From an uncultured bacterium (GTDB taxonomy: Bacteria; Fermentibacterota; Fermentibacteria; Fermentibacterales; JCC-6), in NCBI GenBank assembly GCA_964582075.1, contig CAZOQQ010000001.1, forward strand, positions 1 to 38,068: 38,068 nucleotides of DNA, written 5' to 3'. The notes under the pieces are model-generated. The model searched no databases, had not been told where the DNA came from, and saw nothing but the letters and a program-made list of their open reading frames with translations. The position numbers and the translations under genes are program-made. Below, one piece after another: positions 1 through 38,068 of this stretch (position 1 is its first letter; every line of letters starts with the position of its first letter).

Positions 1-587
1 CAATAACAGGACCTTCCGGTTCGGGTAAAACTACTTTTCTCAATATCCTGGCCGGTCTTGATACTCCTACCGAAGGCAAAGTATGGCTTTCCGGGAAACT
101 GATTTCCGATATGAGCGGAAGCGAACTTTCCGATTTCCGAAGGGACCATATCGGCTTTATTTTCCAGGCTTACAATTTATTCCCGGTGCTTACCGTGGAA
201 GAAAACGTCGAATATGTCATGCTTCTGCAGGGAATCGATCGACGGGAACGTCATGACAGAGTTATGAGCATTCTCGAGAAAGTGGGAATTGCGGAATACG
301 CTTCCAGGCTTCCTCTCCAGCTTTCCGGAGGCCAGCAGCAGAGAGTAGCGGTTGCCAGAGCCGTGGTTTCTCATCCTTCCCTCGTCGTGGCGGATGAACC
401 TACGGCTAACCTGGATTCAAAAACCAGTGGAGGCCTTCTTGATATGATGAGAAAACTGAACGAAGATACCGGAATGACATTCCTGTTTTCAACACATGAT
501 GAGACGGTAATGCGGAGAGCAAGGAAAATCGTTGTTCTGAAGGATGGAAAGCTCGACGGAAACGCTTCGGTGGAAGAGGATACCTGA
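1..587 (+). CDS. ABC transporter ATP-binding protein, LolD/MacB-like (5' end cut by window edge)
   Basis: Frame 3 is open from nt 3. Translation gives Walker A GPSGSGKTT (nt 9-35), Q-loop region FIFQAYNLFP, ABC signature LSGGQQQRVAVARA, Walker B LVVADEPTANLD and H-loop FSTHD. Stop TGA at 585-587. Confidence 0.9.
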   Translation, partial: ITGPSGSGKTTFLNILAGLDTPTEGKVWLSGKLISDMSGSELSDFRRDHIGFIFQAYNLFPVLTVEENVEYVMLLQGIDRRERHDRVMSILEKVGIAEYASRLPLQLSGGQQQRVAVARAVVSHPSLVVADEPTANLDSKTSGGLLDMMRKLNEDTGMTFLFSTHDETVMRRARKIVVLKDGKLDGNASVEEDT

Positions 588-1792
588 TGAAGAGCAGTTT
601 CTCCAGACTGCTGCTGCTTCTTACACTGTTTACCTGGTGGACACTGGCAGAGGCATGGGAAATATCCGGTTCTCTGAAACCTGAATTCTGCCTGACCTGT
701 GAATCCATGTCAGCCTCCTCGGTTCGTTACGTGTTCCGGACCCCTCTCAGACTTATGCTGCGCCAGACGACCCGAAACCTTGAGTTCAATCTTGCCTGGA
801 TTGTAAATCCCACGGCCGGCAATCCCGCCCTTCGCGGAAATGAAGCAGGAAGTGAACAGCGGGGTTTCAGGATCACGGATATCAGGGAAATGATATTCCC
901 ATCCGACTGGAACGGGGATGAGAACTTCAGCGTACTTCAAAACCTGGACAGGCTGAGTATATCGCTGAAAACCCCGGAAGCCGTATTAACGGCCGGAAGA
1001 CAGGCCATATACTGGGGTGTCGCAAAATCCGTCAGTCCTACCGACTTCATTTCACCCTTTCAGTACGGAACGTTGAATACGGAACACAGAACAGGCGTAG
1101 ACGCGCTGAGATCAATCTTCCCCGTGGGAATGATGTCCGAACTGGAAGCGGGGTACATTTTCGGAAAGAACGCGCGTTTCGCGGACAGCGGATACTGGCT
1201 GCGCGGCAGATTCTATCTGTTTCGTACAGACGCCACCATTCTGGGAGCATGCTTCAGGGAAAACCTGATGCTGGGTGGAAGTCTTAATCGCTCTCTTGGC
1301 GCTGGGACAGGATGGCTGGAAATAGCAATTGTATCAACTGACCTTTTCAGCAGTGGCGAAGAATCGGGGAAGGACATGTTCTGGAGCCTTTCAACCGGTT
1401 ACGACCGAAGCTGGATGAATGCGGCTCTTTATGGATATCTCGAATATCACTTCAATTCTCCCGGTTCGGACAGTCCTTCCGATTATCCGGATATAGCCGC
1501 CAGCCCGGCCTGGACTGAAGGCGGAATATACCTTCTTGGAAAACACTACCTGTCTCCCGGACTCTCCTGGGCACTAAGTCCACTTATCAGTCTCAGCGCT
1601 ACCGGTCTTGTGAACCTGACCGATGCGTCAGCTTACATCTCCCTTTCGGGGGAATACAGTTTCCGTGACGACATCGTTTTTAATCTTGGTTACAGTCATG
1701 CTCTTGAGCCCGTAACACCTGAAGATTCATCCCGTACGGAATTCGCTTCCTGGCCGGGTGTATGTCTCATTTCATCAGAATATTACTTCTAG
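587..1792 (+). CDS. Secreted protein, probable outer-membrane beta-barrel, function unknown
   Basis: 401-aa ORF. Its ATG shares one nt with the ABC ATPase stop (TGATG at 585-589), and a GGAAGAGGA RBS lies at 572-580. Signal peptide MKSSFSRLLLLLTLFTWWTLAEA. Gly/Ser/Tyr-rich alternating strands and a terminal ...SSEYYF aromatic residue are typical of OM barrels. No family named with certainty. Confidence 0.55.
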   Translation: MKSSFSRLLLLLTLFTWWTLAEAWEISGSLKPEFCLTCESMSASSVRYVFRTPLRLMLRQTTRNLEFNLAWIVNPTAGNPALRGNEAGSEQRGFRITDIREMIFPSDWNGDENFSVLQNLDRLSISLKTPEAVLTAGRQAIYWGVAKSVSPTDFISPFQYGTLNTEHRTGVDALRSIFPVGMMSELEAGYIFGKNARFADSGYWLRGRFYLFRTDATILGACFRENLMLGGSLNRSLGAGTGWLEIAIVSTDLFSSGEESGKDMFWSLSTGYDRSWMNAALYGYLEYHFNSPGSDSPSDYPDIAASPAWTEGGIYLLGKHYLSPGLSWALSPLISLSATGLVNLTDASAYISLSGEYSFRDDIVFNLGYSHALEPVTPEDSSRTEFASWPGVCLISSEYYF

Positions 1793-1883
1793 CGCCGATG
1801 CGACCCGTTAACATTTCCAACTGAACCTGGCTATTGCACAGTGCCCCTCAGGTTTTTATCTTCTAAGATACTGGAAGGTTTTT

Positions 1884-2807
1884 ATGAAATCAGTCAAAAT
1901 TGTCACAGCTGCAATTATATGTATTGCGTCAGGTTCTGCAGTCGCCGGTTCTCTGCCTTTCTCGCGTCCGGGACTGATTGATATTCCTACAGCTACCATA
2001 ATTCAGCATACTCAAATAGTGCTTGGAGGCTCCTTTACCGCTTTCAGCTACGAAAAGCCGGACAGCACAATGGAAAGCGACTTTGCCCTTGGAGGTCATT
2101 TCGAATTTGGCCTGTTTGACAGAGCCCAGGTTGGAGTAACGTGGCTTGGAGACGCGGGATTATCCGGTAATGTACGGGTACTCGCTTTCAGGGAACGAAT
2201 AAATACTCCCGCAGTAGCTATCGGATGCCAGAACATCACCGGCGAGAAAAACTACGAATTTTTCCGGGATACTGAAGACAGCCTTTACAAATACGAAGAA
2301 TCTCAGAATTTTTCGGTATACCTGGTTCTTACAAAGAATCTTGATCACTTTTCAGGTGTCCCCTTAAGAGTAAACCTCGGTTACGGTATCGGCAGATTCA
2401 TGCAGGGTAAGAATTCGGATTCCGATGGCATAACGAATCCGTTCAGGGGTCTTTTCGGTTCTTTTGACTACAGTCCAACAGATGATTTTTCGATGATGCT
2501 GGAATGGGATGGAAGAGATGCCAATTTCGGTGTTCAGTACGTTCTGAATAACAATTTCCGCTTCAAAGGAGCAGTCGCGGAACTTGAACAGCTTGCTATA
2601 AGCAACAGAAATCCTTCCGATGTCATGCAGAACATCAAATTCAGCCTCGGGCTGGAAATCACAATAGGGCCCTTCTTCAACAGAACAACCCTCGAACCTT
2701 TTGAGGACCTTATCCTCGATAACGACGAAGCACTTCTCCGCAAGCTTGAAGAGATAAGATCGCACGCCAGAGAGAATATCAGTAAAATTGAAAGAACCAT
2801 TCCCTGA
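1884..2807 (+). CDS. Secreted protein, possibly a YjbH/GfcD-like outer-membrane protein with a C-terminal charged helix
   Basis: 307-aa ORF with a GGAAGG RBS 5 nt upstream of the ATG. Signal peptide MKSVKIVTAAIICIASGSAVAGS. The GLIDIPTA motif just after the signal resembles YjbH-family N-termini (by eye only). The C-terminal DNDEALLRKLEEIRSHARENISKIE looks like a coiled coil. Confidence 0.45.
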   Translation: MKSVKIVTAAIICIASGSAVAGSLPFSRPGLIDIPTATIIQHTQIVLGGSFTAFSYEKPDSTMESDFALGGHFEFGLFDRAQVGVTWLGDAGLSGNVRVLAFRERINTPAVAIGCQNITGEKNYEFFRDTEDSLYKYEESQNFSVYLVLTKNLDHFSGVPLRVNLGYGIGRFMQGKNSDSDGITNPFRGLFGSFDYSPTDDFSMMLEWDGRDANFGVQYVLNNNFRFKGAVAELEQLAISNRNPSDVMQNIKFSLGLEITIGPFFNRTTLEPFEDLILDNDEALLRKLEEIRSHARENISKIERTIP

Positions 2808-3018
2808 GACTCCCAATTCCATGAATTATCACCGTACGCCGTTAAAGCCACCTGCGGACAGATAATATACACGAACCAAACGGGAATTTATCTTACCTCA
2901 ACATGAGTAACCGTTCGGGACAGACTTGTTCTTCGGTAAGTCCTGTCATAGATTAAAATAGAGGGACTGTTCTATTCAATACCGGAAGAACACGATCTTG
3001 TGAAAGGGGTATGGTTAA

Positions 3019-3642
3019 ATGAATATTCAAAACCTTATAGTAATCTCCCTACTGCTAATGACCAATATAGTGAAAGCTGAAACCGTTCTTATTAACCCGA
3101 CTGATGATAGCTATGTTGTTGGTCCTAACCCTGATATCAACCATGGAGATTCAAACACGTTATCCACCGGTTTAATGGTCGGCGGTCAGTTACTTACACT
3201 TATTAAGTTCGACCTTTCACCCTATTCCGGAGTTACGATTAACAGCGCCGTGCTTAATTTGTATGTTTACAATATTCTCCCGCCACTGGCTGGATTTTCT
3301 ATTGCCAGGAACGAGCACAACTGGGACGAGAGCAGCGTTACTTACAACAATATGCCCGGCATAGACGATTATTACAGTATCGTAGAACCGGATCCACAGG
3401 AGTGGTGGGAGATTGATGTTACAAATTGGGTTCGGGATGTTGCCAGCGGGGCTCATTACAATTACGGCTGGCGATTGACTGGAAACAATTACGAATACCA
3501 TAAGGTCTTTGCCTGCTCGAAGGAGTACTCAAATTCAAGTCTTTGGCCGTATCTGGAAATAGATTACGCGCCTTCCTTTCTGGAATCCACGACTTTCGGT
3601 GAGATAAAAGCCATGTTTCAAACGATCCACACAGATTCGTAA
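3019..3642 (+). CDS. Small secreted DNRLRE (CBM96-like) domain protein
   Basis: 207 aa with signal peptide MNIQNLIVISLLLMTNIVKA. Domain hallmarks: DDSYV...GDSNTL, LIKFDLS, INSAVLNLYVY, WDESSVTYNNMPG, WWEIDVTNWV. AAAGGGG RBS upstream. Confidence 0.6.
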   Translation: MNIQNLIVISLLLMTNIVKAETVLINPTDDSYVVGPNPDINHGDSNTLSTGLMVGGQLLTLIKFDLSPYSGVTINSAVLNLYVYNILPPLAGFSIARNEHNWDESSVTYNNMPGIDDYYSIVEPDPQEWWEIDVTNWVRDVASGAHYNYGWRLTGNNYEYHKVFACSKEYSNSSLWPYLEIDYAPSFLESTTFGEIKAMFQTIHTDS

Positions 3643-3721
3643 ACTCCGGTTCTTTTCCTCAGAATCGTTTCATGTTCGCGGGAAAACGGAACATAAAGAA
3701 AAAACCGTGGTGAATATGTTT

Positions 3722-4264
3722 TTAATATGTTTCAGCACTTCTGTTGAAAAAATCACCTGCCCACTGGAAATCACAACCGGCATTCAGTGCTGTCAACCTG
3801 TCGGCATCACGGTCACCCACAAAAAGAACGCGATCGGGAGATACCTTGTACAGCCTCATAATACGGTTAAGCATTGCCGGTTCAGGTTTTCGGCAATCAC
3901 TGTCTTCATGCGGAACATGCGTGCACATCTCGACGGTTCCCCCGGCCGGATCGAACCCGAACGCTTCCCTGAAGGTATCCTTAAGAAGAGCCATCGCTGT
4001 ACTCTCGGAAAAGTATCCCGCGTCAACACCTCCCTGGTTGCTTGCAATTCCGTACCCTACACCTGATTTTTCCCCGGGGTGCATCCATTTGAACCGTTCG
4101 AGGGTTTTCACAACATCGGGATACAGTTTCCACTCGCCGGATCGGTTGGGACATGGCTGCCCCTGAACCGTACAGTACCTCAGTGTTCCATCGGCATCGA
4201 AAATTATCAGCTGATAATTCATTTTCACGAATCGATCCGGACAATTAAGCTCGTCATGTGTCAT
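3722..4264 (-). CDS. HAD-IIIA family phosphatase (GmhB / histidinol-phosphatase-like)
   Basis: Motif I FDADGTL, motif II IASNQGG, CRKPEPAML and motif IV FVGDRDADRL. The ATG at 4264 overlaps the RND stop (ATGA, 4261-4264). The alternative start at 4222 (MNYQLIIFDADGTL) is equally plausible. Confidence 0.7.
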   Translation of the reverse strand: MTHDELNCPDRFVKMNYQLIIFDADGTLRYCTVQGQPCPNRSGEWKLYPDVVKTLERFKWMHPGEKSGVGYGIASNQGGVDAGYFSESTAMALLKDTFREAFGFDPAGGTVEMCTHVPHEDSDCRKPEPAMLNRIMRLYKVSPDRVLFVGDRDADRLTALNAGCDFQWAGDFFNRSAETY

Positions 4265-7200
4265 ACTCCCTTATGCCATCTGTCTAGTTTCACGTACAGG
4301 CAGGGCAGGACGATCAGGGTCAGAAGTGTAGCCACCGTAAGGCCTCCTGCTACGGTTCTCGCCATTGGAGCCCACATTACCGAGCTTTCCGTGGCTCCCA
4401 GCGCGAGCGGCATAAGCGCAAGAATCGTTGTTATAGCGGTCATCAGAATGGGACGCAGTCGTTTTCTTCCCGCTGCAACTATGGCCTCCCTTGAAGATAA
4501 ACCCTCTTTCCTTCTCAGCTGGTTCGCGTAGTCAACGAATACTATTCCATTGTTAACGACTATTCCGGCAAGCATAAGCAGACCGACAAGTGAGGTTAGC
4601 CCCATGGTGGTTCCCGTAAGAAGCAGCGTCCAAATAACTCCTATAAGAGCAAGCGGGACTTCAACGATAATAATGAAAGGCTCGAGGAGTGATTCGAACT
4701 GTGAAGCCATTACCATGTAAACAAGAATAATCGCAACACCGATGGCCAGAGCCATGCTTCCGAATGCTTCTCCACGATCCTTAATATCACCCGTTATTTC
4801 GTACCTCAGGCCGCCGATATTGAGTGTATCCATCATCGTTTCAACATCCCCGGCAACTTCGCCAAGGGATTTGCCGTCAATCCTGCATGTAACCTCAACG
4901 GTTCTCGTTCTGTTCCTTCTTCCGATTTCCTCGGGAACCAGCCTGCCGTGGAAACTGCCCCACGCATCCAGGGGCATACCGAAAGCGATCAGCCCGGCCA
5001 CGGCCTCGCGGCTCGATCTTTCATCAGCGGAGTAACGAATGTTAACATCGTATTCCCGGTTATTTTCCGTATAAGTGGCAGCATTCAGCCCGAGGATTCC
5101 AGTCGTGACTTCGGCACCGATTGCAGCCGGGGATTGTCCCATAAGAAAGAGAACGTCCTCGTCCGGTACGAAATCAATTTGTATACGCTGATTCTCTAGG
5201 GAGGAGGATATGTCCACGGCTCCCGGAATATGGCCCATCTCCGATTTGACCAGTTCACCGATACTTCGAAGATTCGCAAGATCCGTTCCGTAAATCACAA
5301 TCCCGACAGGAAACTCATTACCAATAGGTACTCCGCTGGTAAGACTGTACTCCATGCCCGGTTCCTCATCCAGCAGATCGCGAATGGCCGCCTCGTAATA
5401 CTCAATGCTCCGTGACCGTTCCCTCTCTTTAACGAAATATAGATTTATCTCTCCGCTGGCCGAGGATGATGACCCGAAGAGCGCTCCGATTCCCTTTCTT
5501 TTCCCTATATTCATATAGGAATCTGCCAGATCACCGGGCTGCATGATTTCGAGAATTCTTCTTTCCACAGCCACGAACACACTGTCAGTGTATTCAAGAC
5601 CGGTACCGGGAGCAAGGCTTATATTGATATCGATAACACCTTCCTTTGGTTCGGGGAGGTATGTTTTCGGGATAAACCTGAACATGAAAAGAGAGACGAG
5701 GAAAAGCAGAACGAGCGGAATAAAAACAAATCTGGATTTACCCGTGAACCTGTATACCGCTACGGAATACCATTCTTCAAGCCTGTCAAGCCATCTCTGT
5801 ATCCTGTTCGACAGCGAACGCCCCGAGTGTGCTATTATCAGGTTCTTCGATCTTGAGGCGAAAATCGGAATGAGGGATTGTGAAACGAACAGGGAAATGA
5901 AAAGGGCGACTGCGACCGTAAGGCTCAGGTCTCTGAATATCTGTCCTGTCATCCCCGGGACAAAAAGCATTGGTATGAACACCGCAACAGTTGTAAGAGT
6001 TGACGCTGATACGGCCATGCCAACCTGCGATGCCCCGTGAACAGCCGCTATACCCCGTTCTTCACCCTCGCGGCGCCACCTGTGAATGTTCTCCAGAACC
6101 ACCACCGAGTTGTCTACAATCATACCGACGGATATGCTCAGACCGGCCAGTGACATGATGTTAAGACTGATCCCCATAAGGTACATCACCGCGAATGAAG
6201 CGACAAACGAAAGGGGCATCGAAAGACTGACTATTCCCGCATTGGATATCGAACCAAGGAAAAATGTGAGTACCGCAGCGGCAAGAATTATCGCCTGCAG
6301 GGCGGTCCACATCAGATCTCTGATAGATCCTGTTATAAAACTCTGCTGATTGTAAATTATTTCGGTTTCCATGGTTCCCGCGTATTCCCTGGAAAGTCCC
6401 TCAATCGCGGATTTGAGCCTCCGGCATGTATTAACCGTATTCGCATCCGAATTCTTCCTGAAAACAAGCAGTATAGCGTTACTCCCGTTAAGATGCGTAT
6501 AATCCGTAGGCTCTGCGAAAGTATCAATTACGTCTGCGACTTCCTCAAGACTGACGGGTTTACCATCATGTACTCCTATCACAAGTTTCCTGATACTGTT
6601 GAGATCGTCGAATCCTGATTTTACACTTATGGCGAATTCCATGCCGCCATTTTCGATATCACCGCCTGGCATATCCCCTCCCACTGCCGCAAGTGAACCG
6701 CAGACCTGAGAAATGGGAATCCCGGTTTCAGCAAGCAGGACAGGGTCAACCTCAATATTTATCTGCCTGTCCAGCCCGCCTACGATATCAACGGAGGCAA
6801 CTCCCTCCACCCTGCTGAGCCGCGGAGATATTTCTTCATCAACCAGGCTTCTGAGCCGCGTTCCATTCATCATATCACTTCTGAAAGCTACCATAACAAG
6901 AGGTTTCATACTGGATTCCAGTGCCATTATGACAGGATCACCCGAAGCATCCGGCAGCTGGCTTTTCACTCTGTCTACAGCATCCCTCACATCAACTTCC
7001 ACCTGGTCAATATCGGCACTGTTATTCAAATCAAGCGAAACGATACTGACGCCGCTTTTCGAAGATGAAACAACAGTTTCGACACCTTCAACACGCGATA
7101 CGGCATCTTCAACAACCCGGGTGATAAGCCCTTCCACTTCCGAAGGTCCCGCTCCCGGAAGTATGGTAACTATGGCTATCCGCCCCAGATCCACTTTGGG

Positions 7201-7311
7201 GAAGTAATCAATGCCAAGCCTGGTAATCGCAAAAAGACCCGCCCCGCCCAGAAGGATAAAGATCATCATGAAGGTTGTTTTTCTTTTTACCGCCAGTCCC
7301 GGAAGGCTCAT
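4261..7311 (-). CDS. RND efflux transporter permease (AcrB/HAE1-like)
   Basis: 1016 aa with the typical 12-TM, two-large-loop layout. Conserved TM4/TM10-type blocks VGMIVDNSVVVLENI and AGIVVNNGIVFVDY. Start overlaps the MFP stop (ATGA at 7308-7311). Confidence 0.92.
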   Translation of the reverse strand: MSLPGLAVKRKTTFMMIFILLGGAGLFAITRLGIDYFPKVDLGRIAIVTILPGAGPSEVEGLITRVVEDAVSRVEGVETVVSSSKSGVSIVSLDLNNSADIDQVEVDVRDAVDRVKSQLPDASGDPVIMALESSMKPLVMVAFRSDMMNGTRLRSLVDEEISPRLSRVEGVASVDIVGGLDRQINIEVDPVLLAETGIPISQVCGSLAAVGGDMPGGDIENGGMEFAISVKSGFDDLNSIRKLVIGVHDGKPVSLEEVADVIDTFAEPTDYTHLNGSNAILLVFRKNSDANTVNTCRRLKSAIEGLSREYAGTMETEIIYNQQSFITGSIRDLMWTALQAIILAAAVLTFFLGSISNAGIVSLSMPLSFVASFAVMYLMGISLNIMSLAGLSISVGMIVDNSVVVLENIHRWRREGEERGIAAVHGASQVGMAVSASTLTTVAVFIPMLFVPGMTGQIFRDLSLTVAVALFISLFVSQSLIPIFASRSKNLIIAHSGRSLSNRIQRWLDRLEEWYSVAVYRFTGKSRFVFIPLVLLFLVSLFMFRFIPKTYLPEPKEGVIDINISLAPGTGLEYTDSVFVAVERRILEIMQPGDLADSYMNIGKRKGIGALFGSSSSASGEINLYFVKERERSRSIEYYEAAIRDLLDEEPGMEYSLTSGVPIGNEFPVGIVIYGTDLANLRSIGELVKSEMGHIPGAVDISSSLENQRIQIDFVPDEDVLFLMGQSPAAIGAEVTTGILGLNAATYTENNREYDVNIRYSADERSSREAVAGLIAFGMPLDAWGSFHGRLVPEEIGRRNRTRTVEVTCRIDGKSLGEVAGDVETMMDTLNIGGLRYEITGDIKDRGEAFGSMALAIGVAIILVYMVMASQFESLLEPFIIIVEVPLALIGVIWTLLLTGTTMGLTSLVGLLMLAGIVVNNGIVFVDYANQLRRKEGLSSREAIVAAGRKRLRPILMTAITTILALMPLALGATESSVMWAPMARTVAGGLTVATLLTLIVLPCLYVKLDRWHKGV

Positions 7312-8369
7312 CTTACTACAACCCTTACATGTGAACCGTTGTCAACAATGCTGTTGCCAAGGAATATCACCGAATCTCCGGGTTCAACACCCGATGTTAT
7401 TTCAAAATCCGTTCCGTTCACTATCCCTGTCTCAACTGGCACGATTACAGCGGTATTATTCCTGATAAGCGCCGCTTCCCAGGAAGATTCGTTCGGGTGA
7501 AGCAACGCTCTAAGGGGAAGAACAACGGTATTCTCCCTGGTTTCAAGTTCCAGCATGGCATTGCCTGTCATTCCCGAACGAAGCCTGCCCGAATCATCGT
7601 GTAACTGAACAATAACGGAAACAAGCCCTGATACCCGGTCTACAGAGGATGAGAATGACCTTACCTCACCCCCGAAAAATTCGCCGGGATAGTGAGCCGT
7701 GGTGAAGATTACGGACAGACCTTCCGCCAGGTATTGAAGATGTCTGTCTGCAATCAGCAGTTCGGCCTCCATGATACCGTTGCCCGAAAGCGAAACCAGG
7801 GGACCGGAGGATACATTTCCCTCCTTCGCCCAGACTCTTGTGACGGTTCCATCGAAAGGAGCTACTACTTTTCCGCTTTCCGCCATGCCCGTTGAACCGA
7901 GGTAACCGGCAAGAGCCTGTTTCACGCCGGCTTCGGAAGCCGCTGACCGGGATACGGCCATTTCGTATTCACTTTCGCTTATGGCTCCTTCCGCCACAAG
8001 TCTTTCGGCTCTGCGGAGATTATTCCCGGCATTGGATGCCTCAGTTCGGGCAGCCGACAGTCTCGCTGATGAAGCTGATACGGCACCACTGTACTGCTGG
8101 TCCGATGACAGCTCTACAAGAATATCCCCCGCGAGAACTTCATCACCCTCGTGAACGGCGACCTTAAGAATTCTACCCGGGTTCAAAGCGGTAATGACCG
8201 ATTCGCTGCCGGATTCAAGCCTGCAGGCGGCTACAACACAGGAACTTATAACCCCGGTCTCGGCAACAGCAGCCGTAACCGGAATAGCTTTTTCCGAATA
8301 CTCCTCCGGCGCAGCGCAGGACATCAGCACTGTCAGCAGCGGTAATAAGACGTGAGCCGTTCTTTTCAC
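7308..8369 (-). CDS. RND efflux periplasmic adaptor (membrane fusion protein), lipoprotein
   Basis: 353 aa. GTG start overlaps the TetR stop (GTGA at 8366-8369). Lipobox LMSC at Cys18. Lipoyl-like GDEVLAGDILVEL, a coiled-coil hairpin (ARLSAARTEA...LRRAERLVAEGAISESEYE) and a beta-barrel C-terminal half. Confidence 0.85.
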   Translation of the reverse strand: MKRTAHVLLPLLTVLMSCAAPEEYSEKAIPVTAAVAETGVISSCVVAACRLESGSESVITALNPGRILKVAVHEGDEVLAGDILVELSSDQQYSGAVSASSARLSAARTEASNAGNNLRRAERLVAEGAISESEYEMAVSRSAASEAGVKQALAGYLGSTGMAESGKVVAPFDGTVTRVWAKEGNVSSGPLVSLSGNGIMEAELLIADRHLQYLAEGLSVIFTTAHYPGEFFGGEVRSFSSSVDRVSGLVSVIVQLHDDSGRLRSGMTGNAMLELETRENTVVLPLRALLHPNESSWEAALIRNNTAVIVPVETGIVNGTDFEITSGVEPGDSVIFLGNSIVDNGSHVRVVVR

Positions 8370-9001
8370 GATTTTACAGCCATTCCGTCGAGCAGAATCT
8401 TTCCGGCGGCATCGATGTATTTTTCGCTCATCTCCTCTTTGCTCATGTCCTCACCGAGCCATGCCGATATTCTGTCCCGTGACATGAACCACATTTCGCA
8501 GATTGCCATGAATGTCACAACGAACATCCTGGGGTCAATGTCATTCCGGAAAATCCCTTTCTTCTGGAGTATTCCAAGCTTCCGTATAACTTCCTCTCTC
8601 ATTTCCAGTGGCGCGTCCTGCGGAAATACGCGTTCGGCGTTAAGCCACGCGAGCATACGCACGAACTGCTGGTTATCCCTCAAGAATTCAAAATACGTTG
8701 TGTGTTTCTTCTCTTTTCTTATCGCTTCCAGTCCATCGGAGACAATTGAAGAAACTGTCTCAACCATCTTCTCCGGAAGGCGAGCCTGGGATACCCTCCT
8801 GTGAATGACTTCATCCCATAGATCCCGTTTGGAATCGAAGTAGTGATACAACAGGCTTTTGGCAACGTGAGCGGTTGCCGCTATGCTTTTCATCGAGGAA
8901 CCTGAAAAACCCCTGCTTACGAAAATCGTTTCGGCCGCGTCCAGTATTTTATCCCTGGTGTTCATAAGTTGCCGCCTTTCCCTGACTGACCGTTCGGTCA
9001 A
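8366..9001 (-). CDS. TetR/AcrR family transcriptional regulator
   Basis: N-terminal HTH ILDAAETIFVSRGFSGSSMKSIAATAHVAKSLLYHYFDSKRDLW. It is the first gene of the efflux operon. An internal start at 8965 (MNTRDKIL) is possible. Confidence 0.88.
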   Translation of the reverse strand: MTERSVRERRQLMNTRDKILDAAETIFVSRGFSGSSMKSIAATAHVAKSLLYHYFDSKRDLWDEVIHRRVSQARLPEKMVETVSSIVSDGLEAIRKEKKHTTYFEFLRDNQQFVRMLAWLNAERVFPQDAPLEMREEVIRKLGILQKKGIFRNDIDPRMFVVTFMAICEMWFMSRDRISAWLGEDMSKEEMSEKYIDAAGKILLDGMAVKS

Positions 9002-9053
9002 TGATATTCAATAATAGTCTCAGCGGCAAGCTTCCGGGTAAGTACAGTTCTGT

Positions 9054-10448
9054 TCAGATGCCGGGAATCTGTTTCAGTTCCGGGTGATCGACAAGATAAT
9101 CAAGATAAACCCCTGGCGGGGCCATTTCAGGCAGAACTCCCTGATGAACAAGTTCTTCAAGGTTGCTCAGGATTACCCCGATTTCCGGAAACGATCGAAT
9201 ATCCCCACCGATCATTTTCATCAGCGTATTCCCAAGATCTCCGGGAAGTACCCGCCTTCCGGTATTACGCGTAAGCACGGTAAGCCTCCGGCGGAGTTCC
9301 TGCATTCGCATTGCACCGTCGGAAGCGTACGGTTCCGCGTGGGCGGCAATATCCGCGGCAGCAAGGCTCAGTAGAGGTTCAAGGTATTCCCCGGACTCCA
9401 GAGCAAGTTTCCTCACGGCTCTCCCGGACCATTCGCTACTGTACAGAACGGGTCTCATGTGGTTTTTTACCAGGAAAGACACACACTTCTTTTCCTTTTT
9501 CGAAAACCTGAACCTCTCGGCGGTTTCGACCGCTAAAACGGCTCCGGCCTTCTCATGTCCGTAAAAATGAGCATTCCCGTCGTTATCAACCGTTCTGCAC
9601 GATGGTTTACCGGTATCGTGCAGAAGTGCTGCCCAGCGAAGGCAGGTACTGCCGGCGGAAGTGTTTTCAACAACATCAAGAGTGTGATTCCAGATATCTC
9701 CGTAATGAGCCCTTCCCTGGGATATTCCCTCCTGCTGAAATACCGGGACAAGAGCGGGAATCAGTGTTTCAAGAATACCCGTCTCCTTCATCAGGCGCAG
9801 GGTTCCCGAAACGTTTTTCCCCGGGTCTGACGACAGCAGAGAATCCATCTCCATTTTCCACCGTTCTCTGGAAATATCCAGAATCGCTGCATGCTGTAGC
9901 TTAATTGCCTCAACAGCGCTCTTCTCAATAACGAACCCGAGGCGGCAGGCAAAACGGAAAGCCCGCAGCATGCGAAGCGGGTCTTCCCTGAAGGTCTGCT
10001 CCGGATCAAGCGGGGTTCTGATTATGCCATCCCTTAAATCCTTGCGCCCCCCCAGAGGATCAATAACGTTGCCATCCCTGTCCATCGCCATCGCGTTTAC
10101 GGTAAAGTCACGCCTTGCAAGATCTTCTTCAAGATCATTTCCAAATACTACTTCAGGATGCCGGGAACCCTTTCTATAGCTTTCATCGCATCTGTAAGTA
10201 GTGATCTGTACCTCAACAGGACCGTTATCACCCTTACGCACAGCGGCAACGGTACCGAATTTCATTCCCGTAAGGACGGTTCTGAAACCGCTGGATTCAA
10301 GAATCTCCTGAGTAACCTCGGGTCTGGCGCTTGTAGCGAAATCGTAGTCACCGGTATTCCGCTCAAGTAACCGATCCCTCACGTAACCGCCTACCAGATA
10401 GAGCTCCTCCCCTTTCAGGCTGAACGATTCAAACAGCTCCTCAAACAA
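9054..10448 (-). CDS. cca: CCA tRNA nucleotidyltransferase (class II, with HD domain)
   Basis: LYLVGGYVRDRLL...GDYDFAT head domain, RDFTVNAMA, EDPLRMLRAFRFA, and an HD domain ALLHDTGKP. Confidence 0.85.
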   Translation of the reverse strand: MFEELFESFSLKGEELYLVGGYVRDRLLERNTGDYDFATSARPEVTQEILESSGFRTVLTGMKFGTVAAVRKGDNGPVEVQITTYRCDESYRKGSRHPEVVFGNDLEEDLARRDFTVNAMAMDRDGNVIDPLGGRKDLRDGIIRTPLDPEQTFREDPLRMLRAFRFACRLGFVIEKSAVEAIKLQHAAILDISRERWKMEMDSLLSSDPGKNVSGTLRLMKETGILETLIPALVPVFQQEGISQGRAHYGDIWNHTLDVVENTSAGSTCLRWAALLHDTGKPSCRTVDNDGNAHFYGHEKAGAVLAVETAERFRFSKKEKKCVSFLVKNHMRPVLYSSEWSGRAVRKLALESGEYLEPLLSLAAADIAAHAEPYASDGAMRMQELRRRLTVLTRNTGRRVLPGDLGNTLMKMIGGDIRSFPEIGVILSNLEELVHQGVLPEMAPPGVYLDYLVDHPELKQIPGI

Positions 10449-10529
10449 TATCTCACCTCGATATAACAGAGTACAAAATTTATTATCACCGTTACCGGAT
10501 TATAAGAAAATGTTTATCTTCCGGAGAAC

Positions 10530-11543
10530 ATGAAAGGAACTGATTTGTCGGTACGTTCGATTGTATGGAAACAGGTAAGGGAAGCCGCCGGGATAAGCTT
10601 TATCCTTTTCAGGATAATGATTCCGGTTGTTCTGGCTGTTAAAATCCTCAGTGAACTGGGCCTGGTCAAATACATAGCTGCCGCCTTCGCGCCGGTAATG
10701 AATTTAGCGGGTCTGCCCGGCGAAATGGGGCTCGTGTGGGCAACAGCGATAGTAACCAACATGTACGGCGGTATTGTACTGTTCGCCTCAATCGCCCCCG
10801 GTCTTCATATGTCAACAGCCCAGATAACGATTATTGCCAGCATGATCCTTGTGGCTCACGCCATACCCGTTGAAGCCACTATCACCGGAAAGACCGGCGT
10901 GAGGTTACGGTTCATGATTCCGTTCAGGCTTCTCTGCGCGTTTCTCTTTGGTTTCCTGCTGCATTGTCTTTACTCCATCGGAAATTTCCTGCAGGAGGAA
11001 GGACGGATTCTCTGGGAAGCCTCTCCGGTAAGTGACAGCCTTGCTTCATGGGGTCTTGCGCAGCTACAGAACCTGCTGAGAATATTCATTATAGTGTTTC
11101 TGCTTGTCATCCTTCTGAAAATTCTGGACAGACTCGGCATAACAGGGCTCATGAACAGAATCCTTGAACCTGTGCTTACTTCGATGGGTATCGGAAAATC
11201 CGCTTCCACCATTACAATAATCGGTATGGTTCTTGGCATCTCTTACGGAGGAGGTTTGATTATCCGTGATGTTAACCTAGGCAGGATATCCGGCAGGGAT
11301 GTGTTCTTCTCCGTTTCTCTCATGGGTCTTCTGCATTCCATTATTGAGGATACGATTCTGATGATGTCCCTCGGGGGAAATATTACCGGAGTGCTTTTCG
11401 CGAGGATAGCATTCACCGGGTTTATTATCTTATTGCTTGTACGCCTTATCGGTAAAATATCGGATGCAGCTTTTTACAAATACTTCTTCAAGCCCCACCC
11501 CCGGAATAATCTTCCCGGAGAGATCGCTTCAGATGCCGGGTGA
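10530..11543 (+). CDS. Nucleoside-recognition (Gate) domain membrane protein
   Basis: 337 aa, polytopic. Two Gate-like halves with AAAFAPVMNLAGLPGEMGLVWATAIVTNMYGG and LEPVLTSMGIGKSASTITIIGMVLGISYGGG. Confidence 0.7.
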   Translation: MKGTDLSVRSIVWKQVREAAGISFILFRIMIPVVLAVKILSELGLVKYIAAAFAPVMNLAGLPGEMGLVWATAIVTNMYGGIVLFASIAPGLHMSTAQITIIASMILVAHAIPVEATITGKTGVRLRFMIPFRLLCAFLFGFLLHCLYSIGNFLQEEGRILWEASPVSDSLASWGLAQLQNLLRIFIIVFLLVILLKILDRLGITGLMNRILEPVLTSMGIGKSASTITIIGMVLGISYGGGLIIRDVNLGRISGRDVFFSVSLMGLLHSIIEDTILMMSLGGNITGVLFARIAFTGFIILLLVRLIGKISDAAFYKYFFKPHPRNNLPGEIASDAG

Positions 11544-11919
11544 AAGTAATGAATCGGTTCAACCGGTAAAAGGTCCGACGATTCGTGCCGGAGCGTGCAG
11601 ATTCGCAGCGTGCGGTTATCGGCTGCTGCCGGAACAGGATCACATGGAAGCCCTGTCAAAGCTGATCCGCGTCTGTCATATGCGTAAAGCCAGCCATATA
11701 AGCTGGGCCTGCATACTTTCCGGAAACGGCAGAATAAACGAAAAGAAAGGTGACGGAGGCGAAAGTGGCGCCGGAAACGTTATCCTCAACGTTCTGCGGA
11801 AATCCTCCTCAAAGAACGTCCTTATCGCGGTCGCGAGATGGTACGGGGGAAAACACCTCGGGGGGCTTCGTTTCCGTATTTACAGCAGACTCACATCCGA
11901 AACGCTGAAAATACTCTAA
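11533..11919 (+). CDS. YigZ/IMPACT-family protein, N-terminal UPF0029 domain only
   Basis: Aligns by eye to E. coli YigZ blocks: RFAA (SRFI), ASHISWAC (ARHHCVAW), GDGGESGAGNVILNVL (DDGEPAGTAGKPML), AVARWYGGKHLGG (VVVRYYGGILLG). The ATG at 11533 overlaps the upstream stop by 11 nt. No DUF1949-like C-terminal domain. The start codon is uncertain. Confidence 0.6.
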   Translation: MPGESNESVQPVKGPTIRAGACRFAACGYRLLPEQDHMEALSKLIRVCHMRKASHISWACILSGNGRINEKKGDGGESGAGNVILNVLRKSSSKNVLIAVARWYGGKHLGGLRFRIYSRLTSETLKIL

Positions 11920-11946
11920 ACAACTGTTCCCGGGATATCCGTTTTT

Positions 11947-13182
11947 TCAGGGTGTGCCGTTTCTATCTTTCTTCTTCTGCAGAAACAGCTGGCTTCTCGA
12001 GATTCTGATAACATTCCTCCAGAACGGTCCGCTGTTCTCATCATCAAGAAGCTGTCTGGCATAAGTGATCACCGCCATCCAGAGAAGAGAAAGCAGGAAA
12101 GCGATTGCACTATACTTGATCACGGTTATTCCCCGTTTTGGATAGGATCGGAGGGCGGAAGGAACGGCGGGTGAAAGAACTTCAATTGATGGACTGTCTT
12201 TCGCTTCTTCAAGTTTCAGAGATTCAAGCTCCTGCCTTATCAACAGGTATACCGCCCGCCTGGTCTCCACGTCGATGGCAATATTCTCGTACTCCTTCAG
12301 CATGGCAGGCATGCTGTCCAGTCCGGGGAAATAGCTTACGCTGTCACCCGCAGCCCTGTCCATCGTGCTGCTCCTGAGAGAAGCGACCCTTCGGGCTATT
12401 TCAGAATATACCGGGCTGGATGATGACATCGTTCCGCTGACTCCCGCAAGATCGGCTTCGGCCAGAAGCAGTTCTGTTTCAAGAGAACTCAGCAGGTTCA
12501 TGGTTTGAACGCCCTGTTCTTCGGGAAACAGAAGCCCGGTTTCCTCCCGGAACTGTTCCATCCGGTCCTGCGCCACCGCAAGAGATTCAGAGGCCTCCGC
12601 AAAGTACTCCTCTGCTGCGATTCTGCTTCTTCTCGCTCTGCTCGTTATTATCGTTGAAAGCTCCTCATTGGCAAATTCTACGATATCATTCACCATGGCA
12701 GCTGCCTTTTCCCTGTTGTCAGCCTCGACCGATACGATAAAAAACCCTTCGGCCGTAAGAAGCACGGAGGAACTTTTCCGGAATTTCAACAGCGCGTCAT
12801 CCATCGTGGGAACTTTGTACTCCGCGAGAAGATGATATTTGAAGATCACCCGTTCAGAAACCGTTCTGGAAATAAGAACCTGGTAAACAAGATTCATATC
12901 CGGGACATTCGCCTGCCCCATACCCAGAATACTCCCCGGACCTCCCATCTTACCGGATAACAGACTGCCCGCCAGTCCGCCGATTCCTGACAGACCAGCC
13001 ATCGACTGCTGTCCTCCCGGAACAACGGTAAGCGCTGAGACTGTCCAGAGTTGCTTCCTGGTAAGCATCCAGACTGAGGTCGCAAGCGCTATTACAAAAC
13101 AGAACACCATTATTCTGCGCAGGTTTATCACTATGGAATGCAGCCATCTGCCGGCAAAGGAATTTTCTATATTGTTTTCCAT
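11947..13182 (-). CDS. wzz: Polysaccharide co-polymerase / chain-length determinant (Wzz/GumC-like, no kinase domain)
   Basis: 411 aa with an N-terminal TM (VFCFVIALATSVWML) and a C-terminal TM (AIAFLLSLLWMAVITY). These flank a long helical periplasmic region. It is the last gene of the glycan locus. Confidence 0.7.
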   Translation of the reverse strand: MENNIENSFAGRWLHSIVINLRRIMVFCFVIALATSVWMLTRKQLWTVSALTVVPGGQQSMAGLSGIGGLAGSLLSGKMGGPGSILGMGQANVPDMNLVYQVLISRTVSERVIFKYHLLAEYKVPTMDDALLKFRKSSSVLLTAEGFFIVSVEADNREKAAAMVNDIVEFANEELSTIITSRARRSRIAAEEYFAEASESLAVAQDRMEQFREETGLLFPEEQGVQTMNLLSSLETELLLAEADLAGVSGTMSSSSPVYSEIARRVASLRSSTMDRAAGDSVSYFPGLDSMPAMLKEYENIAIDVETRRAVYLLIRQELESLKLEEAKDSPSIEVLSPAVPSALRSYPKRGITVIKYSAIAFLLSLLWMAVITYARQLLDDENSGPFWRNVIRISRSQLFLQKKKDRNGTP

Positions 13183-13191
13183 GAATCCATT

Positions 13192-14325
13192 CTAACGATT
13201 GATCGCGTATATTGTTAAACCGATTGAAATTGCCGATGTAATCGCAGTAATCATCGCTGAATTCCTGCTGAACCAGCTGTATTTAACTTCGATGGCGTCT
13301 CCTGGAAGAAGACGGGCATTTTCAACATTCCCATCGAGTTTCCGGCCATTTCTCTGAACTACAATAGTGTTGCCCGCGGTATTTACGGCTCCACCTGCCG
13401 CGATAACATAATCCGGAATCGTACCGGAGGGATCGTACTGCACGGGACCGGGAAGATTAACCGCTCCTCCCACCACGATGGAGTCACTGAACATCACAAG
13501 GATCAACGTATCCCCTGGAACAAGCTCTACGTCCGAAAAACCCGTTTCATGGTTCCAGACCGGAATCATGGTTTCATCCCTTACTATTCTGCAGTCGGGA
13601 AGGTCAAGATTACCCGTAACTCCGCCCATTCGGGCCAGCAGTGATTCGAACTGCTCGCCCGGCAGCAGCTCGCGGGTTTCCAGAGCATTTTCATTACTGA
13701 GAATATAAACAGGATTTCTGCATACATCGATAATAATACCTGCATTATTGGTAAGGAACGGGTCGGAAACGAAAGATACGCTTTCCCCGTTTACATTCAA
13801 GTTAATGTGGATCGTATCTCCATCCTCCGTAAACATCGTTCCCTCTCGTGATCCTAACGTTGAAATACCTCCCGCTGACAGAACAGCATCCGAAACCCTG
13901 TTCAGAGCCGTCAATAAGTAAATTCCAGGTTGATTTACCATGCCTCCGACACTGACCCTCAGTTTTCTTGGCTTAACCAGAGAAAGCGTAACATGAATCG
14001 AAGGGTAGTAGCCGGACGCTATTCTCTGAAGCAACTGTTGAGCTTCATCAACAGTTAATCCGCTCACATTCAGCGCACCAATTCCGGATACCGACAGGTA
14101 GCCATCTCCCCCTATCGTGTATTCCATCCACGGGGAAACACCTGCGCTCAAAAGAACCTGACTTGACCCTCCTTCAACGACAACGGTCACAATATCGCCA
14201 GGACCAAGAGTATACGTGGTTCTGTCCGCGAGTTCAAAAACAGTAGATTCGGGAACTTCCATCCCCGGCGACGCTACCGGCAAAGATATGCTTCCCAGAA
14301 CCGCAAGCAGCATTGCTGTCAGCAT
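13192..14325 (-). CDS. wza: Polysaccharide export protein (Wza-like: Poly_export plus SLBB domains)
   Basis: Signal peptide, a YTLGPGDIVTVVV Poly_export motif, repeated SLBB-like blocks (VSVGGMVNQPGIYLL, IVVGGAVNLPGPVQY) and a hydrophobic C-terminal helix. Confidence 0.75.
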   Translation of the reverse strand: MLTAMLLAVLGSISLPVASPGMEVPESTVFELADRTTYTLGPGDIVTVVVEGGSSQVLLSAGVSPWMEYTIGGDGYLSVSGIGALNVSGLTVDEAQQLLQRIASGYYPSIHVTLSLVKPRKLRVSVGGMVNQPGIYLLTALNRVSDAVLSAGGISTLGSREGTMFTEDGDTIHINLNVNGESVSFVSDPFLTNNAGIIIDVCRNPVYILSNENALETRELLPGEQFESLLARMGGVTGNLDLPDCRIVRDETMIPVWNHETGFSDVELVPGDTLILVMFSDSIVVGGAVNLPGPVQYDPSGTIPDYVIAAGGAVNTAGNTIVVQRNGRKLDGNVENARLLPGDAIEVKYSWFSRNSAMITAITSAISIGLTIYAINR

Positions 14326-14352
14326 GACAAACCTGTTTTCATCGAACTACTC

Positions 14353-15285
14353 TCAACGCATTTTATTTCTGAAATACTCAATGGTACTATCCATTCCCTG
14401 CCCGAGTCCAACAAGCGGCTTCCATCCCAGCTTCTCCTTTGCAAGAGAAATGTCCGGCTTTCTTACCTTCGGGTCGTCTTCAGGCAAATCTCTGTGAACA
14501 ATCGAACTGCTAGTATCAATGCGTTCAAGCACAAATTCAGCGAATTCCCCGATAGTCATCTCCAATGGATTACCTATATTCACAGGACCCGCGAAATCGG
14601 ATTCCATTAAACGCACAAGACCGTCAACCGTATCGGAAATATAACTGAAACTCCTGGTTTGTCTGCCATCTCCAAAAATCGTGAGGTTTTTGCCGGAAAG
14701 CGCCTGGGAAATGAAAGTGGGGACTACGCGTCCGTCATCGGCTCTCATTCTTGGTCCGTACGTATTGAAAATTCTGGCTACCTTAGTGTCAAGACCATGG
14801 AATCTTCTATACGCGTAAGTTATCGCTTCCGCGAATCTTTTGGCTTCATCGTATACGCCCCTCGGCCCCACCGGGTTAACGTTACCCCAGTAATCCTCCG
14901 ACTGAGGATGAACAAGCGGATCTCCGTATACCTCACTTGTCGAGGCAAGGACAAACCCTGCATTCTTCGCCAGAGCGAGACCCAGGGTTTTATGTGTACC
15001 GAGTGACCCGACCTTAAGGGTTTGAATAGGGTAGGTGAGATAATCCACGGGGCTTGCCGGTGAAGCGAGATGAAAAATAAAATCCAGCTCTCCCTGCACG
15101 AAAATGTAATTGGTTACATCATGATGAATAAACGTAAAATCATCCCGACCCGCGAGATGAGCGATATTATCCGTTGTTCCCGTAAGCAGGTTATCCATGG
15201 CAAGCACTTCATGACCGTCTTTCAGAAGTCTTTCACAAAGATGGCTCCCGATGAAACCGGCACCACCCGTTACAAGAATCCTCAT
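14353..15285 (-). CDS. uxs: UDP-glucuronate decarboxylase (UDP-xylose synthase)
   Basis: [58 protein letters not shown] (YxxxK), [28 protein letters not shown] overlap with rfbB (15282-15285). Confidence 0.85.
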
Positions 15286-16307
15286 AAACTCTCCCTGGAG
15301 CTTTCCAGTCTGTCCGCGTACATTGAGCGGTAGTACTCCCTGAATTCACCTGATTTGATACCCTGCCACCAGGCACGGTTTTTCATGTACCAGTCCGCGG
15401 CCTTTCTTAAACCATCTTCGAAGTCTGTTTCAGCCTTCCAGCCGATTTCATTACGGATCCTGTTTACATTCAATGCGTAACGTCTGTCATGGCCGGGACG
15501 GTCTTCAACGTACCTCACAAGGTCTTCCCCTGCACCGGTCATCTTAAGTATGAAAGAAGTAATATCCCTGTTCGTGTATTCCTGTCCGGCGCCTATATTG
15601 TAAATTTTGCCCGGTTCGGATTTTTCCAGTATCATGATAAGAGCCCTGCAGTGATCTTCAACGAACAACCAGTCCCTCCGGTTCAGACCATCTCCGTACA
15701 AAGGAAGTTGTTCACCATCCAAAGCGTTCGTGATAAACAGAGGAATCAGTTTTTCCGGGTATTGGAAAGGACCGTAATTATTGGAAGCCCTGGTAACGGT
15801 AACAGGTATCCCGTACGTGGTCCAGTAGCTCATTGCCAGAAGTTCGCCACCGGCTTTCGATGCCGCGTAGGGACTTCTTGGAGCAAGCTGATCGGTTTCA
15901 AGGGAAGTGCCACTTTCCACGCTGCCGTACACTTCATCGGTCGAAATCTGCAGAAAGAGGTGCCTGTTTCCCCTTCGGAAGGCTTCCAGCAGCACCCTGA
16001 CACCTTCCATATCCGTTCTGACGAAAGAGGCAGAATCATCAATGGATCTGTCAACATGGGTTTCCGCTGCAAAATTAACGACCGCGTCGCACCCTTCGAT
16101 AGCCTCGGATACCGGGAGTTCATCGCATATATCCCCATGCACGAATCTGAAACGAGGGTTACTATCAAGATCAGCAAGGTTCTCCCGTCTGCCTGCATAG
16201 GTCAGTTTGTCAAGGACGGTTATCTCCCAGTCGGGTCTGGTTTCAAGCGCTAACCTTGTGAAATTACTTCCTATAAAACCGGCTCCCCCGGTAACGAGTA
16301 ATCTCAT
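15282..16307 (-). CDS. rfbB: dTDP-glucose 4,6-dehydratase
   Basis: Start taken at the internal ATG 16307 ([16 protein letters not shown]), which overlaps the rfbA stop (ATGA). [15 protein letters not shown] (YxxxK), [16 protein letters not shown]. The 22 upstream codons of the listed ORF lie inside rfbA. Confidence 0.9.
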
Positions 16308-17038
16308 ATTGTAATTCCTTCCCGGAGCTTTCTCGCCATTATCCCGGCCTGCAGCAAACCGTCGATACTGCATCCGGAATCAGCCCACCATCCTTCGATG
16401 ATATCGGCATGGAGTCTGTTTTCCTTAAGGTAGGCATTGTTGATATCGGTAACTTCAAGCTCACCTCTGGCAGACGGTTTGAGGTTATCGATTACTTCAA
16501 ATACAAAACTGTCGAACATGTAAACACCTATTACCGCGTAACTGCTCCTGGGATTCCGGGGTTTCTCCTCGATGGAAATTACCCTGTTTCCGTCCAGTTC
16601 AGCCACTCCGTAATCCCTGGGATTATCAACTTGCTTCAGCAGTATCCTGGCTCCGCCATCCTGTTTTTCAAACGCTGTTACTTTATCCGAAAGTGAATCT
16701 TCAAGAATATTATCACCAAGAATTACTACGAATTTTTCTCCACCGACAAAGGTTCTTGTAAGGCCGATTGCCTCGGCAATTCCGCCCTCATTCACCTGGT
16801 AGGCATAGTTCAGAGTATCCAGCCCGAAGTCCGATCCATCCCCCAGCAGCCTGAGAAAATCTCCCGCGCTGTTACCGCCCGTAACCAGCATGACATCTTT
16901 TATCCCGGCTTCAGCCAGTTTCTGCAGCGGATAGAAGATCATGGGCTGGTCGTAAACTGGTAACAGATGTTTATTTGTTATACTTGTAAGGGGTCGGAGT
17001 CGTGTACCGAGCCCCCCCGCGAGCACCACGCCTTTCAT
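16304..17038 (-). CDS. rfbA: Glucose-1-phosphate thymidylyltransferase, short form (sugar-1-P nucleotidyltransferase)
   Basis: MKGVVLAGGLGTRLRPLTSITNKHLLPVYDQPMIFYPL. 244 aa. GGAAGGA RBS 7 nt upstream. Confidence 0.8.
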   Translation of the reverse strand: MKGVVLAGGLGTRLRPLTSITNKHLLPVYDQPMIFYPLQKLAEAGIKDVMLVTGGNSAGDFLRLLGDGSDFGLDTLNYAYQVNEGGIAEAIGLTRTFVGGEKFVVILGDNILEDSLSDKVTAFEKQDGGARILLKQVDNPRDYGVAELDGNRVISIEEKPRNPRSSYAVIGVYMFDSFVFEVIDNLKPSARGELEVTDINNAYLKENRLHADIIEGWWADSGCSIDGLLQAGIMARKLREGITI

Positions 17039-17055
17039 GTCCGATCCTTCCGGTT

Positions 17056-19230
17056 CTATCGTACAACAGCAAGCTTCTGAAACCTGTCATTACCATTTTG
17101 CGTTAGCCGGACAACATAGGTACCCGAAGCCACCGGGTTTCCATCGAGATCGCGGCCATCCCAGGAAAATGTATCCCTGTATTGCGACAGGGACACATAA
17201 ACAAGTTTTCCCGTCAGGTCAAACAGGTGTATATCGAACATATCGTCCGGCAGACCGGCCACGCCAAGTATCTGTCCTCCTCCGGGGATAAACGGATTCG
17301 GATAAACTGTGGCGGTTTCAAGACTGCCATTCATGCCCTGCTCAAGAGTCAGTTTCCATAAACCGTTATCCGTTACAACGTAAAGATACCCGTTTTCGAA
17401 GTCACAGGCAGCGTTTCTGATATTCGTTGTCTGGAGAGGCGAGTTAAAAGTATTGTACTCCTCCACCGTTCCATCGGGATAAATCCTGTAAAGACCATCG
17501 GCGGATGCCGCCCACAGACAGGAAAGATTATCAAAACAGAGCGTGTTAATGTTTCCGCTGATCTGTTCCACCTTCGAAATGCTTTCACTTCCGGTATTCA
17601 TGTACACGAGACCACCGGTCGTGCCTATAAAGAGCCTGCCGTCCCTTGAAAGCGCGAGAGACTGAACATCCTCCGAAGGAAGGCCTTCACTTATTCCTGC
17701 CGAAGACAGTACCCGTCCCGTCTGGATATTCCCTTTAATCAGTCCCTCTTTGCTGCCCATCCAGGCTATCACTGAAGAAGATGTTGCCACTACCGATCTC
17801 ACATCTCCGGATGGAAGTCCATCGGATGGTTCAAATGTTTCCCAGGACGCAGTTTCAATTTGCCCTGGCGTCCAGGACAGTCGGCAGACACCACTGGCTT
17901 CGGTGGGAGTCTGCCAGTAAGCTTCCTGTGCAAACCATATTTTGCCCGATTCTGAAATAGCCATTTCAGTTATCTGATCGTTCAGAAGACCGCTGTTCTC
18001 CGATGTAAAGTTCAGATAAACGTCGTCGCTCCTGTCCGGTGTTCCCTTCCAGTCAAGCCACGTGACTCCATAATGCCATGGAGCAATAAACACGCCTCCG
18101 GAATTGTCCGCCAGGCAGGAAAATACCTGATCCTTGTTCGGCAGTTCACTTATGAATTCAATCCAGCCGTACTTACTGAAAACCGCGGCGCCCCTTCTGT
18201 TGGTTGCAACCCACACATCGTTCCTGGAATCCACATCAACCGAATAAAGATCGTTCGAGGGAGCGCCCCGGGGATACGATGATTTCCAGGAGTTTATGGT
18301 TCCCGTCGCCACGCCATTACCCGAAGTCCGGTTAACCGCGTAGGCAGAACTTAGTCCTAAAACAAGGCTGTCTCCGGGAATCCATCTGATTGCCTGAACA
18401 ATCTGCCCCGCAAGCCCGGATGAACCGCTGCTCCAGCCGGTTCCATCGAAAATCGCAACACTGCCTTTGTCACCTGCCGCAAGAAGCCCGTCGGACGACG
18501 CGAGGGAAACCGGATAACTGCCCGGATATGAAATGTCCTCCTGCCAGTCCTGGCCCGCTGCCAGGTAGTAAAGACCATCCGTCGAAGCGGCCCATACGGT
18601 ATCTCCCAGTATTTCAATATCCTGTACTATCAGATTCGCCGCAGAAGGGAACTTCAACCAGGAATCGAACTGTCCTGGCGGTCGATTTGCGCGAAGCATG
18701 ACAAGTCCATTTGAAGTCCCGACAAAAAGTCCGGAATCTACGGAGGCAACACAGTTAACAATATCCGAAGGTAAACCTCCTTCAGTTGTAAGTTCGGTCC
18801 AGACATTGAAATATCCAAGTTTCTTGCTGCACAGTCCCGCAGTGGTGCCAACCCACACGGTTGTATCGGGAAAAATACAGTTGATCTCAAGCGATATGGG
18901 CAGCCCCTCAAGCTGTCCGTAATGCTGAAAACCACCTGAAGCAAGGCTTACGTCAATACCCCCGCCATAGGTTCCCATCCAGAGATTCCCGGAGGAATCC
19001 ATGGCAAGACACCTGGTATCGCTGTGTGAAAGATTTCCGGGACAGGTCCAGGTTGAATCCCAGGTAATTTCGCCGGACCGAATTGAACCGAAAATAACGC
19101 CGCCGCTGGTAGCGCCTGTTACCGTTGATCCTTCCACGATGACATCGTTGACACCGCCAAAATGCGTATAATGACTCCAATCGGAAATTCTACCAGTCAG
19201 GATTACGCTGCATATCATCAGCAGAGTCAT
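17056..19230 (-). CDS. Secreted multi-blade beta-propeller protein (two-component-regulator-propeller-like repeats) with a T9SS-type/FlgD-Ig-like C-terminal domain; paralog 1
   Basis: Start placed at ATG 19230 (GGGAGG RBS; ATGA overlap with the SDR stop). N-terminal signal MTLLMICSVILTG. At least 10 repeats of the W/F-x-G/A-T/S-x-x-G-L type (LWMGTYGGGI, VWVGTTAGL, LFVGTSNGL, VWAASTDGL, LFIGTTGGL, LWAASADGL, LYVVTDNGL). C-terminus VYPNPF...FDLTGKLV...WDGRDLDGNPVASGTYVVRL...QKLAVVR. Confidence 0.8.
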   Translation of the reverse strand: MTLLMICSVILTGRISDWSHYTHFGGVNDVIVEGSTVTGATSGGVIFGSIRSGEITWDSTWTCPGNLSHSDTRCLAMDSSGNLWMGTYGGGIDVSLASGGFQHYGQLEGLPISLEINCIFPDTTVWVGTTAGLCSKKLGYFNVWTELTTEGGLPSDIVNCVASVDSGLFVGTSNGLVMLRANRPPGQFDSWLKFPSAANLIVQDIEILGDTVWAASTDGLYYLAAGQDWQEDISYPGSYPVSLASSDGLLAAGDKGSVAIFDGTGWSSGSSGLAGQIVQAIRWIPGDSLVLGLSSAYAVNRTSGNGVATGTINSWKSSYPRGAPSNDLYSVDVDSRNDVWVATNRRGAAVFSKYGWIEFISELPNKDQVFSCLADNSGGVFIAPWHYGVTWLDWKGTPDRSDDVYLNFTSENSGLLNDQITEMAISESGKIWFAQEAYWQTPTEASGVCRLSWTPGQIETASWETFEPSDGLPSGDVRSVVATSSSVIAWMGSKEGLIKGNIQTGRVLSSAGISEGLPSEDVQSLALSRDGRLFIGTTGGLVYMNTGSESISKVEQISGNINTLCFDNLSCLWAASADGLYRIYPDGTVEEYNTFNSPLQTTNIRNAACDFENGYLYVVTDNGLWKLTLEQGMNGSLETATVYPNPFIPGGGQILGVAGLPDDMFDIHLFDLTGKLVYVSLSQYRDTFSWDGRDLDGNPVASGTYVVRLTQNGNDRFQKLAVVR

Positions 19231-20171
19231 ACTTCCGCCTCCCACCATGAAAATAGTTTCTTCAGCCCATCGAACCTGTTAACTTCGGGTTTCCATCCAA
19301 GCAGGGATTGAAGTCTTGAAGGGTTACCTACCTGAAATTCAACATCCGCGGGTCTGAACAGATCGGGATCGACCTCAAGCCTGATACTCAGGCCGGATAT
19401 CTCGATAAGCATTCTTACCATATCACCTATACTGCTGCCCTGTCCTGTACAGACATTGTAAATACTTCCGGAATGACCCCTGTCAAGAATATACCGGTAG
19501 GCCCTTGCGACATCGGTTACGTACAGATAGTCTCTCACCGGACTCAGGTTTCCAACGCGGATGGTGTTATCCCCGTTCCGTCGCGCTTCAATGATTCTCC
19601 TGCAAAAGGAAGGAAACGCGAAATCCCCCGATTGTCCGGGACCCAGATGGGGAAACGAGCGGGAAATGACAATATCAAGGTCGTAGTTTCTGGCAAATTG
19701 AAATGCGGCTATTTCAGCTGCGGCCTTTGTGGTCCCGTACGGATTTATGGGACCGATTTCACTGTTTTCGGTAATCAGATCATCGGTTGATTTGTAAACC
19801 TCGGATGAACTCGCGAGAAGCATCCTTGCTCCGGGACATTTGGAGGCCATATACTCCAGAACCGATACCGTTCCCATAAGATTGATTTCGTACGCCCTGT
19901 GTATCTCCTTCAGAGATTTTGACACGGAACTCATTGCTGCAAGATGTACGATATAACGTACTTCTCCAAGATCATCCGGTGGATGTGAGGGAAGATTCCA
20001 GACAATTTTCCTTACTCCGGGAGGAGCCATGAAATCATCGGTTATATCGGCAGCAATATCACCTTCCCCCAGGCCGAGTTCGTTCATAAGATGGTAACCG
20101 GCGAAACCCGCAGCACCGGTTACAAGAACAGGTTCGTGCTTCATGCCGAAATTGCCGTTATGCACTGACAT
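19227..20171 (-). CDS. NAD-dependent epimerase/dehydratase family (extended SDR); candidate NDP-4-keto-6-deoxyhexose reductase
   Basis: VLVTGAAGFAGYHL, SSSEVY, YGTTKAAAE (YxxxK). GGAGGA RBS; the ATG lies 2 nt after the murB stop. The specific activity is inferred from context only. Confidence 0.65.
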   Translation of the reverse strand: MSVHNGNFGMKHEPVLVTGAAGFAGYHLMNELGLGEGDIAADITDDFMAPPGVRKIVWNLPSHPPDDLGEVRYIVHLAAMSSVSKSLKEIHRAYEINLMGTVSVLEYMASKCPGARMLLASSSEVYKSTDDLITENSEIGPINPYGTTKAAAEIAAFQFARNYDLDIVISRSFPHLGPGQSGDFAFPSFCRRIIEARRNGDNTIRVGNLSPVRDYLYVTDVARAYRYILDRGHSGSIYNVCTGQGSSIGDMVRMLIEISGLSIRLEVDPDLFRPADVEFQVGNPSRLQSLLGWKPEVNRFDGLKKLFSWWEAEV

Positions 20172-20173
20172 TG

Positions 20174-21100
20174 CTATCTCCTCCGACCAAGATACCGGAT
20201 TTCCTCTTCAAGCAGGATTCCGCTCATGGATAGTACGGATTCCTTCACCGTTTCAATAAGTCCCGCGATATCGTCAGATGTCGCACTCCCGGTATTAACA
20301 ATAAAATTCGCATGCTTTTCCGAAACCATCGCTCCACCCGTCCTTCTTCCCTTCAATCCCGCATCCTCTATAAGTTTCCCGGGGGGAACTCCTTCTTCGG
20401 GTTTTTTGAATACGCTTCCCGCACAGGGGTACTCGAGCGGAAATTTCTTTCTTCTCAAATGCAGGATTCTCTTCCCTTCTGTCCGAAGGGAAACAGGGTC
20501 ATCAGTCGCAAGCGACATTTCAACTTCTATGACAACCGACTTCTCATCCTGGAACCTGCTGAATCTGTACCCGAAACAGCAGTCACCAACATCCACAATA
20601 TCCTTCGAACCCCTGCGATCCAATACCGAAACGCTTGTCAGTACATCCGATATTGAATGTCCGTAAGCCCCGGCATTCATAAAAACAGCGCCTCCAACCG
20701 TTCCGGGAATACCTATTGCGAATTCCAGCCCTGACGCTCCTTTGCCGCAGGCAGCCCCGGAAAGGGACGGGAGGTGAACACCCCCTCCGCTTCTCAGAAT
20801 CCAGCCGTTTCCCGAAGGATACCAGGAAGTCTTTGCCATATCCCCGGTAAGTCGGATGATTATTTCTTCACAACCGTAATCAGATGCAAGTATATTAGAT
20901 CCCTGTCCAAGAATAAACCATGGAATTCCCTCACCGGACGTAATTCCCAGAAGATCGGCAAGCATGGTGAAAGAAGAAACATCTATCGAAACAGCCGGGC
21001 CTCCGGTTTTCCAGGTAGTAAATTCACGCAGCTGTATTATCTCTACATCTTCGGGGAAATGCTTCCTTATCAACGAATGCGCCGCTGTGATACTTTCCAT
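20174..21100 (-). CDS. murB: UDP-N-acetylenolpyruvoylglucosamine reductase
   Basis: FTTWKTGGPA, GQGSNIL, GIPGTVGGAVFMNAGAYG, FGYRFSRF, AGSVFKKP, GGAMVSEKHANFIVN, LEEEIRYLG. The catalytic Arg/Ser/Glu contexts are all present. Confidence 0.88.
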   Translation of the reverse strand: MESITAAHSLIRKHFPEDVEIIQLREFTTWKTGGPAVSIDVSSFTMLADLLGITSGEGIPWFILGQGSNILASDYGCEEIIIRLTGDMAKTSWYPSGNGWILRSGGGVHLPSLSGAACGKGASGLEFAIGIPGTVGGAVFMNAGAYGHSISDVLTSVSVLDRRGSKDIVDVGDCCFGYRFSRFQDEKSVVIEVEMSLATDDPVSLRTEGKRILHLRRKKFPLEYPCAGSVFKKPEEGVPPGKLIEDAGLKGRRTGGAMVSEKHANFIVNTGSATSDDIAGLIETVKESVLSMSGILLEEEIRYLGRRR

Positions 21101-21240
21101 AACTCCCGCCAGGCTAATTAAATATCTGTGGATTCAGGACAGAACGCAAACTCACCGGTCTTCCGAAACGATTTCCCGATAACAGCACAACCCTGTTTCC
21201 ATTCGAGGTTTCATCTCTAAACTGAATCTGAAGAGATATT

Positions 21241-22677
21241 TCAGGTTTCATCCGTATCACCGCCTTCCATCCGTGTACCCGGCAGCCGGAGGTAAGCCAT
21301 CGCGGAAACGGTGATAATCGTAGCGATAATTACGATAGAGGCTCTCCAGCCGGGACCGAGCATGGCCATGGCTCCAAACGCGATTGGAGGCAGGACTGTC
21401 AGAACAACTACAAGGAAATTTATAGGGAATACTTTCCTTCCCAGCCAGAAAAGGCTGAGCGCCATGAACAGGTTGGTCCCGAGCGTCGCGAAAGCTGCGC
21501 CAAGGGCCCCGGCCACGGGTATAAGACGGAAATTGAACCCGATGTTGAGCATGGCTCCGAACAGGGTCATACCTGCAATGAACTTGGTCTGTCCGGTAAG
21601 CAGACACCCCGTCTGAGATACAAGAAACAGTCCGTAAAGCGCTACAGCTCCCGCAAGTGTAGGCAGAACCCTGAGCGCCGGAAGAAAATTCTCTCCTCCC
21701 ACCAGAGGAACGATCCAGCCGGAAGACATTGCCAGGAGCAGTGAAATCCAGTTCACCAGAAGCATGAAAAGCAGTCCGGTTCTTCCCAGTTCGGCCAGTG
21801 TGCCGCCGGTTCTCTTCTTCCGGAAAATGAATCGCTTCCAGGCCATATTGAAACCCAGTATCATCGGCATGAGAACAAGGCATGCTCTGCTGGCCCATTC
21901 GTAGTACCCGCTTTCCGCCATATCCGGATATATGCTTCTGAGCATGAACATATCCGCCGATGAAAGAACTATCATGGAAAGCGTTGCGGGAATAAGCGGT
22001 AAACTGAAACCAAGGATTTCTCCGGTAAGTCCTTCCACAGTCTTGTATCGTTTCGAATGCGCGGTTCTTTTCCACATCATCACCACCGCCGCGAATGCGA
22101 TCAGGAACGACGGCGCCCATCTTGCCGTCATGAAAGAAGGTATGGAATCCATAGCATGTGAATAGAGCAGCAGAATCAAAAGGCCGAGAGCTGCCAGCCC
22201 CCTTATCAGCTGGAAAATGAGATACCTTCCGGCAAGGCCATCGGCTCTGGGCAGTGTAAGAGCAATCTGAACGTATGCTATTCCTGTTCCAAGGAGAATC
22301 GCGTGAAATATGTAATCCGGATGCTGAAGATTCAGAAACGATTTCAGAAACCCCTGCAGAAGCAGTACTGCGGCAACCATCAGGAAGGATGGAACCAGCG
22401 GAAAGGTAATCGCTCTTACAAGAATGCTCCTGTGCTGTGATGTTCTGTGCCAGGCCCTTATAAGCGCGGTTGGAAGACCCAGAACCACTATACCCCCGAT
22501 GGCCTCTGCTATTATCCGCAGCGTTCCCAGTTCTCCAGCCGCGTCGGCGGTCAGATACCTGGAAATGAACGGCAGGAAAGCAACCTGAACCATTCCGCTG
22601 AAAACCATGGCCAGTGCGTAGAAAACGGTTTCCCGCGAAAGATCACGGTTATGCCCGGACGCTGAGGGTTCAGTCAT
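21241..22677 (-). CDS. wzx: Wzx-type oligosaccharide flippase (MOP superfamily)
   Basis: Start taken at ATG 22677 (MTEPSAS...), overlapping the upstream stop by 8 nt. About 478 aa with about 12-14 hydrophobic segments. Polysacc_synt-like N-terminus ALAMVFSGMVQVAFLPFISRYL. Confidence 0.75.
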   Translation of the reverse strand: MTEPSASGHNRDLSRETVFYALAMVFSGMVQVAFLPFISRYLTADAAGELGTLRIIAEAIGGIVVLGLPTALIRAWHRTSQHRSILVRAITFPLVPSFLMVAAVLLLQGFLKSFLNLQHPDYIFHAILLGTGIAYVQIALTLPRADGLAGRYLIFQLIRGLAALGLLILLLYSHAMDSIPSFMTARWAPSFLIAFAAVVMMWKRTAHSKRYKTVEGLTGEILGFSLPLIPATLSMIVLSSADMFMLRSIYPDMAESGYYEWASRACLVLMPMILGFNMAWKRFIFRKKRTGGTLAELGRTGLLFMLLVNWISLLLAMSSGWIVPLVGGENFLPALRVLPTLAGAVALYGLFLVSQTGCLLTGQTKFIAGMTLFGAMLNIGFNFRLIPVAGALGAAFATLGTNLFMALSLFWLGRKVFPINFLVVVLTVLPPIAFGAMAMLGPGWRASIVIIATIITVSAMAYLRLPGTRMEGGDTDET

Positions 22678-23758
22678 CGGAAAGCTTTTCCTCCCAACCG
22701 AGATCTCTGTACATCCTGTGAATCTCCCGCGCGACAGAAAGCCAGTGATGTTTTGTCCTGATCCATGGTGGACCGGCCTGCGCGTACTTCTCCCTGAGTT
22801 CGCGATCAAGAATCAGTTCCTTCAGGTCACGCTTCAGAGTATCCTTTGTTGTTAAGAAGAACGGATGGTCAGGTATGAAATTCTGATACGCTTCGGAGAG
22901 ATTGGTAACCGTGGCAATACCCATGGAAAGGCTTTCCAGAGAGTTTACACCGTAACCCATATCTCCGCTCGCAACCTGGTCGATCGCTATGTGACAGGTG
23001 GATTTGATCCTCAGGGCATCAGCGTTTGTCATGTTCTCGATAAGAACAAGTTCAACCGGTACTTCCTTCGAAAGATCCTCTACCGCCGCAATTATCTCCC
23101 CGGTTCCTTTAACAGATCTTATTCGGGGCGCGTGACATATACGTACTTTCCCGGAAGAGGGCGAGGAACGGGGCATGGCGCTTCCGTCAAACGGCAGAAA
23201 AAGGTAATCAACTTCGGGATATCTCCGGTACAGATCGAATTCACATGTCAGGTTCAGGTCGGTGGCTTCCCATACCGGTCTTATGGCTCCCCTCATTCTG
23301 AGATCCAGTCCATGGTAATAGGATACTATTTTCTTGCCGGCCTTCTTCAGGGCGATAACATCCCTGCCATCCCTGAAAAAGCTCATCCCGCCTTCAAGAT
23401 GGTATATGTCGAAATCCCAGAGCCCGTATTCTTCAGCCGCCCTGTTTATGACGGGCTGCCAGAACATATCCCTGAACCTGAGCATCAGGTTTTCAACAGG
23501 CCCCGGGTTCCAGAATACCTTGCCCGCCGCTCCGCTGTACGGTACCCTCAGGCTGCCCGCCTTAACAAATTTCTTCACTTTCTGCAGCCATGGCATGGGA
23601 CCGACAAAGGGAAGGTTCAGACAAATATCCTCTTTGTAAAGGTTCTCAGCCCTGTAGAAAGTGACAAGCCTGCTTTCGTGGCCCAGTTCTATGTGCCCGC
23701 GCACGAACAGGTCAATTGTTCCGGTATAGTTCTGTGGTGAGAGGTGCAGGATTTTCAT
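22670..23758 (-). CDS. GT-B fold glycosyltransferase (GT4-like)
   Basis: Start at ATG 23758 (MKILHLSP...), in ATGA overlap with the upstream stop. C-terminal half shows the GT4 pattern KGTGEIIAAVEDL...VELVLIEN...IAIDQV..GDMGYGVNSLESLSMGIATV. Confidence 0.65.
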   Translation of the reverse strand: MKILHLSPQNYTGTIDLFVRGHIELGHESRLVTFYRAENLYKEDICLNLPFVGPMPWLQKVKKFVKAGSLRVPYSGAAGKVFWNPGPVENLMLRFRDMFWQPVINRAAEEYGLWDFDIYHLEGGMSFFRDGRDVIALKKAGKKIVSYYHGLDLRMRGAIRPVWEATDLNLTCEFDLYRRYPEVDYLFLPFDGSAMPRSSPSSGKVRICHAPRIRSVKGTGEIIAAVEDLSKEVPVELVLIENMTNADALRIKSTCHIAIDQVASGDMGYGVNSLESLSMGIATVTNLSEAYQNFIPDHPFFLTTKDTLKRDLKELILDRELREKYAQAGPPWIRTKHHWLSVAREIHRMYRDLGWEEKLSDD

Positions 23759-25047
23759 AACGTGACTCTTTCTCTGCCGTGACTTTTTTTCAGATACCTG
23801 ATCCCCGCCATGGCGAGCGCCGCGGCCGCAGCTGCCTGTGCCGCTATTCCAGCCCACATCGGAATACCCGCGGATTCGGCAGCGGTGGCTCCGAATATAT
23901 CCGGAACACCCGTGGCGAAATTCCTGAAAGCCGCGATCAATGGAGACGAGGAGTAGCTCCAGAGTACCGCCTGCCGTGAGGACTCATCGAACAAATCAGC
24001 GCCTGATGCCTGTTCAAGCAGGCTTGGATTGCTCCAGAAAGCGGGAATACAGACGATAATTCCTACTGCGGCGATTACCCGGAACAGTTTCCCCCCGGTT
24101 CCGCTTTTCAAAAGAGGAAACAGCAGGAAAGGCAGCGTTGTAAAAAGAAAACGTGGCCCCCATCCGGTACCGCCGGACCAGTCATGAAGCATGGCGTGAA
24201 AAAAGAGAGACAGTACGAATGGAGTCCGGAATCTCCAGTTTTCCCGGAAAAATAACGCGAAAACACAGAGCGGGGCGTAGTACAAAAGACCCTTTCCCGG
24301 ACTCAGCAGAAGCCCGGGTATACCTCCCCGAAACGGTTCAATCGCGATTGCCGGATCCTGTCCGTGTCCATCGATGAACGGGTTTCCAAACCTGTACCAG
24401 TTCAGAAACAGTATCATTAACAAAAAGGGAACAAGCCCGGAAACGAATTTTATCATGCTCTCCCGGTCGTTCCAGAAAAGGGGAAGCAGAAGAAGACTGT
24501 CAACCCTTACAAGAACAGCGAGTCCGAAACACAGACCGGCTGTGAACATTCTGCCGCGAAGAGAAAAGAAAAAACCCGCCATCGCGGCGGAAGCGGCAGC
24601 GGTGACATCGAAAGTCATCCTTCCGTAAACAAGAACCATTCCACCGATGGCGACAGCTATAAACCGAAGAACAGATACGCTTTTGTACTTTATTCCCGCT
24701 GAAGCGAACCAGAAGCCGACCAGAGCAAGGCTGAAACCTGCATTCAACAGAGCGGTCACAATTTTACCGCCGCCAGACCCGAAGTACCCGCCGGCTATTG
24801 CTGCCGGAATAAGCAGGATGGAGAACCCGACGCCATGCGGAACGAAAAGGCCGGGCCTTGTACCATGGACGGTCCAGCCGTAATCTCCCGAAACCGTCAT
24901 GAACGCTCTCTGCCCTACAAAGGATCCGGCAACCTCATACTGAGCGAGCACATCGGTTGTGTACATCCTTCCAGCAAAAACAAGCGCGAGCAGCGCCGCC
25001 CAGAGAAGAAGCACAGCGTAAAGACGGAATTTCCGAGCTGATTCCAC
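23755..25047 (-). CDS. Polytopic membrane protein: GT-C-like (ArnT/PMT-type) glycosyltransferase, or a Wzy/WaaL-type polymerase/ligase candidate
   Basis: 430 aa with about 11-12 TM segments. GTG start overlaps the FemAB-like stop by 1 nt (TAGTG). The first external loop carries TTDVLAQYE acidic residues. SPGKGLLYYAPL loop motif. Family assignment is by eye only. Confidence 0.45.
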   Translation of the reverse strand: MESARKFRLYAVLLLWAALLALVFAGRMYTTDVLAQYEVAGSFVGQRAFMTVSGDYGWTVHGTRPGLFVPHGVGFSILLIPAAIAGGYFGSGGGKIVTALLNAGFSLALVGFWFASAGIKYKSVSVLRFIAVAIGGMVLVYGRMTFDVTAAASAAMAGFFFSLRGRMFTAGLCFGLAVLVRVDSLLLLPLFWNDRESMIKFVSGLVPFLLMILFLNWYRFGNPFIDGHGQDPAIAIEPFRGGIPGLLLSPGKGLLYYAPLCVFALFFRENWRFRTPFVLSLFFHAMLHDWSGGTGWGPRFLFTTLPFLLFPLLKSGTGGKLFRVIAAVGIIVCIPAFWSNPSLLEQASGADLFDESSRQAVLWSYSSSPLIAAFRNFATGVPDIFGATAAESAGIPMWAGIAAQAAAAAALAMAGIRYLKKSHGRERVTL

Positions 25048-26015
25048 TAAACGCTTCCGAACAGTGTGTTTCTGAAAATACCCCTTGCTGAGAAAGATTC
25101 CTTGAACCGGCAGAGACCGTAGTTAACATCCATGTTCAGGGTAAATGTACCAAGATCCATATACTGGTATCCCATCTGTTTGGCCCATTTGATAACTTCC
25201 ATGTAAACAAGGTTGACGGGTCTGAGAGCCTGACGCTCCTGATCATGGGAGATGTAGAATGCCAGTGTAACTCTGGGATTGCAGTGGAACATCACCATAC
25301 CGGCAAGAACTTCTCCGTCCAGAGTTGCGATAAACTGTCTGACATGGTCCTGACCAAGCAGATCGCGGATTTTCGTAAGTTCCTCAAGTGTATGGGTAGG
25401 TTTAACATTATGACGCTGCTGAAGGTTCGATTCCAGTACATGGTAGAAGAGCGCGAAATCGGGATTCTCTTCAACTTTCACATTGTTCTTTACAGCTTTT
25501 CTTACTCCCCTGAGGGCGGACGATCGAAAACCCAGCTTAAGTTCTTCTCCAAGCCTTCCGAGGTCGATTACAGCGGTCAGTTCCCTCTTCCTGTATTTGA
25601 AGCCGCGTTTCAAAAGAGAAAACTCCAGATAGTTATGGGGCCTGCGATAATAGACCATGGGAGGGGAAGTCATTTCCATACCCTTCCAGCCCCGGGATTT
25701 GCAGTAGACAAGCAGCTTTTCAACAGTGTTTTCGATTTTCTTCAGACCGGATGAATCGTTGAATACCGGCCCGCCGTACGATGCTCCGGGATAGGACGAA
25801 AACCAGATCCCATCCTCCCTTTCAACCAGTGCGCCGGGAACAACCGATACGATTTCATTCCTGTTCTCAACTATCAGGTGATGGTTCCGGAACCTGCCTT
25901 CGGGATGATAATCAAGAAAATCCGGCAGATGAAAAACGGTACCGTTGTTGGAACGCAGTACGAAATCCGTCCACCTGCCCCTGTCTCCCGGTTCGGCCGG
26001 TCTTACCTTCATCAT
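25047..26015 (-). CDS. FemAB / BioF2-like (GNAT-fold) acyl- or aminoacyl-transferase
   Basis: 322 aa. N-terminus MMKVRPAEPGDRGRWTDFV..NGTVFHLPDFLDYH and a two-lobed GNAT-like layout (FYHVLESNL...; GEVLAGMVMFH...AFYISHD) resemble FemAB-related proteins of EPS loci. ATGATGA overlap with the propeller-2 stop. Confidence 0.55.
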   Translation of the reverse strand: MMKVRPAEPGDRGRWTDFVLRSNNGTVFHLPDFLDYHPEGRFRNHHLIVENRNEIVSVVPGALVEREDGIWFSSYPGASYGGPVFNDSSGLKKIENTVEKLLVYCKSRGWKGMEMTSPPMVYYRRPHNYLEFSLLKRGFKYRKRELTAVIDLGRLGEELKLGFRSSALRGVRKAVKNNVKVEENPDFALFYHVLESNLQQRHNVKPTHTLEELTKIRDLLGQDHVRQFIATLDGEVLAGMVMFHCNPRVTLAFYISHDQERQALRPVNLVYMEVIKWAKQMGYQYMDLGTFTLNMDVNYGLCRFKESFSARGIFRNTLFGSV

Positions 26016-28255
26016 CTTACTACTGCAATCTTGCTTCGTATAAACTGGTTACCTGTCCTTACAAGAACGATGTAGATACCACTTGCAAGAACCGACCCGT
26101 CAAGCGTACCATCCCAGTGCCATTCGTCCGGGTCTTCAGCCTGAACCGAACCCAGATATCTGCCCGTCAACGTGTAAAATTCAACCGAGACAGGTTCTCC
26201 GGAACCGGACCATACCAAATGCAGATCTTCCTCGGCGGGAAGGTAAGGTTGCGGATAGAAAAGAGGATTGATGCTTTCCACGGGATTCTGTACCTGGGAA
26301 ATGGACCACAGGCCTACCACGGAAGAAAAGAACACGGCTTCATCTGCGGGATCGAAAGAACTGAATTCATTCTCAGTTCTGATCGTGGGAATGTAGATTG
26401 AATTTGAACCGGTGTATCTGGCTATGTCCGTTCCGTCAATGCTGTAAACCGCTTCATCAGTCAAACACCAGACAACCCCGTTGTTGTTTGCCTGTATGGC
26501 TTTAACAATGCCGGAGATTTCGGGTATTTCCACAAAAGAGCTGCCGTTCCAGCGACATGCTCCGTTTCCGGTCCCCGCGAAAATATCACCGTTCGTGCTT
26601 CTGGTAAAACAGAAAACCTGGTTGGAAGGGAGTCCCGTTGAAGTTGTAAACACCTGTCCGTATCCGGGATACCACGTATCCGAAGATTTATCCATCGGAT
26701 CACCGCCATGAACAAGAAGCTGGCAGCCTCCATCCGATGCGAATGCAATCCATAAACTGTCCTTGCCGCACGGAAACAACATCTGGATGTTTTTGTTCGC
26801 CAGACCGTCATTTTCAGTTCTGGTGGTCCACTGCAGGTTTCCCGCTTCCGGTTCTCCCGATACCACGGTAATGCCGCTGGGTTCATCGGGCGTCTGCCAG
26901 AATGCATTCTGCGCAATCCAGAGGGCTCCGTCCTGGGAGGCCAGCATGACAACCTGGTTGTTAAGCAGCGGGGAGACTATCTGAACCACATCCGGTGAAA
27001 CACCCGGAAGCGAATCGGAAACGTAGGTTATTACGGTGTCATCCTCCATTGAATACGTTCCCCTGTCGTCTATCCATGTCAGACCCCAGTGATAACTTCC
27101 GGTCCAGATTCCCGGACATCCCGACTTGGCCGCTGAATAGGTCCTGAGGGTATGCGGCATACTGGTTGTGTACTTGTTAAAGGCTGTCCATCCACTGTCA
27201 GGATAGTAGGCCATCAGGCCCAGTCGATGGCTGCCGATGTATATCCTGTCATCGTCACGGGCACGCTGATAACAGCTTGGGCATGCCATGCTGGGTACGG
27301 GAATAGTTTCCCAGGTTCCGCTTTGCAGGTAACCCAGTCCCCTGCCCGTATCACGACAGTTAGCGCCATACACTCCGTAGCCGCACCATACTCTGCCTCC
27401 GGTTTCCAAAAGGCACGAAACGTACGCTTCACTCGGATACTCCGAACCGTAGGGGACCCAATTCCCGTTACGGTACAGAAGAACTTTCCTGCATCCCGCT
27501 ATAAGGCCATCATCCGTCATCACCAGCCCCTTTACCACGGTTTCGGTGCTGGCTGAATAGTCAAGCAGACGTATCCATCTGTCACCGGACATCTGCGATA
27601 CGCCGCCCGAACCGTAACCGAAAACGGAATCGGAGGAAACTATGTAGATATCATCGATTCCAAGAGCAATCGTTGAATCCTCGTAGCTTGTCCAGGAGTT
27701 CGGATTTAAAATGCTCCCGGTAAGATCAAGGGAATACACTCCCCTGTTCGTCGCGAAGTACATCGTATTACCGGTACGCGCCATATCGGTAACTTTCGTG
27801 GCTTTGAACGCTCCGCCGGTGAGTTCGGAATCTATGGACAGGAAACCTTCGGCATTTCCACGCGCAAGACCACCGTCGGTACCGGCCCAAATGTACCCTC
27901 CGGCTCCGATTACAGAATAAACATAACCGTTGCCGGGCACGCCTTCGTAAACGGAGAAGGTCCGGGCCGTGTCACCCTGCAGCAGAATCAGACCTCCGCC
28001 TCCCGAAGCGATCCATTTGAGAGAATCATCCAGAAAGATATCCGTCGTGGATATCCAGGATATTTGATCCGGGTACAAAAGACTGTCCAGCCAGCCTTTT
28101 TCGGGATCGTACTGGATCACTCCCCCGGCCGTAGCGCACCATATCGTTCCATCAGCACCCGGGACCATTGAGAAAATATAGGATTGGGATGTTTCAAAAT
28201 TCCAGTTGGCGGAAATACCGCCAATAATCAGAAGGGCAATGTTAATCGCAGTCAT
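26012..28255 (-). CDS. Secreted multi-blade beta-propeller protein with a T9SS-type/FlgD-Ig-like C-terminal domain; paralog 2
   Basis: 747 aa with signal MTAINIALLIIGGISA. Same repeat type (IWCATAGGV, KWIASGGGGL, IWAGTDGGL, MYFATNRGV, LWIAFASDGG, IFAGTGNGA). Shares the block IW[FI]AQ[EN]A[YF]WQTP[TD]E[AP]SG with paralog 1. C-terminus FYPQPY...FYTLTGRYL...WDGTLDGSVLASGIYIVLV...SKIAVVR. Confidence 0.8.
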   Translation of the reverse strand: MTAINIALLIIGGISANWNFETSQSYIFSMVPGADGTIWCATAGGVIQYDPEKGWLDSLLYPDQISWISTTDIFLDDSLKWIASGGGGLILLQGDTARTFSVYEGVPGNGYVYSVIGAGGYIWAGTDGGLARGNAEGFLSIDSELTGGAFKATKVTDMARTGNTMYFATNRGVYSLDLTGSILNPNSWTSYEDSTIALGIDDIYIVSSDSVFGYGSGGVSQMSGDRWIRLLDYSASTETVVKGLVMTDDGLIAGCRKVLLYRNGNWVPYGSEYPSEAYVSCLLETGGRVWCGYGVYGANCRDTGRGLGYLQSGTWETIPVPSMACPSCYQRARDDDRIYIGSHRLGLMAYYPDSGWTAFNKYTTSMPHTLRTYSAAKSGCPGIWTGSYHWGLTWIDDRGTYSMEDDTVITYVSDSLPGVSPDVVQIVSPLLNNQVVMLASQDGALWIAQNAFWQTPDEPSGITVVSGEPEAGNLQWTTRTENDGLANKNIQMLFPCGKDSLWIAFASDGGCQLLVHGGDPMDKSSDTWYPGYGQVFTTSTGLPSNQVFCFTRSTNGDIFAGTGNGACRWNGSSFVEIPEISGIVKAIQANNNGVVWCLTDEAVYSIDGTDIARYTGSNSIYIPTIRTENEFSSFDPADEAVFFSSVVGLWSISQVQNPVESINPLFYPQPYLPAEEDLHLVWSGSGEPVSVEFYTLTGRYLGSVQAEDPDEWHWDGTLDGSVLASGIYIVLVRTGNQFIRSKIAVVR

Positions 28256-28270
28256 GTGAGCCGAAACCTT

Positions 28271-29020
28271 TCAAAACAACCAGGGGAAACGAAGGTGCCA
28301 TACCATCCATACGGCTTCCCAAACGATACTTTTCGTCATTTTTGATGTACCGGCGTGCCTGTCGACAAAAGTTATAGGTATCTCTTTTATACTGCAGCCC
28401 GAATCAAAAAGCTTGTAAGAAACTTCTATCTGAAAGGAGTAGCCGTCGGACTTAATACCGCTTAGATCGAGTTTCTCGAGAGCTTTTCTTTTGAACGCCT
28501 TGAAACCACCGGTAGCATCCTCAACCGGAAGTCCCGTTATCAGTTTCGTATACCTGTTGGCAAACCAGGAGAGCAGAAGCCTGGACAGGGGCCAGTTAAC
28601 CACATTTACGCCGCTGCAGTAGCGGGAACCGATCGCAAGATCGCATTCTTCAAGAGCCTCAACCAGTTCTACGACCTTTTCGGGCTTATGAGAAAAATCG
28701 GCGTCCATCTGGATGATTGGGTCGAAGCTGTCCCTTTCCAGCGCCCATTTGAACCCGGCAACGTACGCCTGTCCCAGACCTGCTTTTCCAGGTCTGCTAA
28801 GAAGATGGACTCTCTCCGTTGGCTCGAATTCACGTACCGTGGCTCCGGTTCCGTCGGGACTGTTGTCATCGACCACAAGAATATCAGGTTTTATCGGAAG
28901 ATCCAGTAAAACAGGAATCAATCTGCCGATATTCTCAACCTCGTTGTAGGTAGGAATAACTATCAAGGGTGTTTTCAAGAGACCTCCGCTTTCTACATTT
29001 CGTTTAATATACTTATTCAT
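28271..29020 (-). CDS. Polyprenol-phosphate hexose synthase (Dpm1/Ppm1/GtrB-like GT2)
   Basis: IVIPTYNEVENI, ILVVDDNSPDGTG, LLSRPGKAGLGQAY, QMDADFSH, GGFKAF, and a hydrophobic C-terminal tail IVWEAVWMVWHLRFPWLF. The ORF also opens at ATG 29074, but that would overlap the divergent gene start at 29065. Neither start has a clear RBS. Confidence 0.8.
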   Translation of the reverse strand: MNKYIKRNVESGGLLKTPLIVIPTYNEVENIGRLIPVLLDLPIKPDILVVDDNSPDGTGATVREFEPTERVHLLSRPGKAGLGQAYVAGFKWALERDSFDPIIQMDADFSHKPEKVVELVEALEECDLAIGSRYCSGVNVVNWPLSRLLLSWFANRYTKLITGLPVEDATGGFKAFKRKALEKLDLSGIKSDGYSFQIEVSYKLFDSGCSIKEIPITFVDRHAGTSKMTKSIVWEAVWMVWHLRFPWLF

Positions 29021-29064
29021 TACTGAATCGGAACAGCATACTTCATCCAGTCTGGAGGGAAACC

Positions 29065-30108
29065 ATGACAACATTCAGAAGCAGTACATTGTTAATTCCT
29101 GTTATTCTGTTTTCCGCGCTTCCCCTGCAAGCATTGAAAGTATTCCCCCTGATCAGCTACAGTTCCAGCTCCGGGCTGCTTCTTGGCGGCATTATGAGCC
29201 ACAACATGGTTCCTCCTTTCACCCCTTTTGGTTTCAGCACAATGGCATACGTATATACCGATGGCAGCATTTCCGCTGAACCGCAGCTTCTGTTCAAAGC
29301 GGGAAGCGGGATAGCCAGGTTCAATATCAACTATCACGTAAGTCGCGGAAACAAGTTTTTCGGCTGGGGCAACGGAGGTGACAACGAACTCTACGAATTC
29401 TACGATTCAGAAACACAGGAAATTTCAGGTTCGTACAATTTCACTCCCTTTTCCGGTATTATCTTAACGGGAGGGCTGCTGTCCAGGCATTCCACCATTT
29501 ACAACAGACTGAACAACCGGTTATGGGAGCAATCGCCAACGGACAAATTCGGTTCTCTTTGGACCGCGGGACCTTTCATGGAAGGCGTCTGGATTATTCC
29601 ATCTCTTATAGACGGATACTTCAAAACCGGATACGATCTGCAGCTGGGCGACAATATTACATATCACAACACCGATCTCGCCCTGTCCGTATTCACCCCT
29701 GTGGGAACTTCAACTGTGCCCTGCTTTCGCGCAAAGATAACCCGACACGGAGGAACAGCTTCAACACCGTTTCCATATCTCCCCTCTCTCGGAGGCAGTT
29801 CGGGTCTTCGCGGCTACAAAGATACCCGTTTCGGAGGCAACTGGTCTCTCCTCGGGAATCTCGAACTTCGCCAGAGGATCTTCTCTTATACTATCGATGA
29901 GGATAATTCCTTTAGCCTATCCCTGGTTCTCTTCGGCGACGCGGGCCAGGTAGCCGATCACCTGGGTGATTTTCAGTGGAGCGGGTTTCACTTCGACGGA
30001 GGCCTCGGTGCCCGAATAACGTTACCCGGAGGCAGTTCACTCCGGGCTGATTTTGCCCTGTCTCCCGAAGGACTGGGTATACAGATGGGTATGGGAGAAC
30101 TGTTTTGA
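29065..30108 (+). CDS. Omp85-family outer-membrane beta-barrel (bacterial surface antigen domain) without POTRA domains
   Basis: GGAGGG RBS 5 nt upstream. Signal peptide MTTFRSSTLLIPVILFSALPLQA. GGSSGLRGYKDTRFGGNWSLLGNLELR, LFGDAGQV, and a terminal ...GMGELF. 347 aa leaves no room for POTRA repeats. Confidence 0.7.
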   Translation: MTTFRSSTLLIPVILFSALPLQALKVFPLISYSSSSGLLLGGIMSHNMVPPFTPFGFSTMAYVYTDGSISAEPQLLFKAGSGIARFNINYHVSRGNKFFGWGNGGDNELYEFYDSETQEISGSYNFTPFSGIILTGGLLSRHSTIYNRLNNRLWEQSPTDKFGSLWTAGPFMEGVWIIPSLIDGYFKTGYDLQLGDNITYHNTDLALSVFTPVGTSTVPCFRAKITRHGGTASTPFPYLPSLGGSSGLRGYKDTRFGGNWSLLGNLELRQRIFSYTIDEDNSFSLSLVLFGDAGQVADHLGDFQWSGFHFDGGLGARITLPGGSSLRADFALSPEGLGIQMGMGELF

Positions 30109-30127
30109 TTCCGGAAAGGCATTGCAA

Positions 30128-31348
30128 ATGAATCACGAATTTCTAAAGAAACTTCCGAAAACCGATCTTCACATGCATCTCGATGGTTCAGTACGCATAT
30201 CTACCCTTATAGAACTCGCACGGGAAACCGGGATAGAACTGCCATCGTACACCGAGCAGGGCCTAAGAGAAACCGTTTTCAAGGAACAGTACAGGGATCT
30301 GGATGAATACCTTACGGGGTTCGCTTACACAAACGCCGTCATGAAAACCAGGGAGCAGCTTGAAAGGATCAGTTACGAAGTTGCTGTAGACAACCAGAGG
30401 GAAGGCGTCAGATACGTTGAAGTCAGGTTCGCTCCCCAGCTTCACGCGTCGGAGGAAATGGATATAATCGAAAGTATCCGGGCCGTTAACGATGGACTCC
30501 TGCGGGCAAAGAATGAATTCAATGCCCGCGATGAAGTCCGGGATGGCACCGAACCGCCTTTCCACTTCGGCATCATCGCCTGTGCTATGCGATTCTTCAC
30601 ACCCGGGTTTTCCGACTGGTACAAAAGATTTTTCAGAATGCACCATTACACCGGCAGGGAAAGAGTTTTCGCCCTGGCATCCCTCGAACTCGAATCGGCC
30701 GTAGCCAGAGCCAGGTGGGAAGAGGGGCTGCTGGTAGTTGGAATAGACCTCGCGGGTTCCGAAGCCGGATGGCCCGCCCTGAACCACCTCGAAGCGTTCC
30801 GTAACGCCCAGAAGCATTTCCTGAAGAAAACCGTGCACGCGGGTGAAGCGTACGGACCGGAGAGTATTTACCAGGCGATAACAGAACTTTACGCGGAAAG
30901 GATAGGTCACGGTCTTACCCTGCTCGACACCGATTCCGTGCAATCACAGGATATAAGCAACCCACGGGAATACATAGACGCGCTGGCCGGATACATAGCG
31001 GACAGAAGAATAACTGTTGAAGTGTGTCTTACCTCGAACCAGCAGACAAATCCCGCTTTCAGGGACCTTTCGAACCATCCATTCGGGAAAATGATGGACA
31101 GAAAGCTGTCACTGACCATCTGTACCGATAACAGAACCATATCGGATACAACGGTAACGAAGGAACTGCAAAAAGCGGCAGACGCTTTCAACCTCTCAAC
31201 GGACGATCTGAAGAACATCATCGTTTACGGGTTCAAAAGAAGCTTCTTCCCGGGCAGGTACGATGAGAAAAGACGCTACGTGCGCAGATGCATGGATTAT
31301 TTCGAAAAGACACAGCAGGAGTTTTCACAAGGTAAATCCCTTCGATGA
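30128..31348 (+). CDS. add: Adenosine deaminase
   Basis: Start at ATG 30128 (GGAAAGG RBS). KTDLHMHLDGS (HxH), VHAGE, RIGHG, LTSN, CTDNRTIS. At about 406 aa it is longer than E. coli Add, with insertions around residues 190-230 and 300-320. Confidence 0.85.
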   Translation: MNHEFLKKLPKTDLHMHLDGSVRISTLIELARETGIELPSYTEQGLRETVFKEQYRDLDEYLTGFAYTNAVMKTREQLERISYEVAVDNQREGVRYVEVRFAPQLHASEEMDIIESIRAVNDGLLRAKNEFNARDEVRDGTEPPFHFGIIACAMRFFTPGFSDWYKRFFRMHHYTGRERVFALASLELESAVARARWEEGLLVVGIDLAGSEAGWPALNHLEAFRNAQKHFLKKTVHAGEAYGPESIYQAITELYAERIGHGLTLLDTDSVQSQDISNPREYIDALAGYIADRRITVEVCLTSNQQTNPAFRDLSNHPFGKMMDRKLSLTICTDNRTISDTTVTKELQKAADAFNLSTDDLKNIIVYGFKRSFFPGRYDEKRRYVRRCMDYFEKTQQEFSQGKSLR

Positions 31349-32316
31349 ACGCTGTTAACCTCTGGAAACTGTTAAGGGAAGCCCTGACTTCGGAGATTCC
31401 GTGCGCTCTTCTGCTCACGGTTGAAACCGGCGGAAGCGGTCCGGGAAGACCCGGAGCCGCGATGGGGATAACTTCGAGTGGCGGTGTAAGCGGAACCGTC
31501 GGCGGCGGAATAATGGAGCACCTCCTGGTCGGCAGGGCCCGAGGGATGCTGGAATCGGGCGCTGCTTCCCCTGAAATCGTGACATACGAACACGGGGACG
31601 ACGGTAATCCATCGGAAAGAAACGGAATCCCTTCGGGGATGATCTGTTCGGGTTACCAGACAACCGCGATTTTTCCCGTGCCTTCCGGCGCACTCGATAC
31701 CGTGAACCGGGTAATCAGCATACTTGAACAGGGGAGAAACGGTACTTTGCGGCTGTCCGGCTCCGGTATTTCCGTATCGGATTCTTCCGCGCAGACAACA
31801 CACGAATTCTCATCTTCAGGACAAAATAACTGGGAATACTCGGGCCCGCTTGGCCTCAGAGATACCGTTTACATCATCGGAGGAGGACATGTCGGACAGG
31901 CACTTGCCCGTCTTCTGGCGGAACTTTCCTTTCAACCCGTAATAATCGATCAGAGGGACCCGGCCTCTTTCGAAAATCCTCCTGCATGCAGGTGGATCAG
32001 AACAGAATACCGGGATGCGCACAACCATGTACCCGAAGGCAGGCACTCATGGGTTGTAATAATGACCCCGTTTCACACCGCTGACGCTGAAGTGCTTGAA
32101 AGCCTGTCCGGCAAAGAACTCAGGTATACGGGGATGATGGCAAGTGACTCCAAAAAGGAAAAGATATACGCGGCCCTGGCCCGGAAAGGGGTTCAGGGAA
32201 ACTTTCTTGAAAGGGTGCACTGCCCGATAGGAATTTCCATAGGCAGCCGGACCCCGCCTGAAATCGCTGTCAGCATAACCGCGCAAATCGTAGGGATAAG
32301 GTCCGGCGCCTTCTGA
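31345..32316 (+). CDS. xdhC: XdhC/CoxI-family accessory protein
   Basis: ATGA overlap with the add stop. N-domain ALLLTVETGGSGPGRPGAAMGI...GTVGGGIMEH. Rossmann-like C-domain VYIIGGGHVGQALARLLAELSFQPVIIDQR. Confidence 0.8.
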   Translation: MNAVNLWKLLREALTSEIPCALLLTVETGGSGPGRPGAAMGITSSGGVSGTVGGGIMEHLLVGRARGMLESGAASPEIVTYEHGDDGNPSERNGIPSGMICSGYQTTAIFPVPSGALDTVNRVISILEQGRNGTLRLSGSGISVSDSSAQTTHEFSSSGQNNWEYSGPLGLRDTVYIIGGGHVGQALARLLAELSFQPVIIDQRDPASFENPPACRWIRTEYRDAHNHVPEGRHSWVVIMTPFHTADAEVLESLSGKELRYTGMMASDSKKEKIYAALARKGVQGNFLERVHCPIGISIGSRTPPEIAVSITAQIVGIRSGAF

Positions 32317-32332
32317 TTCTTAGCGGAACCCT

Positions 32333-33040
32333 TTACTCAGATGAGAACTGGTCCTTGCCTACGCCGCACACGGGACACACCCAGTCTTCCGGAATATCCT
32401 CAAAAGCCGTTCCTGGTTCAATACCGCCATCGGGATCGCCCTTCTCCGGATCGTAAACATAGCCACAGATATTGCATACGTACTTTTTCATTCTTTTTTC
32501 TTCCTTTCTTTCGGATTTTTCAGCGGTCTCACCTGATTTCGGCATGTAAGACGGGGCGGTCGGAGGGGTTTTACCGCAGAGTACCTCCCTGTAGTACGAA
32601 TATGTCATCGGTTTGCCCCTGCCGGTAATACCACAGTCCGTAACTTCACCGATAAACAGGGTATGGGTATCCAGATCGATATCATTGATTATTTTAAGAT
32701 CGATGTACCCCAGTATGTTCCGTTTCGGAAGCGCACATTCCGAGGGAGTGAGGGTGTACGGTACGCCGTCGAATTTGTCCGCGTCTCTTCCGCTCTTGAA
32801 TCCGAAATTACCGATGAAGTTCAGATCCGCGTCTTCACTCAATATCCCTACGGAACATTTTCGCGTCCTGCTGATCAGTTCATGTGTAAGTTCAGTTTTG
32901 TTTATTGAAACAGCAATTTTTATCGGATCGGCTGTAAGCTGAAACACCGTATTCGCTATTTGAGCGTTCAGCTTGTTTTCCGAGCGGGTCCCAATCACGT
33001 ACAGTCCGTAAGTGATTGTGAAAAGGGGCGTGATATCCAT
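32333..33040 (-). CDS. hrb: Flavin reductase-rubredoxin fusion (high-molecular-weight rubredoxin, Hrb-like)
   Basis: N-terminal flavin-reductase-like domain ([10 protein letters not shown]...). A Lys/Glu-rich linker joins it to a C-terminal rubredoxin [17 protein letters not shown]...[17 protein letters not shown] (two CxxC pairs). Confidence 0.85.
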
Positions 33041-33057
33041 AAATTCTCCTAAGGCAG

Positions 33058-33549
33058 TTACAAATTCAGTCTGTTTCTCTGTTTCTCAAGGTACGAAATG
33101 TGTCCTATTTCCTCGTCTATTATTTCGTACACCCTTTCCTTGCCCAATATTGGCGAGACCAGCCTTTCCAGCCCCACGAAAAAAAGAAGAGAATCCTTTT
33201 CGAACTGTATCGCGCGGTTTATTATCTTTCCGGTATCATCACCCATCTCCGATATAAGTTCACCCATATCCCGCTTGAAAACATGGTCATCAGCCATGGC
33301 TTTCAGGTACAGCGCCGATTCGGTGTACGGGTCGAACGAAGTCCGTGCTTTCTCATCCTCATCGAGATCCATTCGCATCGCCGCGAAGATATCCTCATGT
33401 CCCTTTTCCCATTCGGCAAGATCTGAAAGAAGTTTTGAAACTTCGAAATCGTTCACGGCTTCCGAAGCTCTCCGGTAGAATTCCTGTCCGTTTCTTTCTA
33501 TCTGCTCGGCCATTTTCAGCACTTCTTCAGCGTTGAAGAGGGTTTCCAT
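33058..33549 (-). CDS. Ferritin-like diiron four-helix-bundle protein (rubrerythrin/erythrin family, no rubredoxin domain)
   Basis: Ligand pattern E ([12 protein letters not shown]), ExxH (EKGH), E (QFEKDS), ExxH (EIGH). Start chosen at ATG 33549 (AGGTG RBS 7 nt upstream). The ATG at 33555 and the ORF start at 33603 are alternatives. Confidence 0.7.
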
Positions 33550-33559
33550 ATCCATACAC

Positions 33560-34075
33560 CTACTCTTCGCTGCTGACGGGGGGATTGAATACCCTCTGTC
33601 CAAGCTCGTTATCTATCATGAATTTTCCACCGCCGGAATCACCTATAAGCCTGAGTTTTCTGACTACTTCACCAACGGATACTTCTTCTTCCACCTGTTC
33701 CGCTACGTACCACTGCAGGAAATTGTCAGTCATATGGTCGTTTTCTTCCCTGGCCAGAGTAACAAGATCGTTGATCATGGAAGAAACTTTCCGTTCGTGC
33801 TCAAGAGCGCCGTTGAACGCATCCAGAACGGATTTCCATTCTACGGGAGGTTTCGCTATGGCGTCCAGCACCACTCTGCCTTCTCTTTCGTTCACGTAAT
33901 TCATGAATTTAGCGGCATGAACCAGTTCCTCCTGAGCCTGCGAGTTCATCCATTTCGCCGCACCGCTCATATCAACCGACTCAAAGTACATCGACATGGC
34001 CGCGTAAAGGTAGGAAGAGTACAGCTCCGCGTTTATCTGAAGGTTGATGGCTTTCTGCATCTTTTCACTGAGCAT
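33560..34075 (-). CDS. ftn: Non-heme ferritin
   Basis: MLSEKMQKAINLQINAELYSSYLYAAMSMYF...QEELVHAAKF...ALEHERKVS...FLQWYVAEQVEEE aligns along the whole length of E. coli FtnA. GGAAAGGA RBS. Confidence 0.9.
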   Translation of the reverse strand: MLSEKMQKAINLQINAELYSSYLYAAMSMYFESVDMSGAAKWMNSQAQEELVHAAKFMNYVNEREGRVVLDAIAKPPVEWKSVLDAFNGALEHERKVSSMINDLVTLAREENDHMTDNFLQWYVAEQVEEEVSVGEVVRKLRLIGDSGGGKFMIDNELGQRVFNPPVSSEE

Positions 34076-34077
34076 GT

Positions 34078-34455
34078 TTATCCTTTCCACAAACCATGAA
34101 CCGAGCAGTATTCTCTCGCGGATACTTCGCCGAGATCACCGGTTTTGAATTCAGCAACCGGATCCATACCGGGCTGCAGATACACTCTATGGATTTCGTC
34201 TCCGGATATCAGTTCTATCCATTCGATGTAATGAGTATCAACCATGGGATGAATTGTCGAACCGACTACAACCCTGTAGCCTCCCTGTATTTTTTCTATG
34301 ACCGGAACATGCTTTTCGGTTGCCATATCGGCTGTCTGTTCTTCCATGGCAACCATCGGTTCTCCACAGCAGACAAGCTGTCCGGCACCACCATGCGTCA
34401 TCTCAACTATGTTTCCGCATATTTCACACTTGTACACCTGCATACGTTCAGTCAT
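34078..34455 (-). CDS. dfx: Desulfoferrodoxin (2Fe superoxide reductase)
   Basis: N-terminal desulforedoxin CEICGNIV...VCCGEPM. SOR domain [11 protein letters not shown]...HYIEWIEL, and C..HGLWK at the C-terminus. GGGAGG RBS. Confidence 0.9.
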
Positions 34456-34470
34456 TACTGTACCTCCCTG

Positions 34471-34926
34471 TTAGTTCTCCGTGAGAACACGTTCGTCGTA
34501 TTCGGTTTCAAAGCGAAGCTTATGGTTTGCTTCCTGGTTCGCGAGCCCCAGAAGGATATCCCTGATCCCTTTATCGGAAGCAACCGACGCAAGACGGGTA
34601 TACATCTGGTAAGCCGACTCTTCTTTTTTCATAGCCAGTATAAGGGCATCCTGATACTTCATCCCGCTGCTGGGAACGGCATCTACAAGGATCTCTCCCA
34701 GTCCGAGATTGATAACCTTATCCGTTGAAAGATACTCCATGCCTCCCATCTTGATGTTTTCAAGCTTGTTCCTGTGCTGAAGTTCCTCTTCACTGAATTC
34801 CATGAACATTTTGCTGATCGACGGATTGTCAACCTGAGCGGATAATTCCGTATAGAAATCTGCAGCGGCCTGTTCCTCGCCTATGGCGAAATCCAGGATC
34901 TCTTCGGTGGATTTGAATTCTCTCAT
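34471..34926 (-). CDS. Rubrerythrin-like diiron protein (no rubredoxin domain)
   Basis: Ligand pattern E (GEEQAAADFY), ExxH (ELQH), E (KKEESAYQMY), ExxH (EANH). The ATG at 34926 has an AGGTGA RBS. The listed ORF start at 34941 is a TTG inside the rbr 3' end. Confidence 0.7.
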   Translation of the reverse strand: MREFKSTEEILDFAIGEEQAAADFYTELSAQVDNPSISKMFMEFSEEELQHRNKLENIKMGGMEYLSTDKVINLGLGEILVDAVPSSGMKYQDALILAMKKEESAYQMYTRLASVASDKGIRDILLGLANQEANHKLRFETEYDERVLTEN

Positions 34927-34934
34927 TTTTTCAC

Positions 34935-35507
34935 CTACCAATTCTCTGCCAGAAGTTCAAAGTGTGCCTGAGGATGCGCGCAGGCGGGACAGACGGCGGG
35001 AGCTTCTTTCCCCTCGTGCAGGTATCCGCAGTTCCGGCATCGCCAGATAACAACATCATCTTTTCTGAAAACCTTTCCCTCGTTTATGTTCTTAAGCAGG
35101 CCCAGGTAACGTTTCTCATGCTGCTTTTCGGCAACCGCGATTGACTCGAAAATTATCGCGATATCATTCAATCCCTCCGACCGGGCTGTCTCGGCAAAAC
35201 CGGGGTACATTTCCGAATGCTCGAAATTCTCTCCGGCTGCCGCAGCGACAAGATTTTCATCGGTTGATCCGATCTTACCGGCGGGATAAGAATCCGTTAT
35301 TTCAACTTCTCCACCTTCAAGCAGTTTGAAGAGACGCTTGGCGTGTTCCTTCTCCTGGTTGGCGGTTTCTTCGAATATCTTCGAGATTTGAACGTAACCA
35401 TCCTTTTTGGCCTGTGATGCGAAGTACGTGTACCTGTTCCTTGCCTGCGACTCTCCGGCGAACGCCTTCAGGATATTCTTCTCTGTTTTCGTGCCTTTAA
35501 TGCTCAT
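34935..35507 (-). CDS. rbr: Rubrerythrin
   Basis: GESQARNRYTYFA, EKEHAKRL, GENFEHSEMYP, AEKQHEKRY, plus a C-terminal rubredoxin-like WRCRNCGY...CPACAHP. AAGGAG RBS. The start overlaps the perR stop by 11 nt. Confidence 0.92.
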   Translation of the reverse strand: MSIKGTKTEKNILKAFAGESQARNRYTYFASQAKKDGYVQISKIFEETANQEKEHAKRLFKLLEGGEVEITDSYPAGKIGSTDENLVAAAAGENFEHSEMYPGFAETARSEGLNDIAIIFESIAVAEKQHEKRYLGLLKNINEGKVFRKDDVVIWRCRNCGYLHEGKEAPAVCPACAHPQAHFELLAENW

Positions 35508-35919
35508 TCGATATCTCCTTTTCGTGTTGTTCCGCGCATTCGGGACAAATTCCCGTAAGACTGATATTTACTTCCTTCACTTTGAAACCGGATACTTTCT
35601 CGAGACTTAACCTGTTGAATCTCAACTGGTCGACACCGACATCAGTGATTCTTCCGCAGACAGAACATTTTATATGGTAATGTTCCATAATGTTGTGATC
35701 GTAACGTATCTCCTTATCACCGTTCTTAACCGCAATAAGCCTGCCCTGATTCACCAGGATTCCGAGATTCCTGTATACCGTACTGAGACTCGTTCTGGGC
35801 AGTACGTTTCTTACCGCGTCAAACACCTGTGTCGCGCTGGGGTGACAGTTGAGCATTTCCACGGCCTCAAGTATCACTTTTCGCTGCCTTGTGTTTCTGT
35901 GAATTTCCCTCTGACGCAT
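35497..35919 (-). CDS. perR: Fur-family regulator, PerR-like
   Basis: TRQRKVILE, HPSATQVFD, LSTVYRNL, HYHIKCSVCG, GICPEC. It is the first gene of the peroxide/superoxide operon. Start chosen at ATG 35919 (AGAGGGG just upstream). The ATGs at 35934 and 35994 would place the putative promoter inside the CDS. Confidence 0.75.
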   Translation of the reverse strand: MRQREIHRNTRQRKVILEAVEMLNCHPSATQVFDAVRNVLPRTSLSTVYRNLGILVNQGRLIAVKNGDKEIRYDHNIMEHYHIKCSVCGRITDVGVDQLRFNRLSLEKVSGFKVKEVNISLTGICPECAEQHEKEISNEH

Positions 35920-35933
35920 ATCCCCTCTATTCA

Positions 35934-35948
35934 TAATAGGAATTATTA
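35934..35948 (-). promoter_or_regulatory. AT-rich inverted repeat (TAATA-N5-TATTA), possible Fur/PerR-type operator
   Basis: The minus strand reads TAATAATTCCTATTA immediately downstream of the putative -10. This is 15 bp, the length of a 7-1-7 Fur-family box, and matches about 10/14 positions of the B. subtilis Per box TTATAATnATTATAA. Confidence 0.3.
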
Positions 35949-35950
35949 GC

Positions 35951-35978
35951 AATATACTGTTCCCTATTCCCTTGTCAA
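35951..35978 (-). promoter_or_regulatory. Candidate sigma-70-type promoter of the perR operon
   Basis: The minus strand reads TTGACA (35978-35973), a 16-nt spacer, then TATATT (35956-35951), about 30 nt upstream of the chosen perR start. Confidence 0.4.
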
Positions 35979-36061
35979 GTCGTCGGAATTTCATCTACAT
36001 TGCAGGCTTGTAAGCCCCGCGGGTTCCCGATTTGTTTTGAAAATGGAATTTTTCCGTGCTG

Positions 36062-36090
36062 TTGCTGTATTTCTTTCTGAGGATTATTAT
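36062..36090 (+). promoter_or_regulatory. Candidate promoter of the serpin gene
   Basis: TTGCTG (36062-36067), a 17-nt spacer, then TATTAT (36085-36090), 44 nt upstream of the serpin ATG. Confidence 0.3.
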
Positions 36091-36133
36091 CTTTTGTAAA
36101 GTTATTGAAATAACCTGATAATGGAGGTTTTGA

Positions 36134-37393
36134 ATGCGCGGAATGATGATGATTCTAATTTCGGAAGCCTTTTTATTCGGAATATCCGGATGCTCGGCAC
36201 AGAATACTCCGGCAGTTTCATCATCGAATGATCCCGGATTTACCGATTCCTCCGTCACCGGGGCGGACATGACAGAACTCGCGAACGACAACAGCGCTTT
36301 CGCGTTCGACCTGTACAAGGCCCTCGGAGACAGTGATGAAAATATATTCTTCTCCCCTTACAGTGTTTCCGCAGCGCTGGCTATGACTTATGCCGGCGCC
36401 AGGGAAAACACCAAGAGTGAAATGACCGAAGTTCTTAAATTCACTCTTCCGGATAACCTGCTTCATCCCTCCTTCAACCTTCTGGACAGCAGCCTTTCGG
36501 CCTGTGCCGATGAGGACAGCACATTCAGCCTTCATATCGTCAACGCTCTGTGGGGACAGACCGGTTACACTTTCCTGCCCGAATTCCTGGAGATTCTTTC
36601 CGCAAATTACGGCGCCGGAATCAGGCTGCTGGATTTCCCGAGCGACCCCGAACAATGCCGGGAAACGATAAACGACTGGGTCGCGGAACAGACACTCAGT
36701 AAAATCGAAGATCTTATCCCTCCGGGAATTCTTTCAGCAGCGACAAAGCTGGTTCTCACCAATGCCATATACTTCAACGCGGAGTGGCTTTTCCAGTTCC
36801 AGGAATCTCTTACATATCGTCAACCGTTCAGCCTGATCGATGGAGAACAAATAGATGTTCCAATGATGAACCAGACGGAACACTTTGAAATGGCCAGAGG
36901 TGACGGCTACATTGCCGTAGAGCTGCCGTACAGCAACGGCAGAATGTCCATGCTCATAATACTGCCGGAGCTTAACCGCTTCTCGGAAATCGAGGGCAGC
37001 CTGGATAACGATTTTATCGATGAGATAACAGGCAGTCTCACCAACGCCAACCTCCATCTCAGCATGCCCAGATTTGAAAACGTATCGGCGTTTCAACTGG
37101 AGGATATTCTCGCGAAGATGGGTATGCCGTCAGCTTTTGGACCATCGGCTGATTTCTCGGGCATGGACGGTACAGGTTCACTTTACATAGCCAGTGTGAT
37201 TCACAAAGCCTTCGTCTCCGTTGATGAAAACGGAACCGAGGCTGCAGCCGCTACCGCTGTTGTCATGAACAGACTTGGTGGTGTAGACCCCGCTGTCGAA
37301 TTCGCCGTTAACCATCCCTTCATCTACCTTATCCGGGATCGCGATACCGGAACAATTCTATTCATGGGCCGCGTTATGAACCCCCTTGAATAA
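36134..37393 (+). CDS. Serpin-family protease inhibitor, predicted lipoprotein
   Basis: GGAGG RBS 6 nt upstream. Lipobox ISGC (Cys20). SPYSVSAALAMTYAGARENT, NAIYFNAEW, the hinge/RCL DENGTEAAAATAVVMNRLGG (37226-37282) and the C-terminal NHPFIYLIRDRDTGTILFMGRVMNP. Confidence 0.9.
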   Translation: MRGMMMILISEAFLFGISGCSAQNTPAVSSSNDPGFTDSSVTGADMTELANDNSAFAFDLYKALGDSDENIFFSPYSVSAALAMTYAGARENTKSEMTEVLKFTLPDNLLHPSFNLLDSSLSACADEDSTFSLHIVNALWGQTGYTFLPEFLEILSANYGAGIRLLDFPSDPEQCRETINDWVAEQTLSKIEDLIPPGILSAATKLVLTNAIYFNAEWLFQFQESLTYRQPFSLIDGEQIDVPMMNQTEHFEMARGDGYIAVELPYSNGRMSMLIILPELNRFSEIEGSLDNDFIDEITGSLTNANLHLSMPRFENVSAFQLEDILAKMGMPSAFGPSADFSGMDGTGSLYIASVIHKAFVSVDENGTEAAAATAVVMNRLGGVDPAVEFAVNHPFIYLIRDRDTGTILFMGRVMNPLE

Positions 37394-37534
37394 CCACGCG
37401 GACCCTATGTGTAAAGATTTCTTTATAACTTCGATATCAAGCCACAAACTAATCCGGGCGTATTGCCTCACGGGAAAATGTTACCGGACTCACAATCCGC
37501 CCCTGCACACCTCTGAAACCGGAGGTTGTGTACT

Positions 37535-37926
37535 TCATCTGATTAGTTCCGGTATTTTTGAAGCGGCGTAAAGCGGAATACGGAGAACTCCGCCTGCTGC
37601 CGCGAAATTCCAGCCGCCGAGTTTTATGGACAGATCCGGCTTGTATTTCATTCTGAAAACTGAAAGAGATTTTGAACGGGTGTTTCGTCCGGATTTAACC
37701 TCGACAGGAACGGCGCCAGAGCTGCCATCAAGCAGGAATTCTATTTCTGAGTTTCTTTCTGCCCAGCTGGGAAGGATGCGGCAAACAGCTCTTTAAGAAG
37801 ATAGGTCTTTCCTGACTGTCTCACACCCTTTAATAGAAGAGGCTTTCTCTCCGGATTTGCTTTCCACTGCTGTAATTATCGTTCTGCCTTGCGTTTAATG
37901 GCTTAACTACGCTGGTACAATTCCAT
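37535..37926 (-). pseudogene. Decayed remnant of an AAA-ATPase (AAA_14/DUF4143-type, COG1373-like) gene
   Basis: The minus strand reads MELYQRS*AIKRKAER*LQQWKANPERKPLLLKGVRQSGKTYLLKELF..., a Walker A context interrupted by two in-frame TAA stops. After a stop and a frame change it reads EFLLDGSSGAVPVEVKSGRNTRSKSLSVFRMKYKPDLSIKLG...LRIPLYAASKI*, the typical C-terminus of this family. Most of the protein is missing: only ~130 codons remain, whereas intact members, as I recall, are roughly 400 aa. Confidence 0.6.
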
Positions 37927-37953
37927 TTTGTCATCACAAAAGGTGTAGGATTT

Positions 37954-38001
37954 TCAACTTTTTGCAGGGAAAAAGTATGAAATCTATCAACTTTTTGCAG
38001 G
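37954..38001. repeat. Two copies of a 15-bp direct repeat TCAACTTTTTGCAGG, 33 bp apart
   Basis: Exact copies at 37954-37968 and 37987-38001, just upstream (minus-strand sense) of the ATPase pseudogene start. Confidence 0.7.
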
Positions 38002-38068
38002 TACATCCCTTAGCCCGGATCCATCACAAGTACTGTATTTAGCCGTTTGAACTGATGATTTCGGTTGG

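Follow-up and report, generated by a model that had tools for sequence, protein, structure and literature searches.

PorZ-like propeller proteins encoded within a conserved cell-envelope glycan operon of Fermentibacterota

PorZ is a subunit of the T9SS attachment complex that binds the anchor glycan A-LPS and hands it over to the sortase PorU, and its C-terminal domain stays uncleaved (PMC8545088). VimA of Porphyromonas gingivalis, which is reported to match TIGR03019, puts a Ser or Gly on the linking sugar (PMC7468200), and the linker in this species has been described as aminoacyl-sugar-Hex-dHex(Pent)-Hex (PMC13086638). No link between Fermentibacterota and the T9SS was found in the literature searched. 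In the present study we analysed a stretch of 38,068 nucleotides from an uncultured, Aegiribacteria-like member of this phylum (the window), the minus strand of which carries a single cell-envelope glycan operon of 14 genes (29020 to 11947). Its genes are co-directional and tightly overlapping, and include two for propeller proteins and one for a FemAB-like transferase. The features, in the order of transcription and followed by a divergent neighbour, are:

28271..29020, minus: GT2 of the polyprenyl-phosphate sugar synthase type, 249 aa, operon gene 1; reading frame open up to 29074
26012..28255, minus: propeller-2, PorZ-like paralog, 747 aa, two propellers and a T9SS type A C-terminal domain
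26015..26257, minus: propeller-2 C-terminal sorting domain, residues ~667-747 (TIGR04183 match)
25047..26015, minus: FemAB-family transferase, VimA-like, 322 aa (PF13480, PF02388, TIGR03019)
23755..25047, minus: polytopic membrane protein, 430 aa, probably a GT-C fold glycosyltransferase (from remote relatives)
22670..23758, minus: glycosyltransferase, 362 aa, conserved partner of the FemAB-like gene (weak GT4/GT1 Pfam matches only)
21241..22677, minus: Wzx-like (MOP family) flippase, 478 aa; reading frame open up to 22809
20174..21100, minus: MurB, UDP-N-acetylenolpyruvoylglucosamine reductase (NF010480 286.8 bits, cut-off 259; TIGR00179 216.6 bits)
19227..20171, minus: SDR nucleotide-sugar epimerase/dehydratase/reductase, 314 aa (PF16363 161.6 bits, PF01370 128.5 bits)
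17056..19230, minus: propeller-1, PorZ-like paralog, 724 aa (730 aa from 19248), two propellers and a T9SS type A C-terminal domain
17059..17307, minus: propeller-1 C-terminal sorting domain, residues ~642-724 (TIGR04183; modelled beta-sandwich)
16304..17038, minus: RmlA-like glucose-1-phosphate thymidylyltransferase (TIGR01208 236.8 bits, TIGR01207 234.2 bits; below the equivalog cut-offs of 320 and 361)
15282..16307, minus: RmlB, dTDP-glucose 4,6-dehydratase (TIGR01181 442 bits, cut-off 365)
14353..15285, minus: UDP-xylose synthase / ArnA-like SDR, possible pentose pathway enzyme (NF008872 and NF005998, 104 bits each, below cut-off)
13192..14325, minus: Wza-type outer-membrane polysaccharide export protein (PF02563 53 bits, SLBB 40 bits, EpsE 65 bits)
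11947..13182, minus: Wzz/KpsE-like polysaccharide co-polymerase, last gene (TIGR01010 BexC/CtrB/KpsE 52.5 bits, below cut-off)
29065..30108, plus: barrel-only Omp85-like protein, 347 aa, divergent (NF047779 85.6 bits, C-terminal part only)

The two propeller proteins are full-length paralogs (BLASTP, 24% identity over ~750 columns, E 7e-40), and the alignment upholds the common block (KIWFAQEAYWQTPTEASG / ALWIAQNAFWQTPDEPSG) and the matching tails that a first-pass annotation of this DNA had described, the tails being YPNPF...WDG..DG..VASGTY..KLAVVR in propeller-1 and YPQPY...WDG.LDG..LASGIY..KIAVVR in propeller-2. That these tails are of T9SS type was borne out by TIGR04183, the T9SS type A sorting domain, which gives 28.7 bits for propeller-1 (residues 648-727 of the 730-aa form) and 24.9 bits for propeller-2 (residues 667-745), both above the cut-off of 23; on PF18962 both lie below the Pfam threshold of 27 (22.3 and 16.2 bits, respectively). 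The C-terminal stretch of the propeller-1 AF2 model forms a beta-sandwich, and the propeller-2 tail aligns to the C-terminal domain of the PorZ-like profile. Ahead of the C-terminal sandwich the AlphaFold models contain ~55 strands, which fits two seven-bladed propellers; the propellers had been correctly recognised at first reading, with a count of at least 10 blades that proves too low. The N-termini carry a conserved hydrophobic segment, with a median best 10-residue Kyte-Doolittle value across orthologues of 2.7 for propeller-1 and 2.6 for propeller-2.

Sequence profiles and structural models place both propellers in the PorZ lineage, as diverged members. The PorZ family NF052228 is the top or only NCBIfam match for both of them and for every orthologue tested, below the cut-off of 260 (126 bits, E 1.3e-36, for propeller-1; 31.6 bits for propeller-2), and PF21544 gives 15.6 bits for one propeller and nothing for the other, at a threshold of 27. 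By phmmer, propeller-1 matches PDB 5m11 at 6.5e-16, and its nearest full-length relatives outside Fermentibacterota (P0081 and P0070) match the PorZ family with 244 and 212 bits. Alignment by hhalign to PorZ-like proteins of other FCB phyla spans both families end to end, C-terminal domain included (propeller-1, score 577, E 3.2e-70, 680 columns; propeller-2, score 489, E 2.5e-59, 685 columns), whereas the control alignment of propeller-1 with Reg_prop sensor kinases covers the propellers only (score 345, 1e-40, 516 columns). One PorZ-like protein of this comparison set is followed directly by a gene for a 1241-aa Peptidase_C25 (PorU-like) protein. Foldseek returned PorZ (5M11) as the best PDB match of both AF2 models, with a whole-chain TM of 0.66 for propeller-1 (pLDDT 90.5) and 0.60 for propeller-2 (pLDDT 86.9); HTCS sensor propellers gave a TM of only 0.34.

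The headline of the first-pass annotation had been that the propellers are dedicated T9SS cargo. This reading is not supported, since homology to PorZ by profile, hhalign and Foldseek points to a subunit of the attachment complex; the alternative mentioned at that time, that they are parts of the export machine which bind glycan, comes nearer to the result. Two results speak against a T9SS role of the propellers: no other protein with a T9SS C-terminal sorting domain was found in the window flanks, and the core genes porU, porV, sprA and porKLMN were not found in the Fermentibacterota sequences examined. The two propellers are in-paralogs that arose by duplication inside Fermentibacterota; an NJ tree groups them as sisters (99 of 100 bootstraps), and the propeller-2 family was found in this phylum only. 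The core counterpart of PorZ is probably propeller-1. Propeller-2 evolves faster and is missing in some lineages, and is thus probably a specialised second adaptor.

Both propeller genes are coupled to enzyme genes by real stop/start overlaps, as had been claimed: an ATGA at 19230-19227 joins the SDR stop to the propeller-1 start, and another at 26015-26012 joins propeller-2 to the FemAB-like gene. The longer string ATGATGA also exists, at 26015-26009, one base away from where it had first been placed. Such overlaps are not peculiar to the propeller genes, being present at 5 of the 13 junctions of the array; RmlB overlaps RmlA, the UDP-xylose synthase / ArnA-like gene overlaps RmlB and the 362-aa glycosyltransferase overlaps its preceding gene in the same way. 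An alternative ATG for propeller-1 lies upstream at 19248; most orthologues begin with MTLLM, which corresponds to the 19230 start. Gene calls of relatives with 40-55% identity in propeller-1 show the overlaps as well.

The operon order is kept in 45 Fermentibacterota loci, with propeller-1 in 32 of the 32 loci long enough to include it and propeller-2 in 39 of 43, so that the reported placing of propeller genes in a glycan locus recurs in relatives and is not due to chance insertion. The positions of MurB, of the Wzz/KpsE-like gene and of the GT2 gene (orthologous frames of ~235-330 aa) are likewise kept. The Omp85-like gene is found in 41 of 48 loci; its product has no PDB sequence match and is not matched by the PorV/PorQ-like HMM, and this conserved neighbour is of uncertain membership in the glycan/PorZ-like system.

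The earlier assignment of the FemAB-like transferase is supported; it matches PF13480 (37.4 bits, above cut-off), PF02388 (24.0 bits) and TIGR03019, its best NCBIfam match (53 bits, cut-off 260). Its best PDB sequence match is 9wqy, an "aminoacyl-tRNA-dependent peptide synthase" (E 4e-7). Grouping with PEP-CTERM-type FemAB proteins, which had been proposed as part of a refutation, does not discriminate between the readings, since VimA, too, is reported to match TIGR03019. Orthologues of 32-83% identity occur in 80 genomes, and outside Fermentibacterota every labelled host is a member of an FCB-group phylum, of WOR-3 or of Edwardsbacteria. In CP070758.1 (NCBI label "Gemmatimonadota") the genes for Lnt, a PorZ-like protein, the FemAB-like protein, a relative of the 430-aa GT-C-like protein (61 bits), a glycosyltransferase and Wzx stand in this order, which from the PorZ-like gene onward equals the window block from propeller-2 to Wzx. 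The block recurs in part in Zixibacteria, with the FemAB-like gene and Wzx immediately after a PorZ-like gene. One MAG each of Bacteroidia (HBSIN02) and Ignavibacteria (BIN9) has, ahead of a gene of this FemAB subfamily, two genes of the PorV/PorQ family (113 and 156 bits, cut-off 90) and one for a propeller protein that bears a C-terminal sorting domain. In both, a glycosyltransferase gene comes after the FemAB-like gene and a Wzx-like gene stands further downstream; the HBSIN02 locus also has an ArnT-like GT-C. Outside Fermentibacterota, ~30 of 35 loci of this subfamily have no T9SS gene within 10 kb. The presence of a bona fide MurB inside the operon, together with a Zixibacteria module that abuts the dcw cluster, leaves room for a cell-wall role of the FemAB-like enzyme.

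The remaining genes fit the making of a cell-envelope glycan. The Wzx-like, GT-C-like, Wza and Wzz-like genes named at first reading are supported by profiles and remote relatives. The GT2 matches PF00535 at 93 bits, with AglJ, PpgS, ArnC and dolichyl-phosphate hexose transferase types as its best NCBIfam matches. The 430-aa membrane protein has no direct Pfam match and a single weak NCBIfam match (LA_3751/LA_3752 family, 22.8 bits); among 30 sampled of its 1358 remote relatives, PMT_2 is matched in 12 and PMT in 2. The Wzx-like protein also has no direct Pfam match; an orthologue (locus L001) matches PF01943 weakly, and phmmer ties the window protein to Polysacc_synt-positive genes adjoining the FemAB-like gene in other phyla. 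In at least 16 loci of other FCB phyla, the 362-aa glycosyltransferase has an orthologue (216-337 bits) close to the FemAB-like gene. An initiating phosphoglycosyltransferase, Wzy and WaaL were not recognised. The Wza and Wzz/KpsE-like genes point to capsule-type export of the glycan rather than LPS. In other FCB phyla the FemAB-like gene, besides Wzx, GT4, GT9 and GT2 genes, has rpoN, hslUV and lptA-like genes nearby, an LPS-type neighbourhood.

The operon probably makes the anchoring sugar chain. The classes of building block covered by its pathways are also those of the P. gingivalis linker. By analogy with that species we lean, by a little, towards a glycan with an aminoacylated linking sugar that the PorZ-like proteins bind and present to a PorU-type sortase. 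In this mechanism RmlA, RmlB and the SDR would supply a deoxyhexose and the UXS-like enzyme a pentose, prior to cytoplasmic glycosyltransfer and flipping by the Wzx-like protein; the polyprenyl-phosphate-sugar synthase together with the GT-C enzyme would decorate the glycan in the periplasm, and the VimA-like FemAB enzyme would aminoacylate one of its sugars. The PorZ-like proteins, exported by the T9SS and remaining on the cell surface, would bind the glycan and offer its amino group to the sortase, which would exchange the C-terminal domain of the cargo for the glycan, as in P. gingivalis. The locus has no VimE-like CE4 deacetylase, Wbp-pathway or aminotransferase gene by Pfam and NCBIfam profiles, and thus the amine to be acylated is not accounted for. 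The occurrence of PorZ-like genes within a conserved glycan operon links both processes, glycan assembly and attachment, genetically outside the well-studied Bacteroidota.

The operon comprises 14 co-directional genes on the minus strand, read from about 29020 to 11947 in the following order:

gene 1, minus strand: GT2 glycosyltransferase of the polyprenyl-phosphate sugar synthase type (AglJ/PpgS/ArnC)
gene 2, 26012-28255, minus strand: propeller-2, PorZ-like paralogue
gene 3, 25047-26015, minus strand: FemAB-like transferase, 322 aa
gene 4, 23755-25047, minus strand: 430-aa membrane protein
gene 5, 22670-23758, minus strand: 362-aa glycosyltransferase (GT)
gene 6, 21241-22677, minus strand: Wzx-like flippase
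gene 7, 20174-21100, minus strand: MurB
gene 8, minus strand: SDR
gene 9, 17056-19230, minus strand: propeller-1, PorZ-like paralogue
gene 10, minus strand: RmlA
gene 11, minus strand: RmlB
gene 12, minus strand: UXS-like SDR
gene 13, minus strand: Wza
gene 14, minus strand: Wzz/KpsE-like protein

Five junctions of this array consist of a 4-nt ATGA overlap (propeller-2/FemAB, membrane protein/GT, SDR/propeller-1, RmlA/RmlB and RmlB/UXS); the other junctions include one 1-nt and one 8-nt overlap, and the maximum gap is 140 nt. The overlaps SDR/propeller-1 and propeller-2/FemAB-like, to which the first-pass annotation had drawn attention, are both real. A translational coupling peculiar to the propellers was ruled out, since the same ATGA is found at five junctions and the overlaps are thus a trait of the whole operon and not of the propeller genes. 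The start of propeller-1 may lie at 19230, in agreement with most orthologues, or at 19248. The 140-nt gap (21101-21240) is located between Wzx and MurB, where the loci of 25 relatives carry a GT2 gene encoding about 300-314 aa (for example L001 7265-8164 and L002 7216-8157). One glycosyltransferase therefore seems to be missing through loss in the lineage of the window.

Full-length alignment of the two propeller proteins gives 24% identity (E 7e-40) and includes the common AQEAYWQTP.E.SG block and matching tails, which bears out their paralogy as read earlier from the sequence. A conserved hydrophobic segment is present at the N-terminus of both. The T9SS character of the tails also held, as both exceed the TIGR04183 cut-off of 23 bits (28.7 and 24.9); on Pfam PF18962, with a threshold of 27 bits, both stay below (22.3 and 16.2). 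The best NCBIfam family of propeller-1 is NF052228 (PorZ, the T9SS anionic-LPS delivery protein) with 126.4 bits and an E-value of 1.3e-36, and for propeller-2 this model gives 31.6 bits, the curated cut-off of 260 bits being reached by neither. PorZ was the top or sole NCBIfam match of all tested orthologues in both propeller families. On PF21544, the PorZ N-terminal propeller (threshold 27), propeller-1 gives 15.6 bits at a non-equivalent position and propeller-2 gives no match. The nearest full-length relatives of propeller-1 after its own orthologues, the PorZ-like proteins P0081 and P0070 from outside Fermentibacterota, match almost the entire PorZ profile, with 244 and 212 bits. PF21544 is present in many of their wider relatives, the named ones of which belong to Gemmatimonadota, Latescibacterota, KSB1, Zixibacteria, Ignavibacteria and Bacteroidota.

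Profile-profile comparison with hhalign against 21 PorZ-like proteins of other FCB phyla gave a score of 577 (E 3.2e-70, 680 columns) for the propeller-1 family and 489 (E 2.5e-59, 685 columns) for the propeller-2 family, in both cases including the C-terminal domain. In the control, propeller-1 against Reg_prop sensor kinases, the score was 345 (E 1e-40) over 516 columns restricted to the propellers. One member of the comparison set, P0148 (L090 6001-11968, on a 1.28-Mb contig), supports its being genuine PorZ, as it is followed after 4 nt by a gene for a 1241-aa Peptidase_C25 (PorU-like) protein.

Confident AlphaFold models built from orthologue alignments were obtained for both propellers (pLDDT 90.5 and pTM 0.87 for propeller-1; pLDDT 86.9 and pTM 0.79 for propeller-2). 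Each model shows about 14 four-stranded blades, arranged as two seven-bladed propellers, followed by a C-terminal beta-sandwich. The best PDB match found by Foldseek for both is 5M11, the PorZ crystal structure (E 3.8e-31 and 9.7e-25), with a whole-chain TM of 0.66 for propeller-1 and 0.60 for propeller-2 at 16-17% identity. In a neighbour-joining tree, which is rough as its distances are saturated, the propeller-1 and propeller-2 families are sisters (99/100 bootstraps), pointing therefore to a duplication within Fermentibacterota, and PorZ-like proteins stand apart from the sensors (81/100 bootstraps). We conclude with high confidence that both propellers are proteins of the PorZ lineage, diverged and lying under the curated equivalog thresholds.

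Two known systems help to place these proteins. PorZ of P. gingivalis (5M11; NF052228; PF21544) is the anchor-glycan delivery subunit of the PorU-PorV-PorQ-PorZ attachment complex, and both propellers share with it the two seven-bladed propellers and the C-terminal T9SS sorting-type beta-sandwich, in the same inter-domain arrangement. Unlike PorZ, they fall far under the curated cut-offs, occur as two copies per genome and are encoded inside a glycan operon whose genes they overlap; in the published descriptions found, porZ is not placed in the vim or A-LPS gene clusters of P. gingivalis. The propellers also differ from other PorZ-like proteins in the motif AQE[AP][YF]WQTP.EPSG, located at residues 432-450 of propeller-1 (about 17881-17937) and 446-464 of propeller-2 (about 26864-26920). 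This motif is kept phylum-wide in both paralogue families and is absent from the PorZ-like consensus of other phyla, and may represent a lineage-specific ligand-binding loop. The second system is that of the Bacteroides HTCS periplasmic sensors (BT4663, BT4673, BT3049; Reg_prop PF07494), which belong to the same propeller repeat family and match the propellers with phmmer (1.8e-16) and Foldseek (1e-27 to 1e-22). In contrast to these sensors, the propellers have no Y_Y_Y domain, transmembrane segment or kinase and carry a T9SS C-terminal domain instead; the profile match is weaker and covers the propellers only, and global superposition of the sensor domains gives a whole-chain TM of only 0.34.

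The first-pass annotation had read the propellers as candidate T9SS cargo made together with its own anchor glycan. Its underlying observation, paralogous T9SS-tailed propellers within a glycan operon, is confirmed. Its interpretation finds support in part, but not for generic cargo: the propellers are PorZ-like machinery, homologous end to end to PorZ-like proteins and with 5M11 as their best structural match. As ordinary cargo they would be secreted, cleaved at the C-terminal domain and anchored to the operon glycan as dedicated surface proteins. A type A C-terminal domain above the cut-off in both proteins, the bare NCBI name 'T9SS type A sorting domain-containing protein' of some orthologues, and co-transcription with the glycan genes would all suit that fate. 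However, PorZ has such a domain and yet keeps it (PMC8545088), propeller-1 is present in every locus reaching its position, and two other phyla have PorZ-like genes at the corresponding place in the operon. This pattern fits a part of the machinery better than cargo, and we consider the cargo explanation distinctly unlikely.

Conservation of the arrangement was followed within the phylum, which NCBI taxonomy places in the FCB group. Orthologues with 73-78% identity bear the organism names Candidatus Aegiribacteria or Fermentibacteria, and around propeller-1 orthologues of 40% and 55% identity the called genes form the same operon, overlaps included. From 185,579 species-representative genomes, a motif-seeded scan with the alignment of the FemAB-like protein kept 80 loci, a set including no cultured Porphyromonas or Tannerella genome. 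Forty-five of the 80 show 62-83% identity and the gene order of the window, the named ones being all Fermentibacterota; the synteny that the earlier reading had proposed to look for in relatives is thus recurrent. Propeller-1 is found in 32/32 Fermentibacterota loci that extend that far, and propeller-2, whose family was found in Fermentibacterota only, in 39/43 informative loci. In the four remaining ones (L023, L025, L027 and L031; about 9150-10000) the FemAB-like gene directly follows the first GT2. An insertion of about 1.5 kb is seen in the interval from propeller-2 to the FemAB-like gene at L024 8449-10000. On these counts a chance insertion of the propellers was rejected.

Outside Fermentibacterota, the FemAB-like protein adjoining P0081 is 45% identical to that of the window over its full length. 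In the P0081 contigs (L004 and L005) and in Zixibacteria SM23_81 (L050) a PorZ-like gene lies directly before the FemAB-like gene, together with Wzx and glycosyltransferases. The complete genome CP070758.1, labelled Gemmatimonadota by NCBI, shows the sequence Lnt, PorZ-like, FemAB-like, GT-C-like, an orthologue of the 362-aa GT and Wzx, which from the PorZ-like gene on reproduces the order that the window shows between propeller-2 and Wzx. Three T9SS-related genes precede the member of the FemAB subfamily in two MAGs, Bacteroidia HBSIN02 and Ignavibacteria BIN9 (L078 6343-15013; L073 5215-17519). The product of the first is a propeller protein that has a C-terminal sorting domain and whose match on the PorZ-like profile covers the second propeller and the C-terminal domain (98.5% probability); the second and third are of the PorV/PorQ family, the FemAB-adjacent one scoring 113 and 156 bits (cut-off 90). 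Downstream of the FemAB-like gene are a GT orthologue and a Wzx-like gene, and also, in the Bacteroidia locus only, an ArnT-like GT-C. This run looks like parts of the attachment complex placed beside linking-glycan genes.

The rest of the loci from other FCB phyla show no T9SS gene within 10 kb of the FemAB-like gene, whose partners there are Wzx, the 362-aa GT, GT4, GT9 and GT2, with rpoN, hslUV and lptA-like genes nearby; these surroundings are an LPS-type neighbourhood. Adjacency of PorZ-like and FemAB-like genes as a general feature of FCB phyla was rejected, L050 (Zixibacteria) being its sole case among the 35 scan loci outside Fermentibacterota. The PorZ-like contexts inspected there comprise two before a FemAB-like gene (P0081, Zixibacteria-type, and P0137, 'Gemmatimonadota'), one before the PorU-like gene (P0148) and four with unrelated neighbours. 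The linkage is therefore recurrent and not universal.

For the gene at 25047-26015, the assignment as FemAB-like is supported by PF13480 (37.4 bits, threshold 22), and PF02388 gives 24.0 bits against a threshold of 24. Its best NCBIfam model is TIGR03019 with 53.2 bits, below the equivalog cut-off of 260; NF047883 (FemX) gives 24 bits, and the best PDB sequence match is 9wqy, an aminoacyl-tRNA-dependent peptide synthase (E 4e-7). The first-pass annotation had named grouping with PEP-CTERM-type FemAB proteins, together with absence of the propeller genes from the locus in relatives, as a sign of chance insertion; such a grouping cannot discriminate, because VimA is reported to match TIGR03019 too (Veith et al., PMC7468200). 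The XrtA/PEP-CTERM FemAB family itself, although described by the best-scoring model and likewise set among polysaccharide genes, differs in score (53 against 260 bits) and in context, as the orthologues found here come from FCB genomes and adjoin PorZ-like or PorV/PorQ-like genes. The window showed neither an exosortase nor a PEP-CTERM gene.

A further comparison is with the Wbp/Vim pathway of P. gingivalis and Tannerella forsythia (VimA, VimE, VimF, PorS). VimA is reported to add Ser or Gly to the linking sugar after deacetylation by VimE (PMC7468200), and T. forsythia VimA has been studied by complementation of a vimA mutant with a reading of the linking-sugar mass. Both systems contain a FemAB/GNAT-type enzyme matching TIGR03019, adjoining here a glycosyltransferase, as vimA clusters with vimF, and accompanied by a Wzx-like flippase, as PorS is; a deoxyhexose and a possible pentose pathway are in the operon, and the linker of P. 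gingivalis contains sugars of both classes. Unlike the Wbp/Vim pathway, the window locus is devoid of a VimE-like deacetylase and of WbpA/B/D/E, and a VimE-like CE4 deacetylase and WbpA/B/D/E are equally absent among the conserved neighbours in the 35 loci of other phyla. Additional with respect to Wbp/Vim are a putative GT-C enzyme, a polyprenyl-phosphate sugar synthase, MurB, Wza and a Wzz-like protein.

MurB (20174-21100, minus strand) scores above its equivalog cut-off and lies inside the glycan operon throughout the phylum. At L004 16752-19818, in the Zixibacteria-type contig of P0081, the PorZ-like/FemAB-like module is found between lnt and the mraZ-rsmH-ftsL-PBP (dcw) cluster. Given the bona fide MurB and this Zixibacteria dcw neighbourhood, the FemAB-like enzyme could still act on the cell wall. 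It would then be a peptidoglycan-type (FemX-like) aminoacyl transferase in a cell-wall operon, with PorZ-like neighbours of regulatory or historical origin, as the weak FemX and FemAB model matches (NF047883 and PF02388, 24 bits each) would allow. Against it, the TIGR03019 (53 bits) and PF13480 matches beat FemX, the constant partners across phyla are Wzx-type flippases and glycosyltransferases and not mur or fts genes, and in the motif-seeded scan the FemAB subfamily was recovered almost only from FCB-group genomes. We judge the cell-wall explanation highly improbable.

The remaining enzymes of the operon were assigned as follows. The 430-aa membrane protein has LA_3751/LA_3752 as its sole direct family match (22.8 bits); of its 1358 remote relatives, 30 were sampled, and 12 of these match PMT_2 and 2 match PMT, both GT-C families. 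A GT-C enzyme and a polyprenyl-phosphate sugar synthase are the usual pair for periplasmic glycosylation, and we infer from their families that the 430-aa protein and the GT2 at the head of the operon may act as such a pair. Wza is clear (PF02563 and SLBB), whereas the Wzz/KpsE-like (PCP) assignment is weak (TIGR01010, 52 bits), as is that of the Wzx-like protein, supported via orthologues only. No Wzy, WaaL, initiating phosphoglycosyltransferase, CE4 deacetylase, Wbp gene or sugar aminotransferase was recognised in the operon. The flanks of the operon carry the following genes:

587-1792, plus strand: secreted protein, 401 aa, hydrophobic N-terminus, no NCBIfam match; its aromatic end (...SSEYYF) resembles that of outer-membrane beta-barrels
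1884-2807, plus strand: secreted protein, 307 aa, hydrophobic N-terminus, no NCBIfam match
3019-3642: DNRLRE-domain protein, after the preceding gene
29065-30108, plus strand: 347-aa barrel-only Omp85-like protein without POTRA (NF047779, C-terminal part), divergent from the operon
32333-37393: oxidative-stress cluster (flavin reductase-rubredoxin fusion, rubrerythrin-like proteins, rubrerythrin, Fur-family regulator)
after this cluster: bacterial serpin, 419 aa (PF00079, 382 bits)

The Omp85-like barrel occupies the same position in 41/48 Fermentibacterota loci and matches no PorV, PorQ or PorP model and no PDB sequence; the PDB sequence search with the 430-aa membrane protein likewise gave nothing usable. 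The barrel might conceivably serve the PorZ-like proteins as a partner in the outer membrane.

T9SS core genes (porU, porV, sprA/sov, porKLMN) were found neither in the window nor in the Fermentibacterota loci centred on the same operon, and no T9SS machinery emerged when the window proteins and the large ORFs of the flanks were scanned with NCBIfam. An HMM of the C-terminal domain detected no further sorting-domain proteins in the Fermentibacterota flanks, and one derived from the four PorV/PorQ-like genes at L073 and L078 matched nothing but these genes themselves. Our literature search on Fermentibacterota and Zixibacteria found no paper on type IX secretion there. With no sortase or other T9SS gene nearby in the Fermentibacterota loci, the PorZ-like proteins might be surface or periplasmic lectin-like subunits of a Wzx/Wza/Wzz polysaccharide machine, retaining or organising a capsule-like polymer for example, with no role in sortase-mediated anchoring. 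Double propellers are known to serve as scaffolds for glycan binding, as in HTCS sensors and PorZ, and Wza with the Wzz/KpsE-like gene in the same operon suggests capsule-type export rather than LPS. Nevertheless, the C-terminal domains are usable only with a T9SS, in Bacteroidia and Ignavibacteria the same FemAB subfamily has PorV/PorQ-family genes as neighbours, a PorU-like gene adjoins one member of the PorZ-like comparison set, and the CP070758.1 and Zixibacteria modules contain no Wza or Wzz in the stretches fetched. A purely lectin-like role is in our opinion rather unlikely.

The mechanism that we favour, with moderate confidence, is modelled on P. gingivalis, where PorZ binds A-LPS, promotes its hand-over to the PorU sortase and retains its own C-terminal domain (PMC8545088), and where cargo is amide-linked to the aminoacylated sugar at the tip of the linker, aminoacyl-sugar-Hex-dHex(Pent)-Hex (PMC13086638). 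By analogy, the operon would make a glycan comparable to this linker, with a toolkit formed by the FemAB-like enzyme as aminoacyl transferase, pathways for a deoxyhexose and possibly a pentose, several glycosyltransferases and the Wzx-like flippase. The PorZ-like proteins would act as surface adaptors, binding the operon glycan and presenting it to the sortase, probably with propeller-1 as the core adaptor and propeller-2 as a specialised extra one. Weak points of this model include the source of the amine acceptor, which is missing from the locus, and the PorZ scores under the curated thresholds.

Going further, we tentatively consider, as a rather doubtful extension, that the T9SS anchor in Fermentibacterota and at least two other FCB lineages might be not a Wbp/Vim-modified LPS but a different glycan, made by the PorZ-like/FemAB-like/GT-C/GT/Wzx module, with a non-Wbp acceptor sugar, periplasmic decoration by the GT-C enzyme and possibly export through Wza/Wzz. 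The PorZ paralogues would form a division-of-labour pair, recognising for instance two glycan epitopes or serving two cargo classes. If this were true, the operon would represent the ancestral set of genes within which PorZ co-evolved with the enzyme of the linking sugar.

Attachment of secreted proteins to the cell surface of P. gingivalis requires PorZ as well as VimA, a functional link known from biochemistry and genetics and not from gene context. The present arrangement joins the two functions physically, with a PorZ-like gene directly before, and in the window overlapping, a VimA-like gene. Three phylum-level lineages share this block, and a further one has the same VimA-like subfamily beside PorV/PorQ-family genes. 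The protein families are known; in a literature search we found no report of a translationally coupled PorZ-like/VimA-like/glycan operon, of its recurrence in three lineages or of a PorZ duplication. The putative GT-C enzyme, the polyprenyl-phosphate sugar synthase and the second PorZ appear as added players, absent from the A-LPS-specific genes in the P. gingivalis literature found. The arrangement gives independent evolutionary support for PorZ handling the linking glycan, and points to a small set of candidate genes for the anchor glycan of uncultured FCB phyla.
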